Below the pieces are notes generated by a model. That model saw only the letters and a program-made list of their open reading frames with translations, was not told the origin of the DNA and did not search any database. The position numbers and the translations under genes are program-made. Below are positions 1-64,000 of a stretch of DNA of 64,000 bases, one piece after another (the first letter of the stretch is position 1; each line of letters opens with the position of its first letter). This DNA comes from Clostridia bacterium (GTDB lineage Bacteria > Bacillota > Clostridia > UMGS1883 > UMGS1540), in contig JAFSYJ010000016.1 of NCBI GenBank assembly GCA_017450025.1, positions 5,487 to 69,486 of the forward strand. Direction: 5' to 3'.

Positions 1-2337
1 CACCGTATTATGCGGACTTGACGGCTCGGGTGATATTTCCACAAGCTCTTCTGAATTGCTTAAAGGCATAATCTGAACGGGAGACGATGTAACGCTTTCA
101 CCATATACGGGTCCGCTTAACGAAGAAGGCGTTATCTCGTATTTTAAAAAGCTTCCGACCATACTTTCGGTAATGGATAAAACAGGCTCTGTTTCACCGT
201 CAATCGGTATATATACACCGTCTATCGTGGGGGAAGAAAGCCATCTGCATACGGAAAGTTCAGCCGTTTCAAAATTGGCGGAAAAGTGGTGCTTTCCCGT
301 TAAAACTTTGTATGGATATGGGTAGCCGCTTACTGTTACGTCTGACGCCCAAACCTCGGCTTTTTTGATTTTAAGGTTATCCATAAGAACAATCTGCGAG
401 TAATGCTCGGCAGGGGTATTAAAAGCAATCATTATTCTGCCTGTCATACTTTCGTTCGGTATAAAAACACGGTTAATCTCAGGAGAGTCTGACAATGTGA
501 ACTGCAAAACAGGCATACTTTCATCAAACGATGAACTGTCTGTATTATATACGATAAGCGTTACGACGGTATCAATGTCAGGCACGATTTTTTTGATATA
601 CGCGTCAAAAACATACGCCGCGCCGGCATCAAATTTGAAGACGGAATCCGCAAGTACGGCGGAAACATCTCCGTTAAATGTCAGACGCGCAAATCTATGA
701 CCGTCGGAAGGATAATATCCGTGATAATTTTTCACAATACTCAATTCGGAAGGAGAAGCTGTTTTAAAGCACTGACCGGAAGCCTGCACTTCAAAGCTTC
801 CGTCGCCGACAGATTCGTTTGTAATTTCAACTGTTTGGCTGGCGGATAAATCTGTGCCTACGGCATGTGAGTACAGTTTATATTGCCCTTCGGCCGCGCC
901 TTCCGAAACAATAATTTTGTTTTCGCTTACCGCAACGCCGTTTCCTTCAGGCTCGATACAGGCGTCAAATTCGTAGTCAGGGAGCAGGTTGCCTGCCTGA
1001 TCGCGCACTACAAAGCCGACAGGAACAGAAAGCGTATCGCTTTCGGGTATTGTGATGTGCGCCGGTATATCAAAAAGAATTTCTGACGGCGCAAGCTCCT
1101 CTTTATAAAGCCCGACAGAAGAAATATATACAGGGCGGTCATCAGGATTTATAAACTTGATTTTTATCTGATATATTCCCGATGCTTCGACTTCAAAAGC
1201 CGTCATGACCTCGCTTTCGTTACTGTCAGCGTTTAAAATATTAACATAAACGGTTCCATCGGGAGAAACGATTGATTCTGAGCTTTGCGTAAAGCGGGAG
1301 TGATAATCCTCCTCCGTAAAAATCCTTGCGCGGAGAACATATGTTACGCTGGGGTTGAGGAGATATGTTTTATCAATCGAAAGAGTAGCTGTGAAAACAT
1401 TTTCGTCTTGTTCTGTCGTTGCGATTTTTGCGGTAATTTTTCCGTCGTCTGAATGATACACGCTTAATGTGCCGTCTTCGGTTTCAAATCCGTTTAATTC
1501 AGGTAGGTCGGTAAAATGTCCGTTTTCAATATAATTGTTATCAGCCGTTATATTTATTGCATATATGGGAAGGTCAGAAGGTCCATAAGGTGAGGCGGCA
1601 TATATTTTAAATGTGTCGCCTGCCGAGGCGTTTGAGGTGACCGTAAGCGTGTTTGTTTCTTCGGAAAAATACATACCGTCAGGCAGGGGGGATGTGATTA
1701 TTTTGGCTGTGATAACCGGAAGAATGTTTCCGTACTCATCAATTGCCGCGGCATTATATTCATAATTGATTTCACCGAATTCGGGCACAAAAACATTGCG
1801 CGCACCCTCGATTTGAATTGAAACGGGTACAGACGCTTTTTCAGTCAGTTCCACACTGTCTATATAAACGCCGTAAGAGTATTCGGAATCAAATATATTG
1901 AGGCACAGCTCAAAAAGACCGTCAGACCCTGCAATAAACATTTGCCTGACTTCCTGCCACTGTTCGCCTATACCTATCACATCAAAGGTTATTCTGTTGT
2001 AATCATAGTCATAATCTGTTCTCAGGAAAGGGGCGGATAATGATGAGACCGTAGATTTGACCGACATTTTGAATTCATATAATTTGCCTTGTTCAAGCGG
2101 AACAGAATACATATAAGCGGACTGTCTGAAAACACCGTTATCGGCGGAGTACTCAAGCGGACTTTTTAAAAAAGCGCAAAACTCCCCGTCATACGGGTCG
2201 TCTTCGGATTGTACCGCGTTCACAAAGGGAATAGTTGATTCTTCAAAGCTGCCGTTAATAATTATTTGAGAATCAGCGCAGACAGGGATATATAAAAAAC
2301 TTAATACTATTAAAAAAGCAAAGAGTCGCCGTAACAT
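1..2337 (-). CDS. Secreted multi-module protein with repeated carbohydrate-binding-module-like (CBM4/9/22-type) beta-sandwich units; partial, C-terminus lies outside the window
   Basis: Absent from the supplied ORF track because it is open at the window edge. Reverse-complement reading from the ATG at 2337..2335 gives MLRRLFAFLIVLSFLYIPVCADSQIIINGSFEEST..., a signal-peptide-like N-terminus. The frame stays open to position 1. NGSFE / GDGSFE / ENGHFT motifs recur, as is typical at the start of CBM_4_9-like modules. Confidence 0.65.
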   Translation of the reverse strand, partial: MLRRLFAFLIVLSFLYIPVCADSQIIINGSFEESTIPFVNAVQSEDDPYDGEFCAFLKSPLEYSADNGVFRQSAYMYSVPLEQGKLYEFKMSVKSTVSSLSAPFLRTDYDYDYNRITFDVIGIGEQWQEVRQMFIAGSDGLFELCLNIFDSEYSYGVYIDSVELTEKASVPVSIQIEGARNVFVPEFGEINYEYNAAAIDEYGNILPVITAKIITSPLPDGMYFSEETNTLTVTSNASAGDTFKIYAASPYGPSDLPIYAINITADNNYIENGHFTDLPELNGFETEDGTLSVYHSDDGKITAKIATTEQDENVFTATLSIDKTYLLNPSVTYVLRARIFTEEDYHSRFTQSSESIVSPDGTVYVNILNADSNESEVMTAFEVEASGIYQIKIKFINPDDRPVYISSVGLYKEELAPSEILFDIPAHITIPESDTLSVPVGFVVRDQAGNLLPDYEFDACIEPEGNGVAVSENKIIVSEGAAEGQYKLYSHAVGTDLSASQTVEITNESVGDGSFEVQASGQCFKTASPSELSIVKNYHGYYPSDGHRFARLTFNGDVSAVLADSVFKFDAGAAYVFDAYIKKIVPDIDTVVTLIVYNTDSSSFDESMPVLQFTLSDSPEINRVFIPNESMTGRIMIAFNTPAEHYSQIVLMDNLKIKKAEVWASDVTVSGYPYPYKVLTGKHHFSANFETAELSVCRWLSSPTIDGVYIPIDGETEPVLSITESMVGSFLKYEITPSSLSGPVYGESVTSSPVQIMPLSNSEELVEISPEPSSPHNTV

Positions 2338-2542
2338 AATCTTCACTCACATTCATAATTACTATATAAATCATTGTATCATATACAACGAAAAAAGTAA
2401 ATATATTTTTAAGCTCACAAAAAACAATTTGTACGGTAAAATTTGAAAATGTTTTTTAATAAAAGCTTGATAAATCTGGAAAAATATAGTATAATGGATA
2501 GTGGATTGTTATAAAGATTTTCATATTGATAGGGTAAAAAAT

Positions 2543-3319
2543 ATGACAAAAAAACTTGAATCATTTTTATATGTGTTTTTGTATATAGCCTGTTACCTCG
2601 TTGCCAATGTGCTTGCGTTTTGCGCGTTGCCGCTTTTTCAGACATGGCGCGAGAGGGGCAACGCCGATGTGTTTATATATAATCTCACGCGTATTCAGTC
2701 TTCGTCGATATATGCACTTATAATATCGCTTGTTTTGTCGCTTTTGATGTTTTGGGGCATTTTTAAAATCCGCAAACAGCCCAAAAGCTCATATATAAAG
2801 ACAGGCAGGCTTACGGTCAAAAGCATAGCCGCAGCGGTGTTTTTAACATACGGTCTTAACGCCGTCAGCGAGCTTATAGCCTCGCTAAAGGTGCTGGAGC
2901 CTTACACAGAGTATTACAATACCACGCTGGAATCCGTTTTAAACGGCAATATCTGGGTTATACTTTTTGCGGTTGGTTTTTTTGCGCCCGTGTTTGAGGA
3001 GGTTATGTACAGGGGACTGATTTTGTCGGAGTTCAACCGCGCGTTTCCGTTCTTAATCGCAAATCTGTTTCAGGCGCTCGCGTTTGGTATAATGCACTTT
3101 AATCCCATTCAGAGCATATATACATTTGTCGTTGGCTTTGCGCTCGGTTATGTTTATAAAAAAAGCGGTACGATATACCTCACAATTCTTATCCACATTA
3201 TGTTCAATGTGGGCAATGTGATTGCAGGCTCGGTGCAAATGAGTTATACGGTACTTGCCGTAAGCGCCACCGCGTCGCTTTTTGTGGGATACAGGCTTTT
3301 GGATAGTAAAATCAAATAA
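2543..3319 (+). CDS. CPBP family intramembrane glutamic endopeptidase (CAAX protease / Abi family)
   Basis: Multi-TM protein with the EExxxR motif (FAPVFEEVMYRGLI), FxxxH (FGIMHF) and a distal HIMFN motif. I prefer the ATG at 2543 (MTKKLESF...) over the GTG at 2501. Confidence 0.85.
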   Translation: MTKKLESFLYVFLYIACYLVANVLAFCALPLFQTWRERGNADVFIYNLTRIQSSSIYALIISLVLSLLMFWGIFKIRKQPKSSYIKTGRLTVKSIAAAVFLTYGLNAVSELIASLKVLEPYTEYYNTTLESVLNGNIWVILFAVGFFAPVFEEVMYRGLILSEFNRAFPFLIANLFQALAFGIMHFNPIQSIYTFVVGFALGYVYKKSGTIYLTILIHIMFNVGNVIAGSVQMSYTVLAVSATASLFVGYRLLDSKIK

Positions 3320-3352
3320 AAATATAAATAATTTTTAGGAGTTGACTTTAGA

Positions 3353-4180
3353 ATGCAGTACATACAGTCTATAATTTTAGGTCTTGTTCAGGGCTTGACG
3401 GAGTTTTTGCCCGTTTCAAGTTCGGGACATTTGGCAATTTTCAAGCATATTTTCGGTGAAGGCTTTTTTACAAGCGGCATAACATTTGATATAATGCTTC
3501 ATATCGGTACGCTTATAGCTGTTTTTGCCGTTTACTATAAGGACATCTGGGAGCTTATTCTGGAGTTCTTCCGCCTTATCGGCGATATTTTCAGAGGCAG
3601 ATTTGAAATCAAAACGCCGTATCGCAGAATGCTTTTGATGCTTATCGTAGCAAGTATTCCGGCGGCTGTTTTCGGAATGCTCGTCAAGGACTTTATCGAG
3701 AGCATCTCAGAAGACAGACTTTGGGTAGTCGGCATATGCCTTTTCATCACCGCGTTTCTTTTGTTTATCAGTGATAAGATATCAAAAGGCACAAAAGAAG
3801 CCCAAGACCTCACGGTCGGCAGTTCGCTTGTCGTAGGGCTGTTTCAGGCGTTTGCGGTACTTCCGGGCATAAGCCGCTCGGGCTCGACCATCGTCGGCGG
3901 ACTTTTTAACGGATTTTCACGCGAGTTTGCTGTTAAATTCTCGTTCCTTTTGTCGATACCCGCGATACTCGGAGCGGCGCTTCTGGACTTTAAAGATGTA
4001 CTCTCCACAGGCTTTGATATGTCGCCCCTTGCCGCGCTTTTGGGCGTAGTTGTTGCGGCTGCAAGCGGATTTTGGGCAATCAAGGTGCTTCTCAAGGTCG
4101 TCAAAAACGGCAAGTTCAGATTTTTTGCATACTACTGCGCGCTCGCAGGAGTGGTTACTTTGATAATCAGTTTTATTTAA
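3353..4180 (+). CDS. uppP: Undecaprenyl-diphosphate phosphatase
   Basis: Carries the BacA/UppP signature LGLVQGLTEFLPVSSSGHL and PGISRSGSTI. It is a polytopic membrane protein of typical length (275 aa). Confidence 0.95.
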   Translation: MQYIQSIILGLVQGLTEFLPVSSSGHLAIFKHIFGEGFFTSGITFDIMLHIGTLIAVFAVYYKDIWELILEFFRLIGDIFRGRFEIKTPYRRMLLMLIVASIPAAVFGMLVKDFIESISEDRLWVVGICLFITAFLLFISDKISKGTKEAQDLTVGSSLVVGLFQAFAVLPGISRSGSTIVGGLFNGFSREFAVKFSFLLSIPAILGAALLDFKDVLSTGFDMSPLAALLGVVVAAASGFWAIKVLLKVVKNGKFRFFAYYCALAGVVTLIISFI

Positions 4181-4191
4181 GGAGAAAATAA

Positions 4192-6540
4192 ATGGCACAA
4201 CGAAAACGAATTTCGCAGACTAAAAGAAAGGTCACAAAACCGGAAAAGAATAAAGAGCCGAAGAATAAAATACTGACGGGTGAAATGTGGGCTATCATAA
4301 TAGTCGGCATCGGCATTTTGTTTGGCGTCAGCTTTTACTTTGACGCCGCAGGCGTACTCGGCAGCTTTCTTAAAAGCCTCGGTCTTGGGCTTATTGGCGT
4401 TGTTGCGTATGCAGTTCCGCTGGTGCTTGTGATTTTCGGCTTATGCTACCTTTTTGACAGAAAAATCAAGCCGCGCGCCGTGTGGTTTTTCGCGGGGCTT
4501 TTTGCGTGTATTGCGGCGTTTATCCACCTTTGCAGTGCATATGACGCGGAATTCATAGACTGTTATACGCTTGGCACATTTAATGTCGGCGGCGGAGTTA
4601 TCGGCGGCGCTATTATCAAGCTTTTGTCGTTTGCGGGCAGATGGGGAACAGGCATAATCCTTTTTACGGCGGTCATAGTCCTTTTGATGATACTCACATC
4701 TTTCTCGCCGCGTGATTTTATCCGCAGACTTAAAGAAAATTATCAAAAGCGCAATATCGAGGGAGAAAAGCCGCAGGATAAACAGGAAAAGCCCGAAAAG
4801 CCAACCGCAGCGCCCAAAAAACCGATTGAGGAAAAACCGCTTCCGGTGCCTTTTGACGAGCAGGACTTTAAGATAATTTCGCACGATCAGGTGACTATCC
4901 CCGATGTATCTGCGGAGGACAAGCCCGAAAGGCTGTCACAGCCCGAAAACAAGAAAAGTGCGGAAGAGCTTATGAACGAGGAGCTGCAAAAGACGGAGGC
5001 AAACACCAAAAAAGAAGTTTTGGAGGCAATTCCGCAGGAGGAAATCGCAAAAGAGATAGAAAATGCAAAACCGCGTCAGGAGTACAGATACCCGACTCTT
5101 GACTTGCTCTCAAAGCCGCAAAAGCCGAAAAAGCAGGATAAAACAGACGACCTTAGAGAAAACGCCAAAAAGCTGATAGAAACATTAAAGAGCTTCGGCG
5201 TTGACGCAAAGATACTCGAAGTCACACAGGGACCGAGCGTTACGCGCTACGAAATTCAACCGAGCGCGGGCGTAAAGGTCAGTAAGATAGTAAACCTTGC
5301 CGATGACATCGCGCTTAACCTTGCGGCGCTCGGCGTCAGAATAGAAGCTCCGATTCCGGGCAAAGCTGCCGTCGGGATAGAGATACCTAATCAGTCGCGC
5401 GCGATGGTAACGCTGCGTGAGGTTTTGTCGAGTGACGCTTTCCAAAACGCAAAGTCCAAAACGGCGTTTGCGATAGGCAAGGATATATCGGGTACACCGA
5501 TAGTTTCGGATATTTCAAAAATGCCTCACCTTCTTATTGCGGGTACTACGGGTTCAGGTAAGAGCGTATTTGAAAGCTCGATAATTTTAAGCCTTTTGTA
5601 TAATGCAAGCCCCGACGAGGTCAAGCTTTTGATGATAGACCCCAAAAAGGTCGAAATGCAAATGTACGAAGGCATACCGCATCTTTTGATACCGATAGTA
5701 ACAGAGCCGCGTAAGGCTGCAGGCGCACTTAATTGGGCGGTTACGGAAATGGTAAACCGCTACCAGATGTTTTCCGACTGCGGCGTAAGGAATATGGAAG
5801 GCTACAACGAATATGCAGAGCAGGAGGGCATACCCAAACTGCCGAGCATAGTTATAATAATAGACGAGCTGTCAGACCTTATGATGGCAGCGCCCAAAGA
5901 AGTCGAAGACTCAATTTGCCGCCTTGCACAGATGGCGCGTGCCGCAGGTATGCACCTTGTTATCGCAACGCAAAGACCTTCTGTCGATGTCATCACGGGA
6001 CTGATTAAGGCAAATATTCCGTCAAGAGTAGCGCTCAAGGTTTCAAACCAGATAGATTCGAGAACGATTATAGATATGATGGGCGCAGAAAAGCTGCTCG
6101 GTCACGGTGATTTGCTGTTTTTGCCTGTCGGTGCGTCAAAGCCGATACGCGTTCAGGGCGCGTGGGTTCCCGATGATGAGATACGCCGCGTTGTAGATTA
6201 CATAAAGGGCGATACAGAGCCTGAATATGATGAGGATATTATAGAACGGATTGAAAGTGCCGACAAACCCGAGATGGACGAGGACGACCCCGGGGATTCA
6301 GACCCGCTGCTTCCGCAAGCAATCGAAATGGTAGTGGATTCTGGACAGGCTTCGGTATCGTGGGTTCAGAGAAAGCTCAAGGTCGGTTATGCACGCGCAG
6401 GGCGCATTGTTGACCAAATGGAAGCGCGCGGCATTGTAGGACCGCATGAAGGCTCAAAACCGCGTCAGGTACTTATAAATAAGGCGCAGTTCTATGAAAT
6501 GATGATGAGCACCGACGAATCTTTACACCCTGAAGAATAA
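4192..6540 (+). CDS. ftsK: DNA translocase FtsK/SpoIIIE
   Basis: N-terminal TM segments are followed by a charged/Pro-rich linker. Walker A is present (GTTGSGKSV), as is the motor motif [11 protein letters not shown] and a C-terminal winged-helix gamma domain ([19 protein letters not shown]). RBS AAGGAG lies upstream. Confidence 0.95.
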
Positions 6541-6557
6541 CTGATACGAGGTATATA

Positions 6558-8477
6558 ATGCTTGGAATAGACTACGGCTTTTTACCTGTTTCAACTGAAG
6601 AAGTAAAAGCTCTCGGCTGGGATCAATACGATTTTTTGCTTGTATCGGGCGATGCGTATGTTGACCATCCCTCGTTCGGAGCGGCAATTATCGGCAGAGT
6701 GCTGGAGGCGGAAGGCTACCGCGTTGTAATGCTCCCACAGCCCGATTGGCACAGTAAAGATGACTTTATCAAGTTTGGCAGACCGCGCCTCGGCGTAATG
6801 ATTTCGGGCGGCAATATTGATTCTATGGTAAATCACTATACCGCCGCCAAAAAGCGCAGGAGCGAGGATCTGTATTCAAACGGCGGCGAGGCGGGACACC
6901 GCCCCGACCGGTGTACGATAGTTTATTCAAACCGCATAAGAGAGGCTTTTGGCGATATTCCGCTCATTGTAGGCGGGCTTGAAGCCAGCCTGCGACGCTT
7001 TGCACATTATGACTATTGGGATAATAAGGTCAGACATTCGCTTATTGTGGACAGTCAGGCTGATATAATTTGCTACGGAATGGGCGAGAGGTCAACCGTT
7101 GAAATTGCAAACGCCCTAAATGCAGGCGTGCCCATCAGCGATATAAACTATGTAAGCGGCACGGTCTATAAAACAAGCGAGCCGCCAAAGGATAGCATAG
7201 AGCTTGAATCCTTTGAAGAGGTATCGACCGGTAAAACGGCTTACGCCAAAGCGATGCAAACGGAGTATAATAATCAGGACCCCTTTAAGGGCAAAACGCT
7301 TTGCCAAAAGCATGGCAAAATATATGTTGTCCAAAATCCTCCGTCAAAGCCACTTTCGCAAAGCGAAATGGACAGGGTTTATGCCTTGCCTTATACGCGG
7401 AGCGTGCATCCTATGTATAAAGACGGCGTTCCTGCGATTGAAGAAGTCAAGTTCAGCATAACATCGTCACGCGGCTGTTTCGGTGCTTGCAATTTTTGTG
7501 CGCTGACCTTTCATCAGGGCAGGATAATTCAGGCAAGAAGCCATAAATCAATTATAAACGAAGCCAAAAATATGACTTACGACCCCGACTTTAAGGGGTA
7601 TATTCACGATGTGGGAGGTCCTACGGCAAACTTCCGCACGCCTGCTTGCGATAACCAGTTAAAGCACGGCGCGTGCATTGGCAAACAATGCCTTTTCCCC
7701 CAGCCGTGTAAAAATCTTAAAATCGACCATACGGATTATATAAATCTTTTGCGTAAGTTGCGCGCCATAGACGGCGTTAAGCGCGTCTTTATCCGTTCGG
7801 GCATACGGTATGATTATCTTATACACGATAAAAACGACGAATTTTTTAAAGAACTTTGCAAGTATCATGTGAGCGGTCAGCTCAAGGTAGCGCCCGAGCA
7901 TGTTTCAGAGCGCGTTTTAAAGGCTATGGGCAAGCCGCCCGTCAGCGTTTATGAGAAGTTCCGCAAAAAGTTTTATGAGATAAACGACGAGATAGGCAAG
8001 GAGCAGTATTTAGTGCCTTATCTTATGTCGAGCCACCCGGGAAGTACGCTTGCAGACGCCATTGAACTTGCGCTGTATCTTAAAAAGTGGGGGATACGCC
8101 CCCGGCAGGTGCAGGATTTTTATCCCACACCGGGTACGATTTCAACGGCGCAGTATTACACAGGCATCGACCCTATAACAATGAAGAAAATATTTGTGCC
8201 GAAATCACAAGAGGAAAAGGCTATGCAAAGAGCACTTTTGCAATATACAAAGCCTGAAAACTATAATCTTGTTTACAAAGCACTTATAAAGGCAGGACGC
8301 GAAGATTTAATAGGATATTCGGATAAATGCCTTATAAAACCGAGGAGGAATACGAATGAAAGCAAAAATTTTGGACGGAAAGGCAGTTTCCAAAAGGATA
8401 AAGGAAGAACTGAAAAACGAGGTGGAGGTACTGTCGCAAAACGGGGCAAAACCGGGACTCGCAGTAATAATCGTTGA
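6558..8477 (+). CDS. ygiQ: YgiQ family radical SAM protein (UPF0313)
   Basis: N-terminal YgiQ-type domain, radical SAM cluster motif [18 protein letters not shown], and a Lys/Arg-rich C-terminal tail. The last 122 nt overlap folD in another frame. Confidence 0.9.
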
Positions 8478-9207
8478 GGGCGACAGCGCATCGCGAATTT
8501 ATGTGAATAATAAGAAAAAGGCATGCGCGGAGGTCGGCATAAATTCCGAGGAATATGCACTTCCGTCAGATGTTTCCGAAGATGAGCTTCTTAAGCTTAT
8601 TGATACACTTAATAAAAGAGACGATATTGACGGCATACTTGTTCAGCTCCCGCTGCCGCGCCATATTGACGAAGAAAAAATAATTATGGCGATAGACCCA
8701 AAAAAAGATGTTGACGCATTTCACCCCGTAAATACGGGTAAAATTATGATAGGTAATTTTGACTTTTTGCCATGCACACCGGCGGGCGTTATGGAGCTTA
8801 TCCACGAAAGCGGAATACAGGTGCAGGGTAAGGACGCCGTTGTTATAGGCAGAAGTAATATAGTCGGCAAGCCGATGGCAATGCTTCTCCTCCACGAGAG
8901 CGCAACCGTGACCGTTTGCCATTCCAAAACGCAAGACCTGAAGCAAAAGGTCAAAAATGCGGATATAGTTGTCGCCGCAGTCGGCAGGGCAAACTTTGTA
9001 ACTGCCGATATGGTAAAAGACGGAGCGGTCGTAATAGATGTCGGTATAAACCGTACAGAGGAGGGACTGCGCGGCGATGTTGACTTTGACGCGGTTTCCG
9101 AAGTCGCAGGCGCGATAACTCCCGTGCCGGGCGGCGTAGGACCTATGACTATCGCAATGCTTATGCGTAACACCGTTACATCATTCAAATTAAGGGATAT
9201 AAGATGA
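8356..9207 (+). CDS. folD: Bifunctional methylenetetrahydrofolate dehydrogenase / methenyltetrahydrofolate cyclohydrolase
   Basis: [20 protein letters not shown]... is a classic FolD N-terminus. Also present are [16 protein letters not shown] and [15 protein letters not shown] strong RBS (GAGGAGG) lies 6 nt upstream of the ATG at 8356. Confidence 0.95.
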
Positions 9208-11234
9208 AAAAATCAGAGCTTTTAGCACCTGCGGGGAGCCTTGACTCGCTTAAAGCCGCCGTAAGATGCGGCGCAGACGCAGTATATTTCGGGCTTAAAG
9301 ACTTCAGCGCAAGAGAGGGCGCGCAAAATATCTCATACGACGAGCTTGACGAAGCCGTAAAATTCTGCCATTTGCGCGACAGCAAGGCTTATGTGGCTTT
9401 AAATACTCTGCTTCTCTCGCGCGAATATAACGAATTTGCAAAAGCTGTGGAACGCATCTCTCTCGCAGGCGTTGACGGCGTTATAGTGCAGGACTTGGGC
9501 GCGGCAGAAATCATAAAGTCCGTATCGCCCGATATGCCCCTGCACGCAAGTACGCAGATGTCCACTCACTCGCTCGAGGGCGTCAGGTTTCTCGCGCGCC
9601 ACGGCTTTACGCGTGTTGTAACGGCGCGGGAGCTTTCACGCGATGATGTAAAATATATCTGCCAAAACACGGATACCGAGATAGAAGTGTTTGTTCACGG
9701 CGCGCTGTGTGTGTCGTATTCGGGCAAGTGCCTATTAAGCAGTATGATAGGCAGGCGGAGCGGCAACCGCGGCAAATGTGCCCAGCCGTGCAGGCTTCCG
9801 TATAAAATGGGCGGTTCGCAAGGATATTTTTTAAGTCCGTACGACCTCTGCCTTTTAGACGATGTGCGCGATATGTCGGAGTTTCCTGTTGCCTCTCTTA
9901 AAATCGAGGGAAGAATGAAGTCGCCGTCATATGTTGCGCTTGTGACATCAATATACAGAAAGGCTCTTGACGGCGAGAAGATAACAGATGATGACCGCGA
10001 GGAGCTTAAAGAAATTTTTTGCCGCGGAGAGCATTTTACAAGAGCGTACTACGGCGGCGAAAAAAACATAATAAATAAAAATCTGTCAAACGAAAAAACA
10101 GGCAAAACAGCGTCTGCAAAACTGCTTTCACGGGCAAAAAACCTGTCCGAAAAAGAGGGCAAACGCGGTAAAATAAGCCTTGAGCTTACCGCAAACAATA
10201 ATCTTGCCGTACTGACGGCAAAAAAAAGCGGCATTACCGTTACCGCAAGCGCGCAGATGACATCAACCCCGCTTGAGCGCGAAAGAGTAACAGAACAGCT
10301 TGCAAAATTGGGCAGTACGCCTTTTTACGCGGAAAGTATAGAAGTAAACGGAGAATTCGGGCTTAAGATTTCCGAGCTTAATGAACTGCGGCGCAAATGC
10401 TGCGAAAAGCTTGAAAATTCCGCCCAAACTTGCCCGTACAGGATAGAAAAATTTGAAAATCAGATAAAAAAATCACAAAAACAAAACGCAAAAACGCAGA
10501 TTTCGGCGTGCGTTCGTACAGAAGAACAGCTTAAAGCCTTGTCGGGCAAGGTCAAAAAGCTTTATATTCCGCTCTATATGACGGGTTTTACGCAAGAAAT
10601 AAATGCATCAGCCGCGCTTGTTCTGCCTGCTGTCATTCACCGTGGCGAGCAGAAAGAGGCGCTTAAAAATATACAAAAGGCATTGGAGCGCGGAGCAGAT
10701 GAAATCGTATGCCAAAGCGTTGATAATATTGAACTTGTAAAGGACTTTAAATGCCGCAAAACGGCAGGGTTTGAGCTTAATATCACAAACCCCGTAAGCC
10801 TTGAGTTTTACGAAAGCGCAGGACTGGGCGGCTTTACTCTCTCGCCCGAACTGTCGTTTGAGCAAATGCGCGAGCTTGCGCACAGTACGCAAAGCCCTGT
10901 AAACGCCGTTGTTTACGGCAGACTGCCGCTGATGCTGACGCAGGTGTGCTTTATGAACTGCAAAACAAAGGATTGCAGGGCTGCCCTGACCGACAGGACA
11001 AATACGCGCTTTCCGATACAGCGCGAGGGCAATTCGTGCAGAAATATTATTTTTAACTCAAGACCGCTTTACCTTGCTGACAAGGAGTACGACTGTTATT
11101 CGCTTTCGGAGGGGATAATGTATTTTACAACGGAAAGCGGAGCGGAGTGTCTTGAGACGATTGACTTGTATAAGGCTAAAGCACCTTTCGACGGCGAATA
11201 TACACGCGGCTACCAATGCGGAGGAAAATACTGA
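9204..11234 (+). CDS. U32 family peptidase (collagenase-like / RlhA-TrhP-type family)
   Basis: [30 protein letters not shown] is a typical U32 N-terminus. The conserved E-x-F-x-H-G-A-L-C-x-S-Y-S-G-x-C motif is present (EVFVHGALCVSYSGKC). The start overlaps the folD stop (ATGA). Confidence 0.85.
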   Translation: MKKSELLAPAGSLDSLKAAVRCGADAVYFGLKDFSAREGAQNISYDELDEAVKFCHLRDSKAYVALNTLLLSREYNEFAKAVERISLAGVDGVIVQDLGAAEIIKSVSPDMPLHASTQMSTHSLEGVRFLARHGFTRVVTARELSRDDVKYICQNTDTEIEVFVHGALCVSYSGKCLLSSMIGRRSGNRGKCAQPCRLPYKMGGSQGYFLSPYDLCLLDDVRDMSEFPVASLKIEGRMKSPSYVALVTSIYRKALDGEKITDDDREELKEIFCRGEHFTRAYYGGEKNIINKNLSNEKTGKTASAKLLSRAKNLSEKEGKRGKISLELTANNNLAVLTAKKSGITVTASAQMTSTPLERERVTEQLAKLGSTPFYAESIEVNGEFGLKISELNELRRKCCEKLENSAQTCPYRIEKFENQIKKSQKQNAKTQISACVRTEEQLKALSGKVKKLYIPLYMTGFTQEINASAALVLPAVIHRGEQKEALKNIQKALERGADEIVCQSVDNIELVKDFKCRKTAGFELNITNPVSLEFYESAGLGGFTLSPELSFEQMRELAHSTQSPVNAVVYGRLPLMLTQVCFMNCKTKDCRAALTDRTNTRFPIQREGNSCRNIIFNSRPLYLADKEYDCYSLSEGIMYFTTESGAECLETIDLYKAKAPFDGEYTRGYQCGGKY

Positions 11235-11800
11235 TGGAGATTATACTTGCTTCGGCTTCGCCGAGGAGGAGAGAAATACTTGAAAACGCAGGGATAAGGT
11301 TTAAGGTTTGTCCTGCCGATGTTGACGAAACTACCGATAAAACCGAGCCTTCCGAATATGTCACGGAGCTTGCAAAACGCAAGGCAGAGGCTCTTGACTG
11401 CGGCAGAAACATCATTGTTGCCGCCGATACGGTCGTGGCAACAGGGAGCGAAATTCTGGGCAAGCCACGCGATGACGGTGACGCCGCGAGAATGCTTACT
11501 CTTTTGTCGGGCAAGGCGCATCAGGTTTATACCGCGGTCAGCGTCAGGAGCAAGGATAAATCCGTGACCTTTTGCGAAAAGACAGATGTTTATTTTAAAG
11601 AGCTTACAAAAGAGCAGATAGATTGGTATATAAAAACAGGCGAGCCGCGAGATAAGGCAGGCGCGTACGCTATACAGGGCAAGGGAGCTGTTTTTATTAA
11701 AAAAATCGACGGCGACTACCTCAATGTTATCGGACTGCCTCTGTCAAGGCTTTATGATGTTTTGCATAAAAATTTTGAAGGATTTGATAAAAATGAGTAA
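11234..11800 (+). CDS. maf: Maf family nucleoside triphosphate pyrophosphatase (septum formation protein)
   Basis: ILASASPRRREIL, DTVV and AGAYAIQG motifs. The ATG at 11234 is preceded by GGAGG and overlaps the U32 stop (TGATG). Confidence 0.9.
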   Translation: MEIILASASPRRREILENAGIRFKVCPADVDETTDKTEPSEYVTELAKRKAEALDCGRNIIVAADTVVATGSEILGKPRDDGDAARMLTLLSGKAHQVYTAVSVRSKDKSVTFCEKTDVYFKELTKEQIDWYIKTGEPRDKAGAYAIQGKGAVFIKKIDGDYLNVIGLPLSRLYDVLHKNFEGFDKNE

Positions 11801-12623
11801 ATTTTTTAAAAGTAAATTATTTATTGTTTTGATAATCATAACTGTTGTGGTTGCGTCGCTTATGATGATATCAACGGCTATCGGAACGCCTAACTTTATA
11901 ACAAACGCCGTTGAGTTCGTTGTAACGCCCGTGAGCAGGCTTTTCTATTCTGCCGCAGGCGGTGTGGATAATATGTTTACAAGCGCGTCGCAGGCAGGCG
12001 AATACCGCACAATGTACGAGCAGGCGCAAAGCAAAATAACAGAGCTTGAAAATCAGGTCAGGGAAATCGACGAGCTCCGTGCGGAAAACGACAGACTGCG
12101 CGCGATTTTGGGCTTTAAGGAGTACAACAATCAGTTTGAAACTGTTGCAGGGCAGATAACCGCTAAAGAACCGGGCAATATGTACGCCGATTTAAAGGTA
12201 AACCGTGGCACGAACGACGGAATATCAAAAGACGATGTAGTAATAACGGATAAAGGGCTTGTCGGCTATGTGTCGGAAGCCGGAAACACATGGTGCAAGG
12301 TCAGAACTATACTCGATCCGTCGTCGTCAGTCGGCTGCATTGTGGGCAGAACAGGCGACAGGGCAATAGTTGAGGGTAGTACCGAGCTCGTGGACAGCGG
12401 CAAATGCAATATGCTTTATATCGCAAAGGGCGCAAGCGTTGCAACAGGCGACAGCGTGGAGACTTCGGGCCTCGGCAGCATATACCCCGAGGGTATTCTG
12501 ATAGGCAAAATAACACAGATAACGCCTGATGTTCAGGGGCTTTACAATCAGGCGACGGTTGAAGCATCGGTTGATTTTGACAAGATAAGAGAAGTTCTTA
12601 TAATAGTCGGCAAAAAGCAGTAA
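11793..12623 (+). CDS. mreC: Rod shape-determining protein MreC
   Basis: N-terminal TM, a coiled-coil (ELENQVREIDELRAENDRLRAILGFK), then a beta-barrel region (VVITDKGLVGYV, YPEGILIGKI). The ATG at 11793 overlaps the end of maf. Confidence 0.85.
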   Translation: MSKFFKSKLFIVLIIITVVVASLMMISTAIGTPNFITNAVEFVVTPVSRLFYSAAGGVDNMFTSASQAGEYRTMYEQAQSKITELENQVREIDELRAENDRLRAILGFKEYNNQFETVAGQITAKEPGNMYADLKVNRGTNDGISKDDVVITDKGLVGYVSEAGNTWCKVRTILDPSSSVGCIVGRTGDRAIVEGSTELVDSGKCNMLYIAKGASVATGDSVETSGLGSIYPEGILIGKITQITPDVQGLYNQATVEASVDFDKIREVLIIVGKKQ

Positions 12624-12650
12624 AACACAAGACGGAAGGAACTGGTAATT

Positions 12651-13142
12651 GTGAGGCATTTTTGGAACGCCTTGATTTTGATTTTCAGCTTAATATTGCA
12701 AAGTACGGTTATGCACTTTTTGGGCATAATGGGCGTTGTGCCAAACATTTTGCTCGCCGCCGCAGCGTCTGTTGTTCTCTGCTCCAATAGCCCTATGCAG
12801 GCGCTCATATACGGTCTTGCGTCGGGAGTTATATACGACTTGGCGTGGGGCAGGGTATTCGGTATTCACGCGCTTATTTTTATGTATATTGCCGTTTCTT
12901 TATACTTTGCGGCGGACTATGTTTATAAAAAGAATATAACAGTGTGCGTGCTGTTTGCTTTTCTGGCTTCACTTTTGCACGATATTATATTTTTTGCGGT
13001 CAGCTTTTTGCTGTTCGGAAAGGGTAACTTTTTGTATGTCCTTTTCAGAATAATGATACCGGCTGCCGCATACACGGCGTTTATTCAGATTTTTGTTTAT
13101 ATGCTTGTCAAAAAGGTTAACAGGGCAGGTGAAAGGTTATGA
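12651..13142 (+). CDS. mreD: Rod shape-determining protein MreD
   Basis: A 163 aa polytopic membrane protein directly downstream of mreC and translationally coupled to PBP2 (ATGA). The assignment rests mainly on position and topology. The start is GTG. Confidence 0.65.
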   Translation: MRHFWNALILIFSLILQSTVMHFLGIMGVVPNILLAAAASVVLCSNSPMQALIYGLASGVIYDLAWGRVFGIHALIFMYIAVSLYFAADYVYKKNITVCVLFAFLASLLHDIIFFAVSFLLFGKGNFLYVLFRIMIPAAAYTAFIQIFVYMLVKKVNRAGERL

Positions 13143-15163
13143 GACAAAAGATTTTATATTTTTTAATCGGGCTTCTTACGCTTGCATGCGTGAGCCGCCT
13201 TGTGGACTTGCAGATAGTTAAAGGCTCGGAGTACAGCAATGTCAGCCGCCAGCACCTTTTGAGGACTTCAAGTATCCCGGCACCGCGCGGAGAGATCCTT
13301 GACCGCAACGGCACATCGCTGGTGAGGAGCAAAACGGGGTTTTCGATTGAGATACACTATATGAAGGGGCGCACAAGCAAAGAGCTTAACTCGCTTATTT
13401 TAAAGCTTGCAAATGTGATAAGAGCAAACGGCGAGGCTGTCATAGACAGCTTTCCCATAACGGAAGACGGAAAGAACTTTTCACGCTCTGACGACGAAAT
13501 CCAGGCGTGGAAGGAAAAATACGGGCTTTCCCCGATAGCGACTGTGCGCGACGCGTTTGACTTTTTTGCGGATAAGTATGAAATCGACAAATCATCAAAT
13601 CTTTTAACGCTGCGGACACTCGTCGGCGTGCGCTATGAGATGGACTGCGCAGGATTTTCCGCAAACAATCCGTTTGTCATAGCGTCTGATATTGGTGAGG
13701 CACTTTTGACCAAAATCAAAGAAAAAAACGACGATTACCCAAGCGTTGTTATCTCGACCGCGCCCGTCAGGGAATATGTAAACGGCAGTACGGCGGCGCA
13801 TATTTTGGGCAGAACGGGCAAGATTTATAAAGAAGAATACGAGGCTCTTGACGGTCAGGGCTATAAAATGAGCGACAAGATAGGCAAGCAGGGGATAGAA
13901 AAATACTGCGAGAGCTACTTAAGAGGCGTAGACGGATTGAGCGGCGTCGAGCAGAGCGTTGACCAAAGCCGCATTAAAATAGTTGAGAGCGAGCCTCCGA
14001 AGATGGGCAACAATGTAATCTTAACGATTGACCTGAATGTCCAGAAGGCGGCGGAAAGCGCGCTTCAGGAAACAGTTCAGTATATAAGAAGCAAGAGCGC
14101 GTCGGAGGGAGGTAATGGCGCTGACGCAAACTGCGGAGCAATAGCTGTAATTGATGTAAATTCGGGCGATATTTTGGCGCTCGCGTCATACCCGACATAT
14201 AATCCCGAGCGGTTTGACGAGGATTATGCAACACTCAGCACCGACAGAAACGCGCCGATGTTCAACAGGGCAATAGGCGGCGCATACGAGCCGGGTTCTA
14301 CATTCAAAATGCTGACGGCGGTCGCGGCACTTGAAGAAAATGTAATTAAGCCGTCAGATGTCATAGAGGATAAAGGAATATATAAGTATTACGAGGATTA
14401 CCAGCCGGCGTGCTGGATATACCGAAGTAAGCAGGTGACTCACGGCTATCAGAATGTAACGCAGGCGCTTGAAAATTCCTGTAACTACTTCTTTTACGAT
14501 ATAGGGCGGAGAACGACTATCGAGGGCATCAACAAATACGCTAAGATATTCGGGCTTGGAGAAAGCACAGGCATAGAGCTTTCGAGCGAGGAGGTCTCGG
14601 GCAGGCTTACAAGTCCCGAACTCCGTAAGGCAAGCGGCAGCGTATGGAATCCCGGCGATGTTATGCAGGTGGCAATCGGGCAGTCGGATAATATGTTTAC
14701 GCCGCTTCAGCTTGCAAATTACCTCGCCACGCTTGTAAACGGCGGAACGCGCTACAAGGCGCACCTTATCAAATCCGTCAGGGATTCTGCAACGGGCGTA
14801 GTCCTTTTTGAAAATGCACCCGAGGTAGTCGATAAGCTTGAAATGAAGGAAGAAAACTACAACGCCGTTATGCAGGGAATGAAAAATGTTATCGAGCTCG
14901 GTACTGCAAGCGCCGTGTTTGACGACTTTCCCGTTGCCGTTGGCGGTAAGACGGGTACTGCGGAGGTCGCAGGCGGCTCGGATAACGCGATTTTCTTGGG
15001 CTTTGCGCCGTTTGACAAGCCTGCTATCGCGGTTTGTGCCGTTATAGAGCATGGAGCGCACGGCTCCAATGCGGGCAGAGCGGTGAGAACGGTTATGGAG
15101 GCGTATTTTAATTCAGCAACGCAGGCAAAGCAGATAGGGCAGAAAAATATATTGACAAGATAA
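13139..15163 (+). CDS. mrdA: Penicillin-binding protein 2 (class B transpeptidase)
   Basis: N-terminal TM and PBP dimerisation region. Transpeptidase motifs STFK (GSTFKMLTA), SxN (ENSCNYFF) and KTGT (GGKTGTAEV) are present. It sits next to mreCD. Confidence 0.9.
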   Translation: MRQKILYFLIGLLTLACVSRLVDLQIVKGSEYSNVSRQHLLRTSSIPAPRGEILDRNGTSLVRSKTGFSIEIHYMKGRTSKELNSLILKLANVIRANGEAVIDSFPITEDGKNFSRSDDEIQAWKEKYGLSPIATVRDAFDFFADKYEIDKSSNLLTLRTLVGVRYEMDCAGFSANNPFVIASDIGEALLTKIKEKNDDYPSVVISTAPVREYVNGSTAAHILGRTGKIYKEEYEALDGQGYKMSDKIGKQGIEKYCESYLRGVDGLSGVEQSVDQSRIKIVESEPPKMGNNVILTIDLNVQKAAESALQETVQYIRSKSASEGGNGADANCGAIAVIDVNSGDILALASYPTYNPERFDEDYATLSTDRNAPMFNRAIGGAYEPGSTFKMLTAVAALEENVIKPSDVIEDKGIYKYYEDYQPACWIYRSKQVTHGYQNVTQALENSCNYFFYDIGRRTTIEGINKYAKIFGLGESTGIELSSEEVSGRLTSPELRKASGSVWNPGDVMQVAIGQSDNMFTPLQLANYLATLVNGGTRYKAHLIKSVRDSATGVVLFENAPEVVDKLEMKEENYNAVMQGMKNVIELGTASAVFDDFPVAVGGKTGTAEVAGGSDNAIFLGFAPFDKPAIAVCAVIEHGAHGSNAGRAVRTVMEAYFNSATQAKQIGQKNILTR

Positions 15164-15281
15164 ATAAAAATATAGACTTAAACGGTTATATATGATATAC
15201 TGTATACAGAACTTTAATTTTTAACTAAATTTTTACGGGAGGCGGAACGCTTGTTTCACCTTCGTCAGAATGGGGATTTTT

Positions 15282-16079
15282 ATGGGTGAAGTTATTGTTA
15301 TAACCTCCGGAAAGGGCGGCGTAGGCAAGACGACATCTGCCGCAAATATAGGCTGTGCGCTGGCAAAAGAGGGCAAAAAGGTTATGCTTCTTGATGCCGA
15401 TGTAGGGCTTCGGAATTTAGATATCATTATGGGGCTTGACAACAGCGTGGTTTTTGACTTTTCCGATGTTTTAGACGAAAATTGCAGATTGAGACAGGCG
15501 GTTGTCAGGGACAAAAGATTTGACGGACTATACTTTTTGGCGGCGTCGCAGACAAAGGACAAAAACGAGATAGACATCGAAAAGATGAAGATGTTGACAG
15601 ACGAGTTAAAAGAAAGCTACGACTATGTGATTATAGATTGCGCCGCAGGCATAGAACACGGGTTTCAGATGGCCTGCGAGGGCGCAGACAGGGCAATAGT
15701 GGTCGCAACGCCTGAGATCACATCTGTAAGAGACGCCGACAGGGTTCTTGCAAGGCTTGAGGTTTTAGGCAAAAAGGCAGAAATCGTGATAAACCGCGTA
15801 AAGCTGTCTGCCATAAGAAGGGGCGGCGCACTCGGGATAGACGAGATAATAGAGCTTTTGGCTGCCGATTTAATAGGAATAGTGCCTGACGACGACAGCA
15901 TAATCGCAGCGGCAAACAAGGGCGAACCTGCCGTTTTAAATAAGTCGAGCCGCGCAGGACAGGCATATACCAATATCGCAAAAAGAATTATGGGAGAAAA
16001 GGTCCCTGTTATGGATTTGGAGGACGATAGGTCGATTGGGTTTAAGCTGAAAAGGCTGTTTTCAAGAAAGGCAATTTAG
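15282..16079 (+). CDS. minD: Septum site-determining ATPase MinD
   Basis: Deviant Walker A VITSGKGGVGKTT and a C-terminal amphipathic membrane-targeting helix (GFKLKRLFSRK). The ATG at 15282 gives the canonical MGEVIVITSGKGG start. Confidence 0.9.
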   Translation: MGEVIVITSGKGGVGKTTSAANIGCALAKEGKKVMLLDADVGLRNLDIIMGLDNSVVFDFSDVLDENCRLRQAVVRDKRFDGLYFLAASQTKDKNEIDIEKMKMLTDELKESYDYVIIDCAAGIEHGFQMACEGADRAIVVATPEITSVRDADRVLARLEVLGKKAEIVINRVKLSAIRRGGALGIDEIIELLAADLIGIVPDDDSIIAAANKGEPAVLNKSSRAGQAYTNIAKRIMGEKVPVMDLEDDRSIGFKLKRLFSRKAI

Positions 16080-16190
16080 TCATCGGAGATCATAACTGAA
16101 TATGGGTTAAAAAGAAATTTCACATAACACTGCAGAAATCCTGCAAATATACGCCGGCGATAATATCGCAACTTTTGGAAGGAGGAGCTT

Positions 16191-16586
16191 ATGAACATCG
16201 CTATAATTGCGCACGAAAAGAAAAGGGAATTGATGGCACAGTTTTGTATAGCATACAAAGGAACATTTAAAAATCATAATCTGATTGCACCTGATGCCAC
16301 AGGCAGCTATGTGTCCGAAGCAACAGGATTAAAGGTTGAACGCTTACTTTCAGGTTCGGGCGGAATACAGCAGATCGGCGCAAGAATTGCGTACAACGAA
16401 ATCGACGCGGTGCTTTTTTTCCACGACCCGCTTACCAATCACGGGTACGAGTCGGATATTGATATGATAATGCGATTGTGTGATGTGCATAATATTCCGC
16501 TTGCAACAAATATTGCGTCGTCGGAGATACTTGTCATGGGTATCAACCGCGGCGATCTCGATTGGAGAAATGTGTTAAAATCATAG
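16191..16586 (+). CDS. mgsA: Methylglyoxal synthase family protein with a divergent active-site motif
   Basis: Clear MGS-like fold signature (MNIAIIAHEKKRELM..., FFHDPL, IPLATN). The GGDQQ motif reads GGIQQ, and GTTG reads DATG. Confidence 0.75.
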   Translation: MNIAIIAHEKKRELMAQFCIAYKGTFKNHNLIAPDATGSYVSEATGLKVERLLSGSGGIQQIGARIAYNEIDAVLFFHDPLTNHGYESDIDMIMRLCDVHNIPLATNIASSEILVMGINRGDLDWRNVLKS

Positions 16587-16597
16587 GGGAGCAAAAT

Positions 16598-17857
16598 ATG
16601 TCAATACTTATTAAAAACATTAAAATTATAACCTCCGGTTCGGATATTTATGAGGCTGATGTTTACATAGAAAACGACAAAATCAAATATATAGGCGCAG
16701 GCGCGGACTTTACGGCGGATACCGTGATAAACGGCGCGGGGCGCGTTTTGATGCCGGGGCTTATCAACACACACACGCACAGCTCTATGACTCTTTTCCG
16801 TTCGTATGCCGAGGGACTTTCGTTGGAGGACTGGCTCTTTACCAAGATTTTTCCCGCCGAGGCAAGGCTCTGCGGTGAAGATGTCAAAAACGGCACGCTT
16901 CTCGCCGCTATGGAGATGATTGCGTCAGGCACGACCTGTTTTAACGATATGTACTTTTTCCTTGACGATATATTGGCCGCCGTTTCCGAAACAGGCATAA
17001 GGGCGCAAATATCGCGAGGGCTTTCAAATAACGACAGAATTGAATATAAAAATGAAGAAAAATTCCTCGATAACTTGAGGTTTTATAAAGATTTTAACGG
17101 CGCGGCAGACGGCAGAGTTACTGTGGGATATTCGCTGCACGCCGTTTATACCTGCTCGCCCGAGTATCTTAAATATGTCGCAGGCGAGGTCAAAAAATCG
17201 GGCGGCACGATGCACATTCACCTTTCCGAGACGGAAACCGAAAACAAAAACTGCCTTGAAACATACGGCGTGACGCCGACTGTTTTGATGGACAGGGCAG
17301 GCGTGTTTGATATTTCGCCATGCGTAGCCGCGCACTGTGTGCATTTGTCAGATGAGGACATTAAAATTCTTCAAAGCAAAGGCGTTTTTACGGCGATGAA
17401 TCCTTCAAGCAATCTCAAGCTGAGGAGCGGAATACCCGACATCAAGCGCCTTAATTACTCAGGGATAAATTGGACTATCGGTACAGACGGCGCATCGTCA
17501 AACAATAACCTTAATATGTTCGAAGAAATGCACCTTGCGGCACTTTTGTCGGGGCTTACGCCTGACGAGGTTATAACGGCGGCAACAAAAACAGGTGCAA
17601 AAGCGCTCGGACTTGCGAATTTGGGCGAGATAAAAGAGGGCTATAAAGCGGATTTGATAATCGTGGACATTGACAGACCGCATTTTCACCCGATACACGA
17701 TTTGCGCGCGGATATGGTATATTCGGCGCAGGGGGCAGATGTTGAAACCGTTATTATTAACGGCAAAATCGTTTATAAAAACCGCGAATTTTTGACTGCG
17801 GATTTTGAAAAAATTAAATTTGAGGCTGAAAAAAGTAAAAATAGATTATGCATATGA
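16598..17857 (+). CDS. mtaD: Amidohydrolase, 5-methylthioadenosine/S-adenosylhomocysteine deaminase-like
   Basis: Metal-binding motif GLINTHTHSSMTLFRS, HLSET, GTDGASSNN and a C-terminal composite domain. The ATG is at 16598. Confidence 0.8.
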   Translation: MSILIKNIKIITSGSDIYEADVYIENDKIKYIGAGADFTADTVINGAGRVLMPGLINTHTHSSMTLFRSYAEGLSLEDWLFTKIFPAEARLCGEDVKNGTLLAAMEMIASGTTCFNDMYFFLDDILAAVSETGIRAQISRGLSNNDRIEYKNEEKFLDNLRFYKDFNGAADGRVTVGYSLHAVYTCSPEYLKYVAGEVKKSGGTMHIHLSETETENKNCLETYGVTPTVLMDRAGVFDISPCVAAHCVHLSDEDIKILQSKGVFTAMNPSSNLKLRSGIPDIKRLNYSGINWTIGTDGASSNNNLNMFEEMHLAALLSGLTPDEVITAATKTGAKALGLANLGEIKEGYKADLIIVDIDRPHFHPIHDLRADMVYSAQGADVETVIINGKIVYKNREFLTADFEKIKFEAEKSKNRLCI

Positions 17858-18489
17858 AATTTGATACAATTTTATTTGATGTTGACGGTACGATTTTAAA
17901 TACCTGCGAAGGCATAACAAAGGGAGTGGCATACGGCATTGAAAAATGCGGTTTGCCGCCCCTTAGTTTTGAAACGCGTAAAAGGTTTATAGGGCCGCCT
18001 CTTCGGGAATCCTTTATGAAATATTGCGGCGTTTCGGCTCAAGACGCAGAGACGGTACTTAAAACATACAGAGAGTATTACTCTGCAAAAGGAATGTTTG
18101 AGTGCGAGCCGTACGACGGCATAGAAGAGCTTTTGCAATATATGACAGACAACGGCTACACGGTTTATACCGCAACCGCAAAGCCTGTGGAATATACATC
18201 GGTTATGCTTGAAAAGTTCGACCTTAAAAAGTATTTTAAAGAAATTATCGGGGCGAGTATGGATAAAAGTATGGACACAAAAGAAAAAATCATAAAAGCC
18301 GTACTCGACAGAGAAAAAACCGCAAACGCCGTTATGATTGGCGATACTGCCTACGATGTTTTGGGCGCGCGTGAAAACAATGTACCCACAATAGCGGTCA
18401 CATACGGCTTCGGCAACAGAGAGGACCTGCTTAACGCAAAGCCGGATTATATCGCGGAAACAGTTGAGGATATATATAAGTATATTTAA
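17854..18489 (+). CDS. HAD family hydrolase (phosphoglycolate phosphatase-like)
   Basis: HAD motif I ILFDVDGTILNT and motif IV IGDTAYDVLGA. The ATG at 17854 overlaps the mtaD stop (ATGA). An alternative ATG lies at 17848. Confidence 0.8.
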   Translation: MKFDTILFDVDGTILNTCEGITKGVAYGIEKCGLPPLSFETRKRFIGPPLRESFMKYCGVSAQDAETVLKTYREYYSAKGMFECEPYDGIEELLQYMTDNGYTVYTATAKPVEYTSVMLEKFDLKKYFKEIIGASMDKSMDTKEKIIKAVLDREKTANAVMIGDTAYDVLGARENNVPTIAVTYGFGNREDLLNAKPDYIAETVEDIYKYI

Positions 18490-18516
18490 AAGGGCAATTT
18501 TAAATTGCCCTTTTTG
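18489..18516 (+). terminator. Rho-independent terminator after the HAD hydrolase gene
   Basis: Inverted repeat AGGGCAATTT / AAATTGCCCT followed by TTTTT, immediately after the stop codon. Confidence 0.8.
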
Positions 18517-18655
18517 TATGTTTGATATAGCGGTAAATCACGGTTCGCCCGTTTTTATTATGTATGAAATTACTGTAATATGCAGTAATGACGGAATATC
18601 AAAAACGCTACCTTATTCCTCCGCCCGCAGGCGGAGTTTTTGTCAAAAGCTTTTT

Positions 18656-19888
18656 TTATTCAAGCACGGCTTCGGCAGCCTTTAAAATCGCGATTTTGGC
18701 TGACGAATATGTCAAGCCGCCCTGCATATACACGGCAAACGGCTCGCGCATCGGGGCGTCTGCGCTGATTTCGATAGACGCGCCTTGCGTAAATGTCCCT
18801 GCCGCCATTATAATATCGCAGTCGTAACCGGGCATAGGCCACGGCACAGGCGACACAAACGAATCAACAGGCGAGCCTGATTGTATTCCGCGGCAGAACT
18901 TTTTGACATTTTCAGCGTTTTGGAGCTTAATTGCCTGAATTATGTCGCTGCGCTTGTCTGTCAGAGAGGGGTAAATGTCAAACCCCGAAAGCGAGAATAT
19001 AGCGCCTGCAAAAAGCGAAGCCTTGATAGCCTGCGCGACAGTGTGAGGCGACAAATAAAAGCCCTGAAAAATCTGCTTTAACATTCCATAATTTGAGCCA
19101 CATTCAAGACCGATACCGGGCGCTAAAAGCGCGTCTGCGCAAAGCTCAACGAGGTCTGCGCACCCTGCGATATAACCGCCTGTCGGCGCAAGTCCCCCGC
19201 CCGGGTTTTTTATGAGAGAGCCTGCCATAAGGTCAGCACCGGCCGACACAGGCTCGCGCGTGTCAACAAATTCGCCGTAGCAGTTGTCAACAAGGATAAT
19301 GACATCGCTTTTGACGGAGCGGATATGGCGGCATAAGTCCTCAATTTTTTCGATAGTCAGCGACGGGCGCAGTGCATATCCGCGTGAACGCTGAATTAAA
19401 ACCGCCTTGACATCGGGCGTGAGAGCGTTTGCAATGCCGTCGTAATCAGGCGCACCGTCTTTGAGCGCAACCTCTTTGTAGTTTATGTTAAATGTGTCCA
19501 GCGACGATTTGTTGCCGCGAATTACACCCTGAAGCGTATCATACGGCGCACCGGCGGCTGACAAAAGCGTATCACCCGGGCGCAGAACGCCGAAAAGCAT
19601 CGTCGAAAGCGTGTGCGTGCCCGAAATAAAATTCGGGCGGACAAGTGCGCTTTCCGCGCCAAAGGCGTGCGCAAAAACCTTGTTCAGCGCGTCTCGGCCT
19701 TCATCGTCATAGCCGTAGCCGTCTGTCGCGATAAAGTGCGACGCAGAAATACGGCATTCCTCAAACGCCGCCTGAATTTTTTGCTGGTTTTCAAATTCTG
19801 TTTGTTCAATTTTTTCAAACTGCGGAGCTATCAACTGTTCCGCTTTTTTTTGATAAGTCAAGTAATTTTTCAGAAAACATATAATCAC
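18656..19888 (-). CDS. Methionine gamma-lyase family protein (PLP-dependent; aluminium-resistance/YnbB-like)
   Basis: FIATDGYGYDDEGRDALNKVFAHAFGAESALVRP... and GSLIKNPGGGLAPTGGYIAG are characteristic of the Met_gamma_lyase (PF06838) family. Confidence 0.85.
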   Translation of the reverse strand: MIICFLKNYLTYQKKAEQLIAPQFEKIEQTEFENQQKIQAAFEECRISASHFIATDGYGYDDEGRDALNKVFAHAFGAESALVRPNFISGTHTLSTMLFGVLRPGDTLLSAAGAPYDTLQGVIRGNKSSLDTFNINYKEVALKDGAPDYDGIANALTPDVKAVLIQRSRGYALRPSLTIEKIEDLCRHIRSVKSDVIILVDNCYGEFVDTREPVSAGADLMAGSLIKNPGGGLAPTGGYIAGCADLVELCADALLAPGIGLECGSNYGMLKQIFQGFYLSPHTVAQAIKASLFAGAIFSLSGFDIYPSLTDKRSDIIQAIKLQNAENVKKFCRGIQSGSPVDSFVSPVPWPMPGYDCDIIMAAGTFTQGASIEISADAPMREPFAVYMQGGLTYSSAKIAILKAAEAVLE

Positions 19889-19892
19889 CTAT

Positions 19893-19918
19893 TAAAAAAG
19901 AGGCGTTTGCCTCTTTTT
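19893..19918 (-). terminator. Rho-independent terminator of the symporter-ligase-iorAB operon
   Basis: On the minus strand the stem AAAGAGGC / GCCTCTTT is followed by TTTTTT. It directly abuts the iorB stop. Confidence 0.75.
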
Positions 19919-20486
19919 ATGCAAAATTATAGCCCAAATCAAAAGCCTTAAGATTTACTTCTCTGAACTTTTCGGGAACGGTCTCTTTAATGACCTTCTC
20001 AAAAACGGCCTTGTCAATATTTGTGTTTGCCGCCAAAACGCCGATAAGAACAACATTTACGGCGCGCTCGTTACCTGCCTTGCGCGCGAGTGAAAGCGCA
20101 TCGACCGCTATAACATTAACGCCTTTTGCGCGGATTTTTTCTATTATGTTTTCAGGATATGTCATTTTGCCTGTAATAACGGGCATCGGGTCCATATTCT
20201 GTGTGTTTACAATAAGCTTGCCGTCGGGCTTAAGAGCTTCAAGGTATCTGTATGCTTCAAGCTCCTCAAACGCGAGCACGGTGTCCGCGTCGCAGTTGCC
20301 GATAATAGGGGAATAAACCTTTTCGCCGAACTTTACATAAGTCACAACGCTTCCTCCGCGCTGGCTCATTCCGTGAACCTCGCTTACCTTAACATCGTGA
20401 CCCAAAGTTATAGCGACATTACCCAAGATACGGCTGGCGAGCAAAGTACCTTGACCGCCTACGCCTGCAATAAGTATGTTACTCAT
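19917..20486 (-). CDS. iorB: Indolepyruvate ferredoxin oxidoreductase subunit beta
   Basis: MSNILIAGVGGQGTLLASRILG is a typical IorB/2-oxoacid:ferredoxin oxidoreductase gamma-type N-terminus. The start shares one base with the iorA stop (TAATG). Confidence 0.9.
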   Translation of the reverse strand: MSNILIAGVGGQGTLLASRILGNVAITLGHDVKVSEVHGMSQRGGSVVTYVKFGEKVYSPIIGNCDADTVLAFEELEAYRYLEALKPDGKLIVNTQNMDPMPVITGKMTYPENIIEKIRAKGVNVIAVDALSLARKAGNERAVNVVLIGVLAANTNIDKAVFEKVIKETVPEKFREVNLKAFDLGYNFA

Positions 20487-22213
20487 TATTCTACCTCCTT
20501 TGAAAGCGCACCGAACTTGCAGATGTTCTGACACAGTCCGCAGCCGTTGCAGAGAGTTTCGTCAATTACAACGCCGTCTTTAAAGCTGATAGCGGGGCAG
20601 CCTATCTTCATACACATACGGCATTTTTTGCACTTGTCCGGATTAACATACATTTTGCCCTCAAACTTAACGCTCTTTAAAAGCGCACACGGACGCTGTG
20701 CAATAATGACCGAAGGTTCAGACTGTGCAACTTCTTCTCTTACGACCTTTTCAAATTTATCCACATCAAACGGGTCGCATACCGTAACTCTGTCGATACC
20801 GCACGCCTTACACAAAAGCTCAAGGTCAACCTGCTTTGTAGCCTCGCCTTTAAGTGTTTTGCCTGTCGTGGGGTTGTCCTGATGCCCTGTCATACCCGTT
20901 ATGGAGTTGTCAAGGATAATAACAGTTGATGTACCTTTGTTATATACTATGTCGATAAGACCTGTTATGCCTGAGTGCATAAAGGTAGAATCACCGATAA
21001 TTGCAACCGTTTTGTCCGATTTGCCTGTTGCCTTTTCCATACCGTGAGCCATGCTTACGCTACCACCCATACAAAGACATGTGTCAATGCTTTCAAGCGG
21101 AGCGAGCGCGCCGAGCGTATAGCAGCCTATGTCGCCCGTAACGCGCAGACCGATTTTCTTTAATACATAGTGCATACCTCTGTGAGGGCAACCCGGGCAG
21201 AGAACAGGCGGACGCGGCGGAACGGCTTCGTCAGCGGTTTTAATATCCGTGATTTTTTTGCCGAAAACACGCTCTTTTACAAGGTCTGCGGAGTATTCTC
21301 CAAGCAGAGTGAGAATGTTTTTGCCGTCGCAATTAATACCGAGAGCTTTAACATGGTTTTCAATAATCGGGTCAAGCTCCTCAATTACGACAAGTCTGTC
21401 AACCTTTGCCGCAAACTCTTTTATAAGCTTTTGGGGGAGAGGATATACCATACCCAGCTTTAAAAAGCTTGCATCGGGGCACGCTTCTTTTGCGTATTGA
21501 TAGCAGTCGCCTGCCGTGATAATGCCTATCTTTTTGTCGCCGTATTCAATCTTGTTAATTCCCGATTCGTCGGCATAATCCGTAAGAGCGGCACAGCGTT
21601 CCTCAACAACAATATGGCGGCGTTTTGCCATACCGGGCATCATAACATATTTCATAGCGTCCTTTTTATAGGGAATAAGTTCTCTCTCGTCACGCTCAAA
21701 AAGCTCCACAAGGCTCTGCGAGTGTGAAATACGCGTAGTCAAACGCAGTAAAACGGGAGTGTCGTACTTTTCGCTGAGTTCGTACGCAAGCTTTGTATAA
21801 TCGCGGCACTCGGAGCTGTCTGACGGCTCGAGCATCGGGATTTTAGACGCCGCAGCATAGTGGCGGCTGTCCTGTTCGTTTTGTGACGAGTGCATACCGG
21901 GGTCATCTGCAACGCATATAACAAGCCCGCCCGAAACACCTGTGTAAGACGCCGTAAAAAGCGGGTCTGCAGCAACATTCAAGCCGACATGCTTCATACA
22001 GGACATCGAGCGCGCACCTGCAACAGACGCGCCTGTGCTGACTTCAAGAGCAACCTTTTCGTTAGGAGCCCATTCTGCATATATTTCAGGGTATTTAGCT
22101 GCAAATTCTGAAATTTCGGTACTCGGTGTGCCGGGATAAGACGCGACGACCTTTACCCCTGCTTCATAAGCACCTCTTGCAACTGCTTCATTGCCAAGCA
22201 TTAACTTTTTCAT
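20486..22213 (-). CDS. iorA: Indolepyruvate ferredoxin oxidoreductase subunit alpha
   Basis: TPP-binding region (GDSTFMHSGITGL) and two C-terminal 4Fe-4S ferredoxin motifs (CKKCRMCMKIGCP, CNGCGLCQNICKFG). The 575 aa length is typical of IorA. Confidence 0.9.
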   Translation of the reverse strand: MKKLMLGNEAVARGAYEAGVKVVASYPGTPSTEISEFAAKYPEIYAEWAPNEKVALEVSTGASVAGARSMSCMKHVGLNVAADPLFTASYTGVSGGLVICVADDPGMHSSQNEQDSRHYAAASKIPMLEPSDSSECRDYTKLAYELSEKYDTPVLLRLTTRISHSQSLVELFERDERELIPYKKDAMKYVMMPGMAKRRHIVVEERCAALTDYADESGINKIEYGDKKIGIITAGDCYQYAKEACPDASFLKLGMVYPLPQKLIKEFAAKVDRLVVIEELDPIIENHVKALGINCDGKNILTLLGEYSADLVKERVFGKKITDIKTADEAVPPRPPVLCPGCPHRGMHYVLKKIGLRVTGDIGCYTLGALAPLESIDTCLCMGGSVSMAHGMEKATGKSDKTVAIIGDSTFMHSGITGLIDIVYNKGTSTVIILDNSITGMTGHQDNPTTGKTLKGEATKQVDLELLCKACGIDRVTVCDPFDVDKFEKVVREEVAQSEPSVIIAQRPCALLKSVKFEGKMYVNPDKCKKCRMCMKIGCPAISFKDGVVIDETLCNGCGLCQNICKFGALSKEVE

Positions 22214-22227
22214 TATTTTTACCTCGC

Positions 22228-23862
22228 TTAATGTTTTGTTTGTGCCGTGACAAGACTTTCGCCGCAGTAAATTTGGCGAAGCTTCGGCTTTTCTATTTTG
22301 CCTGTCGGATTTCTCGGTATTTCCGCAAAAATTATCTTGCGCGGACGCTTGTATTTCGGCATTTCAAGGCAAAAGTCGTTGACTTCTTCTTCTGTAAGCT
22401 CAAAGCCCTGCTTTACCTCAATAATAGCCGCGGCGATTTCGCCGAGACGCTCGTCAGGAAGCCCGATAACAGCGACATCTTTAACGGCGTTGTGCTTTCT
22501 GATAAAGTCCTCTATCTGAACGGGATAGAGGTTTTCGCCGCCCGAAATAATAACATCTTTTTTGCGGTCAACGAGAAAGATAAATCCGTCTTCGTCTTCT
22601 TGCGCCATATCGCCTGTATATAACCACTCGCCGTGTAAAACCTCGGCGGTGGACTTTGGGTCGTTGTAGTAGCACTTCATAACGCCGGGGCCCGCAACCG
22701 CAAGCTCACCGACTTCGCCGCGTGCAACCTCACTTCCGTTTTCGTCTATTATTTTTGTTTTCCAGCCGTAGCCTGCTTTGCCGATAGCGCCGACCTTGTT
22801 GATGTTTTCAACGCCGAGGTGAACACAACCCGGGCCTATTGACTCGCTGAGGCCGTAGTTTGTGTCGTATTCGTGATTTGGGAAAACGGACTTCCAGCGC
22901 TTTATTAAACTTGGCGGAACAGGCTGCGCGCCTATATGCATAAGCCGCCAATGCGAAAGGTCGTATTTAGAAAGGTCAATGTCTCCGCGTTCGATGGAAT
23001 CGAGAATATCCTGCGCCCACGGAACGAGAAGCCATACGATAGTGCAGCGCTCCTCCGAAACTGCGCGGATTATCCATTCGGGCTTAACGCCTTTAAGAAG
23101 AACGGCTTTGCTCCCCGAAATAAGACTGCCGAACCAGTGCATCTTTGCGCCCGTGTGATAGAGGGGAGGAATGCAAAGGAAGTTGTCTCCGCGCGCTTGC
23201 GAGTGGTGATTTTGCTCAACCCTACACGAATGAACAAGCGCCGCGTGGTCGTGGAGTATCGCCTTCGGAAAGCCCGTAGTACCCGACGAAAAATAAATCG
23301 CGGAATAATCGGAATCCGTTATCTGTATATCGGGAGAAGCAGAGCGACAATAAGTTACAAGCCTGTCGTAGCTTTCTGCAAATGTGGGGCAGTTTTTGCC
23401 CACATAAAATATCTGCCCGACATTCGGTATCTGACCGCATATTTCTTCAACTCTGCCGATAAATTCAGGTCCGAACACAAGCGTTGTGGAATCAGATAAT
23501 CCGAGGCAGTATTTGATTTCTGCTGCGGTGTATCTGTAATTTAAAGGAACAGCGATAGCGCCTGCCTTAAGAACGCCAAAGTAGATAGGCAGCCACTCAA
23601 GGCAGTTCATCAAAAGTATTGCGACCTTGTCGCCCTTTTTGATACCGCGGCTTAACAAAAGGTTTGCAAATTTGTTTGCCTTGCGGTCAAACTCGTTCCA
23701 AGTAAGCTCCTGCCTGCCGCTTTCTTCGGGATTGGGCTGGATAAGCGCGTATTCCTTCCAGGTTATTTTTGCTGTCTCCATCATATGTGGAGCAATTTCA
23801 ACAAGTGCTACTTCATCGGGGTATTCTCTTGCATTTCTCTCTAAAAATTCAGTAATTGGCAT
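22228..23862 (-). CDS. AMP-forming acyl-CoA synthetase (class I adenylate-forming enzyme)
   Basis: AMP-binding motifs YFSSGTTGFPKAI, YGLSE, YTGDMA and GKIEKPKL. The ATG at 23862 (MPITEF) has GGAG at suitable spacing; the upstream ATG at 23871 does not. Confidence 0.85.
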   Translation of the reverse strand: MPITEFLERNAREYPDEVALVEIAPHMMETAKITWKEYALIQPNPEESGRQELTWNEFDRKANKFANLLLSRGIKKGDKVAILLMNCLEWLPIYFGVLKAGAIAVPLNYRYTAAEIKYCLGLSDSTTLVFGPEFIGRVEEICGQIPNVGQIFYVGKNCPTFAESYDRLVTYCRSASPDIQITDSDYSAIYFSSGTTGFPKAILHDHAALVHSCRVEQNHHSQARGDNFLCIPPLYHTGAKMHWFGSLISGSKAVLLKGVKPEWIIRAVSEERCTIVWLLVPWAQDILDSIERGDIDLSKYDLSHWRLMHIGAQPVPPSLIKRWKSVFPNHEYDTNYGLSESIGPGCVHLGVENINKVGAIGKAGYGWKTKIIDENGSEVARGEVGELAVAGPGVMKCYYNDPKSTAEVLHGEWLYTGDMAQEDEDGFIFLVDRKKDVIISGGENLYPVQIEDFIRKHNAVKDVAVIGLPDERLGEIAAAIIEVKQGFELTEEEVNDFCLEMPKYKRPRKIIFAEIPRNPTGKIEKPKLRQIYCGESLVTAQTKH

Positions 23863-23931
23863 AAAGTTCATCTCCGTTGTTTACAAGATTAACAGCAGAG
23901 AACACATAGCTCTCTGCTGTAAAAATTTATA

Positions 23932-25503
23932 CTATTCGCTGAGCGATTCCTTTGCAGAAACCGTAACCTTTTCGTCATATCCCTTAAAGGCTTCGTCAAC
24001 AAGGCTTTGCGCCGGCTTTTTGGTAAACAGGCTGACAATGGGAACAAGTATAAGTCCGAGAACCATCGCCAAAACGCCTGAACGCAAGGAATTAGCAAAC
24101 ATATATTCGATAAAAGCGCCGCTGCCTGCGACCGATACGACCTTGAGCGATATAAGCATCTGGAATATCATAAGTCCTACGCCTACGATAAAGCTTACCC
24201 AGACAGAAGCCTTTGTAGCGCCCTTCCAATATAAGCCGTACAGGAACGGAGCGAGAAATGCGCCTGCCAAAGCGCCCCACGATACGCCCATCATCTGTGC
24301 GATAAACGAGAAGTTAAACTTGTCTTTTATAACCGCGATAACAGCCGATATAATTATAAAGAACACAATGAAAACGCGTAGCGTAATGAGCTTTTTCTTT
24401 TCGGTAAAGTCCTTTTTAGCAGCCGGTGCGATAACATCGAGCGTTAGCGTGGAGCTTGATGTCAGAACAAGTGAAGAAAGTGTTGACATCGAAGCCGCAA
24501 GCACCAAAACGATTACGATTGCGATTATAAGCTCTGGCAAGGTGCTGAGCATTGTGGGAACTATCGTATCAAAAAGCGGAGCACCCGTTGCGGGATTCAT
24601 CTGTACCTTGTCTGCATACAGTCTGCCGAATCCGCCAAGGAAGTAGCAGCCGCCTGCAACGATTATAGCAAATGCCGTTGAGATTATCGTACCTTTTTTG
24701 ATGTCGCCTTCACTCTTTATGGAGTAGAATTTGCCGACCATTTGCGGCAGACCCCAAGTTCCCAAAGAGGTGAGGAGAATAACAAACACGAGTGAGAGCG
24801 GGTCAGGACCGAAAAACGAAACATACGCGCCGTTTATGCCGTTTGCCGCGCCTTCGGAAAGCTTTGTAACAGCGCCCATAAGACCGCCGTGAGATGCCAG
24901 CGTTGCTCCGATGACCGCGATGATGCCGACAAGCATAATAAGCCCTTGAATAAAGTCGTTTATAGCGGTTGCCATGTATCCGCCCAAGATTACATAAATG
25001 CCTGTCAAAACAGCCATTATAAGAATGCAAACCCAATACGGCATATTAAACGCCATGTTAAAAAGGCTTGAAAGTCCGTTGTAAAGTGATGCGGTGTAGG
25101 GGATCATAAATACAAAAACGATTATTGACGCCGCAATTTTAAGAGCCTTGCTGTCATAACGCTTTGCAAAGAAGTCGGGCATTGTCTTGCTGTCGATATG
25201 TTGAGTCATAATTCTGGTGCGCCTGCCCAAGATAAGCCAAGCGAGAAGTGAGCCGATAAAGGCGTTGCCGAGACCTATCCAGGTTGACGCAAGGCCAAAC
25301 GACCAGCCGAACTGACCTGCGTAGCCGACAAAGATAACTGCCGAAAAATAAGATGTGCCGAAGGCAAAAGCCGTCAGCCACGGACCGACGCTTCTGCCGC
25401 CGAGGACAAAACCGTCAACATCCTTTGAGCTTTTGCGGCAATACAGACCAACGCCTATCATAACCGCAAAAAATACGAGTAAGAGCGCAATTTTCAAAAA
25501 CAT
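23932..25503 (-). CDS. Sodium:solute symporter (SSS) family transporter
   Basis: About 13 predicted TM helices with SSS-family-like sequence. It is the first gene of the operon. The ATG at 25503 is preceded by GGAAGG. Confidence 0.85.
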   Translation of the reverse strand: MFLKIALLLVFFAVMIGVGLYCRKSSKDVDGFVLGGRSVGPWLTAFAFGTSYFSAVIFVGYAGQFGWSFGLASTWIGLGNAFIGSLLAWLILGRRTRIMTQHIDSKTMPDFFAKRYDSKALKIAASIIVFVFMIPYTASLYNGLSSLFNMAFNMPYWVCILIMAVLTGIYVILGGYMATAINDFIQGLIMLVGIIAVIGATLASHGGLMGAVTKLSEGAANGINGAYVSFFGPDPLSLVFVILLTSLGTWGLPQMVGKFYSIKSEGDIKKGTIISTAFAIIVAGGCYFLGGFGRLYADKVQMNPATGAPLFDTIVPTMLSTLPELIIAIVIVLVLAASMSTLSSLVLTSSSTLTLDVIAPAAKKDFTEKKKLITLRVFIVFFIIISAVIAVIKDKFNFSFIAQMMGVSWGALAGAFLAPFLYGLYWKGATKASVWVSFIVGVGLMIFQMLISLKVVSVAGSGAFIEYMFANSLRSGVLAMVLGLILVPIVSLFTKKPAQSLVDEAFKGYDEKVTVSAKESLSE

Positions 25504-25572
25504 TTCTACCATCCTTCCATACTTCAAAAAATTAAACATAATGCGGAAAACATCTTCCGCTCCTACAAAATA

Positions 25573-25601
25573 CTACAAGCGTATTATATATCAAATTCCG
25601 C
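25573..25601 (-). promoter_or_regulatory. Sigma-70-type promoter for the symporter-ligase-iorAB operon
   Basis: On the minus strand: TTTACA, a 17 nt spacer, then TATAAT, about 70 nt upstream of the symporter start. Confidence 0.5.
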
Positions 25602-25625
25602 GAATTGTAAAGCCTTTTTTGGCTA

Positions 25626-27836
25626 TTATTCAAAAATTTTTGCAAATTCGTATGTTATTTTGTCGCCGATTATGGAAAAACGCAGGTATTTTGCGTCATT
25701 TTTTGTCAAATCATAATCCTGAAGGTCAACCGCAGGGTACTTTTTCAAGGTCAGATAATGCACGCCGTTTTCGATATCAACGCCGTTTGAATCACCTGCC
25801 GTGATGACAAACACGGTTTTGCCCGATTCGTATAAATCAAGCAAAATCGCTTTAAACATTGATTTTTCGCTTGCATCTGTAAAGTTATTGCCACTGCTCA
25901 GGAAAATCACCGTATTTTTGTTATCCGAATTTTTGAGGCTTATAAGGCTCTGCCATTGATTAACTCCGCCTTCAAAAACGCTTTTGGAGTTGTTAAGGCA
26001 TATAAAATCCGTGTTTTTTTGTGACGATTCCGAAAAAGCTGTCAACGGTACAACATCAGCATTATAAGAACTGAACGCAAAAACAGACTTTTCTTTCTCG
26101 GCTTTTTTTTCAATAAAATTATTTAATATGCAGTTCAAAAATGTATTGCCTTCAAGCTTTGACGGCATAACAACAAACGACGCAGACTGAACGCTACCTT
26201 GCAGAGAGTCGTAAAATTGAAAGGCTGGAGCGGTCTGCATATTTCCGTAAGCATACGCCGTTTTGCCTGCAAATGACGCGCTGACGGTTACCGTACCGCT
26301 GCAAGAGATATTTCCGTTTTTGATTTCCGCATTGCCCGAGTCTGTATCCCACACGGCATTTTCGGGCGTGATCTGTGATTTAAAGCCGTTTTCGTCAGCC
26401 GCAACAAGCGAAAGATACGCGCTTTGACCTGTAAAAACAGCAGGGTATAACGAAAGATTTGCGATATTGTCCAAAACATTTATTTCAATCTGCCCGATGA
26501 CATCGCCTGCCGTTACCGTGACAGTGCGCTTTCCTGCTGCGTTTGGATAGTAGCGGTTATCCTCAAATCTGCCGCCGTCGTCTGCCGCAAATTCAAGCGG
26601 ATATTCAAGCACGGTCGGGTTGTAGTAGTTGTCAAGCGGCGCACACCATATTTCAACGCTGTCGCCGGCAAATACATTTTCCTTCGATGCCGAAAGCGAC
26701 ATATACGCAAAATGCGCGTCTTTGCCGACTGATTTTACGCCTATGCCTGTTGATACTGCGCGTTCTGCACCCTCCGACGGCGTGTTTGCAAGCGTAATGT
26801 TGCCGTTTTTGTCGCGCAGAGCCATAGCCGTACTGCCGCCGCCGTCAAAGTTGATAGCTGTATAAGAGCCCAGCGATATCATAAGCTCCGCAAGCTCTGT
26901 CTGCGTCATTCCGGGCGTGTTTTTTTCTCTGCCCTCCACTGTTACAAGATACAGAGTTTTGCCGTCTTTTGAGATACCTGCCGCACTGCGCGGATTGTAG
27001 CCTGCTATGTTGTTTGTAAATGTCGCGACCTTGCCCTTTGACACCAAAATCGTGCCGCCGCCGACAGATGTGTCTATATCTTCTTCAATGTCGGGCGATA
27101 TGGTAACTTCGATTTCGGCATTGTCGCCTTCTTCAAAATTTTCCGCAAAAAAGTTGTTTATCGAAGGGTCAACACGCAAAACATACCCGTCAGACGGGAT
27201 AGCCGTGGGCGGCTCACCCGTTTTGATTTCGGTAACTTTGTCTTTTGACACTACCATTTCGCAGGAGCCGTCTTCCGTGCCGGGAGTTTCTGTACCCCAA
27301 TCGGGCGTAAACATAACGATTGACGCGGTGGGGTGGTACTTGTTTATATGAAGTATCTGCGCCTTGTTGCCGTTGTCCGCACATAAATAAACCTCGGTTT
27401 TGAAATAGTCGGCAATAGCCGTGTCGCCTGCAATGGCAAGGGCGGCGAGGTTTGTATCGTGCGACGCGGTAGAAATCAAATCCCCGTCTTTTACCGTAAG
27501 TCCCAAGGGCGTAGTTCTGCCCGACGGCGTCGTAAAGTCAAAAAAGTCGGCGTTTATGCCTGCAACCGCGCCGTTTGATGCTGTCATTTTGCTTGTGGTC
27601 GTTTTGTAGCTTATACCGCGCAGGTCGTACATAGATGTAACCGCTATATTTTTGTCCGTCAAATCGGCGGTCAGCACATTTACCTTTTGCCAGCCCGATG
27701 TCGTAAGGCGCTGTGTGTAGGTATGTACCAGACCGCGCGTTACGGTTTCGGTCGTTGTCTTTTCGTAAACAGTGTCAGCCGATATATTAAAGGTCATAAA
27801 AATCAAAGATAAAAATATTGTCAAAAGCTTTTTCAT
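25626..27836 (-). CDS. Secreted phosphodiester glycosidase family protein (NAGPA/DUF2233 domain) with extra C-terminal modules
   Basis: Signal peptide MKKLLTIFLSLIFMTFNISA. GINADFF and NFDGGGSTAM motifs are characteristic of the phosphodiester glycosidase domain. Confidence 0.8.
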   Translation of the reverse strand: MKKLLTIFLSLIFMTFNISADTVYEKTTTETVTRGLVHTYTQRLTTSGWQKVNVLTADLTDKNIAVTSMYDLRGISYKTTTSKMTASNGAVAGINADFFDFTTPSGRTTPLGLTVKDGDLISTASHDTNLAALAIAGDTAIADYFKTEVYLCADNGNKAQILHINKYHPTASIVMFTPDWGTETPGTEDGSCEMVVSKDKVTEIKTGEPPTAIPSDGYVLRVDPSINNFFAENFEEGDNAEIEVTISPDIEEDIDTSVGGGTILVSKGKVATFTNNIAGYNPRSAAGISKDGKTLYLVTVEGREKNTPGMTQTELAELMISLGSYTAINFDGGGSTAMALRDKNGNITLANTPSEGAERAVSTGIGVKSVGKDAHFAYMSLSASKENVFAGDSVEIWCAPLDNYYNPTVLEYPLEFAADDGGRFEDNRYYPNAAGKRTVTVTAGDVIGQIEINVLDNIANLSLYPAVFTGQSAYLSLVAADENGFKSQITPENAVWDTDSGNAEIKNGNISCSGTVTVSASFAGKTAYAYGNMQTAPAFQFYDSLQGSVQSASFVVMPSKLEGNTFLNCILNNFIEKKAEKEKSVFAFSSYNADVVPLTAFSESSQKNTDFICLNNSKSVFEGGVNQWQSLISLKNSDNKNTVIFLSSGNNFTDASEKSMFKAILLDLYESGKTVFVITAGDSNGVDIENGVHYLTLKKYPAVDLQDYDLTKNDAKYLRFSIIGDKITYEFAKIFE

Positions 27837-27970
27837 AATGTCAGTCCCTTCTTTTAAGTTAGTATAGCATATTTAATGACAAAATAAAAGAGGTATTTAA
27901 AGTTTAATATTTATGTTATATGTATGAAAAGTTAAATTTTGGGAATATTTAAAAATAAGGAAGTGATTTA

Positions 27971-28651
27971 ATGAAATTTTTAAAAAGATACACATTGGTT
28001 TTGTTTACGGGGGCTGTGCTGTTTGCACTTGCCGCGGCGGGATTTGCGGTAGAAAAAAACAGAATACTGTCCGAAGCGCCAAAAGAAACTTCGTACCGAC
28101 CCGAGGCGATATATGTACCTAAACCTGCCAAGACGGTACTGCACGAAGACGAGAGCCTGACGCCGCCTGAAGAAAAGACGGAGCAAACGGCGCAAACTGC
28201 CGCAAAAGATACAACTGCCGAAGCCGCAGAAGAAGCCGCAAATATTCCGCTTGTGTTTTCAGAGCCTATTGCGGCAGGCGTTTCGGAAGGATACAGCAAT
28301 AATGAACTTGTGTATTCGGAAACTATGAAAGACTACCGCACGCACAGCGGGCTTGACTATAAGGCAGACAGCGGAACGCCCGTATTTGCTACGGCGTACG
28401 GAACTGTCAGCAGTATAGAAAAAGACGGCAGCTACGGACTTGCCGTAACTATCGACCACGGCGGCGGACTTGAAAGCGTTTACGCCTCGCTGGGAGAGTG
28501 CTGCGTAAGCGTCGGCGATACCGTGGAACGCGGAGATACGATCGCGACCGTCGGAGACAGCGCAAGCGTTGAAAGCGCGGAAGGCTCGCACTTGCACTTT
28601 GAAGTAAAAAGAGACGGACAAACAGTAAATCCCGTAGAACTTATAGGATAA
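27971..28651 (+). CDS. M23 family metallopeptidase, membrane-anchored
   Basis: N-terminal TM segment. M23 motifs HSGLDYKADSGTPVFA and GSHLHFEV are present. Confidence 0.85.
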   Translation: MKFLKRYTLVLFTGAVLFALAAAGFAVEKNRILSEAPKETSYRPEAIYVPKPAKTVLHEDESLTPPEEKTEQTAQTAAKDTTAEAAEEAANIPLVFSEPIAAGVSEGYSNNELVYSETMKDYRTHSGLDYKADSGTPVFATAYGTVSSIEKDGSYGLAVTIDHGGGLESVYASLGECCVSVGDTVERGDTIATVGDSASVESAEGSHLHFEVKRDGQTVNPVELIG

Positions 28652-28652
28652 C

Positions 28653-28955
28653 TTATCCCAGCGACAGCGAGACGATATTGTCAAATTCGATTTTAGTTTT
28701 TACTATTGTAACTGTGCGGAAGGTGAAATCTACGGCGGATACCATTCCTTCGGTGGATATGTATTCGCCGTCCGAATAATGCACGGCTGTTATGATAATT
28801 CCCTTTTTTATCTGCGATATTTTGTCCGAAAGCACCTGCGCTTCGTCCTCGGCAAGCTCGCGTTTGGGGACTTTTACGCGCTCCTTTTCGGCAATTAAGT
28901 CCATATATCCTTTTAGCGCCGCAAACGGCATAAACTGTCTTGCTCTGTCACTCAC
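28653..28955 (-). CDS. YolD-like protein (accessory to a Y-family polymerase)
   Basis: MSDRARQFMPFAALKGY is the YolD-family N-terminal motif. It overlaps the 3' end of the upstream polymerase gene by 8 nt, as in the B. subtilis uvrX-yolD / yqjW-yqjX pairs. Confidence 0.8.
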   Translation of the reverse strand: MSDRARQFMPFAALKGYMDLIAEKERVKVPKRELAEDEAQVLSDKISQIKKGIIITAVHYSDGEYISTEGMVSAVDFTFRTVTIVKTKIEFDNIVSLSLG

Positions 28956-30207
28956 CGTTGTGACCTCCTATCAGCTTGTTTCGTATTTGCGCAGTTGCTT
29001 TTTCTTCAAGATTCATACCTTTTATTACGGCGTTTTTGCCGTATTTTTTCTTTATTGCGATAATTGCCTTTTGCTTGCTCCGTTCCTTTTCGTCTTCAAT
29101 AACATCAGGCAGAAAGCTCAATGTGAGAAAGTCCTCGCTAATGAGGTTGTTAAGTCCGATGTTTATTCTGCGAATAGGGTGGCCGCGCCGCGTTGTTGCG
29201 TTGTAGTAATCAATAAAGTAGTGCATAAGCTTTTTTTCGGAATTTGTGTAGTCGGAAATCTTTTTTGTGCCGCCCGTTGATTTTACTTCGTTGTTTGAGT
29301 ATCCGATGTTAAGCGTTATCGAGTTTGTGACAAGACCTTTTTCGACAATTTCGGGAACGAGCAGGTCGACCATTTCCTTCATGGCGAGAAGCGCGTCATC
29401 GTAGCCGTAATCCGAGAACAGTATCTGCCCGTTTGAGACAGAATTCGTCGACGGCTTGTATTCCTTTATTTCGCGTATAGTGCAGGGCTCAATGCCTTTT
29501 GAGTGGTCTATCAAAAATTCCGCATTGACGCCGAACTCTTTGTAGAGGACTTTTTCGTCGGTGTGCGCGATGCCGTAAAGGTCAAATATAGCGTGCTTTT
29601 CAAGCCGCTTTGCGACGCCTTTGCCGATATTCCATATATCAGTTATAGGTCTGTGATGCCATATCTGCTCGCGGAACATTGCCTCGTCAAGAATACCGAT
29701 GCGGTCGGGCGCGTGCTTTGCCGTAATATCAAGCGCGACCTTTGCGAGAAACAAGTTTGTGCCTATTCCGACAGTGGCGCTGATGCCTGTTTCCGCAAAT
29801 ACGGCGTCGAGCAGCATTTGCGCCATCTGGCGTCCTGTCTTGCGGTACAGCGGCAGATAGTGCGTGATGTCAAAAAAGCACTCGTCTATCGAATATACAT
29901 GAATATCCTCCGCAGCGACATATTTTAAGTATATGGAATAAATTTTGGCGGAATATTCCATATATAGCTTCATACGCGGAATAGCTGTTATATATTTGAC
30001 CGTGTCGGGTATTTCAAAAATACGGCATCGGTTTTTGATGCCGAGCTTTTTCATAGGCGGAGTTATGGCAAGACAAATCCCGCCCCTGCCACGCGAAGGG
30101 TCAGCGACGACAAGGTTTTCGCGGAGTGGGTCAAGACCGCGCTCGACACATTCGACAGACGCGTAAAAGCTCTTTAAATCTATACATAAATATATTTTTT
30201 GCTTCAT
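28948..30207 (-). CDS. Y-family (translesion) DNA polymerase, UvrX/DinB-like
   Basis: IDLKSFYASVECVERGLDP, YSIDECFFD and GIGTNLFLAKVA motifs. The ATG at 30207 gives the MKQKIYLCIDLKSFYASVE start. Confidence 0.9.
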   Translation of the reverse strand: MKQKIYLCIDLKSFYASVECVERGLDPLRENLVVADPSRGRGGICLAITPPMKKLGIKNRCRIFEIPDTVKYITAIPRMKLYMEYSAKIYSIYLKYVAAEDIHVYSIDECFFDITHYLPLYRKTGRQMAQMLLDAVFAETGISATVGIGTNLFLAKVALDITAKHAPDRIGILDEAMFREQIWHHRPITDIWNIGKGVAKRLEKHAIFDLYGIAHTDEKVLYKEFGVNAEFLIDHSKGIEPCTIREIKEYKPSTNSVSNGQILFSDYGYDDALLAMKEMVDLLVPEIVEKGLVTNSITLNIGYSNNEVKSTGGTKKISDYTNSEKKLMHYFIDYYNATTRRGHPIRRINIGLNNLISEDFLTLSFLPDVIEDEKERSKQKAIIAIKKKYGKNAVIKGMNLEEKATAQIRNKLIGGHNGE

Positions 30208-30295
30208 TTTTCTCACCGATTTGATTTTATCATACGCAGGTTTTGGTGTCAAGGAGCAGAAAATGTAAAAATTTTGCCGTGGTGTATGTTAATGC

Positions 30296-30324
30296 TTGAC
30301 AGTAAAATTTGTGTTTGATAAAAT
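30296..30324 (+). promoter_or_regulatory. Sigma-70-type promoter upstream of the nitroreductase gene
   Basis: TTGACA (30296-30301), a 17 nt spacer, then TAAAAT (30319-30324). Confidence 0.5.
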
Positions 30325-30393
30325 GTAACTATATGAAATAAGTTAAAAAAGCTGTTAACCCGATATTGTAAAAAATTATAGGAGGAAATAGTT

Positions 30394-30912
30394 ATGTCAG
30401 AAACACTTAAAACATTAAAATCAAGGCGCAGCTGCCGTGCTTACAAACCTGATTTAATAGAGGAAGAAAAGTTAAACGCAATTATAGAAGCAGGAACTTA
30501 TGCAGCAACGGGAATGGGCAGGCAGTCACCGATAATTATAGCAGTGACAGACAGAAAAATGCGGGATAAGCTGTCCAAGATGAATGCGAAAATTATGGGT
30601 ATGGACAACGACCCGTTTTACGGCGCACCGGAATTACTGATTGTTCTTGCCGATAAGGATATACCGACCTATATATATGACGGAAGCCTTGTTATGGGTA
30701 ATATGATGAACGCTGCTGAAGACCTTGGCGTTGCAAATTGTTGGATACACAGGGCAAAGGAAGAATTTGAGAGCGATGATGGCAAAAAAATACTTAATGA
30801 ACTCGGCATAGAAGGTAATTATGAGGGAATAGGTCACCTCATTCTCGGCTATGCCGCAAAGCCCTTCGGCATAGCTGCGCCCCGAAAGAGCAACTATGTT
30901 TACCGCGTATGA
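30394..30912 (+). CDS. Nitroreductase family protein
   Basis: LKSRRSCRAYK is the N-terminal FMN-binding motif. The length is about 170 aa and RBS AGGAGG lies upstream. Confidence 0.85.
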   Translation: MSETLKTLKSRRSCRAYKPDLIEEEKLNAIIEAGTYAATGMGRQSPIIIAVTDRKMRDKLSKMNAKIMGMDNDPFYGAPELLIVLADKDIPTYIYDGSLVMGNMMNAAEDLGVANCWIHRAKEEFESDDGKKILNELGIEGNYEGIGHLILGYAAKPFGIAAPRKSNYVYRV

Positions 30913-30951
30913 TTTTACGATGAATATTATTACATTATACATTGAGAGGAT

Positions 30952-31437
30952 ATGCAAATGAATATCAGGGCATTTACACAAAACGACTTGAATCAGATGA
31001 TTTCTATATGGAATGAAATCGTAGAGGAAGGAATAGCGTTTCCACAGGAAGAGGTGCTTACAGGACAGAGCGGCAAGGAATTTTTCGGCTCTCAAACTTT
31101 TTGCGGAGTCGCCGAAGAAAACGATAAAATATACGGATTGTATATTCTGCATCCGAACAATATCGGGAGATGCGGACACATCTGTAATGCCAGCTTTGCT
31201 GTAAGCAGCGAAAGCCGCGGAAAACATATCGGGGAACAGCTTGTTAAGCATTGTATTGAAAATGCAAAACATTTTGGCTTTAGAATCCTGCAGTTCAACG
31301 CAGTCGTTGAGAGTAATATCCACGCCAGACATCTATATGAACGGCTTGGATTTAAGCAATTAGGGATAATTCCTATGGGATTTCGTATGAAAGACGGGCA
31401 CTATGAAAATATATGCCCTTACTACATTGAATTGTAA
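30952..31437 (+). CDS. GNAT family N-acetyltransferase
   Basis: Acetyl-CoA binding motif RGKHIGEQLVKHCIENAK and the YERLGF motif. An alternative start at 30958 (MNIRAF) has better RBS spacing. Confidence 0.8.
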   Translation: MQMNIRAFTQNDLNQMISIWNEIVEEGIAFPQEEVLTGQSGKEFFGSQTFCGVAEENDKIYGLYILHPNNIGRCGHICNASFAVSSESRGKHIGEQLVKHCIENAKHFGFRILQFNAVVESNIHARHLYERLGFKQLGIIPMGFRMKDGHYENICPYYIEL

Positions 31438-31489
31438 TATAGGTTTGATTTTTATACATAAAAACATAAAAAGCAAGGAGATAGAAATA

Positions 31490-32659
31490 ATGATTGCTGA
31501 CTTTATTTACAACACACCAACAAAAATGTTTTTTGGAAAAGATTGTGTTAAACAACTGCCCAATGTTATTGAACGATACGGCAAAAATGTACTTATGACA
31601 TATGGCGGAGGTTCAATTAAAAAGATTGGACTTTACGACAAAGTCAAAGAGCTTTTGTCAGGCTTTAATATTGTTGAATTATCGGGCATTGAGCCAAATC
31701 CAAAATACGATCCGTCTGTCATCACGGGAGCAAAGCTCTGTAAAGATAATAACATTGATGTAATTCTTGCCGTTGGGGGAGGCTCTGTACTTGACTGCTC
31801 AAAGGCAATTTCAGTTTGTGCCAAATATGACGGTGAAGGCTGGGATTTGATTTCTGAAAAGGTCAAAGCAACAAAATCAATCCCCGTTGTTGATATTATA
31901 ACGCTTGCCGCAACGGGCAGCGAATATGACGCCGGCTGTGTTATATCTAATACGGCTATAAACGATAAACGCGGATATGTTGACGGAATACTTTTTCCTG
32001 CCTGCTCCTTTCTTGACCCAAAATACACATTCAGCGTTTCAAAATGGCAGACTGCCTGCGGAACGGCAGACGCTATAAACCATGTTCTGGAGCAGTTCTT
32101 TGCAAAACCGCACAACGCTTTTAACGATGGAGTTATGATTTCCGCTATCCGTTCTCTGATGGCAAATGTTAAGATTGCGCTTGAAAAACCCTCAGACTAC
32201 GACGCGAGAAGTGAGCTGATGTATGTTTGCAGCTTGGCTTGTAACGGTATTTTCTCAAACGGAAGCGGATATTCAGGCTGGCCGATGCACGCCATTGAGC
32301 ACGCCTTAAGCGCGTACTTTGATATCACACACGGTGCAGGACTTGCGATTATCACTCCAAATTGGATGAAGGAAATTCTTTCTGAAAATACAATAGAGAG
32401 ATTTGTGACGCTTGGTAAACTTCTTTTTGGGTTTGAGAATTTATCGGATTTTGATATGGCTAACAAGGTGATAAGCGAATTTTACGCGTTCTTCGAGTCA
32501 ATAGGCATACCGATGCATTTGGGGGAACTTGGCGTAAAAGCTGACAAAATTGAAGAAATGGCAGACCACATCCTTGAAAATGACAATACATTAGGAGAAT
32601 GGGTCTATGTTCCTCTTGATAAAGCTGCACTTGTTCGTATTTTGACGGCAAGTATTTAG
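31490..32659 (+). CDS. Iron-containing (group III) alcohol dehydrogenase, YqhD/butanol dehydrogenase-like
   Basis: FFGKDCV, AVGGGSVLDCSKAI and the metal-site histidines (HAIEHALSAYFDITHGAGLA). The ATG at 31490 is preceded by AAGGAG. Confidence 0.9.
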   Translation: MIADFIYNTPTKMFFGKDCVKQLPNVIERYGKNVLMTYGGGSIKKIGLYDKVKELLSGFNIVELSGIEPNPKYDPSVITGAKLCKDNNIDVILAVGGGSVLDCSKAISVCAKYDGEGWDLISEKVKATKSIPVVDIITLAATGSEYDAGCVISNTAINDKRGYVDGILFPACSFLDPKYTFSVSKWQTACGTADAINHVLEQFFAKPHNAFNDGVMISAIRSLMANVKIALEKPSDYDARSELMYVCSLACNGIFSNGSGYSGWPMHAIEHALSAYFDITHGAGLAIITPNWMKEILSENTIERFVTLGKLLFGFENLSDFDMANKVISEFYAFFESIGIPMHLGELGVKADKIEEMADHILENDNTLGEWVYVPLDKAALVRILTASI

Positions 32660-32682
32660 CTTTTATAGTTTGTAGAGAAAAT

Positions 32683-32717
32683 AAAAGAACAGTAATTTTG
32701 ATAAAAAATTACTGTTC
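32683..32717 (+). terminator. Perfect 15 bp stem-loop after the alcohol dehydrogenase gene; terminator hairpin without a following T-tract
   Basis: AAGAACAGTAATTTT - GATAA - AAAATTACTGTTCTT. The sequence immediately 3' is the left flank of the IS30 element rather than a U-tract. Confidence 0.6.
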
Positions 32718-33930
32718 TTGTGGTGCACCAGACAGGACTGTTACTCTTTTTAAGGGAGTGCCCATTACTACACCATAGTCTTTCAAGTAATTAAGTGACG
32801 AAACAAAACATAGAAAAGAGTAATCAATATGAGTCACTTAAATAATAACACAAAAACAGCAAATGGTAAACACCTAAATTACGAAAAAAGGATAAAAATA
32901 GAGGCATTAAGTAAAGCAGGGCTTAAATCCGAAGCCATAGCAGAGCAAATAGGCTGTTCAGGGCGTACAGTACGCCGAGAATTAGCTAAAGGAAGAACCG
33001 AATTATTGAATAGTGATTATACTACGAGAGTTGAATACAGCGCAGATATAGGGCAGAAAAAGCATGATTACAATGCAACAGCCAAAGGTCCGGCATTAAA
33101 AATTACCAATGACTATGAATTGGTTGAATATATAGAATATTTGATAATAGAAGAACACTATTCTCCTTATGCAGCTTCGCAGCAAATAAAAAAAGAACAG
33201 TCAAGGTTTAAGACTTCAATATGCTACAAAACAATATATAACTATATAGATAATGATTTATTTCCCAATTTAACAAATAAGCATTTGCCGGTAAAGAAGG
33301 ACGGTAAAAAGCGTAATTATGATAATGTACGAACAGCGACCAATAATAGCAAAGGAACAAGCATAAGCGAGAGAGATGCTGAAATAGAAACGAGGAAAGA
33401 ATATGGTCATTGGGAAATGGATACAGTTGTAGGTAAGAAAGGAACAAACACTGTATTACTTGTATTATCTGAACGCAAACACAGGCAGGAAATGATATTT
33501 AAAATCAAGTCCAAAACACAATATTGTGTGGTCAAAACTTTAGATAAACTTGAACGAAAGCTTGGTGCCAAAAAGTTTCGTGAAACATTTAAAACGATAA
33601 CCTGTGACAATGGTTGTGAGAATCTTGATTTTGAAGGTATAGAAAGATCTGCAATAACAAAAATCAAACGAACAAAAGTTTACTATGCTCACCCCTACAG
33701 CGCATGGGAAAGAGGAACAAACGAAAATATCAATAAGCTCATCAGACGATTTATTCCAAAGGGTGCAGACATCGGCGAATTTTCTCATGAGAGAATTAAG
33801 ATGATAGAGCATTGGATAAATAACTATCCGCGAAAAATCTTTAATGGAAAGTCGTCTAATGAATTGTTAAAAATAGAAAAAGTTGCTTAACAGATTTTGT
33901 GGACATTTTACATTGCAATTTAAGAATGTT
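32718..33930 (+). mobile_element. IS30 family insertion sequence (ends approximate)
   Basis: A single IS30-type transposase ORF with short flanks, lower GC than its surroundings, sitting between a terminator hairpin and the upstream region of the giant surface-protein gene. I could not identify terminal inverted repeats with confidence by eye. Confidence 0.6.
32829..33890 (+). CDS. IS30 family transposase
   Basis: N-terminal HTH (KIEALSKAGLKSEAIAEQIGCSGRTVRRELAKGR). DDE region HWEMDTV ... ITCDNGCEN ... RGTNENINKLIRRFIPKG is typical of IS30. Confidence 0.9.
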   Translation: MSHLNNNTKTANGKHLNYEKRIKIEALSKAGLKSEAIAEQIGCSGRTVRRELAKGRTELLNSDYTTRVEYSADIGQKKHDYNATAKGPALKITNDYELVEYIEYLIIEEHYSPYAASQQIKKEQSRFKTSICYKTIYNYIDNDLFPNLTNKHLPVKKDGKKRNYDNVRTATNNSKGTSISERDAEIETRKEYGHWEMDTVVGKKGTNTVLLVLSERKHRQEMIFKIKSKTQYCVVKTLDKLERKLGAKKFRETFKTITCDNGCENLDFEGIERSAITKIKRTKVYYAHPYSAWERGTNENINKLIRRFIPKGADIGEFSHERIKMIEHWINNYPRKIFNGKSSNELLKIEKVA

Positions 33931-34102
33931 TGAATTTCTGAAAAAAACACTTGAAAAATATGTTTTATTGTGGTAAAATATAATAGTATTATTATAATTT
34001 ACAGAAAAGGGGTTGACAAGTTATGACAGGGTGTGCGACAATGTTACATACACACACATATACATACATACATCGCATAACTGCGTCCTTTTTGTGCAAA
34101 CA

Positions 34103-34155
34103 GTAAATATTGCGCCGCACTGACAGAGGGTAGCTCTGTCGGTTGCGGTGCATTT
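34103..34155 (+). terminator. Orphan rho-independent terminator-like hairpin in the leader of the giant surface-protein gene
   Basis: GCCGCACTGACAGAG ... CTCTGTCGGTTGCGGTGC followed by TTTTTGTTTTTTG. No plus-strand ORF ends just upstream of it. Confidence 0.55.
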
Positions 34156-34244
34156 TTGTTTTTTGTAAAGTCGCGTGATATTATCGCTTAATCTATAAAA
34201 GCATTTTATATCATATGCAGAATGCCTGGCAAAGGAGGAACATA

Positions 34245-37200
34245 ATGAAAGTAAAAGAAAGAAAATATATCGCTTTGGTCACATTGATTTCGATGTTGAT
34301 AGCTTCTTTTATTCCTGCACAGAGTTTTGCTTCGGAGGATTTTAAACCCGAAGTGTCTATTGTGGTGGAAGAAATGGACGAAGAAGATTTGGAATCCGTT
34401 GCAGAGGAAGAAAAAAACGAAAAAGAGGAAGAACAGGAAACGGTTGTTATTAAAGCGGAGAATACGGAGGATGATTCTCAGCATTCTGCCGAAGCAGAGG
34501 CAAAGGAAGAAGAAAAGACCGTATTTGATAAATCATCCGAAACGGAAAATACGGATGAAAAGGAAGATATTGATCTTTCAAAATTGATGCCGCTAAAAAG
34601 CCTCCCTGAGATGGTTTTGACTGCTGATACTGAAGTGCTTGGCGAAGCTACAGAACCGGATAAGTGGTATTTTGGAAACGAGCTTACAATCGATGAGCAT
34701 TTTATATTCGGTGAGGACAGAATGTACACCGAAGGCAAGGCGAACAGAGGCTTTGATTACTTGCTTGACAATAATACCTCTATGCCGTTCTATGTTTCTA
34801 CGAATGATTCTAATGTGAACTATCAGGATCTGACCGGCAAAGAAATTTCGGTTACCTTTCATACGGCTTCTCCTGTAGTAATAGATCATTTTAAAATAAT
34901 TGCCGGCGGCGATACATTTAAAGCAAATTATGCCCATCGCAATCCTACCGCATGGAACCTTAAAGCAGGCAACAGTTTGGATTCTTGTGACACCGTGCTG
35001 GTCGAAAATCAGCCTGTTAACGCAACCGTGGCTTTTGAAGAAAATATATACGCATTTGAAAATACTACGCCTTACAAATACTATAAGTTTACAATAACCG
35101 CTCTTGCCGGCGCGGGAAGATCCGGTCATGATTCGCCTTTTTCTAATCCGACTGCCACATGTATTTTAGCTGATATTTTGATAGGCGGTCCGGAGGAAGA
35201 AGCTCATACCCATGAAGATATTACATTTGAATCGTGGAGCAGTACAGACAGCCTCCCGACATCGGCGGGTAACTACTATCTCGAAAATGATGTTACTATA
35301 TCGACAAGGTGGGACGCTCCGCAGGGTACGACAAATCTCTGTCTGAACGGACACGCAATAATCAGAATAAATGCCAGCGAAACCACAGGCAGCGTTATTC
35401 AGGTAGGCTCCGGAGCAAAGCTGAATCTCTACGACTGCGGGACAGAAACCAGATACTACACGGTAGAAAACCCCTCCGCCAACGGCGCAGGTCTCGGCAA
35501 GATAGTCGATGAAAGCACATACAATTCTGCTGACGAAAACGCGCGGGGAACTTTTACCGGCGGATATATCACAGGCGGCAACATCACAGGCGCTACGGAC
35601 GCAAATCACCTGATAGGCGGCGGCGTAAATGTTCACTATGGCGCATTTACCATGAACGGCGGGACTATTATAGGCAACATGGTGTGCATAAACGCAGGCG
35701 GTGTTAAGGTCAAGGGCGCAGGCGCGTCGTTCACCATGAACGGCGGTGCAATTATAGCAAACTATAACGGCTGTTACGGCGGCGCTATTTCTGTTGGCGA
35801 CAACGGCAGCAACCGATTATGCACCGTAACCGTTAACGGCGGAACTATCGCACGCAACTGGAGCGGAAGAAACGGCGGCGCGTTCCATACAGACGGCTAC
35901 GGACATACATTTTTGATCAACGGCGGAAGCATTGTCAACAACTATACAAACGGTTACTATGACAACGGAAGCAACGGTCGCAGCGGCGGCGGCTTTTTAA
36001 AAGACGGCGCAACACTCAAGGTGTCCGGCAGCGCGGTTGTTAAAGATAACTACAACGGGGGCAATTTTCAAAATAACATACATTTCAGGACAAATAACAC
36101 GGATTTGCTTGATTTGTCCGGTCATCTGGACTCCGATGCCGATGTGGGCGTATACTGTAAGGGACTGACCTCTTCAGCCGACATCAAGGTTGCCACGGGT
36201 GCGGAGAAGGAGGACATTGCTCACCTTCATTTCGACATTCCTGAGGAGGGCAGTCTCGTATTCTGCGACGGCGAAAAGGATTGGATTTATCTTAACGGTG
36301 AGGTTACTGAGTTTACAGGTGCGCACCACACGCATACGGCAGGAACCGTATGGGCAACTGCGTATGTTGCACCCACGCACAGTCACGACGACATAGATTT
36401 TTATGATTGGACTGCAACAAACAGCCTTCCGACGGCTGAAGGCAACTACCGTCTTAAAGGCGATGTCACGCTTTCATCGACTTGGGTCGTTCCGTCAGGT
36501 ACTACAAACCTTTGCCTTGACGGACACGGCATAAGGCTGTCAGGCGGTATTACAGTTATCAACATTCCGGGCGGCAGTACGCTTAATCTGTATGACTGCG
36601 GCGAAACGGTACACTATTTTACCGCTCCCGAGGCAGGCTACGGTTTGGCAACAAATATCGGTGATACAGACTTGGGTAATCAGGCGTCGTTTAAAGGCGG
36701 ATATATCACAGGCGGAACGGCTATGTCGCAAAATCAGGGCGGCGGCGTCAAAGTTGCCGGCGGTACATTTAATATGCACGGCGGTAATATAACAGGTAAC
36801 GGGTACTATGCAAACAGTGATTACGGAATGCGCGGCTCGGGCGTATTTGTGGGCGGCGGTATGTTCAGAATGTACGGCGGCAAGATCACATATAACTACG
36901 CGTGGAATGAGGGCGGCGGTGTTGATTTGCTCGGAAGCAGCTCTCAAATGGAAATGTACGGCGGTGAAATATCGCATAACCACGCTCAGTATGAAAGCGG
37001 CGGCATACATACATGGGATTCTCCGACGCTAAAAATATACGGCGGTGAAATATGCTATAACTATTCCGGCGATAACGGCGGCGCTATAACGATAAAACTG
37101 GGTACTGCATATTTGTCCGGCGGCGCAATTCATGACAACTCGGCAAAAAATAGTGGCGGCGGCATATATTATCATAACGGATCGGGTATTCTTAATGTAT

Positions 37201-40200
37201 CGGGTCAAGCGTCTGTAACAGACAATACTGCCGGCGGCAAATCAAACAATGTCTATGTTGCAGCCGGAACTATCAAGGTTAACGATGCGCTTTCGGAAAA
37301 TGCAAAAATCGGCGTGACTTTGAACAATGTCACAGGCATATTCACAAGCGGACTTTCAGGCAAAGGTACTGCAGAGAACTTTAAAAGCGACAACAAAGAC
37401 TATAAGGTCGTAAAAAATAATAACGGAGAGGCTGAGTTAGTTGAAAAAGGTTTGTTTGACGGCAACGGCACAGAGGAAGCGCCGTATCTGATACAGTCTG
37501 CAGACGATTGGAACGCGCTCAGCGACCATATAAACAGCGGCGGTACACAGTACAGCGGATGTTATTTCAAGCTGACAAATGATATAAGCGTCAGCACAGT
37601 GCTTGGTAATCGCCCGAATACAAGCACCGACAGTGAAGATAATGTATTCAGCGGTACCTTTGACGGTGACGGACACACCCTGAATGTGAACATCAGCGAA
37701 TCGGGTTTTGCTGCTCCGTTCGCCGTTGCGCATAATGCGACTATCAAAAATCTGCATATTACAGGTACAATAACTTCTACATCCAACCACGCTGCGGGTG
37801 TTGTGGCAGCGTCAAAAGACAAAACGGGTTATGCTTCAAGCTCGCTTGTGATACAAAATGTCACCGTAAGTGCGGATATCAGCTGTAATTCTCATGTGGC
37901 GGGCATTGTCGGTCACGCGCACAAAGCCAATATCACAATGGAAAATGTGGTATTTGACGGCAGCATCAGCGCAAGCTCTGTTCAGGGCGGATTTATCGGC
38001 TGGGGCGGCATCAAAAACGACGAACAGTACAGCTCTGCATTTAAAGATTGTGTCTTTGCCGGAACTTATCGCGCAGGCGCAGCGTTTTATCCGGTTGCAT
38101 TTGCTTCAGGTCAAGGAACGGCTACTTTGATAAATGATTTTTACACATCAAGCTTTGGCAGCGGCGGCAGTCCGATACAGACCGGCGGTGACGGTCAGGT
38201 CAAGCTCTTTGCCGCAACGGTGGAAAAGGACGGCACGGTAAAATATTTTGGCGACTTTACAACAGCCGTAAGCAGCGCAAATTGGACGGACGGCAGCACG
38301 CTTAAGCTGTGGAGAGATGTGTCCTACGGCAGCAAAATCTTGCTTTCGGGAGGTATGAGGACACTTGACTTAAACGGTAAAACCTTTACCAGAACGGTCA
38401 CATCGGATGACGGCACCAATTTTGATGTCAGTGGCGGTGCCAGCATCACGCTTACCGATACGAGCACCGAGAAGAACGGTGTAATTACCCGTCAAAGCGG
38501 TAATTACGGAGGCGCCGTATTCTTTGTTCACGACTCCGGCTCTGTATTTAATATGAATGCCGGTAAGCTTACCGGTTTTACTTCCCGTGTTATCATAGTG
38601 TGGCAGGGCGCTACAGTGAATATGTCCGGCGGAGAAATCAGCGGAAACAGCCTGAACAACGGTGATCCCACAGACGGCATTGTGCGTACATACAGCAGTG
38701 ACAGTTCTGCCGGCGGTACCTTCAATATGTCCGGCGGTAAAATCATCAATAATACTATCGCCTCCGGTAAAACAGGCGGTGCCGTGTATATTGGCAACAA
38801 CGGAACATTCAATCTTTCAGGCGATGCGCAGGTAACAGGTAATACGCAAAACGAAAGCAGTAAAAATGTCTATTTGCCATCCGACACGACTATAAATATA
38901 GTTGGTCCTCTTGTTGGTGATTCGTCAGTCGGTATTACACTCCAAAGTGACACAGGCATATTCACCGGCGGACTTTCAGATAATGGAACGGAAAACTATT
39001 TCATAAGCGATAACAGTAACTATGCGGTTGCTTTAAACGACGGTGAAGCCTGCCTGATCAATATGACACTGGATGTTACGGCAAGCGGCTATGAGGGAGA
39101 CTATGACGGCGAAGCTCACAGCATAACAGTTTCTGTTCCCGACGGCGCAACAGTTAAATACGGCATTGAGGAGGGCAGCTACACGCTTGACACCTGCCCG
39201 TCTTACACAAACGCAGGAACTTACACGGTATTATTTATGGTCTCAAAAGACGGCTACAATCCGTATGAAGGCTCTGCAACGGTCACAATAAACAAGGTTG
39301 ACGCGTCTTTGACAAACGCGCCGCACGCAAAGGATAAGCTCACTTATAATGAGGAAGAACAGGAGCTTTGCGTCGCAGGTACGGCAACCGGCGGAACGAT
39401 TCTTTATGCGTTGAGCTCAAGCGACCTTGAGACGCCCGGTGATGAAGCGTACCAAACAGCAGTTCCAAAAGCTGCCGAGGTCGGAAATTACTATGTTTGG
39501 TACAAGCTGGAGGCAGACGCAAACCATAACGACCTTTCTCCCGAATGTATAAAGATAACTTTGGCTGAACCCGAATGGGTAACCGTGAGCGGCGTTATAT
39601 ACGACAGCGGCAAAAATCCTCTGAAAAACGCAACGGTCAGCCTTATGAAGGGCAACAAGCTCATTGACGAGATAAGGTCTTACTCAAACGGCGGTTACTT
39701 CTTTACTGTTTACGCCGGCGTATATAATATAGTTGTAAAAACAAGCAGCACGACGGTTACAAACATTATCGACATCTACGCTGATACGGTGCGCGATATC
39801 GATCTGCCCGGCTCGGGTACGGATTCTTACCTCGATATTTCGGAATCCGACCAGAGCGTAGTCGTCGGCGGCCTTGACAACGAGGCAAATTCCGTGAGGG
39901 AAAACGACAATGTTCCGCAGGAAAAGAATGTTACGGTAAAAATGACCGTTAAGTCGGTTTCAAAAAATACTTCAGACGCGGCAAAGGCTATCGACGCTTA
40001 CGCAAAGGACAAAAATCTTGACTTCTTTGACCTCAAGGTCGAAAAGACCGTGGATTCGGAGGTTTCAACAGTTAGCGAGACGCAAAATGTCATCGAATTT
40101 GTCGTTCCGTGTTCTTACCTTAACAAGAGCGGGCTCTCGGTTTACAAGACAAACGGCACAGCTGTTCAGACGCTTACGGAGAGCAACTCGGGCGAAGCGG

Positions 40201-40499
40201 GAACCTACCGCGTTGACAAAGAAAACGGACTTATTTACATCTATTTGAAAACATTTTCAACAGTTGCGATGGGTTACAAGCCGTATTATCGCGTAAGAAC
40301 CGAGATTTCACTCGGCAGCTTCAGCGGAAGCGTGTCAGTATCGCTCAAAAAAGAGGACAGCGACGAAAAATACGAGCTTAACAATGTATCGCTTGACAAT
40401 ATTTCTTTTACAGGCATACCAAAGGGCAGTTATATTATGACAATATCGTGGGAAGACGGCGCGCAAAATTCCATATCTTTGCCGTTTACTATAAATTAA
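34245..40499 (+). CDS. Giant secreted surface protein (~2080 aa): signal peptide, acidic linker, discoidin/F5-8-type-C-like module, Pmp-like parallel beta-helix repeats, GLUG-motif region, second beta-helix block, MBG domain, CarboxypepD_reg-like domain
   Basis: Signal peptide MKVKERKYIALVTLISMLIASFIPAQSFA. Repeated GGAI/GGGV-type turns occur (GGGVNV, GGAISVG, NGGAFHT, GGGVKVAGG, NEGGGVDL, DNGGAIT, NSGGGIYY). GLUG-like repeats are FSGTFDGDGHTLNV, AAGVVAAS, VAGIVGHA and QGGFIGWG. The MBG-like segment is YDGEAHSITV...YTNAGTYTV...ATVTINKVDA, and VSGVIYDSGKNPLKNATVSL is CarboxypepD_reg-like. The ATG at 34245 follows AAAGGAGG. Confidence 0.85.
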   Translation: MKVKERKYIALVTLISMLIASFIPAQSFASEDFKPEVSIVVEEMDEEDLESVAEEEKNEKEEEQETVVIKAENTEDDSQHSAEAEAKEEEKTVFDKSSETENTDEKEDIDLSKLMPLKSLPEMVLTADTEVLGEATEPDKWYFGNELTIDEHFIFGEDRMYTEGKANRGFDYLLDNNTSMPFYVSTNDSNVNYQDLTGKEISVTFHTASPVVIDHFKIIAGGDTFKANYAHRNPTAWNLKAGNSLDSCDTVLVENQPVNATVAFEENIYAFENTTPYKYYKFTITALAGAGRSGHDSPFSNPTATCILADILIGGPEEEAHTHEDITFESWSSTDSLPTSAGNYYLENDVTISTRWDAPQGTTNLCLNGHAIIRINASETTGSVIQVGSGAKLNLYDCGTETRYYTVENPSANGAGLGKIVDESTYNSADENARGTFTGGYITGGNITGATDANHLIGGGVNVHYGAFTMNGGTIIGNMVCINAGGVKVKGAGASFTMNGGAIIANYNGCYGGAISVGDNGSNRLCTVTVNGGTIARNWSGRNGGAFHTDGYGHTFLINGGSIVNNYTNGYYDNGSNGRSGGGFLKDGATLKVSGSAVVKDNYNGGNFQNNIHFRTNNTDLLDLSGHLDSDADVGVYCKGLTSSADIKVATGAEKEDIAHLHFDIPEEGSLVFCDGEKDWIYLNGEVTEFTGAHHTHTAGTVWATAYVAPTHSHDDIDFYDWTATNSLPTAEGNYRLKGDVTLSSTWVVPSGTTNLCLDGHGIRLSGGITVINIPGGSTLNLYDCGETVHYFTAPEAGYGLATNIGDTDLGNQASFKGGYITGGTAMSQNQGGGVKVAGGTFNMHGGNITGNGYYANSDYGMRGSGVFVGGGMFRMYGGKITYNYAWNEGGGVDLLGSSSQMEMYGGEISHNHAQYESGGIHTWDSPTLKIYGGEICYNYSGDNGGAITIKLGTAYLSGGAIHDNSAKNSGGGIYYHNGSGILNVSGQASVTDNTAGGKSNNVYVAAGTIKVNDALSENAKIGVTLNNVTGIFTSGLSGKGTAENFKSDNKDYKVVKNNNGEAELVEKGLFDGNGTEEAPYLIQSADDWNALSDHINSGGTQYSGCYFKLTNDISVSTVLGNRPNTSTDSEDNVFSGTFDGDGHTLNVNISESGFAAPFAVAHNATIKNLHITGTITSTSNHAAGVVAASKDKTGYASSSLVIQNVTVSADISCNSHVAGIVGHAHKANITMENVVFDGSISASSVQGGFIGWGGIKNDEQYSSAFKDCVFAGTYRAGAAFYPVAFASGQGTATLINDFYTSSFGSGGSPIQTGGDGQVKLFAATVEKDGTVKYFGDFTTAVSSANWTDGSTLKLWRDVSYGSKILLSGGMRTLDLNGKTFTRTVTSDDGTNFDVSGGASITLTDTSTEKNGVITRQSGNYGGAVFFVHDSGSVFNMNAGKLTGFTSRVIIVWQGATVNMSGGEISGNSLNNGDPTDGIVRTYSSDSSAGGTFNMSGGKIINNTIASGKTGGAVYIGNNGTFNLSGDAQVTGNTQNESSKNVYLPSDTTINIVGPLVGDSSVGITLQSDTGIFTGGLSDNGTENYFISDNSNYAVALNDGEACLINMTLDVTASGYEGDYDGEAHSITVSVPDGATVKYGIEEGSYTLDTCPSYTNAGTYTVLFMVSKDGYNPYEGSATVTINKVDASLTNAPHAKDKLTYNEEEQELCVAGTATGGTILYALSSSDLETPGDEAYQTAVPKAAEVGNYYVWYKLEADANHNDLSPECIKITLAEPEWVTVSGVIYDSGKNPLKNATVSLMKGNKLIDEIRSYSNGGYFFTVYAGVYNIVVKTSSTTVTNIIDIYADTVRDIDLPGSGTDSYLDISESDQSVVVGGLDNEANSVRENDNVPQEKNVTVKMTVKSVSKNTSDAAKAIDAYAKDKNLDFFDLKVEKTVDSEVSTVSETQNVIEFVVPCSYLNKSGLSVYKTNGTAVQTLTESNSGEAGTYRVDKENGLIYIYLKTFSTVAMGYKPYYRVRTEISLGSFSGSVSVSLKKEDSDEKYELNNVSLDNISFTGIPKGSYIMTISWEDGAQNSISLPFTIN

Positions 40500-40517
40500 A
40501 CTTAGGAGGACTGAAAA

Positions 40518-41531
40518 ATGGCTGAATCTGGACAATACAAAATAAGTGAAAAAGAAATGGAGCAGCTTCGCGCTAACAGCAAAAAAGCAAAAAAAGCTGA
40601 ACCTGCTCAAAAAGAAAAAAAAGGCGCAGGCAAAATAATATTACGCGTTTTAGGTTGGATAATTGCAGTTGCGTATTTTGCTCTTCTGATCTTCGGCAAG
40701 CGCTTTATATCCGAAGAAGGCGAATTTTTAAGCAGCTTGGACTTGTTCTCGGGTAACGAAAATCCGAACCACCTTATCCGTATCGCAAGTCTTTGCATAC
40801 TGACGCTTTCGGCAAGCGCTGTTTTGAGATTTTTGATAGGCAGAATGGCAGCAAGCAAAAATATTACAAAGAGAACAGGCAAAGCTATTATCGAACTTTT
40901 GGGCAACCTTGTTAAATATGTTGCTTACATAGTTCTTATATTCCTCATCCTCAACGCTCTCGGCGTTAACACAACAGAGCTTCTTGCAGGTCTCGGAATT
41001 TTGGGCTTGATAATCGGTCTCGGCGTTACCTCTCTTATCGAGGACATCGTTGCAGGTATTTTTATCATCGCAGAGCGTATCTTTGATGTTGGCGATATTA
41101 TCGTACTGGACGGCTACCGCGGTACTGTTGTTTCTATCGGTATCCGCTCCACAAAAATAGCCGATATAGGCGGCGATATTCTGACTGTCCGCAACTCATC
41201 TATCGGGTCGGTCGTAAACCTTACAGACCGTGTATCCTGCGCGGCTCTCACAATTCCGCTTGCTCCGCATGAGTCTCTTGACCGCGTGGAAGAAGTTATC
41301 AAAAATGCAAATATTGCCGCAATCGAGGAAAAGTATCCAGACATTATGGAAGGTGCTCCTATGTATCTCGGTCTTTGCGATATTACCAAAAAGGGCGTTC
41401 AGATGCTACTTTTCATAGCTGCCTGCAACGAAGAAAAACGCTACGATGTTGAAAGAGCTTTGTACCACGAAATTAAAACAATTTTTGACAACAATAATAT
41501 TCAGCTCGGTTCTCCCGGAATCGAAGAGTAA
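40518..41531 (+). CDS. Mechanosensitive ion channel family protein (MscS-like)
   Basis: The pore-helix/beta-domain junction GLGVTSLIEDIVAGIFIIAERIFDVGDIIVLDGYRGTVVSIGIRSTKI is typical of MscS. It starts 18 nt after the giant gene. Confidence 0.9.
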   Translation: MAESGQYKISEKEMEQLRANSKKAKKAEPAQKEKKGAGKIILRVLGWIIAVAYFALLIFGKRFISEEGEFLSSLDLFSGNENPNHLIRIASLCILTLSASAVLRFLIGRMAASKNITKRTGKAIIELLGNLVKYVAYIVLIFLILNALGVNTTELLAGLGILGLIIGLGVTSLIEDIVAGIFIIAERIFDVGDIIVLDGYRGTVVSIGIRSTKIADIGGDILTVRNSSIGSVVNLTDRVSCAALTIPLAPHESLDRVEEVIKNANIAAIEEKYPDIMEGAPMYLGLCDITKKGVQMLLFIAACNEEKRYDVERALYHEIKTIFDNNNIQLGSPGIEE

Positions 41532-41550
41532 TTAGAGTGGAGGCGTCGCT

Positions 41551-42864
41551 ATGAAAGCGAAGGAGTTTGGAGCGTGGCCCCCACGTAATGATTTCAAGAG
41601 TGGGCAGCGTTACTCCGCAAACGGATTTAATAAGTCATTTAAAAAAGAAAGATTCCCTCAGGCTCAGGAATATGCTAACCAAAATGTTGAAGAATACAAG
41701 CATTATCCCGAAACCGTCGATTTGACGGCTGAAGGCAACAACGAGCAAGCAAAAAAAGACCAAAAGACAAAGGATAAAAGTAAGGCGCGTCAGAAAATGC
41801 TTCAACAGGTAGTGGGTATTGCGGTCGGTTCGACCGTTATAGTGACATCGTATCAGGCGCGTGTGGAAAGGCTTGCACAGGAAAACGGGGAGCCTGTCGC
41901 TGTCGTTGCAGATGCAGACGAGGTAATTCCCGAAGAAGAAACGGAAGAAGAATTGGAAGAAGCTGAAGAAAGCGAAGAAAACGAAGAAGCAGCTTCAGGC
42001 AATACAGAAAGCAATTCAAAGTCCGGCGCAAAAAGTTTGGGAAGCAAAGGGTCGTCGTCCTCACGCGGAATCGGAGGCAGAGGCGGCAGCCGTTCATCAT
42101 CGGGCAGCCGCGGGTCAAGCTCGTCTAAATCCGACAGCTCACAAAACAGTGCAGAGAATTCTGCTGATTCACAGAACGCTGAGAACGCGGCTGTTGAAAA
42201 TCAGAACACAAACGATGCAAGTCAAAGCACCGCGGCAAATACGCAAAGCGGCGGACAGAGTGCTTCTGTATCGGGCGTGCAAAACGGCGGACAGAGCGCT
42301 TCTGCATCGGGCGAGCAAAGCGGCGGACAGAGTGCTTCTGCATCGGGCGAGCAAAGCGGCGGACAGAGTGCTGACAATCCGTCAGGCGTGCAGAACGGCG
42401 AAACGAATGTGTCGGGCGGTGACGGTCTGAATATTACAGATACAGACAATTCCCAGAGCGGAAGTGCTGACATTGCTATTCCCGCGCTTGCGAATACACA
42501 TATTTCTTCCGGCTCGTCGGGCAAAACATCTTTTGTAAGCTGGAAGTGGAGTGCAGACAACACATCTGCAACCTTGGTTGTAAAGGACAGCTCGGACAAT
42601 GTTATAAGCTCTGTTACGGCAAAGGTGACATCATCTGAAAAGCCTGCGACCTGCAAACAAGCCGGAAAGATAACATATACCGCAAGGGCTTCGGCTTACG
42701 GCTCAAGCTATACGGGTACGGCTTATACGGATTTGCCGCCTTTAGGGCATTCGTTTGACAGCGGCAAAGAGGTCACGCTTGAAGGCGGACAAAAGGCGAT
42801 AAGGTTTGAATGTACGCGCTGCCACGAGTATTTTGAAATCAGGAATTCAGTAAACGAAGAATAA
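41551..42864 (+). CDS. Single-pass membrane protein with an acidic and Ser/Gly/Gln-rich disordered region and a Cys-containing C-terminal module; hypothetical
   Basis: Good RBS (GGAGG). One TM segment (VVGIAVGSTVIVTSY). E-rich and S-rich low-complexity stretches, a 12-aa tandem repeat QSGGQSASASGE, and a C-terminal ...CKQAGKITYTA...GHSF...FECTRCHEYFE. Confidence 0.7.
   Translation: MKAKEFGAWPPRNDFKSGQRYSANGFNKSFKKERFPQAQEYANQNVEEYKHYPETVDLTAEGNNEQAKKDQKTKDKSKARQKMLQQVVGIAVGSTVIVTSYQARVERLAQENGEPVAVVADADEVIPEEETEEELEEAEESEENEEAASGNTESNSKSGAKSLGSKGSSSSRGIGGRGGSRSSSGSRGSSSSKSDSSQNSAENSADSQNAENAAVENQNTNDASQSTAANTQSGGQSASVSGVQNGGQSASASGEQSGGQSASASGEQSGGQSADNPSGVQNGETNVSGGDGLNITDTDNSQSGSADIAIPALANTHISSGSSGKTSFVSWKWSADNTSATLVVKDSSDNVISSVTAKVTSSEKPATCKQAGKITYTARASAYGSSYTGTAYTDLPPLGHSFDSGKEVTLEGGQKAIRFECTRCHEYFEIRNSVNEE
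42253..42381 (+). repeat. In-frame 36 bp tandem repeat, about 3.6 copies
   Basis: CAAAGCGGCGGACAGAGTGCTTCTGCATCGGGCGAG appears at 42253, 42289, 42325 and (partial) 42361, with 0-4 mismatches per unit. Confidence 0.9.
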
Positions 42865-42877
42865 TCTTTAGTTTGCG

Positions 42878-42897
42878 GGGCTGCAAGCTTGCAGCCC
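42878..42897 (+). terminator. Palindromic hairpin after the repeat-protein gene (weak T-tract)
   Basis: GGGCTGCAAGCTTGCAGCCC is a perfect 20 nt palindrome 14 nt after the stop codon. It is followed only by TGCAAATTT. Confidence 0.45.
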
Positions 42898-42943
42898 TGC
42901 AAATTTGTGAAAAACCAATCCTTTACCGAAAGGCAGGTTACAA

Positions 42944-43597
42944 ATGACACAGTATGAGAGAATGATAAACGGTTTGATATACGACACCTGCGACAAGGAA
43001 ATTATGGAAATGCAGCGTCCGTATAAAGAAAAGCTATGGCAATTTAACCAGCTTAATCCGTTTGACGGCGAGGCGAAGGAAGCATATATGAAGGAAGTGT
43101 TTGCCGAGTGCGGCGATTACTGCTGTATAGAGTTACCGTTCCGCGCAACATGGGGCGGCAAAAATGTGCATTTTGGCACAGGCATTTATGCAAACTACAA
43201 TCTTACTTTGATTGACGACGGCAATATATATGTCGGCAACCGCGTGCTTTTTGCGCCAAATGTTACCGTAACAACGGCGAATCACCCGCTTGACCCGACT
43301 TTGAGAAGGTACGAGATGCAGTACAACAGAGATGTTTACATAGGCGAAAATGTATGGATAGGCGCAGGCGCTGTTATTTTGGCAGGCGTTCATATCGGCA
43401 AAAATTCCGTGATAGGCGCAGGCAGCGTCGTGACGCGCGATGTCCCCGAAAGCGTTCTGGCGGCAGGCACACCGTGCCGCACGATAAGAGAAATCGGGGA
43501 GCTCGACAGAGAATATTTCTACCGCAACGACAAAATAGATTGGGAAAACTTATCGGGCATATGCGAGGCAAAAAGCAAACTCCCGAAATTTCAGTAA
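42944..43597 (+). CDS. maa: Sugar O-acetyltransferase (maltose/galactoside acetyltransferase family, left-handed beta-helix)
   Basis: The N-terminal Mac domain (YERMINGLIYDTCDKEIMEMQRPYKEKLWQFNQL) is followed by hexapeptide repeats (IGENVWIGAGAVILAGVHIGKNSVIGAGSVV). Confidence 0.85.
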   Translation: MTQYERMINGLIYDTCDKEIMEMQRPYKEKLWQFNQLNPFDGEAKEAYMKEVFAECGDYCCIELPFRATWGGKNVHFGTGIYANYNLTLIDDGNIYVGNRVLFAPNVTVTTANHPLDPTLRRYEMQYNRDVYIGENVWIGAGAVILAGVHIGKNSVIGAGSVVTRDVPESVLAAGTPCRTIREIGELDREYFYRNDKIDWENLSGICEAKSKLPKFQ

Positions 43598-43633
43598 TTA
43601 CGCCTTGTCAGAACATCGTCAGAGGAGGGGAAT

Positions 43634-44677
43634 ATGGTCACGGTTCACACTAAAGAATTCGGAACGACAAAAGACGGCCGCAGGGTAACGGCATTTGAAC
43701 TCCAAAACGGCAACGGAATGAGCGCACGCATTTTGGACTACGGCTGTACCGTTCAGAGCATAACGGTACCCGACAAAAGCGGAACGCCCGTTGATGTCGT
43801 TCTCGGTTACGACGATATTTTGTCCTACGAGAACGGGTCGTGTTACTACGGAGCAACAATAGGCCGTTTTGCAAACAGAATCAAAAACGCGCGCTTTGTC
43901 CTTGACGGTGTAGAATACCGTCTGCCCGACAAAAACGACGAGGGCAATCACATTCACGGCGTTTTCACAAAAAGGGTATTTGACGCGTCTTTTGACAACG
44001 GCTGTCTTGTACTTAACTACTTCAGCCCCGATATGGAAGAAGGCTTTCCCGGCAATTTGAGCGTTGAAATACGCTACAAGCTTTGTGACGACAACGCGCT
44101 GGAAATACTATACACGGCAACTACCGACGCACCGACGGTGCTTAATCTTTCAAATCACAGCTATTTTAACCTTAACGGTCACGACGGCTCAACCGTTCTT
44201 GACCACAAGCTATGGCTTAATTGCAGTAATTACACGGAGTATGACGAGGTATTTGCACAGACCGGCAGGATAATCTCTGTCACGGATACTCCGCTCGACT
44301 TCAGAAAAGAACAGCTTATCGGTGCGCGCTTTGACGACGATTATCCGCAGTTCAGAGTGTGCACGGGCTACGACCACAATATGATAATTGACGGCAAGGC
44401 AGGCGAATATAAGCCTATCGGCAAAGCAAAGAGCGAAAAAACCGGTATTTATCTTGAGGCCTTTACAACAGAGCCTGCAATACAGTTTTACAGCGGCAAT
44501 TTTATTCACTTTGACCCTGTAAAGTTTGGAAAATACGGCATCAGATACCCGAAAAACGGCGGCTTATGTATGGAAGCCCAGCATTACCCCGACTCGGTAA
44601 ATCACCCGCATTTTCCGACGACCGTACTGCGGCCCGAAGAGGTATATACGCAAAAAACTGTTTACCGTTTTAAATAG
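43634..44677 (+). CDS. galM: Aldose 1-epimerase (galactose mutarotase)
   Basis: GATIGRFANRI, NHLHGG-like (GNHIHGV), NLSNHSYFNL and the C-terminal GLCMEAQHYPDS motifs. Confidence 0.9.
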   Translation: MVTVHTKEFGTTKDGRRVTAFELQNGNGMSARILDYGCTVQSITVPDKSGTPVDVVLGYDDILSYENGSCYYGATIGRFANRIKNARFVLDGVEYRLPDKNDEGNHIHGVFTKRVFDASFDNGCLVLNYFSPDMEEGFPGNLSVEIRYKLCDDNALEILYTATTDAPTVLNLSNHSYFNLNGHDGSTVLDHKLWLNCSNYTEYDEVFAQTGRIISVTDTPLDFRKEQLIGARFDDDYPQFRVCTGYDHNMIIDGKAGEYKPIGKAKSEKTGIYLEAFTTEPAIQFYSGNFIHFDPVKFGKYGIRYPKNGGLCMEAQHYPDSVNHPHFPTTVLRPEEVYTQKTVYRFK

Positions 44678-44703
44678 ATTAAAAAAAGAATGGATTGAGA
44701 TAA

Positions 44704-45594
44704 ATGTTTTACATAACTTCACTCGACGAATTTTGCAGAAGCAACGCAATCGACGACGCCAAGCGCAACGAGGGCCTTAAAACGCCCGAAGGCGTTACGC
44801 GTGTTGACAATATTCGCTACGGAGACGACAGGGAGCGTAACATTCTCGATGTTTACCGCCCGAAGGAATTTTCGGGTAAGCTGCCCGTTATCGTGAGTAT
44901 TCACGGCGGCGGCTGGGTTTACGGAAACAAAGAAATTATGCAGTTTTATTGTATGAGTCTCGCAGAAAAGGGATTTGCTGTCATAAACTTCAGCTACCGT
45001 CTTGCGCCCAAGTACAAGCACCCCGTTCCGCTTGAGGACGCAAACAAGATATTTTACTGGGTATTTGAAAACGCCGATAAATACGGCTTTGATGTCAACA
45101 ATATTTTTGCGCTGGGGGACAGCGTGGGGGCAAATATTTTGGGACTTTACTGCTGCCTTTGCACTGACGCGGAATACTCCGCAAAAATGGGCATCACGCC
45201 GCCCGCGGGATTTGCGCCTAAAGCTGTTGCTTTGAACAGCGGGCTGTACCGATTGGTACGCGGAGAGGAATTATTGCTTGATTCTCTCGCAGAGGCTTAT
45301 TTTCCAGACGGCGGCACGGACAAGGAATATGCCCAAATCGCTCTTGCGGACTTTGTAACGGCAGATTTCCCGCCGTGCTTTGTAATGACGGCTCTGGGAG
45401 ATTTCTTAAAATGTCAGGCAAAGCCGTTTTATGAGCATATTTTGTCACTTGGCATTAAAGCGGAATATCATTGCTACGGTAATGCGGAAAATGAGCTAAA
45501 ACATGTATTTCACATAGACATTAAACTTCCTGAGGCTCGTGACTGTAACCAAGATGAGTGTGATTTTTTCTTAAATCAGATTAAAAATCATTAG
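44704..45594 (+). CDS. Alpha/beta hydrolase (esterase/lipase, HGGG family)
   Basis: Oxyanion motif VSIHGGGWVYGN and nucleophile elbow GDSVGAN. Confidence 0.85.
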   Translation: MFYITSLDEFCRSNAIDDAKRNEGLKTPEGVTRVDNIRYGDDRERNILDVYRPKEFSGKLPVIVSIHGGGWVYGNKEIMQFYCMSLAEKGFAVINFSYRLAPKYKHPVPLEDANKIFYWVFENADKYGFDVNNIFALGDSVGANILGLYCCLCTDAEYSAKMGITPPAGFAPKAVALNSGLYRLVRGEELLLDSLAEAYFPDGGTDKEYAQIALADFVTADFPPCFVMTALGDFLKCQAKPFYEHILSLGIKAEYHCYGNAENELKHVFHIDIKLPEARDCNQDECDFFLNQIKNH

Positions 45595-45615
45595 TATCAC
45601 AAAGGAGAAATTAAT

Positions 45616-46626
45616 ATGAATCATACAGCAGCGTTTATTATGCCTGTCAAAATCAGCGGAGATGAAACAGAGCTACGTTTTTTCAGGGAGGCAGTTCAAG
45701 GCATAAAAAATCAGACTGACAATGACTGGATTATTATTATGGTTGAAGATTATTCGGATAATAAAGCGGTTTATGATGCCATAGATGAAATGAAGAAGGA
45801 TCTAAAAGATAAGCTCCACGTTATTTATTCGGATAAGAACTACGGCACGGGCGCGGCGAGAAATAAGGGAGTTAAATATGCAAACGAAATAGGCGCACCC
45901 TTTATTCTTTTTAATGATTCGGATGATATATCCGATCCTAGAAGGCTTGAGCTTGTCAGAAAAGCTTTTGAAGAAGATGATACAGTGAATGTTGTATATA
46001 CGAGTTTTGATGTTATTGATGAAAATGACAATGTTGTGCCTGAATATTTAGTAAACAAGTCTGTAAGAGAAATATTAGACGGACATAAATCGAATGTTGT
46101 TGAGGGCGAAAACGCTTTGATAAAGTTAGTTAGCACAAAGAGATACACTAATCTGACATCATGCACAGCCGTAAAAACATCATTGGCATATCAGGAGCCA
46201 TTTCCGGGAGAGACCGTTTCCGAGGATTCACATACATGGCTTAGATACGCAGCTCATCCGGGGAAATTTGTGTTTTTAAGGGATATAAAAGGCAGGTACA
46301 GAATTTGTTCTAATGTTCACAGCCGGGCAAGAAGCATCAATGCAAACTTTTATGGGCAATTATTCAGGGTGGATTCATCTGGGTTTGAAGAGGCGGTTAA
46401 AATAGCAAAAAAATACGGTACGATGGGCGAATGGGGCAAAAAAGATTTAAGAGTAGCTTTTTATGTCCGCTTGGCACTAAGTCTATTGTATGGGGATTCC
46501 GTGGAGTATTGTAAAAAGTCCCTATCATTAGCTATGAACATCTCAAAAGAAAAGACGTTCGAATATGTCGACTTATTGCGCTGCGAGCCGGAATATAAGG
46601 CACGAATGAAAGCAATGGTATCATAG
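45616..46626 (+). CDS. Glycosyltransferase family 2 protein
   Basis: GT-A fold N-terminus (FIMPVK...AVQGIKNQTDNDWIIIMVEDYSDN; NKGVKYANEIGAPFILFNDSDD, a DxD-like motif). GC is lower than in upstream genes. Confidence 0.8.
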   Translation: MNHTAAFIMPVKISGDETELRFFREAVQGIKNQTDNDWIIIMVEDYSDNKAVYDAIDEMKKDLKDKLHVIYSDKNYGTGAARNKGVKYANEIGAPFILFNDSDDISDPRRLELVRKAFEEDDTVNVVYTSFDVIDENDNVVPEYLVNKSVREILDGHKSNVVEGENALIKLVSTKRYTNLTSCTAVKTSLAYQEPFPGETVSEDSHTWLRYAAHPGKFVFLRDIKGRYRICSNVHSRARSINANFYGQLFRVDSSGFEEAVKIAKKYGTMGEWGKKDLRVAFYVRLALSLLYGDSVEYCKKSLSLAMNISKEKTFEYVDLLRCEPEYKARMKAMVS

Positions 46627-46933
46627 TGTAAAAAATTGCGTGAGAGGAGGAATTTTTTCCTCATCCCTTTGATTATGTGCGAAAAAAACATTGATTTTGC
46701 CCTGTTTATTTTCGTATAAATACCCTTATGTTTTCAGATTTGAAATCATAAAGGCTATACCGAAAACGGCTCTTACAAAGGAAATAAAAGCCGTTTTTTG
46801 ACACTAAAGTGGGCGTTTTTCTGATGTAATAACGATTGTATATTAAAACACATAAAACAACTGCAAAGGTTCGGTTTATTCCAGTTTTAAAAAGAAATTC
46901 TAAAAAAATTAAAAATCTGCACAACACCCTTGA

Positions 46934-47367
46934 CAAATTGTTTCGGAACTTAAAGCAATAACGGTTGAGTCGGTCAAGGATGGCTCGGCAACAATCAACT
47001 GTAAAGGGAAAATGAGAATAGTAATTCTGCCAAAGCAACTTTGTAAAATGCTAAAAGAATATATTGCTAATAAAAAATATCAAACGGTTCCGTATTCGTA
47101 AGCAAAAATGGCAAGCCGCTTGACAGGAGCAATATATGGTCGGATATGAAAAGACTTTGCGAAAGCGCGGGCGTATCAAAAGACAAGGTCTTTCCTCATA
47201 ACCTTAGGCACCTTTTCGCACGCACATACTATTCCCTGCAAAAAGATGTTGAAAGGCTTGCCGATATACTCGGACATTACAGCGTAAATTCAACGAGGAT
47301 TTATACGATGGAAAGCGGAGAAATCCACAGACGGCAAATACAAAGATTAGGACTTTTAAGATGTTAA
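46934..47367 (+). pseudogene. Tyrosine recombinase/integrase remnant: N-terminally truncated and frameshifted
   Basis: Frame 1 reads ...QIVSELKAITVESVKDGSATINCKGKMRIVILPKQLCKMLKEYIANKKYQTVPYS*. Frame 2, open from about 47074, reads ...GSVFVSKNGKPLDRSNIWSDMKRLCESAGVSKDKVFPHNLRHLFARTYY...LGHYSVNSTRIYT. This includes the catalytic-domain motifs (R..HxLRH..Y). The frame switch falls at the A-run at 47072-47077. No N-terminal SAM-like domain lies upstream. Confidence 0.7.
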
Positions 47368-47438
47368 AAAACTCCGTATTCTTTCAAAAGCAAACACGCC
47401 AAATTGCAGAGGATTTATATGAGAATGTGCTGTTTGTG

Positions 47439-48269
47439 TTAAATAACGCTATCTTGCTTTATAATTTCTTCTATTAATTTTTCTTCTGTAAAAGATTTGC
47501 TTGAATCAAAAACTGCAATGGCCAAATCTTTTAAAAATGTTTTGTAATTCAATCTATCTTGTTTTTGAGAATCCTGAGAATTGATCCAAAAACGATATAT
47601 AATAGAATTTGAGAATTTATGAATCAATTCATTTACATAATGACTTTTTCCTACACCGGGTTTGCCCACAACAAACTGAACGCCTACATTTATTTCATCA
47701 ACGACATTCCGTAATAGAACAGTAGTGTCATCTAGGTCAATTGATAATCTATTTAAGGGTGGTAACTCACGAATTTTTAATGTGAATTCTGCATTGGTAA
47801 TTCTGTTTTTTAAGAATGCAGTTATAATGTTTTGTCTGTTATTATCAGCGTACATATCATTCAAGATTCTCTCTATTTTCTCGGATGTTAAAGGAATAAT
47901 ATATACATTCTCTTTTTGTACACATGGAAGTCCAAATACCGTGGCATCAGTTTCGGCTATAAGACCGGTGTTAATTATTACTATATTGATTGCATTATTA
48001 GCAAATTTACTTTTAATAGTTCCTATTGTGATTTCATCATCTGAAACAGCTATGTCTGAGAGTTTTATCTGAGAATAATTTTTTATTTGTACAAAATACT
48101 TTGTCTGATCATTAAACAAAACATAAAGGTCATCAAAGTTATGTTCAGAGATTGTTTCTGCTTCTATTTCGGCTATATTTCTCTCTGTATCCATCAAAGC
48201 AGTAAAAAATAGATGTACATATTCTTGATATGTATATCCTTTATAAGCGTTACGAGCAACCAGTGCCAT
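47439..48269 (-). CDS. Cap4-like (DUF4297-type, PD-(D/E)xK) nuclease domain fused to a P-loop; probably the 5' fragment of a larger STAND/AAA NTPase defence gene
   Basis: N-terminus ARNAYKGYTYQEYVHLFF plus DDLYVLFNDQTKYFVQIKN matches the GxxYQ and D..(E/Q)xK pattern of the Cap4 dsDNA-nuclease domain. Walker A GKPGVGKSH lies only about 60 aa before the stop, and no Walker B is recognisable. The ATG at 48269 is preceded by GGAGG. Confidence 0.6.
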   Translation of the reverse strand: MALVARNAYKGYTYQEYVHLFFTALMDTERNIAEIEAETISEHNFDDLYVLFNDQTKYFVQIKNYSQIKLSDIAVSDDEITIGTIKSKFANNAINIVIINTGLIAETDATVFGLPCVQKENVYIIPLTSEKIERILNDMYADNNRQNIITAFLKNRITNAEFTLKIRELPPLNRLSIDLDDTTVLLRNVVDEINVGVQFVVGKPGVGKSHYVNELIHKFSNSIIYRFWINSQDSQKQDRLNYKTFLKDLAIAVFDSSKSFTEEKLIEEIIKQDSVI

Positions 48270-48317
48270 TTTATTGCCTCCTGTAATAATTATACTATAT
48301 TTCAGCTTATTTTTCAA

Positions 48318-49835
48318 TTACTGTATAATAAAAAGGCTCAGTACAACATATACCGAGCCAAATAAAAGTGGTGCACCGACCGAGTTTATATCCGAACCTA
48401 TTTCCGATTTTTCTATTTCTTCAAATGGTATCGTTTGTGTCCCGTCCTTGTAATTAAATGTGATGATCATTTTATCATCATAGAGGTAGATGGCATTTAC
48501 AAAGCTGTCAATCAATCGCCTGCGATGGTCAAGGTGTTTGGTGTTAAATTTGCGGAAGCGTTCTACCCAGAAGATAATTTGTTCTTTGGTAAGTGTCGGC
48601 TTTGCCATTGCTTCTTTTATGATCTGAACAGACAACTCGTTCTTCCGTTCTTCTAACGCCTCAAGACGCTCTTTTGTGGAAGCGGTCAGAATGCCTTGCT
48701 CGATGGCACTCAGCATATTATCAATACTTTTCTGAACCTCCGCAAATTGCTTGTGCAAGAGTGGCAGAGCAATGTTTTCTTTCGATTGCAAATCTATTAT
48801 TGCATCGGCAAGTCGGTTTACTAACTCTTCATTAAAGATGACTTTTTGAATTTGCTCAATAACAAGGTTTTCTATCCATTCTTTTTTGACCGTCTTTTTG
48901 TCGCATCCGCGATGATTTTTCACACTGACACATTTATAATAACGATGTACCTTCATAGTATGGCTTGTGCCGCTTTCGCCAACCATAAGGCACTTGCATT
49001 TACCGCAGAACAGCTTTGTCGTAAGCAAATATTCATCCTCGGCTTTGTGCTTTGCGGGAGCTTTTTTGGTTTGTGCCATGCGCTTTTGTACTCTGTCGAA
49101 TAAATCCTTTGGAATGATTGCCGGAATGCCGCCCTCTATGAGAACATCCCTGTATTTGTATTCACCGATATATTTTCGGTTATGGAGCATACGCGTAACA
49201 CAGTTGATGTTTATTTTACCGCCACGCTTTGTGCGTACTCCCCGGATATTCATTTCATCGGTAATTTCACGCATTGTTGCACCATCTGCATAATGTTTAA
49301 ATGCATCAAGTACGATTGGGGCAGTTAACGGATCAATCTGAAAGCATTGATTGCTGTCGGTTGTATATCCGATAGGCAGATTCCCGCCGTTGTATTTGCA
49401 TTTTAAGGCGTTCTCCTTAAGACCTCGAATAACCTTTTCGGCAAGCTCAGCGGAATAATATTCCGCCATACCCTCAAGCATGGATTCAAGCAAAATTCCC
49501 TCTGGGTTATCCGAAATGATTTCAGTTGCCGATACGATCTTTACACCGTTTTTACGCAGAACACTTTTGTAGTGTGCCGAATCATAACGGTTGCGTGCGA
49601 AACGGTCAAGTTTCCAAACAATAATTGCTTCAAACTTTCCGCTTGCGCTGTCCTTGATCATTTTCTGAAAATCGGGGCGGTTATCTGTTTTGGCAGATAA
49701 CGCACGATCAATATATGTTCCGATAATCTGAAAATCATTTTTTACCGCAAATGCCTTACATTCACGAAGCTGACCGTCAATTGATTCCTCGCGTTGACTG
49801 TCGCTTGAATATCTTGCATAAATCACTGCATTCAT
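48318..49835 (-). CDS. Large serine recombinase (resolvase/invertase catalytic domain + recombinase domain + zinc-ribbon/coiled-coil)
   Basis: MNAVIYARYSSDSQREESIDGQ carries the catalytic Ser. Also present are VWKLDRFARN, the recombinase domain (NGGNLPIGY) and the Cys cluster CGKCKC...YYKC. RBS GAGGTGA lies upstream. Confidence 0.9.
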   Translation of the reverse strand: MNAVIYARYSSDSQREESIDGQLRECKAFAVKNDFQIIGTYIDRALSAKTDNRPDFQKMIKDSASGKFEAIIVWKLDRFARNRYDSAHYKSVLRKNGVKIVSATEIISDNPEGILLESMLEGMAEYYSAELAEKVIRGLKENALKCKYNGGNLPIGYTTDSNQCFQIDPLTAPIVLDAFKHYADGATMREITDEMNIRGVRTKRGGKININCVTRMLHNRKYIGEYKYRDVLIEGGIPAIIPKDLFDRVQKRMAQTKKAPAKHKAEDEYLLTTKLFCGKCKCLMVGESGTSHTMKVHRYYKCVSVKNHRGCDKKTVKKEWIENLVIEQIQKVIFNEELVNRLADAIIDLQSKENIALPLLHKQFAEVQKSIDNMLSAIEQGILTASTKERLEALEERKNELSVQIIKEAMAKPTLTKEQIIFWVERFRKFNTKHLDHRRRLIDSFVNAIYLYDDKMIITFNYKDGTQTIPFEEIEKSEIGSDINSVGAPLLFGSVYVVLSLFIIQ

Positions 49836-49931
49836 AGTTTAATCACCTCGTATATATAATAACCTTTTAAATATTTTTTGCAAGAGAGTTGACAAATCGG
49901 AGCAAGATGTATCTCACTCCGATTTAAACTG

Positions 49932-49963
49932 GCGTCTTATGTCTCTGTCTTATATCTTGTGTC
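49932..49963. repeat. Copy 1 of a composite direct repeat built from GTCTTAT(G/A)TCT units
   Basis: GCGTCTTATGTCT (49932-49944) and GTCTTATATCTTGTGTC (49947-49963). The same blocks recur at 50138-50172. Confidence 0.7.
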
Positions 49964-50101
49964 TTTGTTTTCCTTCCACGCCTCAAATTCTTTCTGCCCT
50001 TCTTCGCTTTCAAAGAATAAAAGTATATCCGGTAAAAGACACCGTGCGAGCGATTCGATTTCAGACTGTGGAAGTTCAAATCTTTCTGCCGTTTCTTTCA
50101 C
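49937..50101 (-). CDS. Small 54 aa ORF upstream of, and co-directional with, the serine recombinase (not in the ORF track)
   Basis: A GTG start is preceded by GGAAGGAG at 7 nt. Translation: MKETAERFELPQSEIESLARCLLPDILLFFESEEGQKEFEAWKENKDTRYKTET. It replaces the implausible opposite-strand ORF 49939..50175. Confidence 0.5.
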   Translation of the reverse strand: MKETAERFELPQSEIESLARCLLPDILLFFESEEGQKEFEAWKENKDTRYKTET

Positions 50102-50137
50102 AAGAACCGCTCCTTCCGATTGATGTTATAGGTATTG

Positions 50138-50172
50138 AGCGTCTTATGTCTTGTGTCCGATGTCTTATATCT
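50138..50172. repeat. Copy 2 of the composite direct repeat built from GTCTTAT(G/A)TCT units
   Basis: GCGTCTTATGTCT (50138-50150), TGTGTC, and GTCTTATATCTT (50161-50172). Together the two copies bracket the small ORF. Confidence 0.7.
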
Positions 50173-50173
50173 T

Positions 50174-50199
50174 AAAATATAAGCTAATACGCTTATATT
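50174..50199. promoter_or_regulatory. Operator-like perfect inverted repeat between the divergent recombinase-side and XRE-side genes
   Basis: AAATATAAGC - TAATAC - GCTTATATTT: 10 bp arms with a 6 bp spacer. Confidence 0.4.
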
Positions 50200-50272
50200 T
50201 CAGAATTATACCAGATTATTCTATACTTGTCAATAGAAAATAAACATTTTCGCTTATTTTTATTGATTTTGA

Positions 50273-50301
50273 GAAATGGTTGTGATAAAATGAGTATATT
50301 A
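50273..50301 (+). promoter_or_regulatory. Sigma-70-type promoter with an extended -10 for the XRE/Bro-N genes
   Basis: TTGATT (50273-50278), a 17 nt spacer ending in TGA, then TAAAAT (50296-50301). Confidence 0.5.
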
Positions 50302-50322
50302 AATTGTATTGGAGAGAAGAAA

Positions 50323-50862
50323 ATGGCGATTGGTGAAAGAATAAGATATATACGAAAATTAAGAAAATTAACACAAACCAGGCTCGGAGTAAAACTCGGA
50401 TTTCCGGAAAGCTCTGCCGAGGTCAGAATAGCACAGTATGAAACGGGCACTCGAACGCCGAAAGAGAATGGTATAAAAGTGATAGCGGATATTCTTGAAG
50501 TATCGCCTCTTGCTTTGAAAGTGCCGGACATTGACAGCAATTTGGGCTTAATGCACACATTTTTCGCTTTGGAAGATATGTACGGATTGGAGATAAAAGC
50601 GGAAGATGATAAATTGATATTTCAATTCAAGGATGAACGGAAGCTTGACCCGTCATTTCATCAAATGCTTTTTGCATGGGCGAAGCAAGCAGAAAAACTC
50701 AAAAACGGTGAGGTAACAAAAGAGGAGTATGACAAGTGGAGATATAACTATCCAAAATATGATAACTCGCAAATATTTGCGGAAGTTCCCTCACAAAAAA
50801 TAACAGATTATTTAGAAAAACAAAACGGCGCAAAGGAGGATTTAAAAAATGGATGCAAATGA
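50323..50862 (+). CDS. XRE family helix-turn-helix transcriptional regulator
   Basis: IGERIRYIRKLRKLTQTRLGVKLGF...IAQYETGTRTPKENGIKVIADILEVSPLAL is a Cro/C1-type HTH. The ATG is at 50323. Confidence 0.8.
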   Translation: MAIGERIRYIRKLRKLTQTRLGVKLGFPESSAEVRIAQYETGTRTPKENGIKVIADILEVSPLALKVPDIDSNLGLMHTFFALEDMYGLEIKAEDDKLIFQFKDERKLDPSFHQMLFAWAKQAEKLKNGEVTKEEYDKWRYNYPKYDNSQIFAEVPSQKITDYLEKQNGAKEDLKNGCK

Positions 50863-51721
50863 TAAAATTCAGTTATTTGAAAATCAGCAAATACGTACAG
50901 CATGGGATGAAGAAAAAGAGGAATGGTATTTTTCTGTAGTTGATGTTTGTGGTGTGTTAACAGATAGTGCAGATTATAATACTGCAAGAAAATATTGGAA
51001 TAAGCTAAAACAAAGATTAAACGATGAGGGCAGCCAGTTGGTGACAAATTGTCACCAACTGAAAATGAAATCTCCAAAAGACGGAAAGCGTTATAAAACA
51101 GATGTTGCAACCACAGAACAGCTTTTACGAATCATACAGTCAATCCCGTCACCGAAAGCTGAGCCGTTTAAACTTTGGCTTGCGGAGGTCGGCAGAGAAC
51201 GAATCGAAGAAACGATAGATCCCGAACTCATTATTGAACGCGCCCTTGAAACATATTTGAAAAAAGGTTATTCACGCGAATGGATCAATCAACGGTTGCA
51301 GGCAATTCAAGTTCGTAAGGAGCTTACCGATGAATGGCAGGACAGAGGAATTCAAAAAGGAATCGAATACGCAATTCTTACAGACGAGATAACCAAAGCA
51401 TGGTCGGGCATGACAACAAGGCAATACAAAAATCTAAAAGGTTTAAAGGAAGAAAATCTTCGCGACAACATGAGCACAACTGAGATTATTCTTAATATGC
51501 TTGCGGAAACATCAACAAAAGATATTTCAAAGAAGGAAGAACCAAATGGACTCAGCGAAAGCAAAAAGGTTGCAAAGCGCGGAGGCAATGTTGCGAATAT
51601 TGCGAGGAAAGCACTGGAAGCCGAAACAGGCGAATCGGTAATCACATCTGAAAATGCAGCTACATTAAATTCGGTTGTAACAAATCTGATTGAAGGTGCA
51701 AAAAACGACAAAGATGAATAA
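50849..51721 (+). CDS. Bro-N domain protein with a DinD-like (DNA damage-inducible protein D family) C-terminal region
   Basis: FENQQIRTAWDEEKEEWYFSVVDVCGVL...PKAEPFKLWLAEVG fits the Bro-N pattern. The C-terminus (KNLKGLKEENLRDNMSTTEIILNMLAE...) resembles DinD. RBS GGAGG lies upstream. Confidence 0.75.
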   Translation: MDANDKIQLFENQQIRTAWDEEKEEWYFSVVDVCGVLTDSADYNTARKYWNKLKQRLNDEGSQLVTNCHQLKMKSPKDGKRYKTDVATTEQLLRIIQSIPSPKAEPFKLWLAEVGRERIEETIDPELIIERALETYLKKGYSREWINQRLQAIQVRKELTDEWQDRGIQKGIEYAILTDEITKAWSGMTTRQYKNLKGLKEENLRDNMSTTEIILNMLAETSTKDISKKEEPNGLSESKKVAKRGGNVANIARKALEAETGESVITSENAATLNSVVTNLIEGAKNDKDE

Positions 51722-51740
51722 TATATAAAGTTTAACTGAG

Positions 51741-51768
51741 AGACAGGACAAGGAGCCTGTCTTTTTTT
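51741..51768 (+). terminator. Rho-independent terminator after the Bro-N gene
   Basis: AGACAGG - loop - CCTGTCT followed by TTTTTTT. Confidence 0.75.
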
Positions 51769-51839
51769 CGTTTAAATATAGCAAAAAAAGGGTGTGAGCA
51801 TTCTTGGCAAGCGATGCAAATGTATATACATTTACAAAA

Positions 51840-51875
51840 AACGGGCAATTTCACTATGCTTTGAAATTGCCCGTT
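51840..51875 (-). terminator. Strong stem-loop with a U-tract on the minus strand (A-tract on plus); bidirectional-type terminator
   Basis: 14 bp perfect stem AACGGGCAATTTCA / TGAAATTGCCCGTT. On the minus strand it is followed by TTTTTT. Confidence 0.6.
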
Positions 51876-51984
51876 TTGCTTGTTGAGGCTACCGCCCCAA
51901 ACCCTAAAAACGCAGAAAGTACTTCTGCGACCTACGCTCCAAAATGGAGCTTTTGATGTTTTAATAAAATTCAAAAAACAAAAA

Positions 51985-52126
51985 ATCAACTTCGGCCAAG
52001 TTGGTCTGAAATTGGAAAAACCTTATTTTATGCGATCTTCAACTTTGTGTCAAAATGGCACAAAGTTGATTTTAGCATTTTGTTATATATTATTTTTAAC
52101 TTTCCGCCAATTTGTCGGAAAGTTAA
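51985..52126. repeat. Three regularly spaced hairpins (centres about 57-59 bp apart) sharing AACTT...AAGTT arm ends
   Basis: Three hairpins: 51985-52005 ATCAACTT-CGGCC-AAGTTGGT; 52039-52069 TCAACTTTGTG-TCAAAATGG-CACAAAGTTGA; 52096-52126 TTAACTTTCCG-CCAATTTGT-CGGAAAGTTAA. Confidence 0.6.
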
Positions 52127-52349
52127 TTTCTATCTTATAAACTTTTATATTATCAGCACCGCAAGGGGCGTGGCTCAAAGATGAAATCTTTGTTTTTGGG
52201 GCTTGGGGAAGTATCCCCAGGCAAGCAAAAATGAGAAAATCGTGTAAGACGAAATTTCTCATTTTTATGCTTTTAGGTCATAAAAGCATTGCTTGCACAA
52301 GATTGTTATACGCATAGCTCCATAATTATGAATTTATTGGCAAAATTAG

Positions 52350-52378
52350 TTGACTTTTGTAAACATTTGTAGTAAAAT
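52350..52378 (+). promoter_or_regulatory. Sigma-70-type promoter of the RHH-SPFH-TIR operon
   Basis: TTGACT (52350-52355), a 17 nt spacer, then TAAAAT (52373-52378), about 35 nt upstream of the RHH start codon. Confidence 0.55.
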
Positions 52379-52412
52379 ATAAAAGTAAAAGTATGTTTTC
52401 TGGGGTGAGGAT

Positions 52413-52601
52413 ATGGCGGAAGAAAAATTAATAATTGCTGCCAAAAAATATGGCGGCGAAAGTGCGGTAGTTTCTGCGCGTCTTCCTGTTGACCTGATTA
52501 AGCGTTTGGACGATATATGCGACATGACAGGAAGAACAAAAAATGAAGTTATTCAGATGTGTATAGAGTTCGCAGTAGAACGTATAGAAATTGAAAAGTA
52601 G
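52413..52601 (+). CDS. Ribbon-helix-helix (CopG/Arc/MetJ-type) DNA-binding protein
   Basis: 62 aa. SARLPVDLIKRLDDICDMTGRTKNEVIQMCIEFAV shows the beta-strand then helix-helix pattern typical of RHH repressors/antitoxins. Confidence 0.8.
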   Translation: MAEEKLIIAAKKYGGESAVVSARLPVDLIKRLDDICDMTGRTKNEVIQMCIEFAVERIEIEK

Positions 52602-52614
52602 CGGAGGTATTCAT

Positions 52615-53721
52615 ATGTTTAAATTAGCAGATGTAATCAAGTATGAAGGTGACAATTCAACTTTTGTGTGGAAACATCATTGTGAGGATTTTAATACAAC
52701 ATCTCAGTTAATAGTACATGAATCACAGGAAGCCGTGTTTTTTGCAAACGGTCAGGCTTTGGACTTGTTTGAGACGGGAAGGTATACGCTAACAACACAA
52801 AACATTCCGCTTATAAGAAATGTTATAAATATTCCTACGGGCGGAAAGACGCCTTTCCATTGTGAAGTTTATTTTGTAAATAAAACTCACCAAATGGCTA
52901 TTAAATGGGGTACGGACAGTCAGGTTCAATATATGGAACCAAAGTATCACTTCCCTTTGCAAATCGGATTGTCCGGAGAAATGATTTTATCGGTTGATGA
53001 TTCGAGAAAACTTCTTGTTTATATAGTCGGCACGGAACAAAAATTGACGCAAACAGCATTAGTACAAAAATTCCGTGCATTGCTAATGTCAAAAATTAAA
53101 CCATACATCGGAAAAACAATGCAGGAAGCATCGTATTCAATATTTGAAACCGATTCGCATATGGATGAATTATCTTCCGATTTACATAGAATGCTGATTC
53201 CGGATTTTAAAGCATACGGGCTTAAACTTGAAAACTTCTTTGTTACCAATATTGCAAAACCTGATGGAGAACCCGCATACGAAAAATTCAAAGATTTGCA
53301 CATTCGTCAGTATTCAGATGTTGCGGAAGCTCAGTTAAAACAACAAGTAAGCGTTATAGATGAAGAAACGGAAAAGAAACGCAGAATTATAGAGGCTGAA
53401 GGAATTGCCGAAAAAAGAAAAATTGAGGGTTATAGTTATGCCCAGGAAAGAGGCTTTGATGTTGCGGAAAAAGTTGCAGATAATGAAGGCGTGGGTAACT
53501 TTTCAAGTCTCGGCATCGGTCTCGGAATGATGGGCGGTGTTGCAGGAACTGTTGGAGGAATGACCGGAGAGGCAATAAAAAATACGGAAGGGCAAAAAAG
53601 TCCGGACAGTATGGAGGAGTTCAAACAAAAGCTCGAAAAACTGATGCTTATGAAGGAAATGGGCGCCTTGTCAGATGAAGAATTCAACGAACAGAAGAAA
53701 AGATTATTAGAAAGTATTTAA
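52615..53721 (+). CDS. SPFH (Band 7, YdjI-like / Band_7_1) domain protein with a Gly/Met-rich linker and a C-terminal SHOCT domain
   Basis: N-terminus MFKLADVIKYEGDNSTFVWKHHCEDFNTTSQLIVHESQEAVFFANGQ...GRYTLTTQNIP is typical of the Band_7_1 family. A coiled-coil follows. The C-terminus MEEFKQKLEKLMLMKEMGALSDEEFNEQKKRLLESI is SHOCT-like. RBS GGAGG lies upstream. Confidence 0.85.
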   Translation: MFKLADVIKYEGDNSTFVWKHHCEDFNTTSQLIVHESQEAVFFANGQALDLFETGRYTLTTQNIPLIRNVINIPTGGKTPFHCEVYFVNKTHQMAIKWGTDSQVQYMEPKYHFPLQIGLSGEMILSVDDSRKLLVYIVGTEQKLTQTALVQKFRALLMSKIKPYIGKTMQEASYSIFETDSHMDELSSDLHRMLIPDFKAYGLKLENFFVTNIAKPDGEPAYEKFKDLHIRQYSDVAEAQLKQQVSVIDEETEKKRRIIEAEGIAEKRKIEGYSYAQERGFDVAEKVADNEGVGNFSSLGIGLGMMGGVAGTVGGMTGEAIKNTEGQKSPDSMEEFKQKLEKLMLMKEMGALSDEEFNEQKKRLLESI

Positions 53722-53738
53722 CTTAGGAGGAATTGGTT

Positions 53739-55250
53739 ATGGGATTTACGAAAAATAAAGCATGGAGTATTGTTATATCACTATTAGCACTTATCCTTTT
53801 GCATGTTGTCGCATTTATTCTTCCCGTATACCACGGTATACATTTTTGGATGGGATACAGTTTTGCTGTTTTTGCAAATATAGTGCTGGTTGTAGCTGCT
53901 ATTATTACGCTTAATAAACCAAATATAAATAAAACATTCCTGGGGCTTCCTGCTTTGAGCGTGGCATGGATTTATTTTATTATTCAAACAGGATTATCAA
54001 TAAAGCAAATGACAGATTTTGATTTTCCGTATTTTGCGGGGATAATTATTAATTCAGCTTTAGCGACATTTGTTATTATTACTCTTATTTTAACAAATAT
54101 GGCAGTAAAAGAAATTGAAAAAGTCGAAGAAAAAACAGCCGAAAAAGTATTTTATATTAAAAATTTAAAAACTGATATTGAACTATTAGAAAGCGAAAAT
54201 TCAGAGGTTTTGTCAAAGCTTAAAGACCTGAAAGATACGGTTAGATTCAGTGATCCGATGAGCCATTCACAGCTTACCCCGCTGGAAAATAAAATCACCA
54301 ATAAGTTTAATATTCTCAAAGAAAACATCGACAATCCAAGCATTGCTTTAACGCTCTGCGATGAAATGCAGAAGCTGCTAGCGGAAAGGAACAAAAAGTG
54401 CAGATTGTTAAAAGGAGTGCCGGAGTCCACTCTGGAAAAAGACAATACGGGCATTAATATTTTATCTACCGCTTTGGCGGTGCTTAGTGTTGTGGCTATA
54501 TTCACACTCATACTGACATTTGTTATTATTCCAAACAACAAGTATAATACTGCGAACGCTTTATTTCAAAATGAAAATTATGAAGAGGCACTCTTTGCTT
54601 TTGAAAAGCTCGGCAACTATAAGGATAGCAAATTAAAAACAGACTTAATAAAAGAAAAATTATATGAAGAAAAGTATTTGCAAGCTGAAAATTGCTACAA
54701 GACGCAAAAGTATGTAGAAGCTATGCGCTTATACAGCGAGCTTGGAGATTATAAAAATTCAAAGGACAGAATTGAACAAATCTGCAATAAGTTTGCTCAG
54801 GGCGGAGAAATTTACTTTGGCGTGTATGAAGAAAATCCCGTTGCATGGAAAATTTTAAAAACAGAAAAAAGCAGAATGCTTTTAATCACGCAAAATCCTG
54901 TAGAAACACTTGCATTTAATGACGAACTTAAAAATATAACATATGAAACATCCTCTATAAGAAACTGGCTGAATGATGATTTTCTGACTGAATTTTCTGA
55001 TGATCAAAGAGGCAGAATCCTTAAGAGTGACGAAGGCATGAATGATGATATATTCCTTTTGACAGAAGAACAATATAATGAATATTCAAAAAATCTTGAC
55101 CTAACCACATATAGTGATTGGTGGCTGAGGACTAAAACCGATGCCGGAATGATGTATGTATCTGGAGAAAGCGGTGAAGTAAATACATATGGAGAAAGTG
55201 TCGTAAGAAATATGGGCGTTCGTCCGTGTGTTTGGATAAGCTTAAGATAG
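53739..55250 (+). CDS. Polytopic membrane protein: four N-terminal TM helices, coiled-coil, fifth TM, two GxYK(D/N)S helical motifs, C-terminal DUF6273-like domain
   Basis: Hydrophobic segments lie at the N-terminus and at INILSTALAVLSVVAIFTLILTFVII. The motifs are FEKLGNYKDSK and YSELGDYKNSK. The C-terminus W-KILK...SSIRNWLNDDFL...DIFLLTEEQ...DWWLRT...GVRPCVWISL fits the DUF6273 pattern. RBS AGGAGG lies 8 nt upstream of the ATG at 53739. Confidence 0.75.
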   Translation: MGFTKNKAWSIVISLLALILLHVVAFILPVYHGIHFWMGYSFAVFANIVLVVAAIITLNKPNINKTFLGLPALSVAWIYFIIQTGLSIKQMTDFDFPYFAGIIINSALATFVIITLILTNMAVKEIEKVEEKTAEKVFYIKNLKTDIELLESENSEVLSKLKDLKDTVRFSDPMSHSQLTPLENKITNKFNILKENIDNPSIALTLCDEMQKLLAERNKKCRLLKGVPESTLEKDNTGINILSTALAVLSVVAIFTLILTFVIIPNNKYNTANALFQNENYEEALFAFEKLGNYKDSKLKTDLIKEKLYEEKYLQAENCYKTQKYVEAMRLYSELGDYKNSKDRIEQICNKFAQGGEIYFGVYEENPVAWKILKTEKSRMLLITQNPVETLAFNDELKNITYETSSIRNWLNDDFLTEFSDDQRGRILKSDEGMNDDIFLLTEEQYNEYSKNLDLTTYSDWWLRTKTDAGMMYVSGESGEVNTYGESVVRNMGVRPCVWISLR

Positions 55251-55268
55251 AATGGAGGCACATATAAG

Positions 55269-56021
55269 GTGATATCCAAATGTAAAGTATGTGGCGGAAA
55301 TATTAATGCAAAAGAAGATGCAAAATATGTTATATGTGAATATTGCAGTACAACATATGAAACAGACAACGGCAAAATTGATATTAATGTAAGTTGTAAT
55401 GTTAATAATACTGCAAAAAAGAAATCATTGTTGCCTTTATTGATATGTTTGTTTTTGCTGGTGTTTGTCATTGTAGGGGGACTTATTGTTATGAGTCTTA
55501 TGAAGATTAACACCTCTTTGGAAAAACCGGAAGATAATGATGTATCCTATGTTTCGGAAATTTATGAAAAAAATTCGGAATTACAAAGAAACGAAAACAA
55601 AAATACCATTGAAGAAAAAAACAATAAACCTGAATTTGTTTATATTGAAAATGTCGAAGAACAAGTTAAACTGATACGCAAAAAATACTACAGCACACAA
55701 AACGACCTCGGAGCGCTCAATGTTACACAAATCGGCAAATATAAAATTTATAAAAATTCTGATGGTGATATTAAAAAGGTTGATTTTGCATTGAATTCTA
55801 ATGCATATGATGTTTGCTATTATTATGAAAATGGAGAATTGTATTTTGTTTTTGCTTTTGACGGAAAAAAGGAAAATAGATTTTATATTTATAAAAATCA
55901 GATTATAAGATGGATAAATGAAGCCGGTACTGTGTTTGATAATGAATATAACAACCCTGAATTGCAGAAGTGGCAAAAAATAATTTTCGATGAAGCAAAA
56001 CTTTTGAAGGAGAATATATGA
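55269..56021 (+). CDS. Zinc-ribbon single-pass membrane protein (no TIR) with an extracytoplasmic C-terminal domain
   Basis: The GTG start aligns with the paralog N-termini (MISKCKVCGG...ICEYCSTTY is a CxxC..CxxC ribbon). KKK precedes the TM segment LLPLLICLFLLVFVIVGGLIVMSL, giving an N-in topology. RBS GGAGG lies upstream. Confidence 0.7.
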   Translation: MISKCKVCGGNINAKEDAKYVICEYCSTTYETDNGKIDINVSCNVNNTAKKKSLLPLLICLFLLVFVIVGGLIVMSLMKINTSLEKPEDNDVSYVSEIYEKNSELQRNENKNTIEEKNNKPEFVYIENVEEQVKLIRKKYYSTQNDLGALNVTQIGKYKIYKNSDGDIKKVDFALNSNAYDVCYYYENGELYFVFAFDGKKENRFYIYKNQIIRWINEAGTVFDNEYNNPELQKWQKIIFDEAKLLKENI

Positions 56022-58057
56022 TATTTAAATGTAAAATCTGCGGTGGTAGTTTAGATGTACATATCGGAGAAAGAACGGCAGTATGTGAGTACTGTGGTGT
56101 GGAACAGACAATACCGAGCTTTATTGATATAAAAGCGCAGGAGATATATAATATAGCAAGCAATTATCTTGCGCACAATGAATTTGATAAAGCGGAAAAT
56201 CTGTATGCACAGATTCTAATTGACAACAAATCCGATGCGGACGCGTACTGGAATATTCTTATGTGCCGCTACGGTGTTACATATGTAAAAGACCCTGCAA
56301 GCGGAAAGTATATACCAACGTGCAACAGAACTTTATATGCCCCTATTTTCAATGACGAAAACTACAAAAACGCTATTAAGTATGCAGATGAAAAACAAAT
56401 GGCATTATTTGAAGCAAACGCAAAAATCATTGACGATATACAAAAGGGTATTCTTTCCGTTTCAAGCAAAGAAAAGCCGTTTGATATTTTCATATCGTAC
56501 AAGGAAACGGATGCGAACGGCGCAAGAACAAAGGACAGTATTGCGGCGCAGGATTTGTATGAGAAACTGACGGCAGAAGGTTACAAGGTATTCTTCTCAC
56601 GTATTACCCTTGAAGACAAAATTGGAACGGAGTATGAACCATACATCTATGCCGCCCTTGCTTCAAGCAAGGTAATGATAACCGTTTCATCATCAAGAGC
56701 AAATCTCGAATCGGTATGGGTAAAAAATGAGTGGTCAAGGTTTTTATCATTCATGGGAAAAGACAGCGGGAAAACACTTGTTCCGCTTTATTTTGATATG
56801 GACAAGTCTGACCTGCCGGATGATTTTGCACATTTCCCATCTTACGATATGAAAGTTGACGGTTTTGAACAAGATTTAATAAGGGGTATTAAAAAATTGA
56901 CACCTCTACCTGTCATGCTTTTGGAGAAACGGAAGAAAAGAAATAAGATATTAAAGCGTATAGGACTTGCCGGTGCAGCTTGCGCGGTTATCGGTGTTAT
57001 ATGCGCTATTCCGTGGTTTATGAAGCTGCCGCAATATAACGCCGCAATGCAGCTTTATTATGACAAGAACTACCCCAAAGCGACATGGGCATTTGCAGAT
57101 TTAGGAAGTTACAGAAATTCAGAGAAAATGAAGGAAAAGTGTGAGCTTAGCTGGAGGAAGAGTTTGGCGAATGTTGTAGCAACAAAATATGCTTCGTTAG
57201 AAGGCGATTCATACTATGTTTCACAGCAAGGCAGTATCGAAATTTTTGATTCAATTAACGGTTTCGACAGCAATGAAAATAAGAATTCAAATTTGCAGAC
57301 CGATGTAAAATATGTATCCATTGCTGACGGTGGACACACATCTGTTTATGCGCTCAGAGAAGACGGATTTGTTTCTAATTCTAAGGAAAACAACGATTTA
57401 CCGGATGATTGGAAAAACATTGTTCAGATTTCACCAAAGTTTTACAGTACTTCTGTGGCATTAACCAAAGAAGGTAAAATGCTATACGGAAACACACATA
57501 ATTCAAAGTTTTATTCAGGAAACGATGATTGGCTGACTGATGTTAGCACATGGAATAATATTGTTTCTTTCGAGTATGAGATATTGGACACCGAAGGTGG
57601 TATAGAATCTGCGGCTATTGTAGGAATAAAATCAGATGGATCGTTATGCGGCGTATATACAAGTAGTTTTAACAGTGCTTCAATTTCACAAGCTGTAAAA
57701 CAGTTTTCTGATGTGAAAAGCGTTGACATTGATCTTTATGACGGTATACGAATAACAGCTTTAACAAATCACGGCACATTACAAAAGTATGAGCATGACA
57801 GATTCAGCGAAGAAATAGCGGAAAACACTTCAGATATATTTATAGATTTTTATCCTGAAGATGCAATATATAAGCTTTCTAATCGCGGTGAATTGTTTGG
57901 CTGTACGGGGCATGTTTTAACAGAAGACATCGTTAAGTTATCGTCTGATTTTTGTATAAGTCGTTCAGGTAGCATATATAGAATTTTCAATAATGAAGTT
58001 CAAAAGTATTCCGAAAAAACAGTTGTATATGACGAATGGGTAGAAAGGTTGAATTAG
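56018..58057 (+). CDS. Type-A zinc-ribbon / helical / TIR-domain single-pass membrane protein with a repeat (propeller-like) ectodomain, copy A1
   Basis: C4 ribbon MIFKCKICGG...CEYCG. TIR_2-like domain FDIFISYKETDANGARTKDS...GYKVFFSRITLEDKIGTEYEPYIYAALASSKVMITVSSS..LESVWVKNEWSRFL. KRKKRNKILKR precedes the TM segment IGLAGAACAVIGVICAIPWF. The C-terminal region has about six repeats of the form W-x-(N/D)-I-V-x-(I/F) ... G-x-x-x-D-G. The start overlaps the upstream stop (ATGA). Confidence 0.85.
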   Translation: MIFKCKICGGSLDVHIGERTAVCEYCGVEQTIPSFIDIKAQEIYNIASNYLAHNEFDKAENLYAQILIDNKSDADAYWNILMCRYGVTYVKDPASGKYIPTCNRTLYAPIFNDENYKNAIKYADEKQMALFEANAKIIDDIQKGILSVSSKEKPFDIFISYKETDANGARTKDSIAAQDLYEKLTAEGYKVFFSRITLEDKIGTEYEPYIYAALASSKVMITVSSSRANLESVWVKNEWSRFLSFMGKDSGKTLVPLYFDMDKSDLPDDFAHFPSYDMKVDGFEQDLIRGIKKLTPLPVMLLEKRKKRNKILKRIGLAGAACAVIGVICAIPWFMKLPQYNAAMQLYYDKNYPKATWAFADLGSYRNSEKMKEKCELSWRKSLANVVATKYASLEGDSYYVSQQGSIEIFDSINGFDSNENKNSNLQTDVKYVSIADGGHTSVYALREDGFVSNSKENNDLPDDWKNIVQISPKFYSTSVALTKEGKMLYGNTHNSKFYSGNDDWLTDVSTWNNIVSFEYEILDTEGGIESAAIVGIKSDGSLCGVYTSSFNSASISQAVKQFSDVKSVDIDLYDGIRITALTNHGTLQKYEHDRFSEEIAENTSDIFIDFYPEDAIYKLSNRGELFGCTGHVLTEDIVKLSSDFCISRSGSIYRIFNNEVQKYSEKTVVYDEWVERLN

Positions 58058-58060
58058 ATT

Positions 58061-59644
58061 ATGAAATGCTTAATATGCGGCGGCGTTTTAAAATATGAAA
58101 ACGGTTTATACATATGCTTGAACTGTGGAGTGAAACAAAAGATTTCTTCTTTTTTTGAGGACACAGAGGTTTTTATATGTTATGAGGAAAGCGATGAGCA
58201 AGGCAGAAGAACGAAAGACAGTATTATAGCACAAGACATATATAATAAACTGCAAAACGCCAACATAAGTTCTTTTTTTCAGAGAATATCTGCCGCCGAT
58301 TTGGTTGGTGAAAATATGGAACTTGCAGTTCAAACCGCAATTACATGCGCTAAAGCAATTATTTTATGTGCAAGCTCAAAAGAGAATTTCTCAAAACTAC
58401 TTTATAAATACAAAAATGAATTTACAAATAAAAAAGTAATTCCTGTTTATACTCTTTTAAACGCATCGGATATTCCGAAAGAAATAAGCAGATTTCAAGC
58501 TGTAAACTATGATAATGTGGGTTCATCAACGGATTTAATAAAGAGCCTTCTTGTTTTTTTAAATAAAAACAGCGAAATAGATGTTAATAGTTTTAAAGAC
58601 AAGCTAATAAAAAAAAGAAAGCGTTTACTAATTTCATTTTTTGCCTTGTTTATTGCTATTGCTGCTTTAATATCATATATAGTATTTGGCACACCGTATA
58701 TATTAAAAGCCAAAAAATACAGTTATGCCGAAAAACTATTTGATAACGCCAATTATACAGAAGCTGTCGATATTCTTACACAACTTTCCGATTATAAGAA
58801 TTCACGAAATATGCTAAAAAGCATTTATGATCTATACGAAGGGTATTATTATGATGAATCATCTGATTCGACACTTCATTTAGTTATTGAGAATGATTCC
58901 CGTGCAAATATAGAATTTGAAAGAAAATATCCCGATAATACCGTAATGAAGTTTTCTGAAAAAGGAGAGATACACGGAAAACAAATGTCATTTAACTTTA
59001 CCGACAACTTTGGGCAAGACGGAGTAGCCGACATTCAAATAGAAAACACCTCATTAAAATTAAAAATAAAATCAAAAGAAAGCTTGGAGTTGGCTTTTGA
59101 TTTAAATTCAAAATCAGACGCTCCGTTGAAGGAAAAAATATCAAAGGACACTTTGCTTTCATGGCTAAAAACAAGAACAACAATCAGTGATATAAAGGCA
59201 CTCGGTTATGAAATAGAATATGTAACTTCATGGGGATCAGAAGAAGGAACTAACAGATTTTATAAGATATCTGATACGGATATCCGGTTTCTAACAAGCG
59301 CATACGATCCGACAAAGGAAGATTTATGGTCAGCTCCAATTCAAACAGATGTATATAATAATCCTTTTATTATGGCAATTGAAGCAAAAGCAGAACTGAT
59401 GTGCCCGGAAAGAATAGGTCAAAAAGATGACAGTTACATAGATGATGGTATTAAGTATTATCCAAACGGAGTGCCGTATAATGGCTCTGCTCAAACTGAA
59501 ATAAATCATGATACCCCTGTTTTGGTAGCATCTGATAAGCTGTTAAGCAGAAATGAACTTCTTTTACCGGAAAAATGGTATTATACAGATGATAATTCTG
59601 CGGAAACGGAAAATGATCAAAGCAGTTTCAGTTTATATGATTAG
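58061..59644 (+). CDS. Type-B zinc-ribbon / divergent TIR-like single-pass membrane protein with an unrelated ectodomain, copy B1
   Basis: Ribbon MKCLICGG...CLNCG. The TIR-like N-half EVFICYEESDEQGRRTKDSIIAQDIYNKL...FFQRISA is homologous to the type-A TIR. KKRKR precedes the TM segment LLISFFALFIAIAALISYIVFG. The juxtamembrane motif is LTQLSDYKNSR. Confidence 0.7.
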   Translation: MKCLICGGVLKYENGLYICLNCGVKQKISSFFEDTEVFICYEESDEQGRRTKDSIIAQDIYNKLQNANISSFFQRISAADLVGENMELAVQTAITCAKAIILCASSKENFSKLLYKYKNEFTNKKVIPVYTLLNASDIPKEISRFQAVNYDNVGSSTDLIKSLLVFLNKNSEIDVNSFKDKLIKKRKRLLISFFALFIAIAALISYIVFGTPYILKAKKYSYAEKLFDNANYTEAVDILTQLSDYKNSRNMLKSIYDLYEGYYYDESSDSTLHLVIENDSRANIEFERKYPDNTVMKFSEKGEIHGKQMSFNFTDNFGQDGVADIQIENTSLKLKIKSKESLELAFDLNSKSDAPLKEKISKDTLLSWLKTRTTISDIKALGYEIEYVTSWGSEEGTNRFYKISDTDIRFLTSAYDPTKEDLWSAPIQTDVYNNPFIMAIEAKAELMCPERIGQKDDSYIDDGIKYYPNGVPYNGSAQTEINHDTPVLVASDKLLSRNELLLPEKWYYTDDNSAETENDQSSFSLYD

Positions 59645-59656
59645 AGGTAAAAACAA

Positions 59657-61633
59657 ATGATATTCAAATGTAAAATATGCGGTGGCAGTTTAGATGTAAA
59701 TATAGGCGAAAGAACTGCCATTTGTGAATACTGCGGTGTGGAGCAGACAATTCCGAGCTTTATTGATATTAAAGCACAGGAAATTTATAATATTGCAAAT
59801 AATTATCTTGCTCATAATGAGTTCGATAAGGCGGAAAATCTGTATGCACAAATACTAATTGACAATAAATCCGATGCGGATGCGTATTGGAATATCCTTA
59901 TGTGCCGATATGGTGTTACATATGTAAAAGACCCTGCAACCGAGAAGTATATTCCCACTTGTAATAGGACACTCTATGCGCCTATCTTTAATGACGAGAA
60001 TTACAAAAATGCCATAAAATATGCTGATGAAAAACAAAGGGTATTATTTGAAGCAAACGCCAGAATCATTGACGATATTCAAAAAGGTATTCTTTCGGTA
60101 TCACGAAAAGAAAAGCCGTTTGATATATTTATCTCGTACAAAGAAACAGATGCAAACGGTGCAAGAACAAAGGATAGTATTACAGCGCAGGATTTATATG
60201 AAAAGCTGACAGCCGAAGGTTACAAAGTATTTTTCTCACGTATTACACTTGAAGATAAAATTGGAACAGAATATGAACCGTATATATATGCCGCTTTAGC
60301 TTCAAGCAAGGTAATGATTACCGTTTCATCTTCAAAAGAAAATCTTGAATCGGTTTGGGTAAAAAATGAGTGGTCAAGATTTTTATCATTCATGGGAAAA
60401 GACAGCGAGAAAACACTTGTTCCACTTTACATTGATATGGACAAATCTGACATGCCCGATGATTTTGTACATATGCCGTCATACGATATGAAAACTGACG
60501 GCTTTGAACAGGATTTAATCAGAGGTATCAAAAAATTGATACCTCTGCCTGTAATGCTTTTGGAAAGACGAAAAAAGCGCAATAAAATTTTAAAAAGAGT
60601 CGGCATAGCCGCTGCCGTTTGTGCTGTTATATGTGTTATATGCGCTATTCCTTGGTTTATGAAACTGCCCGACTATAACGCTGCAATGCAGCTTTACTAT
60701 GACAAAAACTACCCCGAAGCAACCTGGGCATTTGCTGATTTGGGGCAATACAGAAATTCGGATAAAATGAAGGAAAAGTGCGAGCTTAGTTGGAGAAAAA
60801 GCTTGGCAAGTATTGTCGCTGTACCGTATGAATTGTCTTATTCGGACAATATTTATTATATTACTGATTTGGGTTCGGTTAAACAATATAATAATAACGG
60901 AAAAATCGACAATTCTGTTAACGATCTCTCGATAAACGAGCACGGAAGAATAGCATCGCTGGCATGGGGGTATGAGCCACATGCGCTATATGAGGACGGA
61001 ACGGCAATGTTAGGACAAAGCGAAGAAGAATGGAAAGATATTGTTCAAATAGTTGGCCCTCAACCCATTGGATTGCGGTCAGACGGCAGAGTTATTTATT
61101 CAAAGACCAAGCTGTCCACTGCTACCCAGAATGAAGATTGGTTAAAGGATACAGAAAATTGGACTAACATAGTTTCATTGGAGTATTACGGTCAGCCCGG
61201 CGGCGCTCAATTCTTAATAGGAGTTACGAGCAACGGTACGGTTTGCAAAGTTCAAACAGAACACGCTGGGGAGTTATTTGTTGATGATTTTAAAAATGTT
61301 AAAACATGCTTAATGACTGATTTTAATATTTGCGCCATAACATATGACGATAAGATAATCTGTGAAAATAACGGTTCTAATATAGAATATAAAACTGATA
61401 AAATAAAGGCTGCAGAAATACACGGAGCATTTTATGACAAGTCAAAACACTATTTAGAATTGTTGAAAAACGGTGAATTGTATATAGACGACAAATATGT
61501 TTTAGGTGACATATGTTATTTAAAAAACGGCTATGCCTTATCAAAAACAGGAGTATTATACAGTTATGATTTATATACGAACACATTTACAGAGTTTAAG
61601 AAAAATGTTTTGGTAAATGACGAATGGAAATAG
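59657..61633 (+). CDS. Type-A zinc-ribbon / helical / TIR-domain single-pass membrane protein, copy A2 (ectodomain strongly diverged from A1)
   Basis: The first ~384 residues are collinear with A1, with about 29 substitutions and no indels by hand count. TIR motif ...VWVKNEWSRFL is intact. After SWRKSLA the sequence is only weakly alignable to A1 through WKDIVQI / WTNIVSLEY-type repeat motifs. Confidence 0.85.
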   Translation: MIFKCKICGGSLDVNIGERTAICEYCGVEQTIPSFIDIKAQEIYNIANNYLAHNEFDKAENLYAQILIDNKSDADAYWNILMCRYGVTYVKDPATEKYIPTCNRTLYAPIFNDENYKNAIKYADEKQRVLFEANARIIDDIQKGILSVSRKEKPFDIFISYKETDANGARTKDSITAQDLYEKLTAEGYKVFFSRITLEDKIGTEYEPYIYAALASSKVMITVSSSKENLESVWVKNEWSRFLSFMGKDSEKTLVPLYIDMDKSDMPDDFVHMPSYDMKTDGFEQDLIRGIKKLIPLPVMLLERRKKRNKILKRVGIAAAVCAVICVICAIPWFMKLPDYNAAMQLYYDKNYPEATWAFADLGQYRNSDKMKEKCELSWRKSLASIVAVPYELSYSDNIYYITDLGSVKQYNNNGKIDNSVNDLSINEHGRIASLAWGYEPHALYEDGTAMLGQSEEEWKDIVQIVGPQPIGLRSDGRVIYSKTKLSTATQNEDWLKDTENWTNIVSLEYYGQPGGAQFLIGVTSNGTVCKVQTEHAGELFVDDFKNVKTCLMTDFNICAITYDDKIICENNGSNIEYKTDKIKAAEIHGAFYDKSKHYLELLKNGELYIDDKYVLGDICYLKNGYALSKTGVLYSYDLYTNTFTEFKKNVLVNDEWK

Positions 61634-61648
61634 GAGGTGCAAATTACT

Positions 61649-63562
61649 ATGAATTGTAAAAATTGCGGAGGCAAGTTATCAGCCGGTGAAAACGGATTCC
61701 AATGCGAAAGCTGTCAAAGCAGATTTGAATTTGCCGATTTTTATGAAAATGAGGAGGTCTATATTTCGTATATTGAAACGGATGATTCCGGCCGCAGAAC
61801 AAAGGACAGTGTTATTGCTCAAGAAATATACCGCAAATTAGAAGGGACAAAAATAAACACCTTTTTTCAGCGTATTTCCGCCGGCAACGCCACGGACGAC
61901 CTTGTGCAAAGAATAAGTAGCATCGCAGAGGAAAAATCAAAAATTGTTTTAATTGTCGCTACATCGGCGGAAAATTTCATAAAGCTCTGGAATAAGCATC
62001 AAAGTTCGGCATCAACAAAAACAGTTCTTCCCGTATTCTCCGATATGTCGGCATCGGCATTGCCGCAAGAAATCAAGAACACGCAAGCGCTTAATTATGA
62101 TGCTATCGGTTCGGACAAGGACTTAATAAAAAACATACTTCAAATATTAGGCCGTGAAGGTGATAAAGACCTTTTTGAAAACCAAAAATCTTTAAACAAG
62201 CGAAAGAAGAAAACGGCAATTATGGTACTTCTGATTGCGTTGATTGGTATTTTAGCATTATCAATTACATGTAAACCGGGTGTTTTAAATAAATTTAAAA
62301 GCAATTCTAACGAAGTAATATATGAAAAAGCAGTCAAATTTGATGAAAGCAAAGACTATGTTCAGGCTATTAAATCATTTTGCAGTATCCCAGGATACAA
62401 AGATTCTGATACAATGCTTATGGATATTTATAAGTTATATAACGGAGTGTATACAGACGAAAACACTAACCTTACAGTAAGGCTTGATATAAGCAGTATT
62501 TATTCTGCAAACGTCAAAATAATAACGGACTTGAATAAAAGCTCTATGTCTGTATTAAACGAAAACGCCGGTATTAATGAAAACTTAATACACAGCAGTT
62601 ATACAGATACTAACGGCGTTTCAGGCAACTTTGAGATAGTTCTCGAAAACGATGGTATACAAGTTGTCCTGAATAATGTTGATGTTTTTATTCCTTTTGA
62701 GAATAAGACCGAAAAAGACTTGGATTTGGAAATAAACCATGAGCAAATACTCACGTGGTTGGATGGAAAAACTGCTGTAAATAAACTTGTTGCTTTAGGC
62801 TATGATATAGAAATTCAAGATCAGAACACATATTCAATAAAAAACACCGATATATCAATTGTTGGTAATTCAGAAGGAATAGAAAGCATTACCGGACCGG
62901 CAGATATTATATGTCCCGAATATGCCGGTCGCGAAGCCACACCATACTATACAGACGAATACTTGTACTACCCAAGCGAATCTTTATACTGGAATAAGCC
63001 CGACACAATCGGAACTATCGCAAGCGACTCTACCGTAACTGTAGCAAGCAAGCTTTCTTTGGGTGTAGACCGGTGGGATCAAGAAATAAATACAATCAAG
63101 GACTCTCTCCGCAAGGACGAGGATGATAACGGAAGTGATTCAGATTTTGTTTTCTTGCCAATTGGCGATTTGAAATTTAGGATGACCGCCCGGGAAGTTC
63201 AGCGCATTTTAGGCGACCCGGAGAAAAAATCGGAAGAACTTGGTCAGGGGGCAACCGGTACACCTTTGCAAAACTGGGAATATCCCTCATTAGGCATTTC
63301 ACTTTCATTCGTGCGCAATCAAAACGAACAAACAGTTTCAATTATCAGGATAACAGCGCCATGCAGTTTTACAACACCTCAGGGTATAAAAATCGGTAGC
63401 AGTCGCTCGGAAGTAATAAATGCATACAAAGGAAAAATAGAGTTTGAAGAAACGGCACAAAGTGCCGACACGATTATAGTTGGAAGTGTATACGGAGGGA
63501 CTATATTTACTATTGACGGCGATACCGTATCGCAAATATTTGTGGGTGCAGGTGCAGAGTAA
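61649..63562 (+). CDS. Type-B zinc-ribbon / divergent TIR-like single-pass membrane protein, copy B2 (longer ectodomain)
   Basis: Ribbon MNCKNCGG...CESC. TIR-like EVYISYIETDDSGRRTKDSVIAQEIYRKL...FFQRISA. KRKKK precedes the TM segment TAIMVLLIALIGILALSI. The motif is IPGYKDSD. The ATG at 61649 has AGGAGG 11 nt upstream; the track start at 61637 (GTG) lies inside that RBS. It carries about 110 extra C-terminal residues relative to B1. Confidence 0.7.
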   Translation: MNCKNCGGKLSAGENGFQCESCQSRFEFADFYENEEVYISYIETDDSGRRTKDSVIAQEIYRKLEGTKINTFFQRISAGNATDDLVQRISSIAEEKSKIVLIVATSAENFIKLWNKHQSSASTKTVLPVFSDMSASALPQEIKNTQALNYDAIGSDKDLIKNILQILGREGDKDLFENQKSLNKRKKKTAIMVLLIALIGILALSITCKPGVLNKFKSNSNEVIYEKAVKFDESKDYVQAIKSFCSIPGYKDSDTMLMDIYKLYNGVYTDENTNLTVRLDISSIYSANVKIITDLNKSSMSVLNENAGINENLIHSSYTDTNGVSGNFEIVLENDGIQVVLNNVDVFIPFENKTEKDLDLEINHEQILTWLDGKTAVNKLVALGYDIEIQDQNTYSIKNTDISIVGNSEGIESITGPADIICPEYAGREATPYYTDEYLYYPSESLYWNKPDTIGTIASDSTVTVASKLSLGVDRWDQEINTIKDSLRKDEDDNGSDSDFVFLPIGDLKFRMTAREVQRILGDPEKKSEELGQGATGTPLQNWEYPSLGISLSFVRNQNEQTVSIIRITAPCSFTTPQGIKIGSSRSEVINAYKGKIEFEETAQSADTIIVGSVYGGTIFTIDGDTVSQIFVGAGAE

Positions 63563-63763
63563 TACATTTTTTTAAGTACTGATTACTGTTCTTAAATCGC
63601 TGACAAACTCAGTCTGCTGCAAGTAAAAAAATGGCAAAAGGGGATAGACGCGATTTTTCAACTTTTATGTTGTTACGTCGAGCACTTGCTTGGTAAGGAA
63701 GGAAACACTTTAGGGACGGAGCGGATTTTGTTATAAAAAGTATTGTTTTTAACGTACAAAAAA

Positions 63764-63796
63764 CGTCCCGTCCAAAAATGGATTAGCTTAAGATAG
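63764..63796 (+). pseudogene. Remnant of the 3' end of a second DUF6273-type gene
   Basis: Reads ...RPVQKWISLR*, matching the C-terminus GVRPCVWISLR* of the 53739..55250 gene. The following spacer (AGCTTAAGATAGAA...GGAGGCACA) also matches the 55238-55265 junction. Confidence 0.45.
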
Positions 63797-63815
63797 AAAT
63801 AAGCGGAGGCACAAT

Positions 63816-63884
63816 ATGTTATTCAAATGCAAAATCTGCGGCGGCAGTTTAGACGTACTTATTGAAGAAAGAACAGCGGTATGA
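63816..63884 (+). pseudogene. Truncated 5' fragment of a third type-A zinc-ribbon/TIR gene
   Basis: GGAGG RBS, then MLFKCKICGGSLDVLIEERTAV followed by TGA. This is nearly identical to the A1/A2 N-termini but loses the second CxxC. A possible out-of-frame echo (EAVYTNLWQDYF versus AQEIYNIASNYL) follows. Confidence 0.6.
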
Positions 63885-64000
63885 GGCAGTATATACAAAT
63901 CTGTGGCAAGATTATTTCTAACCGTTGCTCATTGCCCCTGGGCTGGACAAGTTGCTACCGTTAATCAAATGATTGAATCGAATGTGAGGAATACACAATG

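Follow-up and report, generated by a model that had tools for sequence, protein, structure and literature searches.

The window, a stretch of 64,000 nucleotides from a Clostridia bacterium, contains eight closely packed genes (g1 to g8) on the plus strand between positions 52413 and 63562 (Table 1). All open reading frames were present at the positions first given, and every intergenic gap comprises at most 18 nt; thus, the eight-gene array with the contents named in the earlier note was confirmed. For g2, the start was placed at ATG 52615, with GGAGG 7 nt upstream; the mechanically derived open reading frame begins at TTG 52591. The site upstream of g1 had been regarded as a good promoter. 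It is a real match to the consensus (10 of 12 positions), but it is not distinctive, as promoter-like sites occurred 48 times in the surrounding AT-rich stretch and 46.9 were expected from shuffled sequences, which is no enrichment. The Bro-N gene preceding the cassette is closed by a terminator-like hairpin and matches the PADLOC candidate PDC-S13 (E 4e-137). Downstream of g8, a remnant of a third type A gene accounts for the end at position 63884 that was first assigned to the locus. The same 22 codons occur in the independent contig L078 and are followed there by unrelated genes.

Table 1. Positions of the cassette genes and of neighbouring features in the window.
Feature	Position	Strand	Description
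Large serine recombinase	48318-49835	-	Flank of the cassette
Terminator-like hairpin	51738-51765		End of the Bro-N gene
Promoter-like site	52350-52378	+	TTGACT, 17-nt spacer, TAAAAT; within the 690-nt gap upstream of g1
g1	52413-52601	+	62-aa ribbon-helix-helix (RHH) protein; RHH_1 E 2.7e-5, above cut-off
g2 (S)	52615-53721	+	SPFH protein, Band_7_1 family
g3 (M-DUF6273)	53733 or 53739 to 55250	+	Five-TM protein with DUF6273
g4	55269-56021	+	250-aa Zn-ribbon and single-TM protein, without TIR
g5 (type A1)	56018-58057	+	Zn-ribbon-TIR-TM-ectodomain; ATGA overlap with g4
Glu238 codon of g5	56729-56731	+	WxxxE motif
g6 (type B1)	58061-59644	+	Zn-ribbon-TIR-TM-ectodomain; begins 3 nt past g5
g7 (type A2)	59657-61633	+	Architecture as g5, propeller ectodomain differs
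Glu238 codon of g7	60368-60370	+	WxxxE motif
g8 (type B2)	61637-63562 (alternative ATG start 61649)	+	Architecture as g6; C-terminal region longer and different
Remnant of third type A gene	63817-63885	+	22 codons (MLFKCKICGGSLDVLIEERTAV), then stop; direct sequence reading

The conserved core of the cassette consists of the genes for the SPFH protein (S), a 4TM/coiled-coil protein (M) and the two types of TIR proteins (A and B). Of the close loci, 22 extend at least 3 kb upstream, and in 19 of these S-M immediately precedes the first TIR gene. S was found immediately before M 34 times, at a median gap of 14 nt, and the median gap between M and A is 23 nt. The genes for A and B were invariably paired and translationally coupled (median gap 1 nt), and B follows A in 29 of 30 close loci. 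This order is also present in independent metagenome contigs, and dozens of species-level Clostridia genomes show the linkage beside integrases, TnpV and resolvases; one copy is carried by Gallibacter intestinalis DSM 108706. Since the identical gene order occurs in many unrelated genomes, the arrangement is far beyond chance, and conserved linkage of the cassette genes holds across species. Two type A peptide motifs served as seeds for the survey of loci, which is therefore biased towards close relatives.

From about 46.7 kb onward, the GC content of the window drops from 0.45-0.50 to 0.32-0.39, and a broken tyrosine recombinase is also found in the flank of the cassette. The 113 nearest flanking ORFs in the survey include 12 tyrosine integrases, 6 TnpV, 4 resolvases and 1 MobA. 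Cassettes of this kind are widespread and horizontally mobile among gut Clostridia, and the window carries one copy. Defence-type neighbours of the cassette loci include AbiEi/AbiEii, SoFic, PD-T4-3 and PDC-S04; known defence genes make up only a modest share of the flanks, a share not set against a matched background. In one further locus (L004), a gene of kinase-dCTP-deaminase-like type and a methyltransferase gene are among the neighbours. Viral contigs are nearly devoid of the family (3 loci), and a search of isolated phages and plasmids found it almost absent from both sets; hence, there is no direct connection to phages.

The type A proteins g5 and g7 showed clear TIR_2 matches in Pfam (49.1 and 49.4 bits; cut-off 28 bits). 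In g5, a Zn ribbon (residues 1-31) is followed by TPR-like helices with a beta-hairpin (38-150), the TIR domain with the WxxxE motif (157-285), a basic patch, a TM helix (317-335), a conserved helical hairpin (337-382) and a beta-propeller ectodomain (383-679). W234 and E238 are kept in 24 of 24 close and in 46 of 47 divergent type A homologues, and this invariant glutamate, of the type found in NADases, points to catalysis. In the AF2 model of type A, the TIR region was of low confidence (pLDDT 45-68) and matched no solved TIR structure in Foldseek; profile searches against PDB sequences yielded a weak best TIR match (E 0.39, to the TIR domain of a TLR). The C-terminal beta-propeller of g5 was modelled confidently and matched the periplasmic sensor BT4663 (4.7e-7), BamB and WD40 structures in Foldseek.

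The type B proteins g6 and g8 remained below the Pfam cut-off for TIR_2 (22.4 and 17.9 bits), and g8 aligns with the type B family. g6 comprises a Zn ribbon (1-27), a TIR-fold domain without the WxxxE glutamate (33-170) and a TM helix (190-208; 194-212 in g8), beyond which helical hairpins, an eight-stranded beta-barrel and an alpha/beta domain are predicted to lie outside. HHalign showed types A and B to be homologous across TIR, TM helix and hairpin (probability 100%, E 3e-40). In this alignment, Glu238 of type A falls on a non-conserved Lys or a gap, and both W234 and E238 are absent from type B. The AF2 model of g6 (pLDDT 79.8) matched the TIR domains of MAL, Hydra TRR-2 and SPARTA in Foldseek, with target-normalised TM-scores of 0.66-0.70 for MAL and TRR-2; its barrel matched designed or FABP-like beta-barrels. 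Type B thus combines a TIR fold with loss of the WxxxE motif. The regions proposed to be TIR domains are indeed TIR folds, in type A by Pfam TIR_2 and WxxxE, in type B by HHalign and the structural matches. All four TIR proteins are present, but they are not equivalent: since only type A looks catalytic by its motif, the four effectors proposed before become two pairs of an active and an inactive type.

Each of the four TIR proteins possesses a single hydrophobic helix behind the TIR domain, with 6-8 Lys/Arg in the preceding 15 residues and 2-3 after it (8 and 2 in g5). Judged solely by hydropathy and charge bias, the TIR domains of A and B are predicted to be cytoplasmic and the C-terminal domains to lie outside. 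The mean identity is 80% in the TIR domain versus 38% in the ectodomain. g5 and g7 share 93-94% of their 300 cytoplasmic residues and 26% of the ectodomain; their nucleotide identity of about 85% falls to about 50% at nt ~1170, a sharp breakpoint just after the juxtamembrane hairpin. In the first 380 codons, 123 synonymous versus 29 non-synonymous codon differences were counted. Likewise, the identity of g6 and g8 drops from 44% in the TIR-like domain to 26% in the ectodomain. Clustering at 50% identity gave 3,697 clusters that share the Zn-ribbon-TIR head (295 residues), and the full proteins range from 467 to 2374 aa. A conserved, putatively cytoplasmic part in combination with divergent ectodomains is the pattern of receptor-like evolution. 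The earlier note had described the layout as an inverted analogue of Toll-like receptors. This analogy is strengthened by wider relatives, in which the TM helix is followed by a BspA-type LRR domain, an RCC1 propeller or a C-type-lectin-like DUF6273 domain. Across the family, the modules behind the TM helix are of binding type: propeller, RCC1, BspA LRR, DUF6273, SH3_3 and YARHG.

Beside the TIR proteins, the cassette encodes four partners. g1, which also showed weak RelB/BrnA antitoxin-like matches, is probably the autoregulator of the cassette; in other loci, an RHH gene is located directly before 8 of 34 SPFH genes (median gap 2 nt). g2 (Band_7_1, Pfam E 2.2e-38) is flotillin-like; it contains a coiled coil and a Gly-rich segment of weak hydrophobicity, and it ends in a SHOCT-like pair of helices (SHOCT 21.4 bits, under the Pfam cut-off of 27 bits). 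Hydropathy analysis revealed no TM helix above threshold (weak peak at residues 297-315), and by this measure g2 is a soluble SPFH protein. g3 possesses five hydrophobic segments according to its hydropathy: four N-terminal TM helices are followed by a coiled coil, the fifth TM helix, two TPR-like 'LGxYKDS' hairpins and the C-terminal DUF6273 (residues 383-503, Pfam E 9.5e-14). The coiled coil is predicted to be cytoplasmic and DUF6273, described as C-type-lectin-like and as a DGR target (PMC10743442), to lie outside the cell. In other loci, DUF6273 is often missing: the 4TM and coiled-coil module also stands alone (216-237 aa), and shorter forms of the protein likewise lack the domain. M homologues with 22-27% identity are still co-located with Band_7_1 and TIR_2 genes. 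g4, with a C4 ribbon (Cys 5, 8, 23, 26) and a TM helix at residues 57-75, had no significant match in Pfam, PADLOC, NCBIfam or PDB, and in other loci it matched only the Zn ribbon of type A proteins. It is also present in L078, which is near-identical to the window, and is accessory. All proposed partners are therefore encoded here, but the scarcity of the RHH gene, the DUF6273-less forms of M and the ribbon-only matches of g4 show that these three do not define the cassette.

No model or description of the cassette was found in PADLOC v2, NCBIfam 2026 or the searchable literature, and the absence of a matching named system holds to this extent. The cassette is conserved and undescribed. Its SPFH partner set is less novel than proposed, since it is partly prefigured by pspA-ydjGHI of B. 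subtilis. There, the Band_7_1 protein YdjI reaches the membrane only with YdjH and the Zn-ribbon membrane protein YdjG (PMC8581546, PMC9239133, PMC11237479), and the SPFH protein of the ydj operon is a Band-7 protein with a C-terminal Zn ribbon (PMC11237479). Similarly, proteins with N-terminal Zn ribbons and TM helices are encoded beside the SPFH gene of the cassette, and SPFH proteins of divergent cassette loci are fused to Zn ribbons. In contrast to pspA-ydjGHI, neither the eight products nor the 113 nearest flanking ORFs included PspA or any other Psp component.

The cassette looks like a surface-sensing bacterial immune receptor. We see about an even chance that it is a TIR NADase conflict system borne by mobile elements and triggered from the envelope. 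M and the Zn-ribbon proteins would tether the SPFH oligomer to the cytoplasmic side of the membrane, much as YdjH and YdjG do with YdjI. At rest, the oligomer may corral A:B heterodimers, in which the inactive TIR domain of B would block self-association of the TIR domain of A. The trigger might be envelope damage or the binding of a foreign surface ligand by the ectodomains; the most plausible ligand is a phage particle or its receptor-binding protein. Either event would rearrange the complex, and the type A TIR domains would assemble and hydrolyse NAD+, so that the cell is arrested or dies ahead of the replication of the invader. As no conserved separate effector gene was found with the cassette, direct depletion of NAD+ is likelier than a diffusible signal. 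As a counterpoint to the NADase reading, TIR domains can also serve as non-catalytic scaffolds. Tandem A-B pairs with different ectodomains would broaden the range of recognition. The combination of SPFH, Zn-ribbon and TM partners is otherwise tied to the handling of envelope stress, which is a counterpoint to a role in immunity.

It is unlikely that the cassette is instead a module for envelope stress or membrane maintenance, in which the SPFH protein and its membrane partners form a repair or surveillance complex and the TIR domains signal or act as scaffolds, without any anti-phage role. Such a module would fit the Band_7_1 protein with its SHOCT-like tail, the SPFH-Zn ribbon fusions and the YdjG-like Zn-ribbon membrane proteins, and also the SH3_3 and YARHG domains found on some type B proteins and divergent type A relatives. 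However, Psp components are missing from the products and flanks named above, and a patchy cassette riding integrative elements is unlike housekeeping stress systems. Furthermore, the invariant WxxxE glutamate suggests catalysis, and extreme diversity of ectodomains together with tandem arrays of paralogues is unexpected if the constant envelope of the cell itself is monitored.

The constant cytoplasmic head with hypervariable tails is the pattern of polymorphic recognition systems. The ectodomains could bind the surfaces of neighbouring cells or host glycans, and contact with non-kin would lead to TIR-triggered growth arrest, death or a signal, as in allorecognition or contact sensing. The ectodomain types of this family are also typical of adhesins; BspA-type LRR, RCC1, C-type-lectin-like DUF6273 and SH3_3 are common in those of gut Firmicutes, and in two loci (L005 and L006) a gene for an SLH-domain wall protein is inserted between M and A. 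Nevertheless, a receptor for cell-cell recognition or interbacterial conflict appears improbable, because neither linked genes for toxin delivery or secretion nor a conserved immunity-gene-like small ORF adjoining the cassette were found, and Abi and other candidates for phage defence occur among its neighbours.

The constant association with integrases, TnpV and resolvases could also indicate selfish cargo of the mobile elements, that is, an exclusion or addiction module with the RHH protein as antitoxin-type repressor and the type A TIR protein as toxin, which would block the entry of competing elements or penalise loss of the island. The weak RelB/BrnA-like similarity of the first gene product is in line with this, and the dead TIR paralogue coupled to the active one could be a built-in inhibitor. 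This role is quite improbable, since an RHH gene was found before only 8 of 34 SPFH genes, and large diversified ectodomains, an SPFH scaffold and arrays of paralogues would be superfluous for a simple addiction module.

That gut bacteria with TIR-domain proteins use them here as secreted, host-directed virulence factors of the TcpB/TcpC type, interfering with animal TLR signalling, is hardly credible, because the cassette has no linked secretion system, the TIR domain lies N-terminally behind a cytoplasmic-type C4 Zn ribbon without a signal peptide, and the basic stop-transfer patch and TM helix that follow it should keep it in the bacterial cytoplasm.

The earlier note had proposed a TIR locus of eight genes, and this was confirmed: between positions 52413 and 63562 of the window, eight ORFs (g1 to g8) lie on the + strand with spacings of at most 18 nt and one ATGA overlap, their domains are recognized by Pfam, and they represent a family that is large and apparently undescribed. 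The profile score of g2 exceeds the cut-off of the SPFH/Band_7_1 family (PF13421) and places it there; its preferred start is the ATG at 52615, which is preceded by GGAGG, in agreement with the annotation (368 aa) of the near-identical independent contig L078. Gene g8 has a candidate GTG start. The promoter suggested at 52350-52378 fits the consensus fairly well and is suitably placed, but such matches were not enriched over background in the promoter scan. The window cassette consists of two pairs of a type A gene (g5, g7) and a type B gene (g6, g8), followed by the remnant of a third type A gene. Downstream of this remnant in L078 lie two unrelated genes (203 and 397 aa) without a Pfam or PADLOC match.

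Features of the cassette and of the low-GC island in which it lies (window positions)
Feature	Position	Strand	Matches and remarks
Broken tyrosine recombinase, C-terminus (…HNLRHLFARTYY…STRIY…)	46949-47101, 47107-47367	+	Interrupted by a stop; left edge of the low-GC island
ATPase-like protein, 292 aa	47439-48317	-	N-terminal part weakly similar to HamA/LmuA (E about 1e-3 to 2e-4)
Large serine recombinase	48318-49835	-	Resolvase, Recombinase and Zn_ribbon_recom; directly coupled to the ATPase-like gene
Bro-N gene	50849-51721	+	Immediately upstream of the cassette; full-length match to PADLOC single-gene candidate PDC-S13 (E 4.3e-137)
g1		+	Pfam: RHH_1
g2		+	Pfam: Band_7_1 (E 2e-38; 132.5 bits vs 24-bit cut-off; residues 22-218); SHOCT below threshold
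g3		+	Pfam: DUF6273 at the C-terminal end
g5, g7 (type A)		+	Pfam: TIR_2 (PF13676), 49.1 and 49.4 bits vs 28-bit curated cut-off
g6, g8 (type B)		+	Pfam: TIR_2, 22.4 and 17.9 bits, below the cut-off
Remnant of a third type A gene, 22 codons	63817-63885	+	Same base for base in the independent contig L078 (12596-12664)

Hydropathy analysis revealed five hydrophobic segments in g3 and none in g2. In each of the proteins encoded by g5 to g8, the TIR domain is followed by a single helix; 6-8 Lys/Arg occur in the 15 residues preceding this helix and 2-3 after it. According to the positive-inside rule, this bias predicts a cytoplasmic Zn ribbon and TIR domain and extracytoplasmic C-terminal domains. 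Sequence searches of the PDB with g2, g3 and g4 gave no significant match.

Three homologues (51-66% identity) from metagenome assemblies all showed the order Band_7_1 protein, membrane protein, type A, type B, and their loci adjoin integrases, TnpV, resolvases or transposases. A survey with one genome per species returned 62 loci (30 close, 32 more distant), nearly all from Clostridia (Oscillospiraceae, Ruminococcaceae, Lachnospiraceae, Acutalibacteraceae); among them were the cultured Gallibacter intestinalis DSM 108706 (L024, with a minimal S-M-A-B copy at 7341-13836) and two contigs of a Victivallales MAG. When the six-frame ORFs of all loci were searched with pieces of the window proteins, type B was found to follow type A in 29 of the 30 close loci, and the genes of the SPFH protein (S, g2 in the window) and of the membrane protein (M, g3) lay directly upstream in 19 of the 22 with sufficient upstream sequence. 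The median gaps are 1 nt between A and B (34 pairs), 14 nt between S and M and 23 nt between M and A. An RHH gene precedes S in 8 of 34 cases, and g4, which encodes a Zn-ribbon membrane protein without a TIR domain, matched only the Zn ribbon of type A genes in other loci. From the conserved linkage, the optional RHH gene and the restricted matches of g4 it follows that the core consists of S, M, A and B. Linkage across genomes, named in the earlier note as a check, was thus found as a conserved S-M-A-B order in independent loci; the linked set is real, but the proposed system of eight genes is reduced to a core of four.

This linkage extends to distant relatives. S and M are retained in about half of those distant loci that have enough flanking sequence, the remainder being solo Zn-ribbon-TIR membrane proteins. 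Even M homologues with no more than 22-27% identity are flanked by Band_7_1 and TIR_2 genes, and the Band_7_1 family adjoins TIR genes in L001-L009, L072-L074 and other loci. An extra conserved small gene beside the cassette, encoding an immunity protein or effector, was sought and not found, nor did the flanks of 37 loci hold any further conserved gene. In two loci (L005, 6462-8093; L006, 8218-9849), a 543-aa SLH-domain protein, i.e. a cell-wall-anchored protein, is inserted between the M-DUF6273 and type A genes, an arrangement that hints that the cassette can take up additional extracytoplasmic partners. Solo family members were also detected outside the Firmicutes, on contigs binned to the Victivallales MAG (L057, 9989-13591; L060, 581-2917), and in L057 the surrounding 7-10 kb contain neither an SPFH gene nor an M gene. 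In L059, L061, L062, L063 and L065, a conserved peptide of 45 aa that contains six cysteines (MKHIRTINKANLKESAKKGGCGKCQASCQSACKTSCTVANQKCEK) is encoded just upstream of the solo TIR gene. It is similar to radical-SAM peptide precursors of the SCIFF class and is probably an unrelated neighbour.

All four of the proteins previously described as TIR proteins are indeed TIR-related, but they fall into two classes, type A with the WxxxE motif and type B without it. In an alignment of 24 type A homologues, the Zn ribbon, the TPR-like module, the TIR domain, the TM helix and the extracytoplasmic helical hairpin were strongly conserved. W234 and E238 of the motif are invariant in all 24 and in 46 of 47 more distant relatives, and TIR_2 was likewise matched by 46 of the 47 divergent type A relatives. 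Type A thus possesses the conserved WxxxE glutamate of catalytic (NADase-type) TIR domains, which is the residue used by SARM1 and the bacterial TIR NADases; judged from its sequence, type A carries a catalytic-type TIR domain and would act as an NADase. In type B this position is occupied by a non-conserved lysine or a gap. Both classes share the motif YxExDxxGRRTKDSxIAQ, and their homology spans the TIR domain, the TM helix and the hairpin (HHalign probability 100%, E 3e-40).

The TIR fold, a further check named beforehand, is supported for both classes, as type A scores above the TIR_2 cut-off, and type B is homologous to type A and yielded a model that matches solved TIR structures. The AlphaFold model of type B (pLDDT 79.8 overall, 80-90 in the TIR domain) shows the flavodoxin-like TIR fold and matched the MAL filament (5uzb), TIRAP, Hydra TRR-2 and the SPARTA TIR with a probability of 1.00, with target-normalised TM-scores of 0.66-0.70 for MAL, TIRAP and TRR-2. 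Beyond the membrane, the model predicts an eight-stranded beta-barrel and then an alpha/beta domain. Foldseek searches of viral models with type B gave only weak nucleoside-deoxyribosyltransferase-like matches. In the type A model the C-terminal beta-propeller is confident and the TIR region poorly resolved, so that the fold of the latter is taken from homology. For the same reason Foldseek returned only the propeller, the best match being the periplasmic sensor domain of BT4663, a hybrid two-component system, followed by BamB and WD40 proteins. Profile searches of the PDB with the type A queries A1 and A4 hit propeller and TPR designs only and no solved TIR structure.

To our knowledge, the characterised bacterial TIR systems (Thoeris, CBASS, Pycsar effectors, SPARTA, Avs-type) all detect intracellular events. 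The cassette combines a catalytic-type TIR domain inside the cell and a fast-evolving binding domain as the predicted outer part with an inactive TIR partner and an SPFH scaffold, and it may be a TIR-based conflict system. We infer that the SPFH protein and M would hold A:B heterodimers in a membrane complex, in which the dead TIR domain of B may restrain the active one of A. Binding of a ligand to the ectodomain, or envelope damage, would release the self-assembly of the type A TIR domains, which would then hydrolyse NAD+ and bring about growth arrest. Gene anatomy, conservation, A-B pairing and mobility are observed, whereas the topology, the heterodimer, the catalysis, the trigger and the outcome are proposed. 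We regard the chances of this reading, conflict or defence by a membrane complex whose type A NAD+ hydrolysis is triggered at the envelope, as evenly balanced, and the interpretation given in the earlier note is partly supported overall, having withstood three of the four tests that it named for its refutation. If the mechanism is right, attackers would be detected at the bacterial surface, SPFH proteins would gain a defined immune role, and an independently assembled analogue of the Toll-like receptor architecture would exist. The family occurs chiefly in Clostridia of the gut and rumen, in which phage defence is, as far as we know, poorly explored. Since a cultured carrier exists (at least G. 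intestinalis DSM 108706), the hypothesis is directly testable.

The predicted outer domains are the most variable part of the type A proteins, whose mean pairwise identity falls from 80% in the TIR domain to 38% in the ectodomain. Between g5 and g7, the cytoplasmic part is 93-94% identical and the outside part 26%; at the DNA level, the identity is approximately 85% up to nt ~1170 and approximately 50% thereafter, and the first 380 codons differ by 123 synonymous and 29 non-synonymous codons. Identity and codon pattern indicate that g5 and g7 are paralogues of long standing, that strong purifying selection acts on the head, and that the ectodomains were exchanged or diversified. An exhaustive search of 1.84 billion cluster representatives revealed 3,697 clusters (50% identity) that contain residues 2-295 at E 1e-30 or better, with full lengths of 467-2374 aa. 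In divergent relatives, the TM helix is followed by DUF6273, RCC1 propellers, BspA-type LRR, SH3_3, YARHG or several more TM helices. A helical hairpin with the motif LGxYKDS just outside the membrane is common to g3, type A and type B; in type A it is as conserved as the cytoplasmic part, and the hairpin may therefore be an interaction surface.

DUF6273 has been described as a C-type-lectin-like domain and as a target of diversity-generating retroelements in phage receptor-binding proteins (PMC10743442). In a divergent cassette, a reverse transcriptase gene (RVT_1, 402 aa) lies between the TIR and SPFH genes (L072, 4344-5552; L073, 3666-4874). A template/variable repeat pair was sought in both loci and only internal RCC1 repeats were found; therefore, this enzyme probably does not belong to a diversity-generating retroelement.

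A cassette with such diversified ectodomains might also serve cell-cell recognition, a role that we consider unlikely. For the defence reading, a more far-reaching version is put forward tentatively: this very large and fast-diversifying family may comprise genuine immune receptors of the prokaryotic cell surface, which would read the cell's exterior through interchangeable ectodomains (propeller, LRR, lectin-like or SH3), signal to a catalytic TIR domain and be organised by an SPFH microdomain. If this is true, outside-in pattern recognition before entry would be part of bacterial immunity, and bacteria would possess an inverted version of the receptor-plus-TIR logic known from Toll-like receptors.

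Like animal Toll-like/IL-1 receptors, the proteins are single-pass with a cytoplasmic TIR domain and a ligand-binding repeat domain predicted outside. The orientation is opposite, however, with the TIR domain N-terminal and the variable domain C-terminal, and the type I topology of Toll-like receptors (N-terminal LRR ectodomain, C-terminal TIR) does not occur among the window proteins. These also carry an additional Zn ribbon and TPR-like module, and their propeller and beta-barrel ectodomains are not homologous to those of Toll-like receptors, whose TIR domains are scaffolds without NADase activity. LRR ectodomains occur only in distant relatives such as L057, which encodes a Zn ribbon, TPR and TIR domains, a TM helix (590-608) and BspA-type LRR repeats; this order reverses that in which a Toll-like receptor carries its set of domains. 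The inverted layout that had been claimed therefore holds for the domain order and, in some relatives, the LRR, but does not extend to family membership. The resemblance is one of shared design, and most likely reflects an independent assembly of common parts.

A match to an already named system, also listed beforehand as a check, was found neither in the defence models searched (PADLOC v2.0.0, NCBIfam 20.0), where none of g1 to g8 gave a full-length component match, nor in the searchable literature. Full-text searches retrieved no paper that links SPFH, Band_7_1, SHOCT or DUF6273 with TIR domains. Only partial matches to TIR domains occurred (PDC-S66, ThsB, Aga TIR, ThcB4), all far below family level. 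In PADLOC v2.0.0, g1, g2, g3 and g6 were unmatched and g4 and g8 gave chance-level matches only (E 0.04-0.07). The best PADLOC match of type A was PDC-S66 (E 1.9e-7), confined to the TIR domain (profile positions 125-248 of 282); the TM helix and the ectodomain of the 658-679 aa type A proteins lie beyond the reach of this 282-position profile.

Weak matches of type A to Thoeris-related models were obtained with ThsB (PADLOC, E 4.5e-4 to 1.9e-3) and ThcB4 of type III (NCBIfam, 27 bits vs a 220-bit cut-off). Thoeris, including types II and III, consists of ThsB sensors and a ThsA effector and shares with type A a TIR domain with the catalytic glutamate. Its loci often hold several divergent adjacent TIR genes, which are thought to widen recognition. 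In contrast to Thoeris, the TIR proteins of the cassette are anchored in the membrane and bear Zn ribbons as well as large domains that are predicted to lie outside, an active TIR is paired with an inactive one, and an SPFH protein and a 4TM partner are regular neighbours. A ThsA-type effector (SIR2/SLOG or Macro-TM) was not matched among the eight products by PADLOC or NCBIfam models, and a Thoeris variant was rejected because ThsA is missing. By analogy, Thoeris is the nearest precedent for the effector logic. Kiwa and Zorya are membrane-seated defence complexes thought to respond to envelope events during phage attack. Neither complex has a TIR domain as its effector, an SPFH partner or diversified surface domains, and none of their PADLOC models was matched by the cassette products.

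For the scaffold, the nearest functional precedent, again by analogy, is the pspA-ydjGHI operon of B. subtilis, in which the soluble Band_7_1 SPFH protein YdjI needs the Zn-ribbon protein YdjG and YdjH for membrane localisation (PMC8581546, PMC9239133, PMC11237479). Compared with the described domains of this operon, the cassette likewise combines a Band_7_1 protein with two membrane proteins, one of which has an N-terminal Zn ribbon. The earlier note had placed the partner set outside the TIR systems that it listed; no named system matches it, but its SPFH part has this precedent. The two differ in gene order, in M, which is without a Pfam match and is not a TPM-domain protein like YdjH, and in the TIR domains and variable ectodomains borne by the Zn-ribbon proteins of the cassette. 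A PspA/IM30 gene was absent both from the eight products and from the leading families in the 113 closest flanking ORFs. An envelope-stress role of the cassette was weighed as well and appears improbable; pspA-ydjGHI is a chromosomal member of the sigma-W regulon, whereas the cassette is mobile and patchily distributed. In divergent cassettes, the SPFH proteins (L074, 979-2853; L072, 5610-7385) comprise about 600 aa and themselves carry Zn ribbons (double zinc ribbon; repeated CxxC…CPxCG), which echoes the Band-7 and Zn-ribbon fusion reported for the ydj operon (PMC11237479).

The cassette lies in a low-GC stretch (0.32-0.39 vs 0.45-0.50) that begins near 46.7 kb and holds a broken tyrosine recombinase, a large serine recombinase, an HTH gene and a Bro-N gene. 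With the broken recombinase at its left edge, this island seems to be pieced together from mobile elements, some decayed and some intact. In 36 loci, the 113 ORFs that flank the cassette most closely include 12 tyrosine integrases, six TnpV, four resolvases and one MobA, and their PADLOC matches include an AbiEi/AbiEii pair, SoFic, PD-T4-3, PDC-S04 and PDC-S48. A kinase-dCTP-deaminase-like gene and a methyltransferase were detected near the cassette of L004. Integrases and PADLOC matches together indicate that the cassette is cargo of integrative elements, sometimes among defence genes. For such a cargo, a role in exclusion or addiction that serves the element itself was also considered and is held to be very unlikely, and a host-directed secreted TIR effector was rejected because the topology is wrong.

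Isolated phages and plasmids gave no match (megablast with the whole locus, tblastn with the type A head), and a mainly phage-borne origin was rejected, as a scan of IMG/VR yielded three loci only. Rfam and tRNA scans of the window revealed neither a riboswitch nor a tRNA attachment site. PDC-S04 genes of the Bro-N type flank two other cassette loci. Elsewhere in the window, a 2094-aa ORF (34215-40499, + strand) begins where a second low-GC stretch (~32-35 kb) ends; its sole Pfam match is a sub-threshold CarboxypepD_reg, and it probably encodes a large surface protein.

Follow-up and report, generated by a model that had tools for sequence, protein, structure and literature searches.

In gut and rumen Clostridia, a conserved operon that moves horizontally ends in a variable part, which here consists of the four genes A1, B1, A2 and B2. 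The A genes change at codon ~384 from a shared 5' half to strongly diverged ectodomains, and at this boundary recombination has occurred repeatedly. We propose that the operon is mobile, that its diversity arises by cassette exchange, and that each A-B pair acts as an envelope sensor with a TIR NADase output; to this explanation as a whole we assign a probability of about 55%. The anatomy and the evolutionary mechanism of the array, taken together, are proposed with high confidence, and a defence or NADase function of the A-B system tentatively, at slightly below even odds.

The A-B array is the variable end of a mobile operon

The window, i.e. the whole stretch of DNA analysed, comprises 64,000 nucleotides of a Clostridia bacterium (GCA_017450025.1 JAFSYJ010000016.1:5487-69486). 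The initial annotation had confined the array to 56018-63562, and these coordinates were too narrow, as RHH, SPFH and U2 genes on a mobile island form one operon with the array. Pfam annotation of the window placed the end of the last housekeeping gene at 46626, and window composition showed a GC drop from ~0.47 to ~0.35 past ~46 kb. The following features were located between this point and the array:

48318..49835, minus strand: large serine recombinase (Pfam Resolvase, Recombinase, Zn_ribbon_recom)
50227-50862: HTH gene, 5' of the Bro-N gene (Pfam HTH_3)
50849..51721, plus strand: Bro-N domain protein (Pfam Bro-N, 50 bits)
52413..52601, plus strand: 62-aa ribbon-helix-helix (RHH, CopG-type) protein (Pfam RHH_1, 24.4 bits, cutoff 20.5)
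52615..53721 (alternative start 52591), plus strand: SPFH / Band_7_1 protein (Pfam PF13421, 132.4 bits, cutoff 24)
53733..55250, plus strand: U2, multi-TM protein (Pfam DUF6273, 52 bits, and TPR_2; TM prediction)
55269..56021, plus strand: U1, 250 aa, with Zn ribbon, single TM helix and ectodomain (ORF and TM prediction)

The low-GC mobile island that bears the operon has the serine recombinase in its left part. The HTH and Bro-N genes are island genes, not conserved with the operon at other loci, and a terminator-like hairpin (51738-51765) lies 3' of the Bro-N gene. The first gene of the conserved operon is the RHH gene, whose product is likely a regulator; a 62-aa gene was present at the equivalent position in the related loci L066 and L067. 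The gene order is RHH, soluble SPFH/Band_7_1, U2 and then one or two A-B units, with gaps of 3-12 nt or overlapping genes. SPFH-U2-A-B was seen at 60+ loci from many Clostridia families, and the SPFH gene was present in 32 of the 44 related loci with a flank long enough to judge. A promoter scan gave 57 candidates vs. 53.8 expected; this is not above chance, and no promoter was assigned.

The SPFH protein contained a Gly-rich segment and a C-terminal SHOCT domain (Pfam), and hydropathy predicted no TM helix. U2, which in related loci was the conserved gene immediately 3' of SPFH and occurred in long and short forms, had 4-5 TM helices and a helical segment in the cytoplasm; its TPR-like juxtamembrane repeats lay outside, as did a C-type-lectin-like DUF6273 domain, whose fold is described in PMC10743442. 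The slot between U2 and the first A gene was variable, holding U1 in the window and an HNH protein in L066, and being empty in L067. Among the related loci compared, U1 was found in the window strain only and is lineage-specific.

The link to mobile elements is based on about a dozen metagenomic loci. L066 was accompanied by a MobA relaxase and a Tyr integrase, and L067 by TnpV, IS200 and a dCTP-deaminase/kinase plus methyltransferase; Tyr integrases were found near L023, L027 and L029, AbiEii at L006 and Fic at L017. A phage or plasmid origin was rejected, since a tblastn search with A1[1-384] gave no match in the INPHARED phage or PLSDB plasmid collections.

Anatomy of the A and B proteins

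All four ORFs of the alternating A1, B1, A2, B2 array, as first described, were confirmed on the plus strand:

56018-58057, plus strand: A1, ORF of 679 aa
56018..57169, plus strand: conserved 5' half of A1, codons 1-384 (Pfam TIR_2, AF2 model)
57170..58057, plus strand: A1 ectodomain, divergent RCC1_2-type beta-propeller, cassette type 1 (AF2, Foldseek, hhalign)
58061..59644, plus strand: B1, ORF of 527 aa (AF2 model, phmmer)
59657-61633, plus strand: A2, ORF of 658 aa
59657..60808, plus strand: conserved 5' half of A2, codons 1-384 (alignment to A1; direct repeat D1)
60809..61633, plus strand: A2 ectodomain, RCC1_2-type propeller of a cassette type other than that of A1 (alignment, hhalign)
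61637..63562, plus strand: B2, ORF of 641 aa from GTG; alternative start ATG at 61649 (637 aa), the choice of the public gene caller
63778..63885, plus strand: remnant of a third A gene, of which 22 codons (MLFKCKICGGSLDVLIEERTAV*) are left together with the upstream/RBS region (blastn, alignment)

The conserved half of A1 consisted of a Zn ribbon (1-31), a conserved helical/hairpin domain (38-151), a TIR domain (157-294) with E238, a TM helix (~314-335) and an extracellular three-helix stalk (337-382). A and B each had one TM helix with a Lys/Arg cluster before it, and neither had a signal peptide ahead of its cytoplasmic Zn ribbon. A is shown to be a single-pass membrane protein, modelled with Zn ribbon, helical domain and TIR domain inside the cell and with stalk and propeller outside.

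The A ectodomain had been described as RCC1/propeller-like from its repeat periodicity, and the structural analyses bore this out. No direct Pfam match was obtained at E<=0.01. The AF2 model of the A1 ectodomain was a beta-propeller with pLDDT mostly >90 and with Foldseek matches to BamB, WD40 and tectonin propellers, and the A-ectodomain profile aligned with RCC1_2-positive superfamily ectodomains over 206 columns (hhalign 98.5%, E 2.4e-15).

The TIR domains of A1 and A2 scored above the cutoff of 28 bits for Pfam PF13676 TIR_2 (49.1 and 49.4 bits, respectively), and in the AF2 model the fold was nearest to the NADase TIRs AbTir and SARM1 (Foldseek). E238, invariant in 72 A-family members and invariant or close to it in superfamily samples, aligned with the Glu of the flax L6 TIR motif SKWCLMEL; its mapping as the catalytic Glu is based on a marginal phmmer alignment (E ~0.005), the motif and fold similarity, and not on residue-level superposition. 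A has the conserved Glu in a W..E helix by which TIR NADases are recognised in sequence. Judged from sequence and model, the A TIR looks enzymatic and not purely adaptor-recruiting.

B1 comprised a Zn ribbon, a degenerate TIR domain that lacks the catalytic-Glu helix, a TM helix, a helical stalk, an eight-stranded beta-barrel and an alpha/beta domain. B2, the cassette partner of A2, was built like B1 with an additional C-terminal domain (residues ~521-641). Both B TIRs fell below the TIR_2 cutoff (B1 22.4 and B2 17.9 bits); phmmer related them to the A TIR at 4e-18, and the modelled B1 TIR fold matched those of MAL, MyD88 and TRR-2 at TM 0.65-0.69. Foldseek also matched B1 to small barrels, and a BFVD search gave no meaningful viral structural relatives of B. 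B1, B2 and all sampled B homologs lacked the W..E helix segment through an 8-residue deletion, and the catalytic glutamate is absent from the B TIR. On these sequence comparisons and predicted structures, B is probably a divergent TIR protein.

The initial annotation had suggested a heteromeric A-B working unit. B lay directly 3' of A in 32/32 cases, and A-ectodomains co-varied with B-ectodomains (Mantel rho 0.38, p 0.0005), in comparison with rho 0.07 (p 0.21) for the cytoplasmic part of A vs. its own ectodomain. Together with the complementary TIR domains, this supports the A-B pair as the probable working unit.

The same cytoplasmic module was common to 3,693 clusters at 50% identity (E<=1e-30), and a TM helix followed the TIR in 131 of 148 superfamily members. 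A Pfam scan of 51 superfamily sequences identified DUF6273, BspA-LRR, RCC1 and LRR_8 domains at the C-termini.

An SPFH protein encoded beside Zn-ribbon membrane proteins also fits a role in envelope stress. It has been considered that the operon is an envelope-stress or membrane-maintenance module like B. subtilis PspA-YdjGHI, where a soluble SPFH protein (YdjI) is recruited by YdjG/YdjH; the TIRs would be oligomerisation scaffolds only, the ectodomains would monitor the wall, the SPFH protein would be recruited by the Zn-ribbon membrane proteins, and there would be no immune function. The Band_7_1 SPFH protein without a TM helix does resemble YdjI, its single-pass Zn-ribbon partners resemble YdjG, and the B TIR resembles adaptor TIRs. 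Against this stand the absence of PspA and of a TPM-domain (YdjH-like) gene from the window operon and related loci, the location of the operon on mobile elements with a patchy distribution, an extreme cassette polymorphism that is unexpected for housekeeping sensing, and the near-invariance or invariance of the catalytic Glu of A in a superfamily of thousands of clusters. The YdjG ectodomain is NTF2-like, whereas A-B has other ectodomains as well as TIR domains. We consider this explanation improbable. Homology of the operon to B. subtilis pspA-ydjGHI was rejected, only the SPFH family and the theme of a Zn ribbon plus TM helix being common to both; the 'Tir' of the PSP paper is the CesT/Tir chaperone, which is unrelated.

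Recurrent recombination at codon ~384

Residues 1-384 of A1 and A2 were collinear, with exactly 29 substitutions and no indel, and the first 24 codons contained 9 synonymous and 2 non-synonymous differences; both counts, made by hand in the initial annotation, were reproduced exactly. Identity over codons 1-384 was 85.2% for nucleotides and 92.4% for amino acids, and the Nei-Gojobori estimates (pS 0.577, dS 1.10, dN 0.042, omega 0.038) support the earlier view that purifying selection, and not recent gene conversion, accounts for A1 and A2 in the window. Past codon 384 (nt 57170 in A1 and 60809 in A2), where SWRKSLA is followed by N or S, identity fell to ~25% and dN rose to 0.80. The sharp fall right after SWRKSLA was confirmed, as was a constrained cytoplasmic signalling module coupled to a highly diverse ectodomain. 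The switch had been placed at the membrane; its actual site is ~50 residues outside, at the junction of the conserved stalk and the propeller. B1 and B2 were diverged throughout, and most in the ectodomain, as first noted (32% identity overall, ~43% in the cytoplasmic part and ~29% in the ectodomain).

The same boundary was found at other loci. In sister loci, the A 5' halves had 92-98% DNA identity and the A-ectodomains and B genes 30-40%; within-locus nucleotide identity of the A N-halves was 97.9% in L067, about 98% in L010 and 91.6% in L066. The A/A pair of L010 had an N-half pS of 0.075, with codons 61-300 identical in nucleotides, a boundary at codon ~380, and beyond it pS values of 0.80 for the ectodomain and 0.68 for B. 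L067 is a close relative of the window operon (SPFH 94% aa identity; backbone 83% nt identity over 3.1 kb), yet its ectodomains and B genes are unrelated to those of the window. The reverse discordance was also seen: P0024/P0070 were 80% identical in the N-half and 100% in the C-half, and L028/L029 had an ectodomain pS of 0.24 vs. 0.52 for the N-half.

The dN/dS of the A1/A2 ectodomains was rejected as uninformative, dS being saturated and the alignment unreliable at 25% identity. Selection on ectodomains was instead gauged on orthologous cassette pairs from other loci, for which omega was 0.115 and 0.19. The four-gene array recurred in three independent metagenome contigs (L001-L003) with 0-1 nt differences per segment, well beyond what chance would give. 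The diversifying pressure proposed at first, understood as rapid divergence, is contradicted by the dN/dS of 0.1-0.2 for orthologous ectodomains and by the lack of ectodomain variation among near-identical strains.

These data also bear on an in-place history, in which the whole A-B cassette was tandem-duplicated in the lineage, the ectodomains and B then diverged where they stand by positive, diversifying point mutation, and purifying selection preserved the cytoplasmic half of A. The sharp profile agrees with it (omega 0.04 vs. ~0.4), and with the N-half dS of 1.1 as a clock an ectodomain dN of 0.8 could be reached near-neutrally. However, when 28 units were ranked by distance from unit 1, unit 2 ranked 1st for the cytoplasmic part of A and only 24th, 20th and 21st for the A-ectodomain, the cytoplasmic part of B and the B-ectodomain. 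B1 was closer to many foreign B proteins (up to 60% identity) than to B2 (32%), and the A2-B2 type has an ortholog in L066 (51% identity of the A2 ectodomain with that of unit a; 52% and 51% between the cytoplasmic parts and ectodomains of B2 and Ba). The low omega of orthologous ectodomains, recent conversion tracts in sister loci with the same boundary, and strains that lack variation over short timescales likewise oppose it. In-place duplication and divergence is already largely refuted and very unlikely. Of the duplicated two-gene cassette proposed in the initial annotation, the sister relationship of the A 5' halves stands, and the remainder of the two units is unrelated.

We conclude instead that ectodomain diversity consists of old, discrete types, each comprising an A-ectodomain with its B, which are swapped between elements and are each under purifying selection. 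Either the A 5' halves of one genome are homogenised, or they provide the homology arm for cassette exchange. Those of the window were last homogenised long ago (dS ~1.1, about the age of the split from the L067 lineage) and have been under strong purifying selection since. The relic of a third A gene, 3' of B2, shows that the array has lost a cassette at its end; it belongs to direct repeat family D3 and matched both A-gene starts of L067 at 91.5% (blastn).

Two other sources of variation were rejected. Hypermutation by a diversity-generating retroelement (DGR) disagrees with the 0-1 nt differences per segment among L001-L003, and no RT domain was present in the scanned locus genes. An invertible shufflon was rejected because the repeats are direct only (D1, D3), with no meaningful inverted repeats: inverted pairs at the locus were short, AT-rich and ~75% complementary, which is the chance level. 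The A 5' halves were the only long repeats at the locus.

CdiA-CT/CdiI and Rhs arrays have a conserved 5' region, a sharp junction motif and a variable 3' region co-inherited with the adjacent gene; they occur as tandem arrays with truncated relics or orphan modules and are exchanged by homologous recombination. The A-B locus resembles them in evolutionary dynamics only, through its junction motif after a conserved 5' part, a variable 3' part that is inherited together with the gene after it, tandem arrays that end in a truncated relic, and carriage on mobilisable elements. The same features would be expected of a polymorphic system for recognition between cells or between elements (kin discrimination, a role in surface or entry exclusion for the mobile element, or contact-dependent signalling), with A- and B-ectodomains as cognate partners exchanged like CdiA-CT/immunity or Rhs cassettes. 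Yet A and B share one membrane under the wall as their anchor, neither secretion nor a toxin or immunity domain is present, the variable segments consist of membrane-anchored folds for binding (propeller, barrel, LRR, lectin) and not of toxins, and a TIR with a catalytic Glu faces the producer's own cytoplasm. Such a role is judged improbable, marginally more so than the envelope-stress module and less so than in-place divergence.

Proposed function and relation to known systems

In the sensor reading that we prefer, A and B would together span the membrane as a heteromeric receptor, and their cognate ectodomains would respond to a cue at its outer face, most likely a phage or other invader component, or envelope damage caused by an invader. 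Ligand-driven clustering would bring the A TIR domains together, with the dead TIR of B as a scaffold or brake, and would switch on NAD+ cleavage, leading to depletion or to a signal nucleotide; the cell would then arrest or the invader be blocked. SPFH and U2 may arrange the receptors in a membrane microdomain or hold them in check there. No downstream effector (SIR2, SLOG, Macro, SLATT etc.) was recognisable in the operon, so signalling in the manner of Thoeris is not indicated. The ectodomains lie beneath the wall of a thick-walled Gram-positive cell, which limits their potential contacts.

The A TIR resembles those of anti-phage systems (Thoeris ThsB, AbTir, SPARTA TIR-APAZ) in its above-threshold TIR_2 match and W..E motif, and A-B likewise occurs on mobile elements, beside defence or TA genes at some loci. 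Unlike in these systems, the A TIR is membrane-tethered and joined to a large sensor outside the cell, has a catalytically dead TIR paralog as its partner, and is encoded with SPFH and U2, the multi-TM lectin-like protein. Assignment to a known defence system was rejected, since PADLOC and NCBIfam gave weak, TIR-level matches only: the ThsB match had an E of 4.5e-4 to 1.9e-3 only, and NCBIfam ThcB4 scored 27 bits, far below its cutoff of 220. The operon lacks a ThsA-type effector, and the system is not among Thoeris types I-XI of a 2025 preprint.

With TLRs and IL-1R/accessory-protein heterodimers the A-B pair has in common a design in which one TM helix joins a binding domain outside the cell to a TIR inside. 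Some A-superfamily members carry LRR ectodomains, as TLRs do, and two TIR-bearing chains probably work together as a heteromer, as in the IL-1R family heterodimers described in PMC7075850. In contrast to whole receptors of this kind, which have type I topology with an N-terminal LRR or Ig ectodomain and a C-terminal TIR, the topology is reversed, with an N-terminal TIR and a C-terminal ectodomain, and a Zn ribbon and conserved helical domain are added. The resemblance, functional and architectural, is analogy and not membership, and no homology was found beyond the TIR fold.

Searches of the literature on SPFH plus TIR, membrane-anchored bacterial TIRs, TLR-like bacterial proteins and DUF6273 gave no description of the system. 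It is possible, although we regard it as doubtful, that prokaryotic transmembrane TIR receptors form a very large undescribed class of immune sensors (about 3,700 clusters at 50% identity) that detect invaders at the outer face by interchangeable LRR, propeller or lectin ectodomains and act through an enzymatic/dead TIR heteromer on an SPFH scaffold. To our knowledge, the bacterial TIR systems known so far sense infection inside the cell. An extracellular-sensor TIR enzyme with a dead-TIR partner and an SPFH scaffold would, if confirmed, extend bacterial immunity to envelope sensing and provide a bacterial system with the receptor logic of Toll-like and IL-1 receptors; as a bacterial counterpart of TLR/IL-1R signalling it would possibly be informative on the origin of the latter. 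Whatever its function, the array offers a clear case from nature of two processes within one gene, a signalling module evolving in concert and sensor cassettes being exchanged at a fixed junction, and the locus family supplies many natural chimeras that mark the module boundary. The A-B family is abundant in Clostridia of the human and animal gut, where it is carried on mobile elements, and could thereby influence phage-host dynamics and gene flow in the gut.

Mosaic structure of the A-B array

ORF calling agreed with the initial annotation on four plus-strand genes in the order A1-B1-A2-B2, spaced by 3-12 nt or overlapping. They were followed by the relic of a third A gene.

56018-58057, plus strand: A1, ORF of 679 aa
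58061-59644, plus strand: B1, ORF of 527 aa
59657-61633, plus strand: A2, ORF of 658 aa
61637-63562, plus strand: B2, 641 aa from GTG, or 637 aa from the ATG at 61649 (the public gene caller's start)
63778-63885, 3' of B2: relic of a third A gene (RBS/upstream region and first 22 codons, then a stop)

The earlier hand counts (about 29 substitutions and no indel) proved exact on recount: A1 and A2 aligned ungapped over residues 1-384 with 29 differing positions, and their first 24 codons held nine synonymous and two non-synonymous differences. Codons 1-384 (the N-half) gave pS = 0.577, dS = 1.10, dN = 0.042 and omega = 0.038 (Nei-Gojobori) at 85.2% nucleotide identity. Beyond the SWRKSLA motif (nt 57170 in A1, 60809 in A2), protein identity was ~25% and dN 0.80, confirming the abrupt loss of similarity reported at this point. 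B1 and B2 were 32% identical overall, and their divergence was, as claimed, greatest in the ectodomain (~29% identity vs. ~43% in the cytoplasmic part).

A total of 29 non-redundant A-B units (one A-B pair each) were cut into the cytoplasmic and ectodomain segments A-cyt, A-ecto, B-cyt and B-ecto, and all pairs were compared. A-cyt against A-ecto, the two halves of one gene, yielded rho = 0.07 (Mantel p = 0.21), and A-ecto against B-ecto yielded rho = 0.38 (Mantel p = 0.0005). The histories of the four segments are largely independent. The closest A-cyt to that of A1 was A2 (0.94; runner-up 0.85). Seen from unit 1, unit 2 ranked 24th of 28 for A-ecto, 20th for B-cyt and 21st for B-ecto, and B1 reached up to 60% identity with foreign B proteins vs. 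only 32% with B2. Within the window, the sister relation is thus limited to the cytoplasmic halves of A.

Sister loci showed recent homogenisation of the A N-halves, and its boundary fell where it does in the window. In L010, a related A-B-A-B locus, the two N-halves differed by pS = 0.075 and were nucleotide-identical over codons 61-300, the ectodomains (pS = 0.80) and B genes (pS = 0.68) were saturated, and identity collapsed at codon ~380, the boundary seen in the window. The relatives of its two cassettes (A-ecto plus B) lie in separate genomes, that of unit 1 in L005 and that of unit 2 in L006 (A-ecto 81%). Within-locus nucleotide identity of the A N-halves was 97.9% in L067 and 91.6% in L066.

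The initial annotation had asked of related loci whether ectodomain segments are swapped or hypervariable. They are swapped, not mutated. The L067 operon is close to that of the window in its backbone (SPFH 94% protein identity; 83% nucleotide identity over 3.1 kb; A N-halves about 85-86% at nucleotide level) and carries unrelated A ectodomains (33-40%) and B genes (27-52%). Between L014 and L018 both cytoplasmic parts were kept (95% and 93%) and both ectodomains differed (45% and 60%). The reverse exchange was also found, in the pair P0024/P0070 (N-half 80%, C-half 100%) and between L028 and L029 (ectodomain pS = 0.24, N-half pS = 0.52). Ectodomains of the same type gave omega values of 0.115 (L010 unit 2 vs. 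L006) and 0.19 (L028 vs. L029), and same-type cassettes are therefore under purifying selection. Short-term variation was absent: window-strain sequences from three independent samples differed by only 0-1 nt per segment. The third-A relic, 91.5% identical to the starts of both L067 A genes, is a scar of cassette loss or turnover.

The A1/A2 N-halves of the window (pS = 0.58) were closer to one another than to their counterparts in the next nearest genomes (pS = 0.73-0.81), and they were about as diverged from each other as each from the L067 copies. The last homogenisation or cassette acquisition in the window is therefore old and dates to about the time when the L067 lineage split off. The initial annotation was right to argue against recent gene conversion of A1/A2, with purifying selection since (omega = 0.04). 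The A-B array is a recombination-driven mosaic.

Anatomy of A and B and the asymmetry of their TIRs

A is a TIR protein, and B, encoded next to it, carries a divergent TIR. The AF2 model of A1 (mean pLDDT 85.9) and the structure model of B1 (pLDDT 82.5) gave the following architectures.

A1, residues 1-31: four-stranded Zn ribbon
A1, residues 38-151: helical/hairpin domain
A1, residues 157-294: TIR
A1, residues 298-335: single long helix with the TM segment (hydropathy peak 317-335, KRKKRNKILKR just before)
A1, residues 337-382: extracellular three-helix stalk
A1, residues 387-670: beta-propeller (pLDDT mostly >90)
B1, residues 1-27: Zn ribbon
B1, residues 37-166: TIR
B1, residues 170-210: TM helix
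B1, residues 212-257: helical stalk
B1, residues 261-347: eight-stranded up-and-down barrel
B1, residues 362-495: alpha/beta domain

Given the modelled positions of the TM segment and stalk, the conserved half of A extends ~50 residues outside the membrane, and the model places the conservation switch at the stalk/propeller junction. In Foldseek searches the propeller matched generic propellers, e.g. BamB, WD40 and tectonin. The RCC1-like periodicity proposed for this ectodomain holds, since its profile matched RCC1_2-positive ectodomains of distant family members with 98.5% probability (E = 2.4e-15). The most constrained part of A was the helical/hairpin domain (residues 35-152 of A1 and A2, at 56120-56473 and 59759-60112), with omega about 0.02 over residues 1-150 and with Cys83, Cys102 and a PTCNRT motif invariant. 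It matched no Pfam family and is missing from B; this uncharacterised domain defines the superfamily.

Pfam TIR_2 scored 49 bits in A1 and A2 and 22 and 18 bits in B1 and B2, against a cutoff of 28. The nearest folds to the A TIR were NADase TIRs (AbTir, TM 0.77; SARM1, about 0.7), and those to the B1 TIR were the adaptor TIRs MAL/TIRAP, MyD88 and TRR-2. The motif SVWVKNEWSRF is invariant in family A. E238 of A was invariant among 72 close relatives and among sampled members of the wider superfamily. It pairs in the phmmer alignment with the Glu within SKWCLMEL, a TIR motif of flax L6; this Glu is the catalytic residue of plant TIR NADases. All B proteins examined had an 8-residue deletion exactly at the E238 position. 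B is therefore a TIR paralog predicted to lack the usual catalytic activity.

A and B have in common an unusual G.RTKDS.IAQ insert, located behind the first strand of the TIR and possibly a ligand or partner contact; elsewhere their protein identity is only about 27-31%. The 62-nt stretch encoding the insert (Y.E.D..G.RTKDS.IAQ) forms the four-copy DNA repeat D2 (71-87%), present in all four genes:

56492-56553: D2 copy in A1
58175-58236: D2 copy in B1
60131-60192: D2 copy in A2
61763-61824: D2 copy in B2

Operon composition, relatives and mobility

Scanning one genome per species yielded 62 loci, in which all ORFs were annotated at domain level. All came from gut or rumen Clostridia MAGs, the exceptions being a single isolate, Gallibacter intestinalis, and two "Victivallales" bins. 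The A-like genes in a MAG labelled Victivallales, outside Bacillota (L054, L057; JAZNXT01 contigs), reflect either horizontal transfer or a binning error. The conserved gene order was an SPFH/Band_7_1 protein, the multi-TM protein U2, and A-B once or twice. B directly followed an A-type gene in 32/32 testable cases, SPFH was found in 32 of the 44 loci with enough flank to judge, and A-B-A-B arrays also occurred in L005, L007, L010, L066 and L067. The operons of the window, L066 and L067 begin with a 62-aa RHH gene (Pfam above cutoff). No TM helix was predicted in the SPFH protein, which contains a SHOCT domain and a Gly-rich segment. U2 takes a short form (about 235 aa) or a long one with an extracellular DUF6273 domain. 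DUF6273 adopts a C-type-lectin-like fold and, in receptor-binding proteins of gut phages, is targeted by DGRs (PMC10743442). The gene slot that separates U2 from the first A varied: it held the Zn-ribbon/TM/ectodomain protein U1 in the window strain (55269-56021) and a 346-aa HNH-domain protein in L066 (4958-5998), and was empty in L067.

In L006 the A-B pair was followed directly (13921-15780) by a second SPFH gene, divergent and encoding 382 aa, and by a short-form U2 gene of 236 aa; the SPFH-U2 core can therefore also duplicate. In two Lachnospiraceae/Clostridiales MAGs (L011, 7992-11193; L012, 7993-12235), A was split into 126 + 540 aa and B into 193 + 490 aa, through either operon decay or common assembly errors.

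A phmmer search of 1.84 billion cluster representatives, with residues 1-300 of A1 as query, matched 3,693 clusters at E<=1e-30. Among the best 150 of these, identity over residues 1-295 was 43-94% (mostly about 45-57%), with total lengths of 311 to 2,374 aa. C-terminal parts, in a sample of 51, contained TPR linkers (38), DUF6273 (14), BspA-type LRR (11), RCC1 repeats (6) and LRR_8 (5), and also Flg_new, Lcl_C or Fn3-like domains. A TM helix was predicted after the TIR in 131 of 148 representatives. Superfamily members are in general built from a Zn-ribbon-helical-TIR module in the cytoplasm, a TM helix and, outside the cell, a binding domain that is exchangeable.

The operon is mobile. In the window it sits in a low-GC island that starts past a glycosyltransferase gene ending at 46626 and also holds an HTH gene, a Bro-N gene and the following:

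48318-49835, minus strand: large serine recombinase

Operon flanks held a MobA/MobL relaxase and tyrosine integrase (L066), TnpV and IS200, then a kinase-dCTP-deaminase gene and a methyltransferase (L067), tyrosine integrases (L023, L027, L029), a PDDEXK transposase (L016), Fic/DOC (L017) and AbiEii (L006), with housekeeping genes beyond. In four loci a XerC/D-like tyrosine recombinase (about 270-280 aa) directly adjoined the operon on the same strand, and may mobilise it as a compact unit:

L023, 5898-6740: XerC/D-like recombinase
L027, 5930-6769: XerC/D-like recombinase
L029, 3050-3889: XerC/D-like recombinase
L066, 13887-14690: XerC/D-like recombinase

In the window strain the array is followed by two genes, one of 203 aa and Cys-rich, the other of 397 aa (L001, 17981-19832). 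They lie just past the 3' end of the window, which terminates at the ATG of the first, and neither matched Pfam, NCBIfam or PADLOC. The chromosomal part of the window contains a 2,094-aa ORF (34215-40499) with a single Pfam match, a weak one to CarboxypepD_reg; it probably encodes a giant surface protein and is unrelated to the array.

Predicted function

We propose a heteromeric A-B receptor with ectodomains that would sense something at the external surface of the membrane. Upon clustering, the A TIRs would assemble as an active NADase, the dead TIR of B may serve as scaffold or brake, and SPFH and U2 would organise the receptor complex. The output would be NAD+ depletion or a signal, leading to cell arrest or a blocked invader. 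Concerted evolution of the A cytoplasmic half would preserve the compatibility of the A paralogs among themselves and with the one SPFH/U2 set, and the cassettes would provide alternative specificities.

Counting against this reading, the operon contains no separate effector gene and matched none of the known-defence models. An envelope-stress role, like that of B. subtilis YdjGHI (PMC8581546, PMC11237479), is possible, as is a role in recognition or exclusion. We rate the operon, with its predicted NADase receptor, as a variant belonging with TIR-based conflict systems. In the literature, including a systematic survey from 2025 that covered TIR signalling systems, we found neither this operon nor membrane-tethered bacterial TIR receptors with SPFH partners described, and public annotation names its proteins only "TIR domain-containing protein" or "hypothetical". 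There is a real chance that the operon, whose function is predicted, represents a new class of envelope-sensing immunity.
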